Shown here: in pieces, positions 1 through 27,052 of the stretch
How positions within the stretch are numbered: position 1 is the stretch's first letter
Layout: every line of letters starts with the position of its first letter
From: a virus
Length of the DNA: 27,052 nt
Virus record (IMG/VR): IMGVR_UViG_3300045256_000094
Reading direction: 5' to 3' (one strand)
The notes under the pieces: generated by a model
Told to the model about the DNA's origin: nothing
Databases searched by the model: none
Seen by the model: only the letters and a program-made list of their open reading frames with translations
Made by a program: the position numbers and the translations under genes

Positions 1-7
1 TCATCCC

Positions 8-1762
8 CTACCCTAAAGGGCTGGTAGGCAGTCTCCCTCGCTCCGCTCGGTCGCTTTGCCTACCAGCATCTACGATGTAGGGGCTTTCGGCTCCGAAGAA
101 CGGTAAAAGAACATCACTACGGATCGTGGTTGCTGCGACGGCCACTTCCAAAAGATCGGTGCCCTGCACGCTAACCTTTGCAGACTCATTACCGGGGGCA
201 GAGATCAAAGTCAGGGCAGTAGGGTAAGTATCTCCGTTCGACTTCAAGACGGCGTTGCCGAGCGTCGATTCCAGATTGAGTGTACCAGTCCCCTGAGTTG
301 CACTGATGTTGATCGACGTACCGACCATCGAAATGCCAGAGAAACCAGTCTCGACATCTTCAGTGATCGTCACGGCAGGCGAGAACGCACCGGAGAGCGT
401 CAACGAGCCACCGTAGTGAGATGCGATGTTTACACTGCCGCCAGTCTCCCCGGCACGAAGGTCAACGCCGCCACCTGCCGATGGAGTACCACCGCCGAGG
501 GAAAGGGCTGCGCCGCCGTTGGCAGGCGAATTGCCACCACTAGCGATAAAGAGGCCACCGTTACCAGAAGCGTCAGATGTATCTCCCGCACCAACCGCCA
601 GCCGATTTCCATTACCCGTCCCAACTGCGGCCACATTCAAAGCTGTGTCGCCGCCGGTGAAAGAGTTGGTAAAGCTGTCTAGCCGGACAACCTTGTTGTC
701 GGAATACTTCACCACGTCCGAACTCAGCCGTGCGTCCGGGAGCGTGCCAGTCGTAATAGAAGAAGCCGAGGGTGCCGGGACAGATACCCAGGATACGACC
801 GTGCCGTCAGTTCCCAAGACCTTGCCACTATTACTGGTCTGGGCTGGAACCAAAGCGTTGATTGCGTCTGTTGCAGTAGACTGGCCCGTACCGCCCTTCG
901 TAATCGGCACGACGGTAAGTAACTTGTTCGGATCGAGGCCGGTGATAGCGAAACCATCACCTTCCAAAGTCCCGCCATACACCGTGTCGGCACTCAGACG
1001 GCCACCATTGATGGTGAGGCTGCCGTCCATCGTCACTTCAGCGTCACCGCCTTCTAGCGTGATAGCTTGACCACCAATGCTGTAGATGACGACGCTGCCG
1101 ACAGTGCCGCCAGAGTCGCCAGCCGTAAGCGTGAGGGCCGACAGATCACCATCAGAATTGACGTTCCCAGCAATCTGAACATCACTGCCGAATGTGGCGG
1201 TGCTGTTCACAGTAAGCGTGTTCGTCTCCACGCCGGAGGTTGTCACGCCGCTGGCCGAAATAATCCCGCCGGAGGTTTGGATGCCCCCGCCAACCTGGAT
1301 GTTGTCACTAAATGTCTGGTTGCCAGAGAACGTCTGGCCGATGTCCTTGCGGGCGTAGTTGGTCAAATCGACTGAGCCGGTTTCACCTTGATCGCCCGTT
1401 TCCCCCTGCGGTCCTACCAATGCTGCATTCAGTGAAACCTGTCCGCTGAACAAACGGGACACGATAGCGTCACACGTCAGGGTGGCTACCCCGCCGGTGA
1501 TTGAGCCGCCCGTGATGTGGACGTTCGTTGAGCGGCCGACGACGTTGGAGATCGACAGGAACGCACCGTTGTCGGCCGCTTCCTGCCAGAACTCGGTCTG
1601 GTCGTCTCCGTAAGCGTCAACGACAGAAACGACCAGAGTCGTGCTGCCATTGTCAAATTGCATTACGCCAGAGGCGACCGAGCCTGAGCCGGTGCCTCTG
1701 TGGTAGTTGTATAGAAATAGTGCGCCAGGACGCCCCGGCGCACCACGAAGGGAAAAGGTCAT
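8..1762 (-). CDS. Tail-fibre-like structural protein with collagen-like Gly-X-Y repeats
   Basis: 584 aa ORF, rich in G/S/T with a beta-strand-repeat character. It carries a collagen-like triplet run, GPQGETGDQGETG. Its ATG is translationally coupled to the upstream gene (stop TAA, 2 nt, ATG), which is typical of phage tail-fibre operons. Confidence 0.55.
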   Translation of the reverse strand: MTFSLRGAPGRPGALFLYNYHRGTGSGSVASGVMQFDNGSTTLVVSVVDAYGDDQTEFWQEAADNGAFLSISNVVGRSTNVHITGGSITGGVATLTCDAIVSRLFSGQVSLNAALVGPQGETGDQGETGSVDLTNYARKDIGQTFSGNQTFSDNIQVGGGIQTSGGIISASGVTTSGVETNTLTVNSTATFGSDVQIAGNVNSDGDLSALTLTAGDSGGTVGSVVIYSIGGQAITLEGGDAEVTMDGSLTINGGRLSADTVYGGTLEGDGFAITGLDPNKLLTVVPITKGGTGQSTATDAINALVPAQTSNSGKVLGTDGTVVSWVSVPAPSASSITTGTLPDARLSSDVVKYSDNKVVRLDSFTNSFTGGDTALNVAAVGTGNGNRLAVGAGDTSDASGNGGLFIASGGNSPANGGAALSLGGGTPSAGGGVDLRAGETGGSVNIASHYGGSLTLSGAFSPAVTITEDVETGFSGISMVGTSINISATQGTGTLNLESTLGNAVLKSNGDTYPTALTLISAPGNESAKVSVQGTDLLEVAVAATTIRSDVLLPFFGAESPYIVDAGRQSDRAERGRLPTSPLG

Positions 1763-1764
1763 AA

Positions 1765-2436
1765 TTACTTCTTGTAGAAGTTCGGGGACTTAGCCGTCGT
1801 CTCACGGTTCGGGACAGACAGCATGGCGACGTAGCCAGATTCCGGCAGATCGATGACATCTTCGGACTCGTGCATTCCGGTTTCGATAATATCAAGCAGG
1901 AAACCAGCCTTGTTACGGACCAGCGTGAAGTCCTTAAAGGTCTTCTTCAGGATCAGCCGCTTGCCGTTGAGAGTCAACTTGCTGTCCACCTGGAAAGTGG
2001 TCGAACTCTCTAGGTCTGGGATCGGCACGTTGTCCAGTGCGACCTTGCCGTCCTTGATAACGATGTTGTCGCCGGTGAGAACCTGCACCTGACCCTGGAC
2101 ATCGAAGCCCAGGCCGCTGCCAGCCTTCACTACCACTTGATCGTTAACGACGCCTACACCCGGACCTGGGTTTACTGCGACCTGATCCTTGTCGTTAATA
2201 ACAAGGCCCGGCCCGGTGAGGCATACGATCTTCCCGTTCCGGTGCCCGCAACCGTGTCCGGCCTTAACCCTGACGGCATAATTGTCATCAAGCTCAACGC
2301 CGTCGCCGCATTTTACGGCGATTTGCGGCACATCGGAATCGATGATTCGCTCCAGCCCCCTACCTGCGAATTCAACCAGAACATCCAGGGGAGCTTCCAA
2401 GATGTTCTTGATGGCTTTGCGAATAACTTGTCCCAT
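1765..2436 (-). CDS. Structural protein associated with the tail fibre (hypothetical)
   Basis: The ORF runs 1765-2463. I chose the internal ATG at 2436 (MGQVIRK) because it is preceded by an AGAGGAAG Shine-Dalgarno. The protein is Gly/Val-rich and repetitive, and its stop abuts the start of the fibre gene. Confidence 0.5.
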   Translation of the reverse strand: MGQVIRKAIKNILEAPLDVLVEFAGRGLERIIDSDVPQIAVKCGDGVELDDNYAVRVKAGHGCGHRNGKIVCLTGPGLVINDKDQVAVNPGPGVGVVNDQVVVKAGSGLGFDVQGQVQVLTGDNIVIKDGKVALDNVPIPDLESSTTFQVDSKLTLNGKRLILKKTFKDFTLVRNKAGFLLDIIETGMHESEDVIDLPESGYVAMLSVPNRETTAKSPNFYKK

Positions 2437-2489
2437 GTTTCTTCCTCTTACATGACGTTGCATCCATATCTATTTCGGGGGAAACAAAA

Positions 2490-3407
2490 ATGAACCAAAT
2501 AGTTACGATCACGATGGTGGGGCAGTGGCATCACGGGCTGCCACTGCACCTGGGCAACATGAAGTGGGCACTCGGGCAGTTCGTACACGAGTCCTATGTG
2601 GTTACTACCAACGAGATTAAGCGGACATACGAGAAGCTGTTCCCGAAGGTTCACTTCATCGGCGTGCCTAATAAGGGCGGCTTCATCAAGTTCTGGGACA
2701 TGTTCCCGTCAATTGTTAAGGAACACAAGATCGACGCCGACTTCTTCCTGCTCATGGAGCAGGACATCTTCTTCCACAACAAGCTCGTGTCGCTGCCACA
2801 CGACGAGCGGGAGATCGTCAATTACCTGCCGTTGAGCAAATACCACTCGATGACCGTGAACGGTGAGATTTACCACCACCGGGTCTGGGAGGGGGCCAAC
2901 ATGTTCTACGGCAAGCTCATTCACGCAGCCCTACAGGACAACATCAGCTTCTCGTTCACCCGCAACTACTTCTTCGAGAACAAGCGGCAGGAGTGGGAGA
3001 GCAAGCTGGGTGGCCCCATCGGGATGCACGACTTCAAGATTCCAGACACGATGGACGAATTGTGTTATTACTATCCGATGAAGCACAACACGGAAGCCGT
3101 TCACGAAGACAAGGCGATCCACATCCGGGGGCCGGAGACGATCCACCGGCACTTCCCCAAACTGTATCACGACATGACCCCGGCCGACATGGATTCAGTG
3201 AAGAAGAAACTCCCCTATCTCGACATCTACGTCACCCTGGCGGCGTTCTTCATCAGCGGGAACTATGAGAGCATTGATAAGTACGACATGAAGAAGATGA
3301 AGCCCGAGAACAAGGGCATGTTCAAGAGGCTTCGCTATCTGGGTCGAGAGTGGATGGACCCAGCGGCCTCAGCAAAGCTGGAGTACCTGTGCGACCTGAT
3401 TGGTTAG
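2490..3407 (+). CDS. Hypothetical His-rich protein, a lone plus-strand gene
   Basis: Intact 305 aa ORF, divergent from the fibre operon across a 53 bp region. I recognise no family motif. Confidence 0.55.
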   Translation: MNQIVTITMVGQWHHGLPLHLGNMKWALGQFVHESYVVTTNEIKRTYEKLFPKVHFIGVPNKGGFIKFWDMFPSIVKEHKIDADFFLLMEQDIFFHNKLVSLPHDEREIVNYLPLSKYHSMTVNGEIYHHRVWEGANMFYGKLIHAALQDNISFSFTRNYFFENKRQEWESKLGGPIGMHDFKIPDTMDELCYYYPMKHNTEAVHEDKAIHIRGPETIHRHFPKLYHDMTPADMDSVKKKLPYLDIYVTLAAFFISGNYESIDKYDMKKMKPENKGMFKRLRYLGREWMDPAASAKLEYLCDLIG

Positions 3408-3700
3408 ACGGCATCGACCTGAACCGCCTGAGCGAGTACGAGCGAAACCGGGTCATTCGCATGACCCCGGCCCAGCGTGGCCGTTACCGGGAGTACGGCC
3501 GAGTTAACGAACGGCAGAAACACCTGGACGCCATGCTGGAAACGCACCTAATCACCCAGCGGCAGTACAACGAAATGTTTGAGAATGAAGTCGTCTCGGT
3601 GAGGAGACGACTTCATCTCGAAGACGCAGCAGACTTCAACGAGTTCGGCTGGACGCCAGAACCAAGAGAAGCGGTGAACTGGCGTGAGGAAGGCTTCTAG
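3350..3700 (+). CDS. Hypothetical protein, start uncertain
   Basis: The ORF overlaps the 3-prime end of the previous gene by 57 nt in another frame. The start could be GTG at 3350 or ATG at 3461 (MTPAQRGRY). A frameshift fusion with the upstream gene is also possible. Confidence 0.35.
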   Translation: MDGPSGLSKAGVPVRPDWLDGIDLNRLSEYERNRVIRMTPAQRGRYREYGRVNERQKHLDAMLETHLITQRQYNEMFENEVVSVRRRLHLEDAADFNEFGWTPEPREAVNWREEGF

Positions 3701-3858
3701 CCTCCCAGGACTTCCTTCATCTCGTCAGGGCTGCGGTGGAAGATCACCCCCGCACAGTTGATCTCGAACTTACCCGGCTCTTTGCTGCTCGGCCCCATGA
3801 TGTAGCCGTAGATGCGGTAGCCGTTCTCCACCAGTTCCACCTTTGTGCCAGCGGCCAT
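3697..3858 (-). CDS. Small hypothetical protein (53 aa)
   Basis: I used the internal ATG (MAAGTKVELVENGY), which is preceded by a GAGGA Shine-Dalgarno and lies 8 nt after the stop of the upstream ORF. Confidence 0.45.
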   Translation of the reverse strand: MAAGTKVELVENGYRIYGYIMGPSSKEPGKFEINCAGVIFHRSPDEMKEVLGG

Positions 3859-3865
3859 GTTGTCC

Positions 3866-4075
3866 TCAGTAGCGGTGAAGGGATCGGTCCTTCGCCTCCT
3901 GCGCCCGCCGGAGTGCCACGTCATGTCCCGTCTCGCCCTTGTCGTTCAGGGCGTCCACGCTGTAGACAGACGTAGGCCCGTAGGTCAGGTTCTTCGCCTG
4001 CCTACGGGCGTCGTCCGAATCGACGGCATCGAAGTTGAACGTACCGTGATTCGTCGCAACACGGAACTTTGCCAC
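3866..4075 (-). CDS. Small hypothetical protein (69 aa)
   Basis: GTG start with a GGAGGA Shine-Dalgarno 5 nt upstream. It lies immediately after the RNA ligase stop. Confidence 0.5.
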   Translation of the reverse strand: MAKFRVATNHGTFNFDAVDSDDARRQAKNLTYGPTSVYSVDALNDKGETGHDVALRRAQEAKDRSLHRY

Positions 4076-4088
4076 AGCATCCTCCGGG

Positions 4089-4787
4089 TTAGAAGGTCTT
4101 ACCGCCGATGAGGCGGTTCGGAACGACAGCCTGCTTCATCCAGTGCTGCGAGGTAGTGACGTGGTTGGCACGCACATACTTCGCACACATCTTCGAGAAG
4201 TCGTCGTAGGGGATTTCGCACGTCCGGCGGATGACGTAACCCTCTGCGACGGTCGGCACGAAGTCGTCAGGATACTGCGGGTTCTCCCGAGTGGCCGTCA
4301 GTGTAGGGTACGTTCCTTTGCCTGTCCAGAGTTCACGGACGAGTTTTTCGTCCCAAATCCCCCGGTACAAAACGGGCACCGTCGTAAGCCCCAGCACCGC
4401 AGCGTATTCCTCGATGGCGTCCCACGACAGGCAGACGTTCCGCTCGTCGTAGATGCCGAACAGGAAGAAGTACGTCGGCAACTCCGTGTACAGGATGGAG
4501 TGGTAGGCGTACAGGTTCTCGCCGCAGAGCCGCCACCCCTCCGGGATTTCGTGGGCGATCTGGGCGTGGAACTGCTTCACCCAATTCCGGGACGGGTGGT
4601 GTTTGCTGTCCGGGCTACGGGCATGAATGTGGTTGTTGTACATGTTACAGTTCTCGCCGTCGAGCTTTTCTGTAACCACCACTTCATGCCCGTCGAACCG
4701 AGACGTGTCCTTCCACCACACGTCGTCGGACGTGTTGGACTCACTCCACGGGAGGTTGAACGTTCTTGGATACTTTACCGGGTCCAT
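4089..4787 (-). CDS. ATP-dependent RNA ligase-like nucleotidyltransferase
   Basis: Motif I of KxDG type, VVVTEKLDGENCNMY, sits about 40 aa from the chosen start (MDPVKYP, GGAG Shine-Dalgarno). Motif IV/V-like segments follow: LCGENLYAYHS and KYVRANHV. The N-terminal part of the longer ORF upstream of this start is Arg-rich junk. Confidence 0.6.
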   Translation of the reverse strand: MDPVKYPRTFNLPWSESNTSDDVWWKDTSRFDGHEVVVTEKLDGENCNMYNNHIHARSPDSKHHPSRNWVKQFHAQIAHEIPEGWRLCGENLYAYHSILYTELPTYFFLFGIYDERNVCLSWDAIEEYAAVLGLTTVPVLYRGIWDEKLVRELWTGKGTYPTLTATRENPQYPDDFVPTVAEGYVIRRTCEIPYDDFSKMCAKYVRANHVTTSQHWMKQAVVPNRLIGGKTF

Positions 4788-4998
4788 GTTTGATCTCCGA
4801 CAGTTGGGTACGCCCCATAGTGAAGTTCTTCTGGATGCGGACCTGCGGGTTCTCGAACGTCCAGCACTCGCCGGTGTCATCAATGAACACCACCCACTGT
4901 AGGTGATGCTCTTGTCCAAAGTCTATCAGGAAGTGGGCGTAGCCCGTGCCTTTCGGCGTCACCAACGGGATCGTTGGGTCAAGTTGAATAATAGTCAT
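4741..4998 (-). CDS. Hypothetical protein (85 aa)
   Basis: Strong GGAGGA Shine-Dalgarno 4-5 nt upstream of the ATG. It overlaps the ligase start by 47 nt. Confidence 0.5.
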   Translation of the reverse strand: MTIIQLDPTIPLVTPKGTGYAHFLIDFGQEHHLQWVVFIDDTGECWTFENPQVRIQKNFTMGRTQLSEIKHGPGKVSKNVQPPVE

Positions 4999-4999
4999 A

Positions 5000-5032
5000 A
5001 GTCCTCCAAGAATATGTATTCTTATGAGGACT
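5000..5032 (-). promoter_or_regulatory. Nested hairpin enclosing the RBS of the 4741-4998 gene
   Basis: Outer stem AGTCCTC (5000-5006) pairs with GAGGACT (5026-5032). Inner perfect palindrome AAGAATA-tg-TATTCTT (5008-5023). The TCCTCC complement of the Shine-Dalgarno lies within the stem. Confidence 0.35.
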
Positions 5033-5039
5033 CTTCAAC

Positions 5040-5444
5040 TTACGCCGTCGGCTTACTCGCCTTCTTCCTGGGGATTTTGAGAGACGGAGCGGCCAACCGC
5101 TCGGCCCCGTACTTCAACGTCCCCTCGTTCGTCGTCGTGCCGAGTATGTGGATTAACAACTGCTCAGCGAACTCCTTACTGGTGATGCAGCCGGAGTAGT
5201 CCCTGTGGGACGTGTGGCCCTCGTTGTACGCCTCGGCCCGCTTGGTGTCATACAAGCCGCCGGTGAACACCCAGCGATCATCACTGCCGCCGTACTTCCA
5301 CGCCGACGTGTACCAGAACGATCCGTCGGGGCTGACGGCAATGACCTTGACGAACGACCCTTTCCCCAGGTATTCCTTCAGGGGTGCGGGGATACGGTCG
5401 GGCGGCAAGAAGCCGTACTTGGTAGGGTCGAATTCGTATTTCAT
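5040..5444 (-). CDS. Hypothetical protein (134 aa)
   Basis: Start at MKYEFDP with an AAGGGGGAG Shine-Dalgarno. ATGA overlap with the stop of the upstream gene. Confidence 0.55.
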   Translation of the reverse strand: MKYEFDPTKYGFLPPDRIPAPLKEYLGKGSFVKVIAVSPDGSFWYTSAWKYGGSDDRWVFTGGLYDTKRAEAYNEGHTSHRDYSGCITSKEFAEQLLIHILGTTTNEGTLKYGAERLAAPSLKIPRKKASKPTA

Positions 5445-5686
5445 GACTCCCCCTTGTGACACGGGCAATACCACTGCCCCTTCTTACACACCCAGCCGTT
5501 CGCTTGGTTGGTGTCAAGCAGCTTCTTCCCGGCCTGCTTTGCCTCAGTGAGCGTCATGCAAGTCCCGAGTTCGGCAATCTGTAACGTCTGGTCGCAGTCC
5601 GGGTGGGTGCATTCCGCAAACCACTCGGGCCACTCCACAGCGTACAGTTGCCCCTTCGGGGTCTTGATGAAGGGTCTACGAGGCAT
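5441..5686 (-). CDS. Small Cys-rich putative zinc-binding protein
   Basis: Start MPRRPFIK lies 7 nt after the upstream stop. Cys/His motifs CTHPDCDQ and CKKGQWYCPCH. Confidence 0.45.
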   Translation of the reverse strand: MPRRPFIKTPKGQLYAVEWPEWFAECTHPDCDQTLQIAELGTCMTLTEAKQAGKKLLDTNQANGWVCKKGQWYCPCHKGES

Positions 5687-5942
5687 GGACTTCCACGATC
5701 TCCAGGTCGAGGTTGGTGAACTTGTTCTTGTTGTACCCGAAGTCCACACGGATGTCCGGGTAGTTGCTGCGGCCGTCCATGATGAGGATGGTCGCTGTCT
5801 GCTCGTCGGTGGTCACGAAGACCTGCCCGCCGTACTCGCTGTCCCGAAGCTCGAAGTAACTCACGGTGTCACCGTAGCTCTCTTCGTGCATCGGCTCGCC
5901 GACGAGCAGTCGCCCCGTCTTCTTGTTCTTCAGTGCGAACAT
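5676..5942 (-). CDS. Hypothetical protein (88 aa)
   Basis: Internal ATG (MFALKNKK) chosen. The upstream part of the ORF is Arg/Pro junk that overlaps the next gene. Confidence 0.45.
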   Translation of the reverse strand: MFALKNKKTGRLLVGEPMHEESYGDTVSYFELRDSEYGGQVFVTTDEQTATILIMDGRSNYPDIRVDFGYNKNKFTNLDLEIVEVHAS

Positions 5943-5944
5943 CC

Positions 5945-6850
5945 TCACTCTTTGTCCTCCTCGAAGAGAGTGTAGATCATCCCTGGGATGAAGCACTCCT
6001 CCAGGTGGTCGAGCATCGTGTGGTGGTGGATGGCGTCGTCCACCTTCTGCCCGAACTCGTCCCAACTCAGGATGTAGCCGGGGTCACGGGCATCGCCGTA
6101 GTCCATCTCGAAGCCCGCCTTTCGGTAGGCGTCGAGCGACAGCCGCTTCGGGTACTGAGTGCCGTCGTCGGCGTAATCGCCGATCCGCCACATCTCCCGG
6201 ATGGCGAACGCCCGGCCTTCTTTCGCCACGCCCTTCTTGAACTCCTCGTCTTCTTCCTTCTCGAACTTGTCGTTGGCCCGGTCGTACTTCGGGTCGTCGA
6301 AGCGGTCGTAGAACCGCCGCACGTTCAGCCGCCGCATCCCACGGCCGGACATTAGCCCGCCCTCCGCACCCGGACCACGGTTGTCGTCGTCCTTCTCCCA
6401 GACGTAGAGGAAGTTGTAGTTCTGGGTCGTGTGGCAGACGACCTTGTACGAGTTGTGCCGCTCGTACCACACCCGGTCGTCGCCGTCGTTGAAGTCCCTC
6501 GACTTCTTCTCGCTGCTGATCTTCCGCCGCACCAGTTCGTCGTAGATGCGGTTCAGTTGATCCATCATGGCGGGCATGCGCATTGCCCAGAACTTCTCGG
6601 CCGTCCATTGGAGGGCCAGGGCACCGCACTTCCCGTCTTGCAGGTATTGCCCGAGGATCGTGGACACGTTGATCGTGTCGTCGGCACTGAACGCCTTCTG
6701 GAATGCAGCCAGAGCAGTCGCCCGCTCTGCTTCTTCCTTTTGCATCCGCTGCCAGTAGTCGTCCAGCACCTTCTCCCCGGCGTCGGTGAGCTTGGGAGTC
6801 GGCTTCTTTGTTGCCGCCTTTTTGGTCGGCTTCTTCTTGGCCTTAGCCAT
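5945..6850 (-). CDS. Hypothetical protein with a lysine-rich N-terminal tail
   Basis: 301 aa. N-terminus MAKAKKKPTKKAATKKPTPK. GGGGAG Shine-Dalgarno. Starts 1 nt after the smpB stop. Confidence 0.6.
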   Translation of the reverse strand: MAKAKKKPTKKAATKKPTPKLTDAGEKVLDDYWQRMQKEEAERATALAAFQKAFSADDTINVSTILGQYLQDGKCGALALQWTAEKFWAMRMPAMMDQLNRIYDELVRRKISSEKKSRDFNDGDDRVWYERHNSYKVVCHTTQNYNFLYVWEKDDDNRGPGAEGGLMSGRGMRRLNVRRFYDRFDDPKYDRANDKFEKEEDEEFKKGVAKEGRAFAIREMWRIGDYADDGTQYPKRLSLDAYRKAGFEMDYGDARDPGYILSWDEFGQKVDDAIHHHTMLDHLEECFIPGMIYTLFEEDKE

Positions 6851-6851
6851 G

Positions 6852-7307
6852 TTATTCTCCCCGCTCCTGGTCCCGTTGTTGGTCCCGCTTCTTGATCGTC
6901 TCCCGCTTGTCGTACTCCTTCTTACCCTTGACGACAGCGAGGATGACCTTCGCCTTGCCGCTCTTGATGATGACCCGGAGCGGGACGATGGTGAACCCCT
7001 TCTGCTCGGCCTTCTCGGCGAACTTGGCGATCTCGGCTTTCTTCAGTAAAAGCTTCCGCCGCCGTTCGGGTTCGTGGGTGACGTTCTTGGCGTTCTCGTA
7101 TGGCTCGATCTTGCACTTCACGAGCCAGACTTCCCCGTCCTTCACTTCGGCGTAGCTGCCGTCCAGGGAAATCTTGTGGGCACGAATGCTCTTGATCTCG
7201 TAACCCCGCAGCACCATCCCTGCCTCGACGGTATCGAGGATTTCGTAGTTGTACTCGGCTTTACGGTTGGTGGTAATCGTCACCACCGGCTGCGGTTCGT
7301 TCGACAT
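6852..7307 (-). CDS. smpB: SsrA-binding protein SmpB
   Basis: Characteristic SmpB segments: NRKAEYNYEI...AGMVLRGYEIKSIR, HEPERRRKLLLKKAEI, GFTIVPLRVIIKSGKAKVILAVVKGKK. Length 151 aa. GGAGGGG Shine-Dalgarno. Confidence 0.85.
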   Translation of the reverse strand: MSNEPQPVVTITTNRKAEYNYEILDTVEAGMVLRGYEIKSIRAHKISLDGSYAEVKDGEVWLVKCKIEPYENAKNVTHEPERRRKLLLKKAEIAKFAEKAEQKGFTIVPLRVIIKSGKAKVILAVVKGKKEYDKRETIKKRDQQRDQERGE

Positions 7308-7318
7308 AGCCCCTCCAC

Positions 7319-7358
7319 GAAAAAGCCACGCTGGTAAAGTATACCAACCAGCGTGGCT
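7319..7358 (-). terminator. Intrinsic terminator or attenuator hairpin upstream of smpB
   Basis: Perfect 11 bp inverted repeat, AGCCACGCTGG (7324-7334) with CCAGCGTGGCT (7348-7358), and a 13 nt loop. On the minus strand it is followed by TTTTT, then the smpB Shine-Dalgarno. Confidence 0.45.
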
Positions 7359-7382
7359 GAGGTTGTCAGGCTGATTCCGGCG

Positions 7383-7766
7383 TTACTCGGCGGCAGCCGT
7401 CTCCTTGTCTTCCTTGTCCTTGTTCTCAGCCGCCTTCGCCTCGATGGAGGCCAGGGACTCGCCCCGTGCCAGCGCCTCGATCTTGGTGACGATCTTGCCC
7501 ATCTCCTTGTTGTGCTTCTTCTTCTCGGCGTTGAACCGCCGCTCGACTTCCTCCCACTTCGACTGGTTCTCGAACGCCTGCTCGAACAGCTTGGTGGCGG
7601 CGTCGAGGGCAGCCGCCTCCTTCTTCTTCTTGACGTTGAGCAGGGCTTGGGCGAACACGCCGCCCACGTTCGGGTCGGCGACCGGCGTGTCCTTCGTCGG
7701 GTGGAAGCCGATCAGCTTCACCAACCGGGACAGCGGGTCATTCTGGTTCTGGTTCTCGTCGGCCAT
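7383..7766 (-). CDS. Hypothetical charged (K/E-rich) protein
   Basis: 127 aa. AGGAGGGG Shine-Dalgarno. Confidence 0.55.
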   Translation of the reverse strand: MADENQNQNDPLSRLVKLIGFHPTKDTPVADPNVGGVFAQALLNVKKKKEAAALDAATKLFEQAFENQSKWEEVERRFNAEKKKHNKEMGKIVTKIEALARGESLASIEAKAAENKDKEDKETAAAE

Positions 7767-7807
7767 CTGGGTTGCCCCTCCTGTTGGGCATGAGTAGAAA
7801 CAGTCAC

Positions 7808-8449
7808 TTACGTTCCAGCCAACTCCTCAGCGACATCGACCATCTTGGCGATGATCTTCTCGCCTTCGGCGTTGATCGTTTGAGCCTCGGCGATGATGGT
7901 GTCCATCACGGCGAGCGAGGCGTCCAAGTTCTTGATGTCTCGTTCGATATCGGCCTGAAGCGTCAGGCCAGAGGCCGAAGCTGATCCGGCATGCACTCGT
8001 GCCTCCGTAGCCCACTTGTGGACTTGTTCGATGGTGACGTAACTCTGGTGCCAACCCGACGGCTTGTTGCCGTCAGGTGTGCCGTTGGGAATGCCGATAT
8101 CGTACCACAGCGCCTTGTCGCACAGGGCGGTGACGTAGTTGTTCTTGATGATGCTGCTGTCGATCTTGTAGCCGATGTGCCTGCGGAGGCACACCACGAA
8201 ATGCTGCACACGCTCGATCCGGTCGGCCTTGATGTGTTCCCGCCGGACAATCTCTTTTGCGGAGTTAATGGCTGCGGAGATGGCTTCAACGATCTTCATG
8301 TCGTAATGGTTGCTCATGACCATCTCGAAGTTATCTGGGTTGAGAACGTTCTTGAACACTTGCCGCTCCCGCTTCTTCACGAGCTTGTGTCGCTTCCAGT
8401 AAGCGGTCGAGCCTTGTCTTGGTGGTGCGTCCATGTGCATCCAGAACAT
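7808..8449 (-). CDS. Hypothetical protein (213 aa)
   Basis: Intact ORF. The start is uncertain, since it overlaps the 3-prime end of the upstream gene by 72 nt. Confidence 0.5.
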   Translation of the reverse strand: MFWMHMDAPPRQGSTAYWKRHKLVKKRERQVFKNVLNPDNFEMVMSNHYDMKIVEAISAAINSAKEIVRREHIKADRIERVQHFVVCLRRHIGYKIDSSIIKNNYVTALCDKALWYDIGIPNGTPDGNKPSGWHQSYVTIEQVHKWATEARVHAGSASASGLTLQADIERDIKNLDASLAVMDTIIAEAQTINAEGEKIIAKMVDVAEELAGT

Positions 8450-9573
8450 CCCCGGAATACCATGCCCAGCATTGACCAGTCAACGTCCGAGGCAGCCAGG
8501 AGTTCTCGAACAGTTCGCACCCTGACAGTTGTGCGTTCCGTGTCTTCCGTTACACCAAATGTAGCAGAAAAGGACAGGTTGTCAAACTCGCCCTGCGTCA
8601 GTTCCAGGCCATAAACGAATGCGTGCTGGGCAAGCATCGTCGCCGCAAGCTGTCGCCCACCTAACGGCACCAGTCGCTCCGGGTCAACCTCGATGCCAGT
8701 CTCTTCGGCAAGCTCGGCCACGGCGATCTCTCGTAGATTCGCCGCAAGGTTCCAGCTTGAGCCGCCGGGCAACTCCACGACGTAACACTCCGGGTTTCGC
8801 ACTGCCGTTCTGAACTCCCGGACGAGGACGACTTTCGTGTCCAAAAAATCCTCCGCAGGGAGGTAGGCCACCACGTTCACCGTATCCGGCCGGAACACCA
8901 CGAACTCGTTCTCTTTGAATCGGTTCTCGGCGGCGATGTAAACCTTCGCCCATAAAACGAAAGAGTGTGGCTTACCCTTTACGTCCCAGCGGAACAACAC
9001 CTTAGCGTCGTGTAACTCGTTGCCCTGTTGCCGGTGCCAAGCATACCAGTCTTGGAACGGGTGGGACTTCCAAATCTCGGCCTGGATGTACCGCTCTGCC
9101 CCGGTGCGTAGCTCCCCGTCGCCGATCTGGGCGATGGCGTCCTTACATAAAGCCGTCAGGTCTTCGTGCGGCTCGCCGTACTGGCGGTCCCGGTACAGCC
9201 ACTTCAGATAGGTGTTCTTCTTGGCACCCGGCGGGGCACCGAACACCACTTTCCGAGAGTCGATCCAGGTGCCGAACTCGACGTTCGTCGTGAAGGCGGG
9301 CATCGTCTGGAGTTCCCGTGGAACCCAGAATAGGATCACGTCCGCCATCGTCAGGTGTTTCTTTTCCCACTCCACCTGGAGGTTGTAGTCGTGCGGCTTG
9401 CCGGTCGAGTATTCGGGAACGAAGACCACACCCTCGAAGCCGAGTTGTTCGAGGATGCGGAGAGCTTCGGGACGCCAGGACGGGACATCGGCAGAGCGTG
9501 GCGTCGGACCGGCGAGGAAGATGGATTTAGTGAAGCTGGGCGGGGCTTCTTGGTCTGAGTATACAACTTGCAT
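8377..9573 (-). CDS. Fusion of a nucleoside 2-deoxyribosyltransferase-like N-domain and a C-terminal Nudix hydrolase
   Basis: N-terminal half: IFLAGPTPR...VVFVPE...DVILFWVPRE...TNVEFGTW, a deoxyribosyltransferase/LOG-like fold signature. C-terminal half: LVREFR...VVELPGGS...IAVAELAEETGIEV, a Nudix box. Its ATG overlaps the stop of the upstream gene (TAATG). Confidence 0.65.
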   Translation of the reverse strand: MQVVYSDQEAPPSFTKSIFLAGPTPRSADVPSWRPEALRILEQLGFEGVVFVPEYSTGKPHDYNLQVEWEKKHLTMADVILFWVPRELQTMPAFTTNVEFGTWIDSRKVVFGAPPGAKKNTYLKWLYRDRQYGEPHEDLTALCKDAIAQIGDGELRTGAERYIQAEIWKSHPFQDWYAWHRQQGNELHDAKVLFRWDVKGKPHSFVLWAKVYIAAENRFKENEFVVFRPDTVNVVAYLPAEDFLDTKVVLVREFRTAVRNPECYVVELPGGSSWNLAANLREIAVAELAEETGIEVDPERLVPLGGRQLAATMLAQHAFVYGLELTQGEFDNLSFSATFGVTEDTERTTVRVRTVRELLAASDVDWSMLGMVFRGCSGCTWTHHQDKARPLTGSDTSS

Positions 9574-9809
9574 TATTCTGGCTTTACGATAATGGCGTTC
9601 TTCAGGCGATAGCCCGCCGGGAGCTTCGGCTTGATGCTCTCCTGGGCCATCTGCTTGATGTAGAACGAACTACACGAACCCATGATAAGGATTTCGTCGC
9701 AGTTCTTCAATACCGCAAGCCCTCTGACTCTGTTCTGGGTGCCCGCTTGGATGGCCTTCACGAGTTCGTCTTCGGGCGGAAGAGGAGCGTAGCCCTCCAA
9801 TGGTTCCAT
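9573..9809 (-). CDS. Hypothetical protein (78 aa)
   Basis: AAGGAAG Shine-Dalgarno 4 nt upstream. Confidence 0.5.
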   Translation of the reverse strand: MEPLEGYAPLPPEDELVKAIQAGTQNRVRGLAVLKNCDEILIMGSCSSFYIKQMAQESIKPKLPAGYRLKNAIIVKPE

Positions 9810-9824
9810 ATACTTCCTTTTTGT

Positions 9825-10112
9825 TTAGAAACCGTACTCCCGCCAGTTCGCATGAGGGGGTTCGGCACTGTGGATGTTGCAATTCGGGAAGTAGACTGCG
9901 GCTGTGCCTACATTGCCCGAGATACGGAGAACGAGCAGGTTGCAGTTCTCGTGGGGTCGTACCGACTGGATTTTGTACGGACCGTTACCGGCAGCGGCCT
10001 CCACGAGAGGTTGCAGTCTGCCGGTAACGGTGACGTAGTTGCCGACTTCAGGCTGGACACAATCCATACCGCAGTTCTCCCCACTGGTCGTGGATGCCTT
10101 CACTAAGGGCAT
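9825..10112 (-). CDS. Hypothetical protein (95 aa)
   Basis: ORF with no clear Shine-Dalgarno. It overlaps the 3-prime end of the next ORF. Confidence 0.35.
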   Translation of the reverse strand: MPLVKASTTSGENCGMDCVQPEVGNYVTVTGRLQPLVEAAAGNGPYKIQSVRPHENCNLLVLRISGNVGTAAVYFPNCNIHSAEPPHANWREYGF

Positions 10113-10275
10113 CCGGCGGCGTATTGCCGATTAGGGACAGAACCGAGTAAGCCAGTCCTTCGAGCCGTTCAGTACGGCTGCCGACTCGGGCGTCCCTATC
10201 CCAGAAGTCCACGAGTTCCGAAACCTTGTTCAGAAACTCCGTCCGTGCGTCGTCGGCATTGGCGGGCGATGCCAT
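10048..10275 (-). CDS. Hypothetical protein (75 aa)
   Basis: GAGGT Shine-Dalgarno. Its start lies 3 nt after the upstream stop. Confidence 0.4.
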   Translation of the reverse strand: MASPANADDARTEFLNKVSELVDFWDRDARVGSRTERLEGLAYSVLSLIGNTPPDALSEGIHDQWGELRYGLCPA

Positions 10276-10278
10276 GCG

Positions 10279-11016
10279 TTACCTCGCACATTTGTCGCAG
10301 ACTGCGTTCTGGTTCCGCAGGTCCGCAAGGTGTTGACCATTCCTGTCCACAGCGTAGCACCAAGCTCCGTGATGGACCCCAGAAGTCGTGTACAACGTCG
10401 TCCGGTTCTTACACCGCTTGCTCTCGTTCTGGCAGGTAATCCGCCAGCGAACGGCAAACACGCCGTTCGGCAACTTCACCAGTGTACCACTGTCTCCGAA
10501 AATGTCATGCGAAACCCGGAAGCCGATGTAAGCGTCCAGGGTTTGCTTCGCCGCCGTGATCGAGTCCAGGTCGTTCGTCGTCACCCGGTTGTTGTTAATC
10601 ACGTTGATCCCGGCACTGTTGATGAACCCCTTCGCCGCCTCGGGGTAGATCAACTCCAGGTTCAGTCTCACCCGCTCCATCCGCAGCGGCTCCCAGAGCT
10701 TCATCATGCGGCGGATGCGTGCGGCGTTCGGACTCTCCGTCCATCCTTTCATCCGGTCAAAGAAGAACGGTTCCTGGCCCGCCTTCTCGAACAGACGCCC
10801 GCCCTTGAGCTTCAGCCGCTCCCGGTAGTACAACGCCCGACCCAACTGGTCGTCTGGCGGCAGGTCGGCACACGGCTCCCAGAGCGTGAAGATGGTCCGG
10901 TTGTCGAACACCACCTTCGAGGCGACGTTGGCCCCGAGCGGTGTCAGTTCGATGCTCTCCGGGTCGTACCAGGGGTGCGACTCGATGGTCAAGTCGCCCA
11001 CACGCTTGTGTGCCAT
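10279..11016 (-). CDS. Hypothetical protein with a C-terminal Cys cluster
   Basis: 245 aa. TAATG overlap with the upstream ORF. Confidence 0.55.
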   Translation of the reverse strand: MAHKRVGDLTIESHPWYDPESIELTPLGANVASKVVFDNRTIFTLWEPCADLPPDDQLGRALYYRERLKLKGGRLFEKAGQEPFFFDRMKGWTESPNAARIRRMMKLWEPLRMERVRLNLELIYPEAAKGFINSAGINVINNNRVTTNDLDSITAAKQTLDAYIGFRVSHDIFGDSGTLVKLPNGVFAVRWRITCQNESKRCKNRTTLYTTSGVHHGAWCYAVDRNGQHLADLRNQNAVCDKCAR

Positions 11017-11581
11017 TACAGTAGCTCCGTAGCGAGTTGGCGGTAGTCGGCGTGAATCTTTTCGGCGGTTGCCGCCCCGAAACGATTCAAGATGTCGATG
11101 TCTCGCTCTTTGACGAGGGTGGTCAGCCCCCTCGCACGGTTCAGGTACTTCGCAGCGTAGCGACGGTCCGTCACGGCGAAGTCCTTCACGTTACGGTAGC
11201 GGTCGGCCAGCTTCAGGACGACCACTTCAATCGGCTTGTCCTTGTACTCAGTCAAGTGGGCTTCCTTCGCCGCCTGATAGTCCTTCGGCAGTGTTCGTCA
11301 GGCAGCCGGTCCCGGAAGGTCAGCATCTCGACCCACCCGGCGACCTTCTCGCCGTACTTGAGCTTGATGCCTGCGACGGTCATCCCGGCGTCCTCCACGG
11401 TGTCGTGGAGCATCGCCGCAGCCCACAGTTCCGGCTCTTGTTCCCGAGAAATCTGCCACAGAGCCAGTTGCTCGGCCACCCCGAGGACGTGGATCATGTA
11501 CGGGACTTGGGTGCCCTTTCGCACCTGTTCCCCGTGCAGCATCACGGCGTCCATGTAGGCTTTGTGGACAATATCGCTCAT
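11016..11581 (-). pseudogene. Rel/SpoT-type HD-domain (p)ppGpp hydrolase (small alarmone hydrolase) interrupted by a frame change
   Basis: The 5-prime ORF (11252-11581) carries the HD signature: PYMIHVLGVAEQLA...AAAMLHDTVEDAG...YGEKVAGWVEMLTFRD. The 3-prime ORF (11016-11255) carries the downstream conserved block, KEAHLTEYKDKPIEVVVLKLADRYRNV. This is in another frame, minus one relative to the first, with the switch near 11290-11300. The two halves together give about 188 aa, the normal length for this family. Confidence 0.6.
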
Positions 11582-11600
11582 CTCGGCTCCTTTTTGGTTC

Positions 11601-11635
11601 CGCCTCTATTCTACTAGAAGTAGAGGGTTTGTAAA
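11601..11635 (-). promoter_or_regulatory. Putative sigma70-like promoter for the hydrolase gene, with a 15 bp palindrome
   Basis: On the minus strand: TTTACA (-35), 16 nt spacer, TAGAAT (-10), then an AAAGGAG Shine-Dalgarno. An inverted repeat, TCTACT-aga-AGTAGA (11610-11624), sits in the spacer. Confidence 0.3.
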
Positions 11636-11637
11636 AT

Positions 11638-12399
11638 ATGATCCACGCTAAAAAGGACAACTACCAGGGGGTCAACTGGTATCACTGCTTCAAGTTCCCG
11701 GACGGCTCCGAAACGCACGGGCACGACCGGCCGACTGCGGAGAAGGTGTCAGCCATTTTCGACCCAATCGACATCAAAGGCAAGACCGTTCTGGACATTT
11801 GCGCCTGGGACGGCTACTACTCGTTTGAGGCGGAAAGGCGTGGGGCTAAAGCGGTTGTGGCGAACGACCACTACTGTTGGAGCGGACCGGGTTGGGGGAC
11901 AAAGCGTGGATTTGAACTGGCCCGTGAACTTTACGGGTCGAAAGTCCTCGACTACGAATGCGAACTGATGAAAATCGACCCGAACAACGTCGGTCAGTTC
12001 GACGTTGTTCTCTTCCTCGGCGTCCTGTACCACCGGATCGAGGGCTTCCGCTGCCTGGAAATCTGCACCAACGTCTGCAAGGACATGCTGGTGGTGGAAA
12101 CCCTCACGCTCAACAGCGAAGATTGTGTTATTGAATACCTGCCGTCGGACCACATCTACGGGGATTACACCAACCAGATAGCCCCGACAACCAGGGCTGT
12201 TGTAGAATGTCTGTTAAGGTGTAACTTCCGAATGGTGTCATACAACCACTACGCTAAGGTCAGCGAGAGGTATAACAGAACTGTCTTCCACGCCCGGCTC
12301 AGTAAAGCAGTGTTGGTCGAACACGAACCCCCGGCACCGTTTCGGCAATTTGCAGGAGTCTGTCAGACGCCACGTTTATTTTGGCAGCATCGGCCTTAA
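11638..12399 (+). CDS. Class I SAM-dependent methyltransferase, CmoB/DUF1698-like
   Basis: GVNWYHCFKFPDGSETHG, VLDICAWDGYYS (motif I), FDVVLFLGVLYHR and LVVETLTLNSEDCVIEY align by eye to E. coli CmoB: WRKGPF...GVNIDTEW, ILDVGCGSGYH, GVLYHR, LVLETLVIDGDENTVL. Confidence 0.65.
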   Translation: MIHAKKDNYQGVNWYHCFKFPDGSETHGHDRPTAEKVSAIFDPIDIKGKTVLDICAWDGYYSFEAERRGAKAVVANDHYCWSGPGWGTKRGFELARELYGSKVLDYECELMKIDPNNVGQFDVVLFLGVLYHRIEGFRCLEICTNVCKDMLVVETLTLNSEDCVIEYLPSDHIYGDYTNQIAPTTRAVVECLLRCNFRMVSYNHYAKVSERYNRTVFHARLSKAVLVEHEPPAPFRQFAGVCQTPRLFWQHRP

Positions 12400-13441
12400 T
12401 GCGGTCCACCGAAATCTGAACCAATTCCGGTTTGTCGAAGTCTAGGTCAAGCTTCCGCAGGAAGTTCACCTTGATCGGGTACTTCGTGGACGCATCCTCG
12501 ATCTTCTTCTGGGCGTCACGGAACAACTCAACGTTGAAGTTATCCAATGTGATGAGCGGCACGTTGCAGGTCGGATTGAACTCCACTTCATCCATACCCA
12601 ACTCAGCCGCAATCCTCACCATATCAACAACCTCGTGAATGTTAAGTAGGTTGATGTTATTGTGAACACGAGCCACCTGACTCGGGGTACGCTTCTCGTT
12701 ATACTTCTTAGCCTGTTGCATGATCTTCTCAAACAACGGCAAGCGGCGGATCAGCTTATACGTCTCCGGTGTGGCGGCGTCCAGCGAGAACGTGAGACTA
12801 CTCTTGGGGTATTCCAAGAACCGCTCAATGCGGCTATCGGTTAACACCGTGCCGTTGGTGGTTGTACTGATGGCAACCCGGTCCTTGCGTTCATCTATAC
12901 CGAGCCACGTTGCGATTTGGAATAGCTTGTCTTTCCAGAACGCCTCGGCTACTCCCTGGATGTGAACAAGATTGAAATTGAAGGCATAGGGCTTCAACCG
13001 CCTGCACACTTCCTGCAACTTATCCTTCTGGCTCTCGAATCGTAGATTACGTTCGCACATCACGCAAGCCGGGTTCTTCTCCGTCGGCTTGAGTCCGCCG
13101 ATGTTGCAGTGTTGAGACGGCAAGTCAATCTCCAACTCCGTCGGTACGGCCCGGACATTGTATTCTTTAGCTTGTGCCGCAAGTTCGTCCGCCTTCATGT
13201 GTGCGAACGGGCAGCACTTCAACATAGAGCATGTCGAGTGCAACTTGTTATTCAAAGTATCCCGGCGAATCTCATTAGCCAAATCACTGTTCCAGATATC
13301 CTCGAATGTATCCTTTAACAGATTACCCAGACACTTACGTTCTTGGAAGCAGCAAAAAGTTACATCGCCTTCGCAGGTTACTTTAATGCGGGTAAACGGC
13401 AAGGCACAGAACGTCTTCACCGGGTAGTATTCATGAATCAT
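12299..13441 (-). CDS. Atypical radical-SAM enzyme, paralog 1
   Basis: N-terminal Cys-rich module: FCALPF...TCEGDVTFCCFQ...CLGN...IWNSDLA...C...CCPF. Core motifs: HCNIGGLKPTEKNPACVMC (Cx13Cx2C), GVAEPFWK (glycine-rich), ISTTTNGT, FSLDAATPETY. Confidence 0.7.
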   Translation of the reverse strand: MIHEYYPVKTFCALPFTRIKVTCEGDVTFCCFQERKCLGNLLKDTFEDIWNSDLANEIRRDTLNNKLHSTCSMLKCCPFAHMKADELAAQAKEYNVRAVPTELEIDLPSQHCNIGGLKPTEKNPACVMCERNLRFESQKDKLQEVCRRLKPYAFNFNLVHIQGVAEAFWKDKLFQIATWLGIDERKDRVAISTTTNGTVLTDSRIERFLEYPKSSLTFSLDAATPETYKLIRRLPLFEKIMQQAKKYNEKRTPSQVARVHNNINLLNIHEVVDMVRIAAELGMDEVEFNPTCNVPLITLDNFNVELFRDAQKKIEDASTKYPIKVNFLRKLDLDFDKPELVQISVDRIKADAAKINVASDRLLQIAETVPGVRVRPTLLY

Positions 13442-14555
13442 TCTTCACCTTGATCTGTAGTTGTACGAGTTCTTGCGACGGGGCAAGTTCCTGGCCGACT
13501 GGCGGCGGCAGCCGATCAAACGGCTTGGAGTAGAACAGCGGCACCCCCAACTGCTGTGCCCGGTGCATCGCCTTCTCCGAGTTCTCTTTGAATATCTTGA
13601 GGTTGCGTGGGTTCAACAACAAGTCATTCATATGAACCCGGCCACACTGGTCATGAGTCGGCAACATGATGACTTTATCTACTCGCAGTTCAGCCGCCGT
13701 CTCCACCATCTTTACCATCTCGTGTACGTTAATCAGGTTGATGTTATTGTAGATGATAGCTTGGTGACGCTGCGAGCCGCCGTTGCGATCCCGGAGCATC
13801 ATGTAATATCTCATGTTCCTGACGACAAGGTTATAGGCGTCAATTCGCCTGATCTTCTGGTACGTCTCCGGGCTGCCTGCGTCCACCGAGAACTGCATGT
13901 CGGACTCCATTACCTCGTCGAAGTACCGCTCGATGATCTTCTCCGTGAGGCAGGTGACGTTGGTGTTCGTAGTGAAACGGATGTGGTGTTTGTGTTCGGC
14001 GAACCCCACGAGATCAAACACCCGGAACACGGCATCCTTCCAGAACGGTTCGGCCACCCCCAGCACGCACAGGTGCTTCAAGTACGGCATGAGCGGCTTC
14101 GCCTTCTCGCAGAGCGTGTCGGTGATCGGCGGCTGTTTGTGGAAGTCGTAGTTCCGGCAGCACATGATGCAGGCCGGGTTGTCGTCGCCTGGGTCTTCCC
14201 CGCCGATGTTGCAGTGGGTGTTGGGCAGGCAGATTTCCAGGTAAGTCGGGTAATCGTGGTTCTTGTAGCTGCGGAACTCCTCCGGCTCCAAGTCCTTCAC
14301 CAAGTACGGGCAGGTGTTCCAACTCTTGCAGACCGGGTGCATCTGGTTCTGGAGGGTCTGTGAGCGAATATCCTTAGCCAACTCACTGTTCCATAACTCC
14401 ATTACTGTCGTATCCCCGAGGATGTTCCCTAGCTGTGTAAGCTGGTAGCAACACATGGACACGTCGCCCCAGCCGTTGAGGATCAACTTGGTGAAGGGCA
14501 ACGAGCAGAAAGCCTTGTGTGTTCTTTCCGGGATTTCGGAAGTGCGATGGAGCAT
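13431..14555 (-). CDS. Atypical radical-SAM enzyme, paralog 2
   Basis: Same architecture as paralog 1: AFCSLPF...SMCCYQ...LGN; HCNIGGEDPGDDNPACIMCC; GVAEPFWK; TTNTNVT; FSVDAGSPETY. Overlaps paralog 1 by 11 nt. Confidence 0.7.
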   Translation of the reverse strand: MLHRTSEIPERTHKAFCSLPFTKLILNGWGDVSMCCYQLTQLGNILGDTTVMELWNSELAKDIRSQTLQNQMHPVCKSWNTCPYLVKDLEPEEFRSYKNHDYPTYLEICLPNTHCNIGGEDPGDDNPACIMCCRNYDFHKQPPITDTLCEKAKPLMPYLKHLCVLGVAEPFWKDAVFRVFDLVGFAEHKHHIRFTTNTNVTCLTEKIIERYFDEVMESDMQFSVDAGSPETYQKIRRIDAYNLVVRNMRYYMMLRDRNGGSQRHQAIIYNNINLINVHEMVKMVETAAELRVDKVIMLPTHDQCGRVHMNDLLLNPRNLKIFKENSEKAMHRAQQLGVPLFYSKPFDRLPPPVGQELAPSQELVQLQIKVKNDS

Positions 14556-14567
14556 AGAGGTATTTAC

Positions 14568-15299
14568 ATGGCCCCGAGGAAAAAGTTAACTAAGGAACAA
14601 TGGGCAGAGCGATTTGCCGACGCCAAGCACGGCCACGTCCTCTGGGACGGCTGGGCCTCCGACCCGTACAACCCCGAACACGCCTACACGTCGAGCCACC
14701 AGTTCTACAACCACGCCAAGCGGCACGGCTTCTTCAAAACCGGCAGCAGCGTCCTCGACCTGGGCTGCGGCAACGGCCGGGTGCCCATCGCCCTGACCGA
14801 GCATTACGTCAAGTACGTCGGGGTTGACCCGGTTCAAAAGAGTATCGACTTCTGCAAGAAGGCGTTCGCCGATTGGCCCGACTTCCAGTTCATCTTCATG
14901 GACATCAAGAACGAGTCGTTTAACCCGGAGGGGGCCATTGACCCCGCCGCCCTGACGTTGCCCTTCCCTGACGGCCACTTCGATAACGTAATCTGCTACT
15001 CCGTGTTCACACACCTACAGGAGATCACCGTCGCCACCCGGTACATCATTGAAATCCTGCGTGTACTGAAGGAAGGCGGCAAGCTGTTCACGTCCTGGTA
15101 TCGCTGCCCGCCCAACCCCCTCGACAAGTTCGTGGGCAGGACGGTGTTCTTGGAGCGTGACATCCTGAACCTGCTCCAAGACTTCTACTTCAACGAGACG
15201 TATGGCGGGACGACCCCGCAGTATTACGACCAGTGGGCATTGTTCTGTACGAAGGGAAAGCTGCAATCAGAGAGTGATCTGCACGAGTTGGTCAGCTAG
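14568..15299 (+). CDS. Class I SAM-dependent methyltransferase
   Basis: VLDLGCGNGRV (motif I), FDNVICYSVFTHL (motif II), LKEGGKL (motif III). Alternative starts lie at 14517 and 14547, both of which would overlap the divergent radical-SAM gene start. Confidence 0.7.
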   Translation: MAPRKKLTKEQWAERFADAKHGHVLWDGWASDPYNPEHAYTSSHQFYNHAKRHGFFKTGSSVLDLGCGNGRVPIALTEHYVKYVGVDPVQKSIDFCKKAFADWPDFQFIFMDIKNESFNPEGAIDPAALTLPFPDGHFDNVICYSVFTHLQEITVATRYIIEILRVLKEGGKLFTSWYRCPPNPLDKFVGRTVFLERDILNLLQDFYFNETYGGTTPQYYDQWALFCTKGKLQSESDLHELVS

Positions 15300-16310
15300 T
15301 CCCATGTCGAGCGGCCGGATGAAGTTGTACGGCACGTTCAACTTCTGACACTCGGCAATGATGTCCTGCTGGGCCTTTTTGAACAACCCGCAGTTCTGTT
15401 CGTTCACCAGGATCGGCGTGTTGAAGCCGTCCGTCGGATTGAACTCAATGTACTCCACGTTCGCCTTGTGGGCGATGCGCACCATCCCAACAACTTCGTG
15501 TACGTTGTGTATGTTGATGTTGTTGTGAATGCGGAGGAACTGGCGTGCCCTCACCCGTTCCTTCGAGAAGGCGTACAGGTTCTCCAGAATCTTGTCGAAC
15601 AGCGGCAGGATTCTGATCTTCTTGAACGTCTCCGGTGTGGCTGCGTCGATGGAGAAGTTCGTGATGCTCCGGGGCACCCGCCGCAGGTATTCCTCCCGGA
15701 CGTGTTTGTGGAACAGGGTGCCGTTGGTCGTCGTGCTGATCGTGATCTGGTGCTTGTACTTGTCGAATTCCAGAATGTCCAGCATCTCGAACAGCAGGTT
15801 CTTGTAGAACGGCTCGGCAATGCCCTGGATGTGAATCTGGTGCAGGTTCGGGATCACATGCTTGATCCGGGCCAGCACTTCCTTCAGGTGATCCTTCTCC
15901 GGCTTGAAGAACGGGGCGGACCGCTCGCACATGATGCAGGCCGGGTGTGCGGGGCCGGGGTTCTCCAGGCCGATGTTGCAGTGGGTGTTCGGCAGGTCGA
16001 TCTCAAGGAACGTCGGATACTCGTTGTAGATGACCTGGACGGGCGGGCCGGGGTTCTTCATCAAGGCAAACGGACACCCCGGCACCTTGCACTTCTTGTG
16101 CAACCTGCCTTCGAGGGTGTCCGTGCGGATGGCCTCGGCCTCTTCGCCGAACCAGATGTCATCGAACGGTTTTTCGAGAACGTTGCCGATGTAGGCGTCG
16201 GACTCTGCCGCCAGCGGGTCAACCCGCTGGAAGCAGCACATGGCACAGTTGCCCTCGGCTGTCACTCGAAGGCGGTTGAATGGGTACTGACAGAACGCTT
16301 GGACTTCCAT
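15267..16310 (-). CDS. Atypical radical-SAM enzyme, paralog 3
   Basis: AFCQYPF...AMCCFQ...IGN; HCNIGLENPGPAHPACIMC (Cx13Cx2C); GIAEPFYK; ISTTTNGT; FSIDAATPETF. Confidence 0.7.
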   Translation of the reverse strand: MEVQAFCQYPFNRLRVTAEGNCAMCCFQRVDPLAAESDAYIGNVLEKPFDDIWFGEEAEAIRTDTLEGRLHKKCKVPGCPFALMKNPGPPVQVIYNEYPTFLEIDLPNTHCNIGLENPGPAHPACIMCERSAPFFKPEKDHLKEVLARIKHVIPNLHQIHIQGIAEPFYKNLLFEMLDILEFDKYKHQITISTTTNGTLFHKHVREEYLRRVPRSITNFSIDAATPETFKKIRILPLFDKILENLYAFSKERVRARQFLRIHNNINIHNVHEVVGMVRIAHKANVEYIEFNPTDGFNTPILVNEQNCGLFKKAQQDIIAECQKLNVPYNFIRPLDMGLADQLVQITL

Positions 16311-16316
16311 GACCTA

Positions 16317-16973
16317 TTATAGATCGAGATCGAGATACTTCTGCTTCAGGAAACCGTAGTTCCGGTCCGCACAGATGCAGACGTACCGAGTCCCGTCCAG
16401 CGTGAAGTCGAAGTCCTTGTGGTAGTGGCCGAAGACGTAGAGCTTCGGGCGGTGGTGGCAGAACATGGCGTCGAGCATCTGGTTGGTCCGGGTCTTGATT
16501 AACGACTCGGAGTAGCCCATGCTCTTAGCGAACGCCGGATTCAGCCCCAGGGCTTGCAGGATGTGCAGCGGCCCCTCGTGCGACAGCAGGATGTCGGGCT
16601 TGTACTCGGCGTAGGCGGCGACGGCTTCGTTGCACCGCTCCATGCTCAGTTCTTCCTCTTCCCACCAGTCCACGCCGACGGAGCGGTACATGTGGTCGAT
16701 TGACCACGCACCCCGGACGAAGAACATCTTCTCCTTCAGTTCGGGAATATGCGTGATGGGACCGAAGTCACCCAGGCAGTAGGGCGACTGGTTGATCTCG
16801 TCGTAGTTGTCGTGGTTCCCGCCGAAGAAGCGGTGCCGAGCGAGATCGAGCTTGTACAGCCAGTTGTACCGGAAACCGTAGTCCCCGATCTGGATGGAGT
16901 AATCCGCCTCGCCCGCCAGTGTCAGATGGTGGTCGGCCTGCCCGTGGATGTCGCCGATCAGCCGGAGTTTCAC
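16317..16973 (-). CDS. Calcineurin-like metallophosphoesterase
   Basis: GDIHG, GNHD and GHYH motifs. Lies 6 nt downstream of radical-SAM paralog 3. Confidence 0.7.
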   Translation of the reverse strand: MKLRLIGDIHGQADHHLTLAGEADYSIQIGDYGFRYNWLYKLDLARHRFFGGNHDNYDEINQSPYCLGDFGPITHIPELKEKMFFVRGAWSIDHMYRSVGVDWWEEEELSMERCNEAVAAYAEYKPDILLSHEGPLHILQALGLNPAFAKSMGYSESLIKTRTNQMLDAMFCHHRPKLYVFGHYHKDFDFTLDGTRYVCICADRNYGFLKQKYLDLDL

Positions 16974-17542
16974 GCCTGCTCTCCCATGCCTTCGAGTTCA
17001 CGGAAGAAGTCGTCCGTGTCGAGTGATGCCGTACCCCTGTTGGACGGCCTGCGTGCGGCACCAGGACGCCGGGGCGTGTCACGCCCGGTAGCACACGAGT
17101 CTGGCACGCCCAGGTTCTTCAAGATGCCCTTGAAGTCGCCGTCACGTTTCAGTCCGTCTGTGTTGACTTCACTGCGGACAGTCGGCTCGAACAGGCCGAC
17201 GGCCTGGATGAAGCAACGCTTGCAGTATACTGTTTCCTGCACATCTGTCACTTCAATTTTCTCCCCCGGCTTGACTTCGGGGAAGTTGTTGCCGACCAGC
17301 CCGCCCCGGCAGTTCGGGTCGGCAACGTAGATGTTGCCGTGGACGACGAAGCCCTCTTCAGGCTTGTAGATCGGCTGGTCGCAGTGGTCACAGAGGTAAT
17401 ACTGGCAACGCCGCATCTTCTCTTTTTGCTTGAGAGTGCGCTTGATCTCGTTGAGAGATGCGTTGCTGTTTTCGGCCGGAAGCTTGACGGGCTTGGGTGC
17501 GGTGGCTTCCTTGAATGCCTTCGCTCGTGGGTCGTTCGACAT
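16970..17542 (-). CDS. Hypothetical protein with Cys pairs (putative zinc ribbon)
   Basis: 190 aa. CQYYLCDHCDQ...CKRC. ATGA overlap with the phosphoesterase gene. Confidence 0.55.
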   Translation of the reverse strand: MSNDPRAKAFKEATAPKPVKLPAENSNASLNEIKRTLKQKEKMRRCQYYLCDHCDQPIYKPEEGFVVHGNIYVADPNCRGGLVGNNFPEVKPGEKIEVTDVQETVYCKRCFIQAVGLFEPTVRSEVNTDGLKRDGDFKGILKNLGVPDSCATGRDTPRRPGAARRPSNRGTASLDTDDFFRELEGMGEQA

Positions 17543-17566
17543 CTTCGGCCTCCTTGCCGATCTTCC

Positions 17567-17854
17567 TCAATAGACAGAGATTAGGTTACACCTTTCCCCG
17601 TCCTCGGTCAAGCCGACGTGCGGCTTGCCCTTGATTTCCTTGCGTTCGATCAGGTACTCGGCTGCCAACTCGTCCAGCAGCACGTTCAGTTCGGCCAGTT
17701 CGATGCCCTCGATGGCCCGGCAGTCCCGGTGGTTGTTGGGGATGTCCAGCACCGTCTCGACACTGGCGAACTGTGCCCCGCCAGCGGCGTTGGCGACGGC
17801 TTGCAGGGCGGCGATCTGCCGCTCGTTCAGGTTCTCTCCGATGAACCGGCTCAT
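17567..17854 (-). CDS. Hypothetical protein (95 aa)
   Basis: Internal ATG (MSRFIGENL) chosen because it overlaps the upstream stop as ATGA. The longer N-terminal extension is Arg-rich junk. Confidence 0.45.
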   Translation of the reverse strand: MSRFIGENLNERQIAALQAVANAAGGAQFASVETVLDIPNNHRDCRAIEGIELAELNVLLDELAAEYLIERKEIKGKPHVGLTEDGERCNLISVY

Positions 17855-18270
17855 TTCTTCCCCTTCTTCTTGGAGTCGTCCTCTTCCTCTTCCACGAGCG
17901 GGGCGTTGGGGTCGATGCGGTAGCAGGTTTCCATCCGCTTCCGGTCCCAAACGATCACCACCCGTCCTTCCTCGAAGGCGGCGTTGTTGGCGATGTCCTT
18001 CGCATCGGCCAGCACGTCCGTCTCGTCGAAGCTCTTGTACTTGTTCTTCTCTTTCGCATCTTGCAGCGAGATGTCGAACTGCTTGCCGTCCCGCCGCCAC
18101 TCCTCGCCCGGAGGGTATTCCTTCTCCGGCGTCCGTGGCTTCTCTGGCTTGGCTTGTGGCTCTGCGGCCGGTTCTTCCGTAGCCGTGGCTGTCGGGGCGT
18201 CGTCCTCGTCGGCCATCCCAGGCAGAGGGATATCCAGGTCGAGCTTCTTCTTAGACTTGCCACGAGCCAT
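17851..18270 (-). CDS. Hypothetical acidic/lysine-rich protein
   Basis: 139 aa intact ORF. Confidence 0.5.
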   Translation of the reverse strand: MARGKSKKKLDLDIPLPGMADEDDAPTATATEEPAAEPQAKPEKPRTPEKEYPPGEEWRRDGKQFDISLQDAKEKNKYKSFDETDVLADAKDIANNAAFEEGRVVIVWDRKRMETCYRIDPNAPLVEEEEDDSKKKGKK

Positions 18271-18613
18271 CGGCGACTTCCTCCAACCCGGTTATGTCTT
18301 CATTGAAGAGATAGGTGGAAGCGGTCCGCCCGTCGGCCAGGGTGATTTCCTGTCTGCGGAAGAGGCCGGTGTCCACTGCCTCCACTTTATCAAGGATGGG
18401 CAGGATTGTAAAAGGGATTTCGTAGACTTCGCCGTGGACGCCTGGGCCAGTGGGGTCTTCCACCATGCCGGGGAACCAGTTGACCCGATATAAACGAAAA
18501 GCAGGCCCGGTATGGGCCTGCCCTTTGTACTCGGCACCGTTGTTCTGGAGATACTTGTTGAGCCTACCGCCTTGCTTTAAGGTGCCATAGCAGAAGAGGA
18601 GTGTTGTTTCCAT
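18251..18613 (-). CDS. Gamma-glutamyl cyclotransferase / AIG2-like family protein
   Basis: LFCYGTLKQGG...GEVYEI...LDKVE pattern typical of the GGCT/AIG2 fold. Confidence 0.6.
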   Translation of the reverse strand: METTLLFCYGTLKQGGRLNKYLQNNGAEYKGQAHTGPAFRLYRVNWFPGMVEDPTGPGVHGEVYEIPFTILPILDKVEAVDTGLFRRQEITLADGRTASTYLFNEDITGLEEVADGSWQV

Positions 18614-19152
18614 AATGACTCAGCCATCCTTAGCACGTCGGCATCGCTGTAGTCCGACTTCGCCTTATTGTAGATCACGCACACGATTCGACAGTTGTCC
18701 TTCGTGTAGCCCTTGCCGTTGTTCGCCCGGTCAATGGACGGTCGAAACGGCGTGTGAGCCACATTATCCTGTCTTTCGAGTAGCAAGTCAACTCCAGTCG
18801 CCTCGCACTTCATCGTCTTGAGCCGTGCTTCCAACCACTCTCTGTCCAGGTCGCACTCCAGCCCATTTGTCTTCGCCCGGTTCTTGGCGGCGGTGAGCAA
18901 GTTCGTGACCATGCCAGAGAATGTGGCGTTGTAGTCCTTGCGGTATGATCTGTCGTATGCCTTGTGCTTCTCGGTCTTCCGAAGCTCCTTCTGGTAAGAC
19001 GTGAAGTAATCGGCACGCTTGTTGTATTGGTTGTAGCCACCAGACTTTTTATACTCGTTGTAGCAGGGCTTACAACGGCTACCCGGCTTGCCCTTGCTTT
19101 GAGTGAACTGATCGAGCGGCTTTGGCTCTTGGCAGATAGAACATTTCTTCAT
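18577..19152 (-). CDS. HNH endonuclease with an N-terminal zinc ribbon
   Basis: CSICQ...CKPC at the N-terminus. C-terminal HNH-like block: AHTPFRPSIDRANNGKGYTKDNCRIVCVIYN. Confidence 0.6.
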   Translation of the reverse strand: MKKCSICQEPKPLDQFTQSKGKPGSRCKPCYNEYKKSGGYNQYNKRADYFTSYQKELRKTEKHKAYDRSYRKDYNATFSGMVTNLLTAAKNRAKTNGLECDLDREWLEARLKTMKCEATGVDLLLERQDNVAHTPFRPSIDRANNGKGYTKDNCRIVCVIYNKAKSDYSDADVLRMAESLWKQHSSSAMAP

Positions 19153-19197
19153 GTCCTATCTATGCGTGTATGGCGATTTCTCACACCATAAACGAAC

Positions 19198-19219
19198 ACG
19201 CCCCGGATAACCGGGGCGT
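19198..19219 (-). terminator. Terminator-like hairpin downstream of csrA
   Basis: Perfect 9 bp stem, ACGCCCCGG-ataa-CCGGGGCGT, followed on the minus strand by GTTCGTTTAT. Confidence 0.45.
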
Positions 19220-19232
19220 TGGGACAACAACA

Positions 19233-19439
19233 TCACATCGCCTTCCTTGTTGGCTGAGTCGCATCGGGAGCGGGGCGACCGCTCTTGATGGCCTCGTAGA
19301 CTTCCTCCCGGTGGACGGGCACGTCTTTCGGTGCCACGATGCCGAGGCGAACCTTGTCGCCCCGGATTTCCACGACGGTGATCTGGATGTTGTCGCCGAT
19401 GACGATGGACTCGTTCGGCTTCCTCGACAGTACCAGCAT
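19233..19439 (-). CDS. csrA: Carbon storage regulator CsrA
   Basis: [55 protein letters not shown] Shine-Dalgarno. The ORF upstream of this ATG is Arg-rich junk. Confidence 0.85.
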
Positions 19440-19495
19440 CGCAGGACTCCTTTCCAAGAGTCGGGTAGAGTGGGACGGGGAACACGCTTCCAGCC

Positions 19496-19530
19496 GAACC
19501 ATTTATACCCACCACTGGTCCGGGTGTCAA
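19496..19530 (-). promoter_or_regulatory. Near-consensus sigma70-type promoter for csrA
   Basis: On the minus strand: TTGACA (19530-19525), an exact 17 nt spacer, TATAAAT (19507-19501). The -35 element overlaps the clpX stop codon. Confidence 0.5.
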
Positions 19531-20786
19531 GCAGCTTTATTCAAAGGTTTGCTCTGTCCGCAGACCACGCCCTTGTCGATGACAAGGTGCTGGCCGCTCA
19601 GGTCCGGCAGGTCGAACATGATGTCGTTCATGAACGACTCGATCACCGCCTTGAGCGCCCGTGCCCCGGTGCCCTTCTCCTTTGCACGCTTTGCAATCTC
19701 ATCCACGGCGTCGTCCGTGAACTCCAGGTTCACCCCGTCCATCAGGGCGATCTTACGATATTGCTTCGTGAAGGCGTCACGAGGCTGGGTTAGGACGTTC
19801 TTCAGATCGTCCACGCTCAGTTCCCGGAGCGTCGTGACCACCGGCAGACGACCGACCAGTTCGGGGATCAGCCCGTACTGCTCCAGGTCATCCTGCGTGA
19901 CCTGGGCCAGCAGTTCGTTCCGTTCCTTGTGCTTGTCGGTATCCGGGACGTGGCTGGCCCCGAACCCGATCTGGCTCGTCTTCCCGATCCGCTTGCGGAT
20001 GATGTCTTCCAGGCCGACGAACGACCCGCCGCAGATGAACAGGATGTTGGTCGTGTCCACCGGGATGTACGTCTGCTCCGGGTGCTTCCGCCCGCCCTGG
20101 GGCGGCACGTTGGCCGTCGTCCCCTCGATCAGCTTGAGGAGGCTCTGTTGGACGCCCTCACCGGACACGTCACGGGTGAGACTGACGTTGCCGCCGGTTT
20201 TGCGGAGCTTGTCAATCTCGTCGATGTAAATGATGCCCCGCTGTGCCGCCTCGATGTCGAAGTTGGAGGCGTGGAGCAGCTTCAGGATCAGGTTCTCCAC
20301 GTCCTCGCCGACGTACCCGGCCTCGGTCAGAACCGTAGCGTCCCCAATCGCAAAAGGGACGTTCAGCTTCTCCGCAAGCGTCTTGGCGAGGAGAGTCTTG
20401 CCGCTGCCGGTCGGCCCGATCAGCAGCACGTTGGACTTCTCCAGCTTGACTTCCTTCAGTTCAGGGTCGTCAATGACAGTCGCCAGAGCGTCCATGATCC
20501 GCTTATAATGGTTGGTCACGGCGACCGACAGGTGCCGCTTCGGCCCCTCTTGACCAATGATAACCCGGTCCAGGTGGGCCATCATGTCCTTCGGAGTCGG
20601 CAACTTGCCCACCCGCTGTTCCCGAGTGCTGGCAGCGATCATCTCCCGTTCGAGGACGTTGGCGCAACGACCAATGCACTCGCCGCAGATCAGATTGTTG
20701 CCCACTTCCGAGCGGACCATCGCACCGACTTTGGTGCTAGGCTGCCCGCAAAAGCTGCACTTAGGAAAAGGCTTCTTAGTTGCCAT
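19527..20786 (-). CDS. clpX: ATP-dependent protease ATPase subunit ClpX
   Basis: N-terminal C4 zinc finger (CSFCGQ...CGEC), Walker A (GPTGSGKT) and a GYVG pore loop. 419 aa. AAGGAG Shine-Dalgarno. No clpP gene lies adjacent. Confidence 0.9.
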   Translation of the reverse strand: MATKKPFPKCSFCGQPSTKVGAMVRSEVGNNLICGECIGRCANVLEREMIAASTREQRVGKLPTPKDMMAHLDRVIIGQEGPKRHLSVAVTNHYKRIMDALATVIDDPELKEVKLEKSNVLLIGPTGSGKTLLAKTLAEKLNVPFAIGDATVLTEAGYVGEDVENLILKLLHASNFDIEAAQRGIIYIDEIDKLRKTGGNVSLTRDVSGEGVQQSLLKLIEGTTANVPPQGGRKHPEQTYIPVDTTNILFICGGSFVGLEDIIRKRIGKTSQIGFGASHVPDTDKHKERNELLAQVTQDDLEQYGLIPELVGRLPVVTTLRELSVDDLKNVLTQPRDAFTKQYRKIALMDGVNLEFTDDAVDEIAKRAKEKGTGARALKAVIESFMNDIMFDLPDLSGQHLVIDKGVVCGQSKPLNKAA

Positions 20787-20875
20787 GTTGTCTCCTTCTT
20801 GTGAGCGATCCCAACGTACTGCGGCTTCCTATCTTACAGCCGTACACCCCGAGGGTAAACGGCTTTTAACTGCCT

Positions 20876-21640
20876 TCACTGACGGTACTTACGTCGATAT
20901 TCCCGCATCTCAACTTGGACATCATTCAAAATGTCTAACGACTCTTGTGTGGGTGCGGGAACTCTGTAAACCTTTGGCAACGGGGGCATTCGGGCGATTT
21001 CTTGCTCGGCCCCCAACCACATGATGATCGACAGAACGATCAACCACCCCATGTACGGTGCGTTGACGTGGAAGAACGGTGCCCCGAGAGCGTACACGCC
21101 CAAAGCCACGGCTGCTACCCTAGTAACCCAGACGAAGGTGAGGGTCGAAAGACGCTCGTTTTTCGTCAAAGCCGTCAAAATGCTCCGGCCGATCTTCGAC
21201 CCGTCCAGCGGAAACACCGGGACGAGGTTGAACACCAGCATGATGAGGTTCAGGACGAACAGCGTGGCGAAGAAGTCGGCCAGATACCCGCCGTGTTCCC
21301 CGAGGAAGTACAACGGGAAGGCTAGAACGAAATTCACGAGCGGGCCACAGGCAATGATCCAGAATTCCTCCCACGGCGACTGCTTCCGGTCGTCCACCCA
21401 GGCCAGCCCTCCGAACAAGTGCAGGGTGATAGAATCGACCCGCAGGCCAAAGTGCCGGGCGGCGAAGCAGTGACCGAGTTCGTGCAGCAGCACGATCCCG
21501 AACATCACGACCATCACCGGAAGTAGTTTGTAATTGAGCGAGGCTTGGATCGCCAAGAATATCCACCAACTCCAGTGGATATGGATGGGAATGCCGGAAA
21601 TCTTACCGATGTTGATGTTCATGCGTGTCATCCCTGACAT
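20876..21640 (-). CDS. M50-family (site-2 protease-like) membrane zinc metalloprotease
   Basis: HELGH (HExxH) and NLVPVFPLDGSKI (LDG motif), with several hydrophobic segments. The start could alternatively be at 21622. Confidence 0.7.
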   Translation of the reverse strand: MSGMTRMNINIGKISGIPIHIHWSWWIFLAIQASLNYKLLPVMVVMFGIVLLHELGHCFAARHFGLRVDSITLHLFGGLAWVDDRKQSPWEEFWIIACGPLVNFVLAFPLYFLGEHGGYLADFFATLFVLNLIMLVFNLVPVFPLDGSKIGRSILTALTKNERLSTLTFVWVTRVAAVALGVYALGAPFFHVNAPYMGWLIVLSIIMWLGAEQEIARMPPLPKVYRVPAPTQESLDILNDVQVEMREYRRKYRQ

Positions 21641-22631
21641 CCACTCTGCGGTTCTTAAGGTAGTCTGCCCACCTGAGCCGCATGTACTCGTGGTTCATAG
21701 CGAACGTCTCCCTGACGTTCACTTCTCCCTCGCCCGCCACTTCGTTGATCGTCTTGTTCTCAAAGTGGTGAACGAGCAGCAGGTGCAACGCATAGATGTC
21801 GTGCCCGGCCTCCAGCAATCGTAGTGAAAAGTCCGAGTCTTCGCAATAGGCGAAACGCAACTGCTTGTTGAAAAGACCGTAACGCTCGTAGGTCGCCCGC
21901 TCGATGCACATACACCAGCCGCAAACGTAGTCGATTTTCCCTCCGAAAGCCGCCCTGCCGCCCGACGCATTCTCGTCCAGCAGACTCCCCAAGTACCCGA
22001 CGCACTTGGTATTGGGGTTCTGCTGGAGGTAGCCCAGCATGGCCTCGCTCCAGCCCTTGTGTACCTTTGTATCCGAATTCAGCAGGATCAGGTACTCGCC
22101 TTTACCGAATGAAGCCAGTTGGTTGTTCGGCTCGTTGAACCCCATGTTCTGCTCGGACCGGCACCACTCCAGCTTGCCCTCCAGCTTTACCTTCATCTCG
22201 TCGAGGTAGTCCTGCATCTCCTGATTGGACCCGTTGTCCCAGATGTAGATGGTGTAGTTCGTGGTGTTGGCGACGACCGACTCCAGGCACATCTTCAGGT
22301 ACGGCAGTTGGTTACGCACCACGATCAGGATGTCCTTCGAGGCGTCCTTCGCCATGTTGGCGTAGGTGAGTTCTTTCAGTACGGCATCTCGGTTCTGGGC
22401 GAAGTGGTTCTCCGTCAGTTCCTTAATGCGGTTCTGCTTGATCTGGTGCCAGACCGCCTGGGAACACTCCTCGCTACAGATCGGCTGATTGACGTTCAGG
22501 TCACGCCACGGTGTCGAGGCGGAACATACGAAGCAGGGGGCGTTGATCGAGACGGGCAGGTAAGTCGAGCCGTTGAAGTGGAACTGATCCTTCATCGGCT
22601 TGGCCGTCGGGTAGCGTGCGTCGAATTTCAT
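21603..22631 (-). CDS. Family-2-like glycosyltransferase with an N-terminal Cys-containing extension
   Basis: ILIVVRNQLPYLKMCLESV...YIWDNGS...ILLNSDT, the GT-A DxD-type pattern. The first 100 aa carry CFVC...CSEEC. Confidence 0.65.
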   Translation of the reverse strand: MKFDARYPTAKPMKDQFHFNGSTYLPVSINAPCFVCSASTPWRDLNVNQPICSEECSQAVWHQIKQNRIKELTENHFAQNRDAVLKELTYANMAKDASKDILIVVRNQLPYLKMCLESVVANTTNYTIYIWDNGSNQEMQDYLDEMKVKLEGKLEWCRSEQNMGFNEPNNQLASFGKGEYLILLNSDTKVHKGWSEAMLGYLQQNPNTKCVGYLGSLLDENASGGRAAFGGKIDYVCGWCMCIERATYERYGLFNKQLRFAYCEDSDFSLRLLEAGHDIYALHLLLVHHFENKTINEVAGEGEVNVRETFAMNHEYMRLRWADYLKNRRVDVRDDTHEHQHR

Positions 22632-23422
22632 ACACCATCATTATAGTGAAACGCCACGCTTTCACGATCCCGAACAATCGCCTCGTGCAGCCCCACGCTC
22701 TTGAACGTGTCTTCGAGCAGCCGCCTGTTGGCTAACAGGTCGGAGGGTTTCATGACCACCTTGTCCAAGACAAGCTCGTGGTGGGCGAGGTTGTACACGT
22801 TCTTCCCGTGGTAGCGGTAGATGTACTGGTGCCCCTGCGGCATCTGCACCACCGTGCCCAGCTTCACCAACTTCTGCAACACGTTCAGGTCTTCCTCCTT
22901 GTGCTGCTGGCCTGTGTACTCTGGGTACAGCAGGGAGTTGAAGTGCCTATAGGCGTCCTTACGGAACATGATCGCCCCGCACAGCATAGTCGCCCAGAAT
23001 ATCTCTTCTTTGCTCCAGTCGATCCAGTAGAGTGACTTCGTATGCTCGAAGTATTTCAAGTGTTGGCTATATGCCGAGGCTACGGCGTTCGGCATGTACA
23101 TCATGTGTGTGGCGATACGGGCCGGATGGTGAAAGTCGTCATCGTCCCACTGGCAGATGAACTCTCCCCGAGCTATCCCGACAGATAGGTTTCTCAGTGA
23201 AGCCAACGAGATCGTAGGCGACACTTCCACCATGACGATAGACGGGTCGTTCAGTGCGTCTACATACTGCCTCAACGTCTTATTGGACTCAGGCTGGCCC
23301 TGAGCAACAATAACGAGTTCTTTGTTTGGGTATGTTTGATTGAAATAGTTACAGATCGCCTGTGCGGCTAGTTCCGCCCGGTCTTTCGTAACCATTACAC
23401 AACTAACTAGCTTCGTGTTCAA
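22628..23422 (-). CDS. GT-A fold glycosyltransferase, paralog A
   Basis: SCVMVTKDR...ELVIV...ICQWDDDDFHHP. ATGA-type overlap with the upstream GT2 gene. Confidence 0.6.
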   Translation of the reverse strand: MNTKLVSCVMVTKDRAELAAQAICNYFNQTYPNKELVIVAQGQPESNKTLRQYVDALNDPSIVMVEVSPTISLASLRNLSVGIARGEFICQWDDDDFHHPARIATHMMYMPNAVASAYSQHLKYFEHTKSLYWIDWSKEEIFWATMLCGAIMFRKDAYRHFNSLLYPEYTGQQHKEEDLNVLQKLVKLGTVVQMPQGHQYIYRYHGKNVYNLAHHELVLDKVVMKPSDLLANRRLLEDTFKSVGLHEAIVRDRESVAFHYNDGV

Positions 23423-24215
23423 ATGCCACCCCCTCTCTACTCATAACGTTTACTTTGCCAAACTTGAAATAGCCTAACGCCGTCTCGATGTCCGCACGGC
23501 GTCGAAGGATGTATTCGAGCCAGTTCGAGCGGAGGTTGGAGATGTCGGAGTGGTGCGTATAGTCGTACACCTGATTGCAGCCGTGTTGTGAATAGACGTG
23601 CATCCACCCGATATCGTTAATCTGTAATATGTTCTTCTTCGGGACATGCCGCACAAGATCGTTGAGTAATACAGAGTCCTCACCGGCCCGGCAGAACTTA
23701 CCACGCTCCGGGTAACGGAACGGCAGGTGTCGGTAGATCATGATCGTGCCGGGGATCAATGTATTATGATACTGGCCGTCGCTGCCATAGGTCTTCCAGT
23801 CATCCCAATACATTCTGGAAGTATTGAAGTAGTAGTGTAACTGGTTGGTTAAGAAGGAGGCAGCGGCGTCGGCCCGTCTCATCCTCGAATACTGTGCGAA
23901 GAGGCGTGTCGGGTAGGCGAAGTCGTCGTCGTCCCACTGGCAGATGATGTCGCCGCTGGCGGCATAGATCGAGATGTTACGCAATTCGCCGAGGGTGTAA
24001 CTTCCCTTTAGCCAAATCGTCCGTGCGGGAACGCCGTTCAGTTCGGCTTCGAGTTGGTGTTGATACTCGACCGGCCCCTCGTTGACGATGACGAGTTCTT
24101 TGTTGGGGTAGGTCTGATCGGCGAAGCAACGGATGCTTCGCTTGGCGAACTCCAGCCGCCGGGCGGCTGTGACCATGAGGCAGGATATCTTTGGTAAAGG
24201 CTCGACGTTGAACAT
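23403..24215 (-). CDS. GT-A fold glycosyltransferase, paralog B
   Basis: ISCLMVTAARR...ELVIVNEG...ICQWDDDDFAYP. It clearly resembles paralog A. Confidence 0.6.
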   Translation of the reverse strand: MFNVEPLPKISCLMVTAARRLEFAKRSIRCFADQTYPNKELVIVNEGPVEYQHQLEAELNGVPARTIWLKGSYTLGELRNISIYAASGDIICQWDDDDFAYPTRLFAQYSRMRRADAAASFLTNQLHYYFNTSRMYWDDWKTYGSDGQYHNTLIPGTIMIYRHLPFRYPERGKFCRAGEDSVLLNDLVRHVPKKNILQINDIGWMHVYSQHGCNQVYDYTHHSDISNLRSNWLEYILRRRADIETALGYFKFGKVNVMSREGVAFEHEAS

Positions 24216-24217
24216 GC

Positions 24218-24245
24218 ACTAAATGAGAAAGCCCCGGCCAAAACC
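24218..24245. terminator. Perfect 11 bp stem-loop at the boundary of the GT operon
   Basis: GAAAGCCCCGG-ccaaaa-CCGGGGCTTTC. Flanking U-tracts are weak on both strands. Confidence 0.4.
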
Positions 24246-24256
24246 GGGGCTTTCTA

Positions 24257-24472
24257 TCAGTACGCTGGCAGCAGGTAGAACTGGTGCTGGCCGACGACCG
24301 CTTTGATTTTGTCGCAGGTGCCGCTGACGACCGATTCCACTCCGAGTTGTTCGGCACGGAGCTTGGCGAACTTCTTCAGTTCCTCCACCGCCATTCCCAT
24401 CGCCAGCGGGATGCACAGGGCTTTCTCCTGTCCCTGTGCATCCTTCTCGATGATCGTCCACGCTTCGTCCAT
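24257..24472 (-). CDS. Small hypothetical protein (71 aa)
   Basis: Internal ATG (MDEAWTII) with an AAAGGAG Shine-Dalgarno. The longer upstream extension is Arg/His junk. Confidence 0.45.
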   Translation of the reverse strand: MDEAWTIIEKDAQGQEKALCIPLAMGMAVEELKKFAKLRAEQLGVESVVSGTCDKIKAVVGQHQFYLLPAY

Positions 24473-24519
24473 GATGTACTCCTTTTCCCTCCCCACACTG
24501 GAGAGGGAAGGATTGGCGT

Positions 24520-25188
24520 TCAGTCGAGGGTGACGCCCGGCTTGGCGATGAAGCAGTGCGTCTCGGAGTCCCTGGTGATCTTCCCGTCCCGCTTCAGCGT
24601 GTTCAAGCACTGGCTGATGAGGGCGGGCATGTTCCCGTTCTTCTTGCTGACCCACGCCTTCTCGTCGAGGATCACCTTCAGGACGCTCGGCCCGTCGCCC
24701 CCGGCCCGCAGCCCCTTCTCCATGTTCTCCGGCCGGGTCAGGATGCTCCAGACGACGGAGCGGAGGCTGGGCTGACCCGGCTCGGCCTCAGCCGTCTCGT
24801 CGGCCCCGGTGGCTTCCCCGGCCGGTGCGGCACCCTCGGTGGCGGCAGCCGGAGCAGCAGCGGGCTTCCGCCCGCCCCGCTTGGCACCGGGCTTCTTGGC
24901 GGCGGCGGGCTTCTTCTTCTTGGCGAGGATGGCGGAAGCGTCGGGAACGCCCCGGCCGGACTCGTCGTCGGTGGTGGGGCTGGCAGCGGGGAGGGCGGCG
25001 ACCGGGGCGGCGATGGCCTGGGTGGTGCCGTTGGTCGGGACTTGCATCATCCCGCCGAACATGGACATGAGTTGCCGCTGGCCGGTGGTGAACTGCTTGA
25101 GGGCGGCGAAGGTCCGGTCCGCCACAGCGTCGATCTGGTCGAGAACCCCCAACATCCCCTGGTTCGGGGCAGTAGCCGTAGCGCTCAT
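24520..25188 (-). CDS. Linker-histone (H1)-like DNA-binding protein
   Basis: Start MSATATAP with a GAGAGGA Shine-Dalgarno. Central K/A/P-rich tract AKKKKPAAAKKPGAKRGGRKPAAAPAAA. C-terminal about 80 aa with a winged-helix-like pattern, reminiscent of the H1 globular domain. Confidence 0.45.
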   Translation of the reverse strand: MSATATAPNQGMLGVLDQIDAVADRTFAALKQFTTGQRQLMSMFGGMMQVPTNGTTQAIAAPVAALPAASPTTDDESGRGVPDASAILAKKKKPAAAKKPGAKRGGRKPAAAPAAATEGAAPAGEATGADETAEAEPGQPSLRSVVWSILTRPENMEKGLRAGGDGPSVLKVILDEKAWVSKKNGNMPALISQCLNTLKRDGKITRDSETHCFIAKPGVTLD

Positions 25189-25382
25189 CGTGATCCTCTC
25201 GTTTCGGCCTGAATTTGGCGTCCACCCGGTTCGGCCGCAGCCGGGTGAACTTCGGTGATCGAGAACGGTCCGCTGCACCGATTATAAACCGGAGTGCGGC
25301 GTTGTAAAGGGTGCCTCTTATAAATTTCTCGCCCCAAGACTCTCATAGGGGGTCAGAGACTACACAACGAATGGAGGCAACT

Positions 25383-25565
25383 ATGTTAGTCTTGTCCCGC
25401 AAGAAGGACGAAAAAATCCTGCTTAAGCTCGGGTCCGAGGAGGTTGAATTGACCGTGGTTCGGATCGACGCAAACAAGGTACGGCTAGGGATTAAGGCTT
25501 CGGAGAAGGTCGATATTCTCCGAAGCGAACTGGTCGGCAAGGTGGCTACCGAAGAAGCTCGCTGA
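25383..25565 (+). CDS. csrA: CsrA-family RNA-binding regulator, second copy
   Basis: MLVLSRKKDEKILLKLGSEEVELTVVRIDANKVRLGIKASEKVDILRSEL. GGAGG Shine-Dalgarno. TATAAAT -10-like element upstream. Confidence 0.75.
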   Translation: MLVLSRKKDEKILLKLGSEEVELTVVRIDANKVRLGIKASEKVDILRSELVGKVATEEAR

Positions 25566-26577
25566 TTGAGCCGGTGCCTGAGTGGATACGCCTGATGGCG
25601 TTCGCCATCATCTTCGCCGTGGACAGAACGACGAGTTTCGCCCGGTTCACTGAGTTCAGACGGAACGGATCGACCGTATCCGTGACGACGATCTTGGCCT
25701 TCACTTCCTCAAGATGTTTGTTGGCATCCCCTACGAACAGCCCGTGAGTCGCCATAAGAGCATGGACCCGTCCGCCATGCCCAGGCACCGCCTTGCACGC
25801 CTTCGCCATCGTCCCGGCCGTCGAGATCATGTCGTCCAGCACGAACACATCGGCCCCTTCCACGTCGCCGATGATCCGCTTGCCCCCTTCCAGCTTCGTC
25901 TTCGTCCGTAGCTTGTCCAGTACGGCGATCTCCAACTCAATCGGGTAATTCCTCGCCGCCATCTTCCTCTGCAAGCCGTTCAGGAAACGGATGTTGCGGG
26001 GCAGTGCCGAGGAGTCCGGGGAGAGTACGCTGGCCTTCTTGGACTGGATTCGCACCAGTTCGTCCGCCGCCCATTCGGCGAACAGGGTCTTGGCTTCGAG
26101 GTTGTCCGGGTTGCAGTCCATCGAGAAGGCGTTCTGTTCGGCGGCGAGGTTATGGACATCGAACAGGAGGGCACCGCTGATGCCCAGGCTTTCGAGCATC
26201 ACCGCCATCGCCTTCGTCATGACCGGGGCACGGCTCTCCGTTTTACGGTCCTGGCGGGCGTAACACAGGTGGGGGATGACGGGGATAAGTTTGGCTGTAC
26301 TGCGGCAAGCCGTCAGCATCGTCGCCAGCCGCATGAACTTGTCGTTGACCGACAGCTTGTCATCAGTGTAGAGAGATTGAATGACGAAGACGTTGTGGCC
26401 CCGGACGTTCCCTTCGGGGCCGTCCACCGGCTTGACGTAGCACTCGCCGTCCTCGAACTCCTTCTCTTCGTGCGGCGTGAGGGCCACGCCGAGTTCAGCC
26501 GCAACCGACTCGGCATAGGACTTGGTGGAGTTCAGCCCGAAAATCTTGATCGGAGCTTGGTACACCCGGCCGTCCAT
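25546..26577 (-). CDS. prs: Ribose-phosphate pyrophosphokinase (PRPP synthetase) family protein
   Basis: IFGLNS...FEDGECYV...VRGHNVFVIQS; VIPHLCYARQDRK; DVHNLAAEQNAF; LDDMISTAGT; IIGDVEGA. 343 aa. Confidence 0.8.
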   Translation of the reverse strand: MDGRVYQAPIKIFGLNSTKSYAESVAAELGVALTPHEEKEFEDGECYVKPVDGPEGNVRGHNVFVIQSLYTDDKLSVNDKFMRLATMLTACRSTAKLIPVIPHLCYARQDRKTESRAPVMTKAMAVMLESLGISGALLFDVHNLAAEQNAFSMDCNPDNLEAKTLFAEWAADELVRIQSKKASVLSPDSSALPRNIRFLNGLQRKMAARNYPIELEIAVLDKLRTKTKLEGGKRIIGDVEGADVFVLDDMISTAGTMAKACKAVPGHGGRVHALMATHGLFVGDANKHLEEVKAKIVVTDTVDPFRLNSVNRAKLVVLSTAKMMANAIRRIHSGTGSISELLR

Positions 26578-26593
26578 GTTCCCTCCAGGGACG

Positions 26594-27052
26594 TTAGTTG
26601 GTTTTCTTGTAGTCCTCGGTCACGGCCCCAGGGATGTTCAGCCAGTCGTGGTTCTGTCGAACTTCCAGGTTCTTGTCCCACGCCGCCTGCATCACTTTGG
26701 GGTCTACGCCAAGTTCACGAGCCTTCGACATCAGAGCGTTCAGGTCTTTGCTGAAACACTTCCCGCCGAACCCGAAGTCCCCGTCCGGCCCAGGCACGGA
26801 CCAGTGGCTCATCCCGAGCCGGGCGTCCTTCGTGGCATACTCGACCACCTTATCGTAATCGATTTCCAGCTTGTCGCAAACCTGTTTTACCTCGTTTGCG
26901 AAGCTCACCTTCACCGACAGGAAGCAGTTGGTCATGTACTTCACCATCTCGGCGATGGTTGAAGAGGTTTTGGTGACTGGAACCTTTGGGTAAGCTACGG
27001 CGTACATGTGCTTGACGACCGCCGTCGCCTCGTGCGGCCCGCCGATGATGAT
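26594..27052 (-). CDS. UDP-glucose/GDP-mannose dehydrogenase-family protein, 5-prime end outside the window
   Basis: GFGGKCFSKDL catalytic-Cys motif. The ORF is open to the window edge, and its C-terminal segment ends about 55 aa after the motif. Confidence 0.55.
   Translation of the reverse strand: MIIGGPHEATAVVKHMYAVAYPKVPVTKTSSTIAEMVKYMTNCFLSVKVSFANEVKQVCDKLEIDYDKVVEYATKDARLGMSHWSVPGPDGDFGFGGKCFSKDLNALMSKARELGVDPKVMQAAWDKNLEVRQNHDWLNIPGAVTEDYKKTN

What the first reader, a model, noticed from the sequence alone, without database searches (positions are those of the whole stretch)
11016..11581. (p)ppGpp hydrolase gene split by a frame change: a recoding event, a pseudogene or an assembly error
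The HD motif block and the downstream conserved LKLADR block of one Rel/SpoT-type hydrolase lie in two frames that overlap around 11250-11300. Joining them gives a normal ~188 aa small alarmone hydrolase. A phage-borne alarmone hydrolase would blunt the host stringent response. Whether it is made by -1 ribosomal frameshifting, is decaying, or reflects a 1 nt indel error is open.
Basis: seen in the sequence. Interest (0 to 1): 0.55.

Follow-up and report, generated by a model that had tools for sequence, protein, structure and literature searches.

The report
Alarmone hydrolase gene broken by 2-bp insertion
A small (p)ppGpp-type hydrolase gene in what is probably a large uncultivated phage has been split by a real two-base insertion that its relatives lack, so it is most likely a recently inactivated gene, not programmed recoding or a sequencing error.

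Summary
On the minus strand, a 109-aa ORF (11581..11252) carries SAH (small alarmone hydrolase) motifs HD1-HD4. A 79-aa ORF (11255..11016) carries HD5-HD6 in the -1 frame. Joined, they match Pfam HD_4 from end to end.

The lesion is not a 1-nt indel. It is a 2-nt insertion (GAA-CA-CTG; ACAC at 11291-11294) relative to every intact ortholog. Eleven homologs (51-84% identity) are unbroken at 185-296 aa. Those whose surroundings were fetched long enough sit in the same gene neighbourhood.

The same broken sequence appears at 100% identity in two Logan assemblies from different sequencing runs. The exact 109-aa product is also on record on a JGI contig. All other syntenic genes in the window read in a single frame. 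An assembly error is therefore unlikely.

The 46-nt stretch where a frame switch could be productive has no slippery heptamer, no homopolymer of 5 or more bases, no unusual RNA fold (z = -0.75) and no Rfam match.

The best reading is a recent, non-programmed frameshift mutation: a young pseudogene. Neither fragment has all the metal ligands, and 13 residues, six of them invariant or nearly so, are encoded in neither. Phage-encoded SAHs are already known. Interest is low.

The parts
11252..11581 (-). ORF1: the N-terminal 96 residues of the SAH (motifs HD1 R21, HD2 H31, HD3 H59-D60, HD4 E63-D64), followed by 13 out-of-frame residues (HCRRTIRRRRKPT) and a TGA stop at 11254..11252
   Evidence: (HD_4 35.1 bits). 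The exact product, P0008, is on record from JGI and Logan assemblies.
11291..11294 (-). The lesion. ACAC on the coding strand holds a 2-nt insertion (CA/AC) between codon GAA (E96) and codon CTG (L97), and is absent from all intact orthologs. It looks like a tandem duplication of one AC dinucleotide (inference).
   Evidence: DNA alignment. Protein alignment. Removing the 2 nt gives an intact 187-aa ORF.
11252..11297 (-). The 46-nt zone where both frames are open, so the only place where a -1 (or +2) switch could yield a full-length product. It contains no X XXY YYZ heptamer and no homopolymer of 5 or more bases.
   Evidence: RNA fold of 11170-11300 gives z = -0.75. No Rfam match.
11016..11291 (-). 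The C-terminal coding part of the ancestral gene (L97 to L187, TAA stop at 11018..11016) in the -1 frame, still free of stops or further indels. It holds HD5 (D126-R127 in KLADR) and HD6 (N130).
   Evidence: residues 96-185 of the L004 ortholog align at 11288..11019.
11016..11255 (-). ORF2 as gene callers report it: 79 aa from a TTG that overlaps the ORF1 stop (TTGA), so re-initiation is conceivable. The TTG codes the conserved L110 of the ancestral protein.
   Evidence: The same TTG is present in the intact orthologs, so it is a by-product of coding sequence.
11263..11267 (-). An AAGGA Shine-Dalgarno-like motif starting 12 nt upstream of the ORF2 TTG. It lies inside the conserved AKEAHL coding sequence.
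   Evidence: The same motif is in the orthologs (AAGGAAGC in L003, AAGGAGCA in L004).

Best explanation
This is a genuine, non-programmed frameshift mutation. A 2-bp insertion, probably a replication-slippage duplication of an AC dinucleotide (GAACTG to GAACACTG), arose in the loop before helix 98-114 of a stand-alone small alarmone hydrolase (SAH, RelA/SpoT-homologue hydrolase domain, Pfam HD_4). The gene lies on a large, probably phage, genome.

Translation from the normal start yields a 109-aa protein. It has the guanine-stacking Arg, three of the four Mn2+ ligands and the catalytic Glu-Asp pair. It lacks the fourth metal ligand (Asp of KLADR) and the HD6 Asn, so it should be inactive as a hydrolase (inference from the motif definitions in PMC9293644). 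The downstream 79-aa piece might be made by re-initiation at the overlapping TTG. Even so, 13 residues (LPKDYQAAKEAHL), six of them invariant or nearly invariant in the family, would be encoded in neither piece.

The gene is therefore most likely a young pseudogene in this lineage. The intact ancestral enzyme, still present in sister lineages, most likely removed 3'-pyrophosphates from (p)ppGpp or (p)ppApp, or from tRNA modified by toxSAS toxins, for the benefit of the phage. That function is inferred from homology and was not tested.

Shown: the split, the 2-nt insertion, its presence in several assemblies, intact orthologs, and the absence of recoding signals. Inferred: the mutational mechanism, loss of activity, the ancestral substrate, and phage origin.
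For: 1. Split and family. The joined protein matches HD_4 over profile positions 8-132 at 48.1 bits, against a 27.2-bit cut-off. It matches solved SAH and Rel hydrolase domains (RelH 7qoe at E = 3e-12, B. subtilis Rel, Mesh1, PaSAH). The AF2 model of the 84%-identical ortholog has pLDDT 91. Its best Foldseek matches are PaSAH, RelH and Mesh1, with TM 0.63-0.74.
2. The lesion is a 2-nt insertion relative to intact orthologs. All 11 homologs found are unbroken: ten are 185-190 aa and one is 296 aa with an N-terminal extension. L004, L005, L111 and L112 show conserved gene order around the intact gene, and the 1.6-kb L003 contig is compatible with it.
3. It is real DNA. Logan contigs from runs SRR35386017 and SRR35364766 are 100% identical to the window over 4.06 and 3.98 kb, including the insertion. 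JGI contigs (the longest 169 kb) carry the same two ORF products.
4. The window is not error-prone. Every other protein of L004 and L111 that finds a counterpart in the window aligns there in one frame; only this gene changes frame.
5. There are no recoding signals. No X XXY YYZ heptamer and no homopolymer of 5 or more bases lie in the 46-nt productive zone. The RNA fold gives z = -0.75. There is no Rfam hit.
6. The catalytic motifs are divided: HD1-HD4 in ORF1 and HD5-HD6 in ORF2 (definitions in PMC9293644). In the 13 residues encoded in neither piece, K105 and L109 are invariant and Y101, Q102, A104 and H108 nearly so.
7. The lesion is recent. There are no other stops or indels. Lineage-specific changes are 15 synonymous and 13 non-synonymous on the window branch, against 19 and 14 on the intact L003 branch.
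Against: The C-terminal part shows no decay and no measurable relaxation of selection. That fits a very recent lesion, but it equally fits a gene that is still used.

The ORF1 stop overlaps a TTG preceded by AAGGA at the spacing this genome uses for real starts. A two-piece product therefore cannot be excluded.

No read-level data were available. I could not measure whether an intact allele coexists in the population. The sequencing runs also cannot be shown to come from independent samples.
Confidence: 0.8

Rival explanations
1. A split but functional gene. ORF1 is translated, the ribosome terminates at TGA and re-initiates at the overlapping TTG (TTGA, with AAGGA starting 12 nt upstream). 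The 109-aa and 79-aa fragments then assemble into an active two-chain hydrolase.
For: The stop and start overlap, and there is a Shine-Dalgarno-like motif at the spacing used by ORF1 and by the ClpX-like gene. The ORF2 sequence is fully preserved with HD5 and HD6 intact. The break lies in a surface loop (residues 88-97) between helices.
Against: The TTG and AAGGA are also present in the intact orthologs, because they encode the conserved K-E-x-H-L. They are not an adaptation. The two pieces together lack 13 residues (LPKDYQAAKEAHL) forming most of helix 98-114, with invariant K105 and L109. ORF1 also ends in an Arg-rich nonsense tail. No other family member is split.
Confidence: 0.08
2. Programmed -1 ribosomal frameshifting, or +2 bypass, within 11252-11297 yields a full-length SAH at a regulated ratio to the 109-aa product.
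For: The frame relationship is -1, and a 46-nt zone is open in both frames. The downstream frame is undamaged. The junction lies in a variable loop that might tolerate a few altered residues.
Against: The zone has no X XXY YYZ heptamer and no homopolymer for transcriptional slippage. There is no unusual downstream RNA structure (z = -0.75) and no Rfam frameshift element. All 11 homologs are unbroken, so the arrangement is not conserved.
Confidence: 0.04
3. A sequencing or assembly artefact: the real genome has an intact gene.
For: No reads could be inspected. All carriers are 100% identical and might derive from one project or one sample series.
Against: The same insertion appears in contigs from two different runs built with Logan's pipeline, and the same ORF products are on record on JGI contigs. 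A 2-nt insertion in non-homopolymer sequence is not a typical platform error (own knowledge). No other syntenic gene compared shows a frame break.
Confidence: 0.05

Closest known systems
Stand-alone phage-encoded small alarmone hydrolases (PaSpo of Salmonella phage SSU5, PbcSpo of phage PVP-SE1)
   Same: Both are single-domain RelA/SpoT-homologue hydrolases of about 190 aa, encoded by a phage or a probable phage. Both tested phage SAHs neutralise all tested toxSAS toxins (PMC7229694, PMC9712102). tblastn finds HD_4-type genes in 85 phage records, including jumbo phages.
   Different: Identity to any isolate-phage homolog is at most 37%. The window copy is interrupted by a frameshift, and no activity is known for this clade.
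Bacterial SAHs with solved structures: RelH of Leptospira levettii (7QOE) and Corynebacterium glutamicum (7QOD), PaSAH (6YVC, 6Z3O), and metazoan Mesh1 (3NR1, 5VXA)
   Same: The same all-helical fold is predicted (Foldseek probability 1.0, TM 0.63-0.74, over the full length of the ortholog model).
   Different: Only 20-25% identity in the structural alignments. The substrate (ppGpp, ppApp, pyrophosphorylated tRNA or NADPH) cannot be read from sequence. The window gene is split.
Programmed -1 frameshift genes (dnaX; the phage tail assembly chaperone G/GT type)
   Same: Two overlapping ORFs in a 0/-1 frame relationship within one functional gene.
   Different: Those sites have a conserved slippery heptamer, usually with a stimulatory structure, and the arrangement is conserved among orthologs (own knowledge). 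Here none of the three holds.

Membership tests
Small alarmone hydrolase (RSH hydrolase domain, Pfam HD_4 PF13328) | Match to the HD_4 profile above the gathering score | tested here: met
   The repaired protein scores 48.1 bits against a 27.2-bit cut-off, over profile positions 8-132 of 156. ORF1 alone scores 35.1 bits.
Small alarmone hydrolase (RSH hydrolase domain, Pfam HD_4 PF13328) | Catalytic motifs HD1 (Arg), HD2 (His), HD3 (His-Asp), HD4 (Glu-Asp), HD5 (Asp-Arg/Lys) and HD6 (Asn), as defined in PMC9293644 | tested here: met
   R21, H31, H59-D60, E63-D64, D126-R127 and N130 are all present and invariant in the clade, and align with the Rel and RelH motifs. HD1-HD4 and HD5-HD6 lie in different reading frames.
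Small alarmone hydrolase (RSH hydrolase domain, Pfam HD_4 PF13328) | One uninterrupted ORF encoding the whole domain | tested here: not met
   A 2-nt insertion at 11291-11294 splits the gene into 109-aa and 79-aa ORFs. The gene is homologous to the family, but the window copy cannot give a standard family member by ordinary translation.
Small alarmone hydrolase (RSH hydrolase domain, Pfam HD_4 PF13328) | Single-domain helical SAH/Mesh1 fold without a synthetase domain | tested here: met
   Tested on the intact ortholog P0001 (84% identical): AF2 pLDDT 91, 12 helices. The top Foldseek PDB hits are PaSAH, RelH and Mesh1. Ten of the 11 homologs are 185-190 aa; P0011 is 296 aa with an N-terminal extension.
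Small alarmone hydrolase (RSH hydrolase domain, Pfam HD_4 PF13328) | Mn2+-dependent 3'-pyrophosphohydrolase activity on (p)ppGpp or (p)ppApp | not testable with these tools
   Needs an enzyme assay of the repaired and the split products.
Programmed -1 ribosomal frameshift site | Slippery heptamer X XXY YYZ in the zone where both frames are open | tested here: not met
   None in 11252-11297. The only heptamer in the gene (AAAGGGC, at about 11513-11519) lies upstream of a stop in the -1 frame.
Programmed -1 ribosomal frameshift site | Stimulatory downstream RNA structure | tested here: not met
   The fold of 11170-11300 (minus strand) gives -38.4 kcal/mol and z = -0.75; 46 of 200 shuffles fold at least as well. 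No Rfam element.
Programmed -1 ribosomal frameshift site | The frameshift arrangement is conserved among orthologs | tested here: not met
   All 11 homologs are unbroken single ORFs. Where context was fetched, gene order is conserved.
Transcriptional slippage or phase-variable repeat | A long homopolymer or a multi-unit short repeat at the shift site | tested here: not met
   The overlap zone has no homopolymer of 5 or more bases. The only repeat is (AC)2.
Frameshift pseudogene | A disabling indel relative to intact orthologs, real in the DNA | tested here: met
   2-nt insertion. Identical in contigs from two runs, with the same products on JGI contigs. It is the only broken gene in the syntenic block. 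Read-level confirmation was not possible.
Frameshift pseudogene | Signs of relaxed selection or further lesions | tested here: inconclusive
   No further stops or indels. The window branch has 15 synonymous and 13 non-synonymous changes, against 19 and 14 on the intact L003 branch. This fits a very recent lesion but does not prove loss of function.

The most novel reading that the evidence does not exclude
The split is tolerated or exploited. Termination at TGA is followed by re-initiation at the overlapping TTG, or low-level non-canonical -1 shifting occurs in the 46-nt zone. Either would give a working two-chain or fused hydrolase, making this a natural split SAH or a frameshift site without a canonical slippery sequence.
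Probability: 0.1. Interest if true: 0.5.

Novelty: new member of a known kind. Interest (0 to 1): 0.15.

Why it matters
It matters little beyond annotation. The two ORFs (one labelled 'myo-inositol monophosphatase' by JGI) should be annotated as one frameshifted SAH pseudogene.

It also records a clade of SAH-like genes with no close relative in representative bacterial genomes, IMG/VR or isolate phages. These genes sit in a conserved block with radical-SAM, SmpB, ClpX and CsrA genes on large, probably viral, contigs. One lineage has lost the gene, which suggests the enzyme is dispensable under some conditions, for example in hosts without toxSAS defences. If the intact orthologs were tested, they could extend the known range of phage counter-defence hydrolases.

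Tried and rejected
- blastn of 10900-11700 against isolate phages found no match. tblastn of the flanking 584-aa and 245-aa ORFs against phages found no match. Nothing was learned about the host or the phage group.
- Scans of IMG/VR, metagenome contigs and GTDB genomes for closer relatives that might carry the same split or an intact allele found only distant homologs (at most 39% identity), plus the already known 64% one. The question of an intact allele at more than 90% identity stays open.
- I tried to extend beyond the window through exact-product look-ups of four window proteins, to find capsid or terminase genes. Three were not on record and one gave only a 1.3-kb contig. Viral origin therefore rests on gene content alone: PHROG hits to RNA ligase, endonuclease VII and PRPP synthetase, many ORFs without any match, and homing endonucleases.
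- P0002 (76% identity) could not be located on a contig.
- Considered and rejected: a 1-nt deletion (the alignment shows +2 nt); an intron or intein (only 2 nt differ); a phase-variable repeat (only two AC units).
- The relative-rate and dN/dS-style count is too small to separate 'recent pseudogene' from 'still selected'.

Full report
**What is there**

The feature lies on the minus strand. ORF1 runs 11581..11252 and encodes 109 aa. It starts at an ATG with AAGGAG 11 nt upstream and contains ...VPYMIHVL...MLHDTVED... ORF2, as a gene caller sees it, runs 11255..11016 and encodes 79 aa from a TTG. It contains ...VVLKLADRYRNV....

ORF1 alone hits Pfam HD_4 (PF13328) at 35.1 bits over profile positions 8-84. 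ORF2 alone hits nothing. The two joined hit HD_4 at 48.1 bits over positions 8-132 of 156, and the general HD profile over 2-114 of 116. tblastn with an intact ortholog gives two collinear pieces in frames -1 and -3: residues 2-95 at 11572..11291 and 96-185 at 11288..11019, with a joint E of 4e-73.

**Nature of the lesion**

A search of the 5.8-billion-protein collection found 11 homologs at 51-84% identity. All are unbroken: ten are 185-190 aa and one is 296 aa with an N-terminal extension. The search also returned the 109-aa ORF1 product itself, P0008.

In the protein alignment the relatives read ...FRDRLPDE-LPKDYQAAKEAHL... with no extra residue at the junction. The DNA alignment with the two closest orthologs whose DNA could be fetched shows two extra bases in the window: GACGA-AC-ACTGCCGAAGG against GACGA--GCTACCCAAAG (L003) and GATGA--GCAGCCGAAGG (L004). 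Deleting the two bases restores a 187-aa ORF with DELPKDYQ, identical at this point to the 84% ortholog.

The coding-strand sequence is GAA-CA-CTG, that is ACAC at window 11291-11294. The simplest history is a synonymous GAG-to-GAA change followed by duplication of an AC dinucleotide (inference).

**Is it real DNA?**

The exact 109-aa product is on record from JGI (longest contig 169,027 bp) and from Logan assemblies of two different runs, SRR35386017 and SRR35364766. Each of those contigs was seen in two samples. Both Logan contigs are 100% identical to the window over 4,058 and 3,982 bases, including the insertion. The 79-aa product is likewise on record from both JGI and Logan, differing only in writing the TTG start as L or M.

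As a control on overall sequence quality, I ran tblastn with the proteins of two syntenic relatives, L004 and L111, against the window. Every protein that finds a counterpart in the window aligns in a single frame. Only the HD_4 gene changes frame.

A 2-nt insertion outside any homopolymer is not a typical sequencing error (own knowledge). An assembly artefact is therefore unlikely, though reads could not be inspected.

**Is it programmed recoding?**

A productive switch must occur between the last stop in the ORF2 frame (TGA at 11300..11298) and the ORF1 stop (TGA at 11254..11252). That is a 46-nt zone, 11252-11297.

- The zone holds no X XXY YYZ heptamer and no homopolymer of 5 or more bases. 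The only canonical heptamer in the gene lies far upstream, where the -1 frame is closed before it reaches ORF2.
- The RNA from 11300 to 11170 folds no better than shuffled controls (z = -0.75).
- Rfam gives no match, either at gathering thresholds over the whole window or at E up to 1 over 10900-11700.
- The arrangement is not conserved. The orthologs in L004, L005, L111 and L112 sit in conserved gene order and are intact: Methyltransf_9 gene on the opposite strand, HD_4, a protein of about 245 aa, three small ORFs, then a Nuc_deoxyribosyltransferase-like gene. The short L003 contig is compatible with this order.

None of the defining features of a programmed frameshift is met.

**What the products could do**

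The repaired protein matches solved SAH and Rel hydrolase domains by sequence: RelH of Leptospira levettii (7QOE) at E = 3e-12, B. subtilis Rel at about 1e-11, and also PaSAH, Mesh1 and RelSeq. An AF2 model of the intact 84% ortholog (pLDDT 91, pTM 0.87, 12 helices) has as its best PDB matches PaSAH, RelH and Mesh1, with probability 1.0 and TM 0.63-0.74.

PMC9293644 defines six motifs: HD1 Arg and HD6 Asn hold the base, HD2 His, HD3 His-Asp and HD5 Asp bind Mn2+, and HD4 Glu-Asp is catalytic. By that definition the window gene has all six. R21, H31, H59-D60 and E63-D64 lie in ORF1. D126-R127 and N130 lie in ORF2.

The insertion falls in the loop at residues 88-97, just before helix 98-114. ORF1 ends with 13 nonsense residues (HCRRTIRRRRKPT). 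ORF2 from its TTG begins at ancestral residue 110. The 13 residues LPKDYQAAKEAHL are encoded in neither product. K105 and L109 are invariant in the family, and Y101, Q102, A104 and H108 nearly so.

ORF1 alone lacks one metal ligand and the HD6 Asn. I therefore infer that hydrolase activity is lost.

**The caveat**

The ORF1 stop overlaps the ORF2 TTG (TTGA), and an AAGGA starts 12 nt upstream of it. That is about the spacing seen at ORF1 and at the ClpX-like gene. Re-initiation is therefore conceivable. These signals are also present in the intact orthologs, because they encode the conserved AKEAHL, so they are not adaptations.

The downstream frame has no further stops or indels. Using L004 as outgroup, the window branch has 15 synonymous and 13 non-synonymous changes, against 19 and 14 on the branch to the intact L003 gene. 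This means most of that branch evolved under purifying selection and the lesion is recent. It cannot exclude continued use.

**Context**

The window encodes:
- an RNA ligase, SmpB and a Nuc_deoxyribosyltransferase-like protein;
- three radical-SAM/SPASM paralogs, methyltransferases and a metallophosphatase;
- ClpX, CsrA, an M50 peptidase and a glycosyltransferase;
- a PRPP synthetase and an endonuclease VII/HNH protein;
- many ORFs with no family match.

Relatives carry LAGLIDADG homing endonucleases in the same block. The SAH clade has no relative above 40% identity in 185,579 representative bacterial and archaeal genomes, in IMG/VR or in isolate phages. This fits a large uncultivated phage. 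No structural gene was seen, and attempts to extend the contig failed, so 'phage-borne' is probable rather than shown.

**Comparison with what is known**

Stand-alone phage SAHs are known. PaSpo (Salmonella phage SSU5) and PbcSpo (phage PVP-SE1) neutralise all tested toxSAS toxins (PMC7229694). PaSpo is routinely co-expressed to tame CapRel (PMC9712102). HD_4-type genes occur in 85 isolate-phage records, including jumbo phages such as BcepSauron. A phage SAH as such is therefore not new, and a frameshifted copy is an ordinary event.

**Verdict**

This is a real split of a real SAH-family gene, caused by a genuine 2-bp insertion that intact orthologs lack. It is most likely a young pseudogene (confidence about 0.8). 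Residual possibilities are a two-chain enzyme by re-initiation (about 0.08), a sequencing artefact (about 0.05) and non-canonical programmed frameshifting (about 0.04). Interest is low, at 0.15.

Noticed in passing
window 12299-13441, 13431-14555 and 15267-16310 (all minus strand): Three paralogous radical-SAM proteins (35-44% identical to each other). Pfam places the SPASM iron-sulfur domain at the N-terminus (about residues 7-79) and the Radical_SAM core after it (about residues 124-275), the reverse of the usual order. The trio is conserved in the relatives L004, L111 and L112.
   Followed up: no
window 6852-7307 (minus strand): A full-length SmpB gene (Pfam SmpB, 181.7 bits) on a probable phage contig. 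ARAGORN and Rfam find no tmRNA or tRNA anywhere in the 27-kb window. It is also present in L111.
   Followed up: partly
window 18577-19152 (minus strand): An endonuclease VII/HNH-type ORF sits between the CsrA gene (19242-19439) and the GGACT-domain gene (18254-18601). Those two genes are adjacent in relative L004, so this is probably a homing-endonuclease insertion. L111 and L112 carry LAGLIDADG genes at other places in the same block.
   Followed up: partly
window 19242-19439 (minus strand) and 25383-25532 (plus strand): Two CsrA-like coding regions in one window. The second is only 46% identical to the L004 CsrA and lies on the opposite strand from most genes.
   Followed up: no
window 11016-11581; JGI annotation of P0008 and P0002: JGI names the 109-aa fragment and one intact ortholog 'myo-inositol-1(or 4)-monophosphatase'. 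Every profile and structure comparison here contradicts that name, so it is probably a propagated mis-annotation.
   Followed up: yes
window 11638-12399 (plus strand) versus 12299-13441 (minus strand): The Methyltransf_9-like gene and the convergent radical-SAM gene overlap by about 100 nt at their 3' ends. The same overlap is called in L004, L111 and L112.
   Followed up: no

Follow-up and report, generated by a model that had tools for sequence, protein, structure and literature searches.

The window analyzed here, a 27,052-nucleotide stretch of viral DNA (IMG/VR record IMGVR_UViG_3300045256_000094), contains what may be a phage-encoded, strain-variable module for glycan assembly and tailoring, a candidate function that we regard as about evenly balanced in probability and whose assignment is guilt by association throughout. 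Comparison of related loci shows that the module has a fixed core, consisting of two radical-SAM genes (rSAM-C and rSAM-B) and three GT2 glycosyltransferase genes, and an accessory set, consisting of a third radical-SAM gene (rSAM-A), two methyltransferase genes (MT9 and MT11), and a phosphoesterase gene. An ORF check, together with Pfam, NCBIfam, and PHROGs profile searches of the 35 ORFs in the window, recovered all nine of the genes named in the initial annotation, with the positions and domains given there, and the view that this combination matches no described pathway stands. The nine genes are listed here with the ClpX and M50 genes that lie among them:

11638–12399, plus strand: MT9, accessory class I SAM methyltransferase of the short DUF1698 type, 253 aa
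12299–13441, minus strand: rSAM-A, accessory paralog, 380 aa; architecture as in rSAM-C plus a C-terminal extension of ~35 aa
13431–14555, minus strand: rSAM-B, second core paralog, 374 aa; architecture as in rSAM-C
14517–15299, plus strand: MT11, accessory class I SAM methyltransferase; flanked by rSAM-C and rSAM-B, which are on the other strand
15267–16310, minus strand: rSAM-C, core paralog, 347 aa; N-terminal twitch/SPASM domain at residues 7–79
16317–16973, minus strand: calcineurin-type metallophosphoesterase (Metallophos 27.2 bits; phrog_1649 99 bits)
19527–20786, minus strand: ClpX (AAA_2 104 bits, plus a ClpX zinc finger)
20876–21640, minus strand: M50 membrane metalloprotease (Peptidase_M50 83 bits)
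21603–22631, minus strand: GT2-a, soluble GT-A enzyme with an N-terminal four-Cys zinc-ribbon extension (Glycos_transf_2 54.6 bits)
22628–23422, minus strand: GT2-b, soluble GT-A enzyme, paralog of GT2-c (Glycos_transf_2 40.7 bits; DDDD motif)
23403–24215, minus strand: GT2-c, soluble GT-A enzyme, first gene of the GT operon (Glycos_transf_2 37.4 bits; DDDD motif)

Radical-SAM paralogs with an N-terminal auxiliary domain

The description of the three radical-SAM proteins as atypical paralogs held up. rSAM-B and rSAM-A are 37% and 45% identical to rSAM-C, and by this measure the three are true paralogs. All of them score 35–44 bits against the Pfam SPASM profile (PF13186, cut-off 21.5 bits; rSAM-A 43.5 bits, rSAM-B 35.2 bits). 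Against Radical_SAM (PF04055, cut-off 29.5 bits), rSAM-A and rSAM-C score 41.1 and 30.9 bits, and rSAM-B falls slightly below the cut-off at 26.7 bits; the Methyltransf_9 and Glycos_transf_2 matches expected in the initial annotation were also obtained. Profile score, a partial TIM-barrel fold, and a three-Cys motif place the proteins in the radical SAM superfamily, with an unusual Cys spacing. In rSAM-C, the radical-SAM core spans residues 124–290 and the cluster motif is C111-X13-C125-X2-C128, that is, CX13CX2C rather than the canonical CX3CX2C. This spacing is unchanged across 37 homologues, and 37/37 aligned sequences retain every cluster cysteine and the GxxE SAM motif. CX12-13CX2C is the motif in most of the 124 nearest cluster representatives, and more distant relatives with an N-terminal twitch domain (e.g., P0242 and P0247) have the canonical motif. 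Known radical-SAM members, some QueE enzymes among them, tolerate expanded SAM-cluster loops.

The auxiliary Fe-S domain of each paralog, and of the family as a whole, precedes the radical-SAM core instead of occupying the C-terminal position of SPASM/twitch domains. Its cysteines C7, C25, C26, C74, and C79 are invariant, and their pattern (CX12GX4C...CX4C) resembles a one-cluster twitch domain more than a full seven-Cys SPASM domain. The conserved residues show that the paralogs keep one predicted SAM-binding [4Fe-4S] site and the cysteines needed for a single auxiliary cluster.

Membership of a well-characterized family, which the initial annotation had named as evidence that would count against it, was not found: the family of rSAM-A, rSAM-B, and rSAM-C is uncharacterized and stands as a separate group of ~124 clusters (50% identity), with two to five paralogs per phage genome. 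The best NCBIfam match for all three proteins, NF033640 (N_Twi_rSAM), is also uncharacterized and likewise has a twitch domain followed by a radical-SAM core, but the phage proteins lie outside it (72.8, 71.5, and 78.7 bits versus a cut-off of 170; ~22% identity). The only solved structure found by sequence was the twitch domain of BtrN (E 6e-4). A sulfotransferase-like domain, recognized by eye in the sequence (0 Pfam matches), is among the fusions within the family. Across relatives, conservation of rSAM-C (62–71%) exceeds that of ClpX (55–64%), which argues for an important function.

Peptide maturation is the best-known role of SPASM and twitch enzymes, which counts against a glycan substrate. 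If their substrate were a ribosomal peptide or a protein of phage or host, the paralogs might introduce crosslinks, epimerize residues, or carry out formylglycine-type oxidation; M50 and ClpX (with a C39 peptidase in relatives) could then process the product, and the GT2 enzymes and methyltransferases could decorate it in the manner of glycocins or mycofactocin. We consider this improbable. Pfam and NCBIfam searches detected no RRE or leader-binding domain in the rSAM proteins, which begin directly with the twitch domain, and no conserved small ORF accompanies the rSAM genes across loci, the array being tightly packed in the window. The mycofact_rSAM profile scored only 19–23 bits on these proteins (cut-off 265), which places them outside the mycofactocin family, and no MftA-like ORF was seen in the window. 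The adjacent precursor gene and RRE that characterize RiPP maturases were missing from the loci examined; a precursor could still be encoded at a distance or in trans.

Glycosyltransferases, methyltransferases, and the intervening block

All three GT2 proteins exceed the Glycos_transf_2 cut-off (PF00535, 23.3 bits), and this score, an acidic DxD-type motif, and a GT-A fold (the last from the AF2 model of GT2-a) assign them to glycosyltransferase family 2. No transmembrane segment was found in GT2-c, which is 38–49% identical to its counterparts in relatives (GT2-b, ~37–44%). The N-terminal 120 aa of GT2-b resemble WcaA at 57 bits, far under the cut-off. GT2-a has 337 homologues, a family size similar to that of rSAM-C (282 homologues), and the best 120 of the 337 are 42–91% identical to it; the top-120 lists for GT2-a and rSAM-C have 20 longest-contig sizes of at least 10 kb in common. 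D132 and the N185-S186-D187 region of GT2-a are invariant.

The best PDB fold matches of the GT2-a model (pLDDT 90) are polypeptide GalNAc-transferases, followed by polysaccharide synthases, and its best NCBIfam match is MftF. The predicted resemblance to GalNAc-transferases and the MftF match would both suit the maturation of a peptide or protein, but the MftF score (44.5 bits) is far under the cut-off of 280. Peptide or protein maturation would also suit the constant position of M50 and ClpX, which lie between the GT and rSAM blocks in conserved synteny, and the C39 peptidase found in two relatives (L010 and L024), which is absent from the window.

The ends of the GT2 genes overlap each other and M50 by 4–38 nt (38 nt for GT2-a and M50), and M50 and ClpX appear to be co-transcribed with the GT2 genes. 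Pattern matching alone identified a promoter-like site at 25308–25281 and, after ClpX, a strong hairpin followed by a T-run at 19219–19198. The intervening block also holds a GGACT gene, an HNH/EndoVII homing endonuclease gene, and genes for two function-unassigned proteins, so that the GT operon and the rSAM array lie ~5 kb apart. This gap and the terminator-like hairpin count against a single glycan module. The metallophosphoesterase gene lies 7 nt upstream of rSAM-C, and the place of its product in the pathway is uncertain.

The MT9 gene and rSAM-A converge and share 101 nt at their 3′ ends. MT9 scores 37 bits against Methyltransf_9 and 60.2 bits against TIGR04290, whose cut-off of 300 leaves it outside that family. 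The initial annotation called this enzyme CmoB-like and took it as a hint of a nucleic-acid substrate, a suggestion that failed. Against the CmoB profiles TIGR00452 and NF011650, MT9 scores 54.5 and 55.7 bits (cut-offs 209–275), and it covers just profile positions ~115–280, full-length CmoB being ~320 aa. Its identification as the tRNA U34 carboxymethyltransferase CmoB is not supported, given this sub-threshold, partial match and its relatives in polysaccharide loci: both of the two bacterial neighborhoods read are of the O-antigen/EPS type. MT9 is a recent bacterial import; it has only two close homologues (85–87% identical), and the next relatives (~44%) are bacterial methyltransferases of 220–250 aa. 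MT11 scores 61.5 bits against Methyltransf_11 and 58 bits against Methyltransf_25 (Pfam), and it is probably translated from the ATG at 14547 or 14568.

It had also been proposed that the cassette makes either a radical-tailored, methylated oligosaccharide, which fits our results, or a sugar-bearing hypermodification of DNA or RNA, for which the window holds no hallmark gene of DNA modification. Under the latter proposal, a modified base would receive sugars from the GT2 enzymes and be tailored by the rSAM enzymes and methyltransferases. Phages are indeed known to add sugars to hydroxymethylated bases, and some thymidine hypermodification pathways involve radical-SAM enzymes; genes of nucleotide metabolism (a PRPP synthetase, an NDT-like/Nudix fusion, and HD) lie near the module, and its variability between strains is typical of anti-restriction DNA modifications. 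However, none of the window's 35 ORFs encodes a hydroxymethylase or ThyA homologue, a base kinase (5-HMUDK), DpdA/TGT, or a known DNA glycosyltransferase, and no base-activating or DNA-glycosyltransferase gene was noticed among the partly annotated ORFs within 10 kb of the module in relatives. The GT2 genes match no PHROG family, the bacterial relatives occupy loci for exported polysaccharides, and we know of no nucleic-acid substrates for sulfo- and carbamoyltransferases of the families found in related phages. Taken with the failure of the CmoB hint, these observations make hypermodification very improbable.

Conserved order and a variable slot in related loci

The relatives of the window's genes point to an uncultivated lineage of probable huge phages, in agreement with the phage-like context noted initially. 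The same block recurs as a syntenic backbone in this uncultivated clade, with contigs of up to ~690 kb; IMG/VR viral contigs of 177–459 kb account for four syntenic relatives, and the best GenBank-phage matches of ClpX, RNA ligase, and the NDT-Nudix fusion are to Bacillus phage G and uncultured phages of 485–642 kb. Pfam and PHROGs gave no matches to capsid, terminase, tail, or other structural phage profiles within the window, and no copies turned up when 185,579 GTDB species genomes were scanned by pattern.

The order PRPPs, GT2c, GT2b, GT2a, (M50), ClpX, rSAM-C, variable slot, rSAM-B, HD is shared by ~19 distinct loci that span a GC content of 0.31 to 0.57. In nearly all related loci, an rSAM-B orthologue (47–64% identity) directly precedes the HD gene. 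Neighborhood conservation, named initially as a check, applies to rSAM-C, rSAM-B, and the GT2 trio, and not to the other genes of the cassette: the type-A rSAM clade occurs in only a subset of related loci, the metallophosphoesterase in about half, and MT9 and MT11 are each missing from most. A single invariant cassette of 12.6 kb is not supported, both for this reason and because ClpX, M50, GGACT, and the HNH endonuclease split the GT operon from the rSAM array.

Depending on the phage, the variable slot holds extra rSAM paralogs and methyl-, sulfo-, or carbamoyltransferases, and transferases of types that decorate hydroxyls or amines occupy it in 12 of the ~19 loci. The carbamoyltransferases are of the NodU/CmcH type (Carbam_trans_C, 160–165 bits); among the sulfotransferases, that of L003 alone exceeds the Pfam cut-off, and two others are weak and sub-threshold. 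The methyltransferases are MT9-like (in L022, L052, and L053) or MT11-like (a counterpart 45% identical to MT11 in L034, absent from other related loci), and some loci carry a weak, sub-threshold GT1-like fragment. An accessory rSAM clade, type D, adjoins a slot transferase in 6/6 cases.

Because the whole 25 kb region from PRPPs through RNA ligase is syntenic, co-occurrence may reflect common descent only. The module could accordingly comprise two unrelated neighboring functions joined solely by backbone synteny, with a GT2-M50-ClpX operon for, e.g., host-envelope or protein glycosylation or host takeover, and an rSAM array that acts with its transferases in a separate non-glycan pathway, e.g., for a small molecule or cofactor. 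The unrelated genes in the 5 kb gap, the promoter-like and terminator-like elements that flank the GT-to-ClpX unit, the uninformative clade-wide linkage, and the lack of conservation of the phosphoesterase and methyltransferases are all compatible with such a division. We nevertheless think it unlikely, because the slot transferases are of carbohydrate-decorating types and five independent non-phage contexts place members of the rSAM family directly beside GT genes. GT-like ORFs also lie next to rSAM-C in three phage loci (L010, L038, and L045), as weak, sub-threshold, or motif-only matches.

Outside phages, polysaccharide loci that carry GTs and ABC exporters are home to rSAM-family members and to the MT9 relatives whose neighborhoods were read. 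The bacterial rSAM-family members do not lie in RiPP loci, which also argues against peptide maturation. One rSAM-family member accompanies GT4, GT4+GT2, MBOAT, acyltransferase, GT2, and ABC-2 exporter genes (L008), another accompanies UDP-galactopyranose mutase, GT92, and methyltransferase genes (L011), and a third lies amid five GTs (L070). On a Methylomagnum plasmid (L069), a protein named by PGAP as a “twitch domain-containing radical SAM protein” is encoded among three GTs, a polyprenyl synthetase, UbiA, and an ABC transporter. In L043, L044, and L046, the rSAM gene starts right at the end of a GT2 gene or overlaps it.

Proposed pathway and comparison with known systems

For the proposed glycan module, we envisage that the three soluble GT-A enzymes would use nucleotide sugars to assemble a short oligosaccharide in the cytoplasm. 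By analogy with BtrN-type enzymes, the rSAM paralogs could use a 5′-deoxyadenosyl radical to take a C-H hydrogen from the sugar and so oxidize, epimerize, or otherwise rearrange sugar units. The phage-specific group transferases would afterwards cap hydroxyl or amino groups, with the two methyltransferases serving here and sulfotransferases or NodU-type carbamoyltransferases in relatives. The module encodes no primase, flippase, or exporter, so the acceptor would most likely be either a cytoplasmic protein of phage or host or a lipid carrier of the host.

A UDP-sugar dehydrogenase-family gene had been placed at the right edge of the window. The homologue (UGDH) is present, its ORF is cut by the window edge, and it lacks the C-terminal UDP-binding domain; no such gene was found adjoining the module in relatives. 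The window holds no complete nucleotide-sugar pathway, which, like the missing UGDH domain, counts against the glycan reading.

Among the closest known systems are the BtrN-type twitch enzymes, which include the 2-deoxy-scyllo-inosamine dehydrogenase BtrN and NeoN-like aminoglycoside epimerases. Like BtrN, which acts on a sugar (an aminocyclitol), the phage proteins combine a radical-SAM TIM-barrel core with one auxiliary-cluster domain of pattern CX12GX4C...C...C and occur in a carbohydrate-related genomic context. They differ from it in the N-terminal position of the auxiliary domain (a circular permutation), in the CX13CX2C loop (CX3CX2C in BtrN-type enzymes), in their negligible identity beyond the twitch domain, and in occurring as two to five paralogs per phage genome.

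Phage DNA glucosylation in T4 and thymidine hypermodification share with the module phage-encoded sugar transfer, strain variability, and occasional radical-SAM involvement. Those systems need a hydroxymethylase or kinase handle that is absent here, and no sequence matches to their enzymes were found; the T4 alpha- and beta-glucosyltransferases are GT-B enzymes of other families.

The capsid-glycan gene sets of chloroviruses and mimiviruses are virus-encoded glycosylation machineries. Virus-encoded machinery is also reported for mycobacteriophage virions (Freeman et al., 2023; PMC10527164). The module resembles these sets in its soluble GT-A enzymes and its methyltransferases, putatively for sugars, which would act in the cytoplasm without host secretory machinery, and in a glycan gene content that differs by lineage. 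To our knowledge, no radical-SAM tailoring enzymes, sulfotransferases, or carbamoyltransferases have been described in any of the three systems.

Nod factors receive methyl, carbamoyl, and sulfate groups from NodS, NodU, and NodH, and ABC-transporter-dependent O-antigens carry a terminal modification. As in these systems, methyl-, carbamoyl-, and sulfotransferases vary here between strains around a sugar backbone that would be made by GT2 enzymes. Unlike them, the phage locus has rSAM paralogs as its conserved core and lacks an exporter, a lipid-carrier primase, and acyl chain enzymes. A further likeness to the ABC-transporter-dependent O-antigens is that relatives of both MT9 and the rSAM proteins lie in Wzm/Wzt-type loci.

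Gene content and origin of the window

Listing and translation of the ORFs, followed by Pfam, NCBIfam, and PHROGs scans, recovered every gene that the initial annotation had named, each at the position assigned to it.

Genes of the radical-SAM and glycosyltransferase blocks and their surroundings
11638-12399, strand opposite to the radical-SAM genes: MT9, Methyltransf_9-like class I methyltransferase
12299-13441, minus: rSAM-A, N-terminal SPASM/twitch region and radical-SAM core
13431-14555, minus: rSAM-B, same architecture
14517-15299, strand opposite to the radical-SAM genes: MT11, Methyltransf_11-like class I methyltransferase
15267-16310, minus: rSAM-C, same architecture as rSAM-A
16317-16973: calcineurin-type phosphoesterase, 7 nt upstream of rSAM-C
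18577-19152, minus: HNH/endonuclease VII-type homing endonuclease (phrog_3322, 102 bits)
21603-24215: three glycosyltransferase family 2 (GT2) genes, overlapping one another and the M50 gene by 4-38 nt
24520-25278, minus: Ala/Pro/Lys-rich protein with a long histone-H1-like low-complexity center
25546-26577, minus: PRPP-synthetase-family gene, directly upstream of the GT2 genes
26594-27052, minus: UDP-glucose/GDP-mannose dehydrogenase homolog, continuing past the right window edge

The overlaps among the GT2 genes (GT2-a, GT2-b, and GT2-c, encoding soluble GT-A enzymes) and M50 suggest that they form a single translationally coupled operon. A membrane segment was predicted for the M50 protein only, and for none of the radical-SAM, methyltransferase, phosphoesterase, or GT2 proteins. 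The interval between the GT2 and radical-SAM blocks encodes two proteins of unknown function, a GGACT-family protein, the endonuclease, ClpX, and the M50 protein. The endonuclease gene lies between ClpX and GGACT, overlaps the start of GGACT by 37 nt, and is followed directly after its stop codon by a strong hairpin (18525-18497); because only one relative (L054) has a homolog at the same position, the gene looks like a mobile insertion.

The PRPP-synthetase-family gene is kept across the clade at 40-57% identity; its product may be a true PRPP synthase or an ADP-ribose pyrophosphokinase like those with which phages reconstitute NAD. The Ala/Pro/Lys-rich protein, encoded between PRPP synthetase and GT2-c directly after a promoter-like site, ends in a conserved domain; L001 has an ORF at the corresponding position with 30% identity. 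The dehydrogenase ORF ends about 45 residues past its catalytic Cys (GFGGKCFSKD motif) and therefore lacks the C-terminal UDP-binding domain; no such homolog was found adjoining the module in relatives. PHROGs gave no match for the GT2 genes, rSAM-A, or ten flanking ORFs, and searches of the window found no C39 peptidase, PARP, sulfotransferase, or carbamoyltransferase homolog and no match to a capsid, terminase, or tail profile. An ORF at 2490-3407 was considered as kin of DxD-motif ORFs in the relatives and rejected. GC content is 0.51-0.52 at 12001-14000 (rSAM-A/rSAM-B) and 23001-24000 (GT2-c/GT2-b), against 0.57-0.64 around them, and these genes may be of different origin or age. A full-length SmpB (PF01668, 182 bits) is encoded at 6852-7307 on the minus strand, and relatives L020 and L026 encode SmpB as well; no tmRNA or tRNA gene accompanies it in the window, where Rfam and ARAGORN detected no RNA genes.

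Among GenBank/INPHARED phages, neither the window DNA nor rSAM-C (by tblastn) had a match, and GT2-a had only weak ones (24-27% identity). In metagenomes, rSAM-C has 282 homologs (62-93% identity among the 120 listed), many of them on very large contigs of up to 618-693 kb, and four relatives are IMG/VR viral contigs of 177-459 kb. The best GenBank-phage matches of ClpX, the RNA ligase, and a protein resembling a nucleoside 2-deoxyribosyltransferase/Nudix fusion were to Bacillus phage G (497 kb) and uncultured phages of 485-642 kb, none of which carries the radical-SAM or GT2-a genes. No copy turned up in a pattern scan of 185,579 GTDB species genomes, in which the single match (L007) proved false: it is an alanine racemase that contains the same peptide, PTYLEIDLP. 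Because of these large contigs, viral relatives, and phage G-type neighbors, and the absence of a GTDB copy, we conclude that the window is likely to come from an uncultivated lineage of huge phages, in keeping with the phage-like context given in the initial annotation.

The fusion-like protein (8377-9573, minus strand) has an N-terminal nucleoside 2-deoxyribosyltransferase-like domain and a C-terminal Nudix region recognized by eye without Pfam confirmation. It matches gp334 of phage G at 43.5% identity over 94% of its length and the 485 kb uncultured phage LR745208 at 41.5%, and is possibly a nucleotide- or signal-degrading anti-defense enzyme.

A conserved core and a variable slot

We mapped the ORFs of about 25 related loci on the window proteins and found a gene order common to about 19 distinct loci, whose GC contents range from 0.31 to 0.57. 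The order is PRPP synthetase, GT2-c, GT2-b, GT2-a, (M50), ClpX, (GGACT), (g16970, of unknown function), (metallophosphoesterase), rSAM-C, a variable slot, rSAM-B, HD, and, further on, RNA ligase. The most conserved gene of the region is rSAM-C (62-71% across related loci, compared with 55-64% for ClpX and 43-51% for GT2-a); as it exceeds even ClpX, its function is probably central to this phage lineage. GT2-a has 337 homologs, and the 120 listed are 42-91% identical; the top-120 lists of GT2-a and rSAM-C have in common 20 longest-contig sizes of at least 10 kb. The interval from rSAM-C to rSAM-B/HD is hypervariable between loci.

Content of the variable slot
Empty: five loci
Extra radical-SAM paralog only: two loci
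NodU/CmcH carbamoyltransferases (Carbam_trans_C, 160-165 bits): L005, L006, L016, L038/45, L040
Sulfotransferases: L003, L004/24, L010
MT9-like methyltransferases: window, L022, L052, L053
MT11-like methyltransferases: window, L034

The Sulfotransfer_3 Pfam cut-off was passed by L003 alone; the L004 protein fell below it, and the L010 protein passed only Sulfotransfer_2 (26.3 bits, cut-off 22). L010 also has a weak GT1-like fragment, under the cut-off. A neighbor-joining tree of 58 radical-SAM ORFs resolved five types, core types C and B and accessory types A, D, and E, of which the window has A, B, and C. Type D adjoins a group transferase in six of six cases, which suggests that radical-SAM enzymes and transferases occur in pairs.

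From the shared synteny and the variability of the slot, the three GT2 genes, rSAM-C, and rSAM-B thus constitute a fixed core, and rSAM-A, MT9, MT11, and the phosphoesterase (found in roughly half of the related loci) are accessory. The GT2 and radical-SAM blocks are 5 kb apart, and the GT-to-ClpX unit is flanked by the best promoter-like site of the region (25308-25281, 11/12 matches) and by a strong hairpin with a T-run (19219-19198); both are no more than pattern matches, and shuffled sequences have at least as many terminator-like sites overall. This layout would suit two unlinked functions joined by nothing but backbone synteny, an explanation that we regard as unlikely.

The HD_4 (RelA/SpoT-type) hydrolase ORF of the window (11252-11581, minus strand) has 109 aa compared with 194-208 aa in relatives, and its alignment covers only residues ~18-103 of their proteins; it may reflect a frameshift, or a truncation beside the inserted MT9 gene. 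A PARP-domain protein is encoded downstream of RNA ligase in L010 (18162-19919, with a faint WGR match), L020, L024, L026, L028, and L054, and a C39 peptidase downstream of HD in L010 and L024.

The radical-SAM family and its relatives in glycan loci

In rSAM-A, rSAM-B, and rSAM-C, the SPASM/twitch region (35-44 bits, cut-off 21.5) precedes the radical-SAM core. The proteins are paralogs (rSAM-B and rSAM-A are 37% and 45% identical to rSAM-C) with the SAM-cluster motif C-X13-C-X2-C. Across 37 family members there is no variation in the three cluster cysteines, in five N-terminal cysteines (C7, C25, C26, C74, and C79), or in the G163/E166 SAM-binding motif. C307 is almost invariant in type C and missing from types A and B, a hint at chemical differences among the paralogs; C26 and C307 are candidate H-atom donors.

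When 1.84 billion representative proteins were searched with a profile, 124 clusters were returned at E below 1e-30, most with CX12-13CX2C; remoter matches were ordinary radical-SAM-SPASM proteins, including multi-radical-SAM fusions and one fusion to GT4 domains. The best named family, NF033640 ("twitch domain-containing radical SAM protein"), is uncharacterized, and the three proteins score 72-79 bits against its cut-off of 170. The sole solved structure matched by sequence was the twitch domain of BtrN (E 6e-4), whose four cluster ligands align with C7, C25/C26, C74, and C79 of the family. From this match and alignment, we conclude that the family is a circularly permuted twitch enzyme of the BtrN kind whose cluster loop is expanded. 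A BFVD fold search returned only generic phage radical-SAM-SPASM proteins (13-18% identity), and an analogy with mycofactocin was rejected on scores under thresholds. No Pfam domain was found in the N- or C-terminal fusion partners of family members; by eye, these include a repeated "GWAWD" domain, a sulfotransferase-like domain, and a nucleotidyltransferase-like domain. Distant relatives (P0234, P0235, and P0239) include giant polypeptides of 1431-1927 aa; in the two scanned, three and four radical-SAM domains with SPASM units follow one another in tandem, and one of the two carries a B12-binding domain as well.

Outside phages, family members lie in glycan loci in five independent contexts.

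Contexts of radical-SAM family members outside phages
L008: CofD, nucleotidyltransferase, GT4, GT4+GT2 fusion, second radical-SAM gene, GDSL esterase, MBOAT, acyltransferase, GT2, ABC-2 exporter
L011: GT, UDP-galactopyranose mutase, methyltransferase, GT92
L043, L044, L046: GT2 gene end abutting or overlapping the radical-SAM gene start
Methylomagnum plasmid: three GTs, polyprenyl synthetase, UbiA, ABC transporter
Manganitrophus plasmid: five GTs, alginate-lyase-family protein, kinases, ABC transporter

The L011 radical-SAM protein is fused to a domain that appears sulfotransferase-like by eye. A different phage-like contig (L049) combines a type-A radical-SAM gene with an FkbM methyltransferase and an HldE-like sugar kinase/nucleotidyltransferase; the contexts of L012, L013, and P0134 were uninformative.

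MT9 had been called CmoB-like, and a nucleic-acid substrate hinted at on that account, but its score of 54-56 bits is far below the CmoB cut-offs (209-275), and we rejected this identity. Its close homologs are only two, at 85-87% identity, from near-identical phages; beyond these, identity falls to about 44%, against thousands of bacterial methyltransferases of 220-250 aa. Both bacterial relatives sampled lie in polysaccharide loci with GT4 genes, and in the Sphingomonas locus these are joined by a Wzm/Wzt-type transporter, Wza, and GDP-sugar enzymes. From this drop in identity and these contexts, we conclude that MT9 is a recently imported glycan-type methyltransferase.

A candidate glycan-tailoring pathway

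BtrN-type enzymes dehydrogenate or epimerize sugars. From the observed gene set, paralogy, retained cluster ligands, conserved core, variable slot, and association of relatives with glycan loci, we propose, with about an even chance of being right, that the module assembles and tailors a phage glycan. The three GT-A enzymes would build a short oligosaccharide in the cytoplasm; the twitch paralogs would apply 5'-deoxyadenosyl radical chemistry at sugar C-H bonds, by analogy dehydrogenation or epimerization with the auxiliary cluster as electron acceptor; and the slot transferases would cap hydroxyl or amino groups, with methyl in the window phage. No priming transferase, flippase, or exporter accompanies these genes, which favors an acceptor in the cytoplasm or a lipid carrier of the host. 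The GT2-a model (pLDDT 90) is slightly closer to polypeptide GalNAc-transferases (E 3e-14) than to polysaccharide synthases (~2e-12), a weak hint of a protein acceptor.

The initial annotation had offered a modified oligosaccharide or a hypermodification of DNA or RNA, and we favor the former. As for hypermodification, the CmoB hint fails, no base-activating enzyme or DNA-transferase family was detected among the 35 ORFs of the window, and these sulfo- and carbamoyltransferase families are not known to act on nucleic acids; we consider it very improbable.

Decoration that varies between phages, as proposed for the glycan, is expected for a structure under diversifying selection, and the slot looks like the mark that an arms race around some surface or recognition structure would leave. 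A broader and more tentative reading is that one widespread lineage of huge phages, with contigs of up to about 690 kb, makes its own strain-variable glycan bearing methyl, sulfate, or carbamoyl groups, with a hitherto unstudied family of permuted twitch enzymes with a CX13CX2C cluster loop as the conserved catalysts. The enzymes would carry out radical chemistry (epimerization, oxidation, or C-C/C-O rearrangement) on the sugars of oligosaccharides or nucleotide sugars themselves; their product would cover the virion or alter the surface of the infected cell; and such a system, with its new enzymology, would parallel in bacteriophages the glycosylation machinery of giant viruses.

Virus-encoded glycosylation is known from chlorovirus and mimivirus glycan genes, twitch radical-SAM enzymes acting on sugars from BtrN and its relatives, and sets of methyl, carbamoyl, and sulfate decorations from Nod factors. 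Mycobacteriophage virion glycosylation, as treated in PMC10527164, is also virus-encoded. We found no description in the literature of this radical-SAM family or module in phages, which bears out the initial claim that the genes match no described pathway. What appears to be new is the combination of permuted, expanded-loop twitch enzymes, in two to five paralogs, as the core of a huge-phage glycan module with a swappable slot. If the proposal is correct, radical-SAM sugar tailoring joins the short list of virus-encoded glycosylation systems, a function is defined for an uncharacterized family (~124 clusters at 50% identity) that also occurs in bacterial polysaccharide loci, and a hypervariable methyl, sulfo, and carbamoyl decoration slot is exposed in huge phages. 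Compact, soluble enzymes in a natural paralog series are also attractive for enzymology and glyco-engineering.

At the left edge of the window (8-1762, minus strand), a 584-aa protein without a Pfam or PHROG match has a short collagen-like GxxGxxG stretch and Gly/Ser/Thr-rich repeats. It is a possible fiber protein and, conceivably, a glycosylation target; one segment shares 80% identity with a terminal ORF of L016.

Follow-up and report, generated by a model that had tools for sequence, protein, structure and literature searches.

A huge phage with two predicted CsrA-family proteins, probably of separate origins

[quoted passage not shown] In both cases the function is assigned from homology. 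The genes that carry the argument are the following:

19233..19439, minus strand: csrA1, canonical planctomycete-type CsrA, 68 aa (Pfam PF02599, 99 bits, E 1.4e-28)
19527..20786, minus strand: ClpX-like ATPase, upstream neighbor of csrA1 and synteny anchor (Pfam AAA_2, zf-C4_ClpX)
25383..25565, plus strand: csrA2, divergent huge-phage-type CsrA, 60 aa (PF02599, 61.3 bits, E 8.8e-17)
25546..26577, minus strand: PRPP synthase, convergent with csrA2, the 3' ends overlapping by 20 nt (Pfam)

Gene order places the window in a huge phage whose syntenic relatives measure 0.2-0.7 Mb, in agreement with the phage assignment of an earlier note on this DNA. Seven window proteins have matches, in unchanged order, in the uncultured phage LR756511.1 (595 kb), and the block recurs in a JGI 622-kb contig, an ENA 693-kb contig and IMG/VR huge-phage contigs (UViGs); by this synteny with curated huge-phage genomes, the phage is putatively 'Mahaphage'-like. 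The common block comprises rSAM, Metallophos, GGACT, ClpX, M50, three GT2 genes, a small ORF, and csrA2 convergent with PRPP synthase. The ClpX-like ATPase is 50-58% identical in all relatives.

Origins of the two csrA genes

Both genes lie where the earlier note placed them and exceed the PF02599 cut-off of 27 bits. Their products are identical at 23 of 50 positions by BLASTP (46%, E 1e-12), close to the note's estimate of about 45%, and are encoded on opposite strands. Both match the PHROG 'CsrA-like regulator' phrog_9500 (E 1.4e-23 for CsrA1 and 5.4e-8 for CsrA2), and CsrA1 also matches RsmE in PDB (2JPP, E 2.8e-18). The RNA-binding residues of CsrA (E. coli numbering) are L2, L4, R6 and R/K7 in beta1 and V40, V42, R44, E46 and I47 in beta5, and this set is conserved in CsrA1 (MLVLSRK ... 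VPVHREEV) and CsrA2 (MLVLSRK ... VDILRSEL). CsrA2 retains both GGA-binding edges, beta1 MLVLSRK and beta5 V-x-I-x-R-x-E-L with the Arg44 equivalent. The equivalents of R44, E46 and the hydrophobic residues are invariant in its subfamily, where the invariant positions are L2, L4, R6, K7 ... R47, E49 and L50. It carries Leu for His43 (H43L), Ser for Glu45 (E45S) and an insertion of 3-4 residues in the beta2-beta3 turn. Bacterial CsrA forms an intertwined homodimer, each subunit having five strands and a C-terminal helix. AlphaFold monomer models (pLDDT about 71-72 for both) contain strands beta2-beta4 in each protein and a C-terminal helix (44-53) in CsrA1; no such helix is predicted in CsrA2, whose variable C-terminus is probably non-helical according to the model. 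The dN/dS ratio of csrA1 is 0.04-0.10 against the orthologues in relatives L117 and L118, indicating purifying selection; that of csrA2 is 0.04 against L117.

csrA1 begins with the ATG at 19439, which has AAGGAG ahead of it. An upstream ATG at 19502, opening an 89-aa ORF, was rejected, as the orthologues in L117 and L118 begin with MLVLSRK.

The two proteins were described earlier as diverged paralogs; their affiliations speak for separate sources. The core of CsrA1 is 84-90% identical to Gemmataceae CsrA, and its 80 best genome matches are mostly from Planctomycetota (64-90% identity). The likeness of csrA1 to bacterial csrA at the DNA level is limited to codons 1-51 (76-82%). In a neighbor-joining tree built on about 52 aligned positions, CsrA1 grouped with planctomycete CsrAs in 491 of 500 bootstrap replicates, and CsrA2 fell into a phage-only clade that was monophyletic in 313 of 500 (63%). 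The 907 database relatives of CsrA2, the best 120 of which are 67-98% identical to it, are metagenomic; a gene of this type was found in only one of 50,697 GenBank phage records. By sequence, csrA1 is no duplicate of csrA2; csrA2 would be the ancestral, clade-wide phage version and belongs to a divergent phage-only CsrA subfamily.

The distribution of the genes among relatives is as follows. The csrA2 slot is fixed, between the small ORF and PRPP synthase on the opposite strand, in L001, L006, L008-L011 and L117-L120. csrA1 occupies the slot between ClpX and GGACT in the three closest relatives (L117, L118 and L120), which keep both copies. In the more distant L001, L006 and L008-L014, csrA1 is absent downstream of ClpX, and csrA2 is the only copy within +/-10 kb. 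LR756511.1 also appears to carry a single CsrA in its 595 kb, as judged from a tblastn search with CsrA1, in which the 84 matching GenBank phage records had one place each (84 places). Since the bacterial csrA resides in a conserved chromosomal context, the transfer would have run from host to phage; csrA1 would have been captured from a planctomycete (Gemmatales-like) bacterium and fixed directly downstream of ClpX in one sub-clade. Such a capture implies that the host is probably a planctomycete, the basis for this assignment being csrA1 similarity and GC content.

At least three sub-lineages, each with its own genomic position, combine a phage-type with a canonical-type csrA: the window plus L117, L118 and L120; L016-L020; and L021. 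In the low-GC L016-L021, the second, canonical-type copy lies at other positions and shares only 69% identity with its closest bacterial counterparts. Some of the canonical genes may hence have long resided in phages instead of being recent captures.

Possible roles of the two proteins

In the scenario that we favor, CsrA1 would act as a mimic of the host CsrA and raise CsrA dosage past the buffering capacity of a host antagonist, and the excess CsrA would repress translation of host mRNAs containing GGA in their Shine-Dalgarno (SD) regions. In Planctomycetes, which are among the FliW-type phyla (PMC4682653), the antagonist would probably be FliW, working stoichiometrically. CsrA2 may act on partly different targets or escape the host antagonist, for instance in timing the translation of phage mRNAs. 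That phage-borne CsrA may reprogram the host's post-transcriptional control is plausible and matches published proposals (PMC8450108, PMC7366521): phage CsrA was suggested to manipulate host regulation and immunity, and its presence correlates with that of host CsrA (PMC8450108). Knock-down of a phage csrA gave smaller plaques (PMC11879866). Targets suggested in publications include flagellin and defence genes.

We looked for partners of a Csr system in the window. The CsrB-like decoy RNA proposed for a search in the earlier note did not turn up: an Rfam E-value scan of the 27-kb window yielded no Csr/Rsm RNA, and GGA-density peaks lie within coding sequence, as do the apparent gaps. No FliW match was obtained among 28 window proteins scanned with Pfam, and no fliW adjoins csrA in four Gemmataceae loci inspected. 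Of 32 window genes, 19 have a GGA no more than 22 nt from the start codon, and 8 have ANGGA there.

T4 RegA is a translational repressor of phage mRNAs. By analogy, both CsrAs might mainly regulate the phage's own mRNAs with little involvement of the host Csr system, which we consider unlikely. The GGA-containing SDs on most window genes are compatible with it, as is the conservation of csrA2 in relatives whose GC content spans 31% to 57%, implying that their hosts differ. The canonical-type copy of one relative is labelled as coming from a Chryseobacterium MAG. Bacteroidetes are generally not known to carry CsrA. The hosts predicted for the largest Mahaphages belong to this phylum (PMC7162821). 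However, the RNA-binding core of CsrA1 is nearly identical to that of planctomycete CsrA, as expected of a mimic directed at host targets, and the correlation of phage and host CsrA noted above also speaks against a purely internal role.

In CsrA, one subunit contributes beta1 and its partner contributes beta5 to each RNA site. Given this composite site and the dimer-forming core strands kept in both proteins, CsrA2 could heterodimerize with CsrA1 or host CsrA, or antagonize them, and so serve as a phage modulator, either dominant-negative or switching specificity. The repeated co-occurrence of phage-type and canonical-type copies fits this possibility, which we nevertheless regard as distinctly unlikely, because many relatives (L001, L006, L008-L014) have only csrA2 within +/-10 kb and LR756511.1 has an apparently single CsrA. 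In those phages, csrA2 would function without a phage-borne partner.

Surroundings of csrA1 and csrA2

The putative regulatory elements and the additional gene near csrA1 are:

18577..19152, minus strand: free-standing endonuclease VII/HNH-type gene, 191 aa (phrog_3322, E 6.5e-29; phrog_1035 endonuclease VII, E 1.1e-18)
19198..19219, minus strand: GC-rich intrinsic-terminator-like hairpin ACGCCCCGG-TTAT-CCGGGGCGT downstream of csrA1, the top terminator-like match of the scan
19445..19462, minus strand: csrA1 leader hairpin GACUC-UUGGAAAG-GAGUC, candidate CsrA-binding site
19501..19530, minus strand: candidate sigma-70-type csrA1 promoter, TTGACA, 17-nt spacer, TATAAA(T)
25281..25308, minus strand: divergent sigma-70-like promoter TTTACA, 16 nt, TATAAT, the best promoter match (11/12)
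25314..25348, plus strand: two copies of (A/C)CTCT(T/C)ATA(A/G), 25 nt apart, conserved blocks upstream of csrA2
25368..25380, plus strand: csrA2 SD block CGAATGGAGGCAA, which contains A-U-GGA and is invariant in the window, L117 and L118

The earlier note placed csrA1 in a discrete promoter-terminator unit. The TTGACA-17-TATAAAT motif, the GC-rich hairpin and the csrA2 SD AATGGAGG on which it drew are all present; the promoter part of the proposal remains plausible, and the terminator part does not hold. The promoter elements lie at 19530..19525 (TTGACA) and 19507..19501 (TATAAA(T)) on the minus strand. The consensus scanner missed them because the -10 TATAAA has no canonical final T, which is missing in all three genomes (window, L117 and L118). 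TTGACA, the 17-nt spacing and TATA are kept in L117 (-10 TATAAG) and L118 (-10 TATATG) with 4 of 17 spacer bases identical across the three; in L120, the promoter is absent. The number of sigma-70-like matches in the region is close to the chance level (10 found against 5.9 +/- 2.5 expected), so that the call from a single sequence is weak and its support is the conservation in relatives. The ClpX stop codon TGA (19529..19527) falls inside the -35 hexamer, whose conservation is confounded by this sharing of bases with the 3' end of the ClpX gene. Upstream read-through into csrA1 is possible, since the ClpX-csrA1 junction lacks a terminator.

The downstream hairpin at 19219..19198 is stable (-20.2 kcal/mol, z = -4.2, none of 200 shuffles as stable) and is followed by an only moderately U-rich tail GUGUUCGUUU. 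It coincides with the 5' edge of an insertion of ~0.62 kb (about 19223..18602) that comprises the hairpin and the endonuclease gene and splits csrA1 from GGACT; ATGTTGTTGT at 19233..19224 is a remnant of the old GGACT start. In L117, L118 and L120 the hairpin is absent, and the csrA1 stop lies directly against the GGACT start, the junction lacking a terminator; the promoter in L117 and L118 would hence drive csrA1 plus downstream genes. The endonuclease is missing from this slot in all relatives compared, the insertion being unique to the window genome. From this comparison, the terminator downstream of csrA1 would have come about secondarily, through the insertion of a homing-type endonuclease, and would be no designed part of a csrA1 cassette. 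The csrA1 gene is no compositional island, because its GC3 (0.81) equals that of ClpX and PRPP synthase (0.81-0.82).

E. coli CsrA autoregulates through GGA sites in its own leader; an autoregulated csrA leader of this type has at least two GGA, one of them overlapping the SD, ideally in hairpin loops. The csrA2 leader of the window has a single GGA, located in the SD AATGGAGG 5 nt ahead of the ATG; L117 and L120 have a second GGA at a homologous upstream position that is lacking in the window. The SD GGA does not by itself support the autoregulation suggested earlier, GGA in this position being unspecific among window genes. The csrA1 leader contains three GGA within about 55 nt, one of which is in the loop of a conserved hairpin beside the SD. 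This hairpin, with GGA in or beside the loop and the SD AAGGAG partly within the 3' stem, was found in both the MFE and centroid folds, and its sequence is kept in L117 and L118, with no compensatory changes in this comparison; the whole leader is no more stable than shuffled sequence (z = +1.0). We propose it as a better candidate CsrA site than the csrA2 SD.

csrA2 is predicted to be transcribed alone, opposite to all neighbors. Its convergent layout with PRPP synthase recurs in L117 and L118, and the SD block is near-invariant in L119, L120, L008, L009 and L011. Neither a sigma-70-type plus-strand promoter upstream nor a terminator or stable hairpin downstream was found. The promoter at 25281..25308 would serve the neighboring minus-strand operon (small ORF, glycosyltransferases, M50, ClpX and further genes), and CTTTACAA and its -10 are kept in relatives. 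Elsewhere in the whole window, (A/C)CTCT(T/C)ATA(A/G) occurs only once, with one mismatch (3263-3272, minus strand).

It is very improbable, and largely refuted by L117, L118 and L120, that csrA1 was inserted as a self-contained moron that brought along a promoter and a terminator and that csrA2 is an in-phage paralog autoregulating via its SD GGA: promoter-like and terminator-like elements do flank csrA1 in the window genome, csrA1 is absent downstream of ClpX in distant relatives, and E. coli CsrA sets a precedent for autoregulation, but in the closest relatives csrA1 and GGACT form one operon that lacks the terminator, this hairpin is part of the inserted endonuclease segment, GC3 is ordinary, csrA1 groups with bacterial CsrAs apart from csrA2, and most window genes share the SD GGA.

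Comparison with known systems

Both ORFs resemble the translational repressors CsrA/RsmA/RsmE of bacteria (PF02599; 1Y00, 2JPP, 2BTI) in length (60-68 aa), in the beta1 motif MLxLxR[RK] and in the beta5 equivalents of Arg44 and Glu46. They differ in being phage-encoded, in the lack of an sRNA decoy or FliW in the window and, for CsrA2, in the beta2-beta3 insertion, the H43L and E45S substitutions and the absence of a predicted C-terminal helix.

Phage morons share with csrA1 the position of an accessory gene with its own candidate promoter between conserved genes in one sub-clade; unlike them, csrA1 has neither its own terminator in relatives nor a compositional signature. The endonuclease VII/HNH gene with its upstream hairpin beside csrA1 resembles free-standing homing endonuclease insertions, a likeness seen at the sequence level.

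In genomes with several CsrA proteins, the specificities of the coexisting proteins have diverged. Legionella ICE paralogues (CsrT) and genomes with RsmA/RsmE/RsmI or with RsmN likewise provide several CsrA proteins per cell, some via mobile elements (PMC7366521); those are bacterial or ICE genes, whereas the window pair is phage-borne.

The closest parallel is CsrA of phages and plasmids, thought to manipulate host post-transcriptional control from a mobile element (PMC7366521, PMC8450108, PMC11879866). The published set includes RsmM-type proteins of P. aeruginosa phages F116, H66 and phi297, Burkholderia phage DC1, PTXU04 gp28 and plasmid RsmQ-like genes. The known phage genes are single-copy and mostly found in 40-65 kb temperate phages of Proteobacteria, whereas the window represents two copies in a huge phage. 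Phage-borne CsrA is already published; for two csrA genes in this arrangement and for the subfamily of huge phages, an earlier description seems to be lacking.

Two CsrA genes on a huge-phage fragment

Two CsrA genes are present in the window at the positions proposed in the earlier note, and both products exceed the Pfam cut-off of 27 bits:

19233..19439, minus strand: csrA1, 68 aa, Pfam CsrA 99 bits
25383..25565, plus strand: csrA2, 60 aa, Pfam CsrA 61 bits

The two proteins share 46% identity across 50 residues, in agreement with the value of about 45% estimated by eye. The observation made in the note is confirmed, and its interpretation is partly supported. Exact-protein matches of both CsrAs were found only in 1-4 kb Logan contigs that are identical to the window.

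The neighboring genes encode ClpX, an M50 peptidase, three GT2 glycosyltransferases, PRPP synthase, a GGACT-fold protein, SmpB, and RNA ligase, as well as three radical-SAM/SPASM paralogues and a collagen-repeat, fibre-like protein. No nucleotide match to GenBank phages was found by megablast with 25 kb of the window. At the protein level, csrA2 matches one deposited phage record, LR756511.1, an uncultured phage of 595 kb, and seven window proteins match the same record with their order kept. The syntenic block (radical SAM, Metallophos, GGACT, ClpX, M50, three GT2 genes, a small ORF, and csrA2 convergent with PRPP synthase) is also present in a 622-kb JGI contig, a 693-kb ENA contig, and IMG/VR viral contigs of 62-459 kb; the window is therefore part of a huge-phage genome.

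Several other features of this fragment were recorded. The gene at 6852-7307 (minus strand) encodes a full-length SmpB homologue (Pfam SmpB, 182 bits), and ARAGORN found no tmRNA in the window; huge phages have been reported with tmRNA and SmpB (PMC7162821). An HD_4-domain gene of the RelA/SpoT-type hydrolase family (11017-11581, minus strand) is split by an apparent frameshift near 11290, its N-terminal part corresponding to ORF 11252-11581 and its C-terminal part running on in another frame. The three radical-SAM/SPASM paralogues (11638-16310; 35-45% mutual identity) form a block that is kept in relatives and is interleaved with two opposite-strand ORFs, 11638-12399 and 14517-15299, which are assigned as methyltransferases by position only, Pfam methyltransferase domains being found on the equivalent in the close relative L118. 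A very strong hairpin, AGAAAGCCCCGG-UUUUGG-CCGGGGCUUUCU (24214-24255, minus strand; -28.4 kcal/mol, z = -6.5), is located between a 70-aa ORF and the first glycosyltransferase gene, and explains weak Rfam matches to sX6 and BSnc120. In the related locus L009 (10210-12431), the PRPP synthase match is in two pieces about 1 kb apart, suggesting that the gene is either interrupted by inserted DNA (intron, intein, or endonuclease) or partly duplicated.

The planctomycete-type csrA1 and its proposed transcription unit

The best 80 genome matches of csrA1 belong mostly to Planctomycetota (Gemmataceae, Pirellulales, and others; 64-90% identity), and its 52-residue core is 84-90% identical to the CsrA proteins of Gemmata, Limnoglobus, and Gemmataceae, with a 17-residue signature in common. 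In neighbor-joining bootstraps, csrA1 was grouped with planctomycete bacterial sequences to the exclusion of the csrA2 type in 491 of 500 replicates; the csrA2 clade itself was recovered in 313 of 500. Thus, the description of the two genes as paralogs does not hold, since csrA1 is of the planctomycete type by both tree and core identity and the two are not duplicates of each other. The similarity to bacterial csrA DNA (76-82%) covers codons 1-51 only, and the flanks of csrA1 have no DNA homology to bacterial csrA flanks past the coding sequence. Planctomycete bacterial csrA genes have a conserved chromosomal context, which argues for transfer from host to phage.

The slot downstream of ClpX lacks csrA1 in nine related loci (L001, L006, and L008-L014), whereas the three closest relatives (L117, L118, and L120) carry a canonical CsrA in the same slot, in the order ClpX, csrA, GGACT; their csrA2 proteins are 70-87% identical to that of the window. 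Judged from these comparisons, csrA1 is a planctomycete-type CsrA that has probably become fixed in this sub-clade. Its dN/dS ratio is 0.04-0.10, and its composition fits the surroundings, GC3 being 0.81 as in ClpX and PRPP synthase.

The earlier note placed csrA1 in a discrete promoter-terminator unit. The elements that bear on this claim are the following:

19530..19525 and 19507..19501, minus strand: candidate csrA1 promoter, TTGACA, 17 nt, TATAAA(T); the -35 overlaps the ClpX stop codon
19219..19198, minus strand: terminator-like hairpin after csrA1, top site of the terminator scan (-20.2 kcal/mol, z = -4.2 versus shuffles)
about 19223..18602, minus strand: insertion of about 0.62 kb between csrA1 and GGACT, with the hairpin first and then an endonuclease gene

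The promoter was missed by the consensus scanner because its -10 lacks the canonical last T, and sigma-70-like matches in the region are near chance (10 found versus 5.9 +/- 2.5 expected). When the window is aligned with L117 and L118, TTGACA is invariant, the 17-nt spacer has only four positions identical in all three, and the -10 reads TATAAA, TATAAG, and TATATG, respectively. This conservation footprint supports a real promoter, albeit one with a -35 that overlaps C-terminal codons of ClpX and a non-canonical -10. There is no such promoter in L120, where the gap is only 30 nt. No terminator separates ClpX from csrA1, so the two genes may also be co-transcribed.

The terminator part of the claim did not stand. 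In L117, L118, and L120, GGACT starts directly at the csrA stop codon and the hairpin is absent; in the window, ATGTTGTTGT after the csrA1 stop is a remnant of the former GGACT start. The product of the inserted gene is an endonuclease VII/HNH-type protein of 191 aa (phrog_3322, E 6.5e-29; phrog_1035, E 1.1e-18). Since the insertion begins with the hairpin and relatives lack it, the apparent unit is an accident of the insertion of a free-standing endonuclease, added to a promoter that is conserved in L117 and L118. Only in this genome does the endonuclease gene (18577-19223, minus strand) separate csrA1 from GGACT; L117 carries a LAGLIDADG endonuclease at another location (771-1535), and mobile endonucleases seem to pepper this huge-phage clade.

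The csrA1 leader contains a hairpin, GACUC-U(U)GG(G)AAAG-GAGUC, conserved in the window, L117, and L118, with GGA in or at the loop and the Shine-Dalgarno sequence AAGGAG forming the 3' arm. Such an arrangement is classical for CsrA sites, making the hairpin a candidate. The stem is invariant and hence provides no covariation; the full leader shows no unusual stability (z = +1.0).

The csrA2 subfamily and its regulatory region

The csrA2 gene occupies an identical slot in every relative, divergent from the small ORF, convergent with PRPP synthase, and on the strand opposite to all neighbors. A protein search returned 907 relatives, the best 120 of them at 67-98% identity and on contigs of up to 693 kb. 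The subfamily is characterized by the signature MLVLSRK[KR]DEKILLK-x-G-x-EE[IV]ELTVVRIDANKVRLGI-x-AS-xx-V-x-ILRSEL. Compared with canonical CsrA, its members have (i) an insertion of 3-4 residues in the beta2-beta3 turn, reaching 14 in the low-GC relative L021, (ii) Leu and Ser in place of His43 and Glu45, and (iii) a variable tail; the beta1 residues and the equivalents of Arg44, Glu46, and Ile47 are invariant. The protein is distant from solved CsrAs (best E 3e-5), whereas csrA1 matches RsmE with E 2.8e-18. AlphaFold monomers of equal moderate confidence have a predicted C-terminal helix for csrA1 and none for csrA2, which is a hint only that csrA2 may lack this helix. The dN/dS ratio of csrA2 is 0.04 against the L117 orthologue, values involving L118 and L120 being left out due to frame offset or saturation (dS not computable). 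From sequence, csrA2 is predicted to be the ancestral, phage-specific CsrA. By homology, a host-mimic CsrA and a diverged phage CsrA would both act as GGA-binding translational regulators.

Upstream of csrA2, AATGGAGG lies 5 nt from the ATG. The GGA in this Shine-Dalgarno sequence was previously taken to suggest autoregulation; it provides no evidence for it, because GGA occurs within 22 nt of the start in 19 of the 32 window genes (ANGGA in 8 of 32). A second upstream GGA precedes csrA2 in 8 of 15 relatives and is absent from the window. The 194-nt divergent intergenic region contains the best sigma-70-like promoter of the scan:

25308..25281, minus strand: divergent promoter, TTTACA, 16 nt, TATAAT, kept in relatives

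This promoter serves the neighboring minus-strand operon, and no sigma-70-type plus-strand promoter for csrA2 was found in the intergenic region. The motif TTGTAAAG was rejected as a csrA2 promoter, being the -35 of the opposite-strand promoter. Conserved plus-strand blocks upstream of csrA2 are TCTTAYAAATTT, ACTCYYATAGG, and CGAATGGAGGCAA; the 10-mer of the second block is present in two copies 25 nt apart, and a motif search across the window rejected ACTCTYATAR as a general promoter. The 3' ends of csrA2 and PRPP synthase overlap by 20 nt without a terminator. On the other side, the divergent operon has a leader of about 85 nt (25189-25274, minus strand) in which the stem CACCCGG...CCGGGUG is conserved and GGA occurs three times, once in the Shine-Dalgarno sequence; it could be a regulated leader.

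Pairing of CsrA types and comparison with known phage CsrAs

A canonical-type CsrA is located 2-3 kb beyond csrA2 in five low-GC relatives (L016-L020) and 5 kb away in L021. The copy in L017 belongs to a phage-only cluster (77-100% identity), and its nearest bacterial relatives are planctomycete CsrAs (69%). Together with the window sub-clade, these positions imply that a phage-type and a canonical-type CsrA have become, or remained, paired at three different loci. Other relatives have csrA2 alone within +/-10 kb, and none of 84 GenBank phage records matching csrA1 has two CsrA places in one phage. P0256, a canonical-type second CsrA of low-GC relatives, is assigned in NCBI to a Chryseobacterium MAG; either a phage contig was binned wrongly or the label hints that the host belongs to Bacteroidota. 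IMG/VR viral contigs of 12-70 kb without synteny to the window (L022-L036) also carry canonical planctomycete-like CsrAs, with up to 83% identity to csrA1; phages of this host group may often capture csrA.

Neither a decoy RNA nor FliW, as CsrA antagonists, was found in the window, which represents 27 kb of a genome probably larger than 169 kb. The search for a CsrB-like decoy RNA revealed no CsrB/RsmY/RsmZ-like RNA, and Rfam matches at E <= 1 were weak and terminator-like or due to chance. Peaks of GGA/ANGGA density at 24303-24627 and 17828-18127 (minus strand) are E/K/G-rich coding sequence, and the gaps 9574-10278 and 11017-11637 are not decoy-RNA candidates either, since they code for small ORFs and the frameshifted HD_4 gene. 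No FliW domain was detected among the proteins of this 27-kb portion, and no fliW adjoins the planctomycete csrA genes inspected; Planctomycetes are among the phyla likely to use FliW (Zere et al., PMC4682653).

We regard as unlikely a joint reading in which a Csr circuit of two components is encoded by the huge phages of this clade, where an antagonist-insensitive csrA2-type subfamily is accompanied by a repeatedly recruited host-type CsrA that takes over the host regulon. Under such a scheme, the csrA2 type may control the timing of phage translation or heterodimerise with CsrA, the host-type protein would have been recruited at different loci in different sub-lineages, and the circuit would extend to relatives whose hosts may lack CsrA altogether.

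Many bacteria use CsrA as a master post-transcriptional switch. A single genome that carries a host-like and a long-diverged phage CsrA offers a natural comparison for target specificity and antagonist resistance, and the csrA2 signature can be used to annotate CsrA in megaphage genomes. Very few phages are known for Planctomycetota, and csrA1 is a gene-based hint that this huge-phage sub-clade may infect them.

CsrA genes have been documented in phages and plasmids, including 30 of 2,517 phages, mostly of Pseudomonas (PMC7366521). Their presence in phages correlates with host CsrA, and repression of CRISPR-Cas has been proposed (PMC8450108); knock-down of a phage csrA leads to smaller plaques (PMC11879866). 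CsrA is not mentioned in the huge-phage paper (PMC7162821) or in a jumbo-phage review (PMC7824862), and neither a CsrA subfamily specific to huge phages nor a dual-CsrA phage is described in the literature searched, an absence that is not proof. Phage-borne CsrA is thus already known, and the dual arrangement and the huge-phage subfamily appear to be new.
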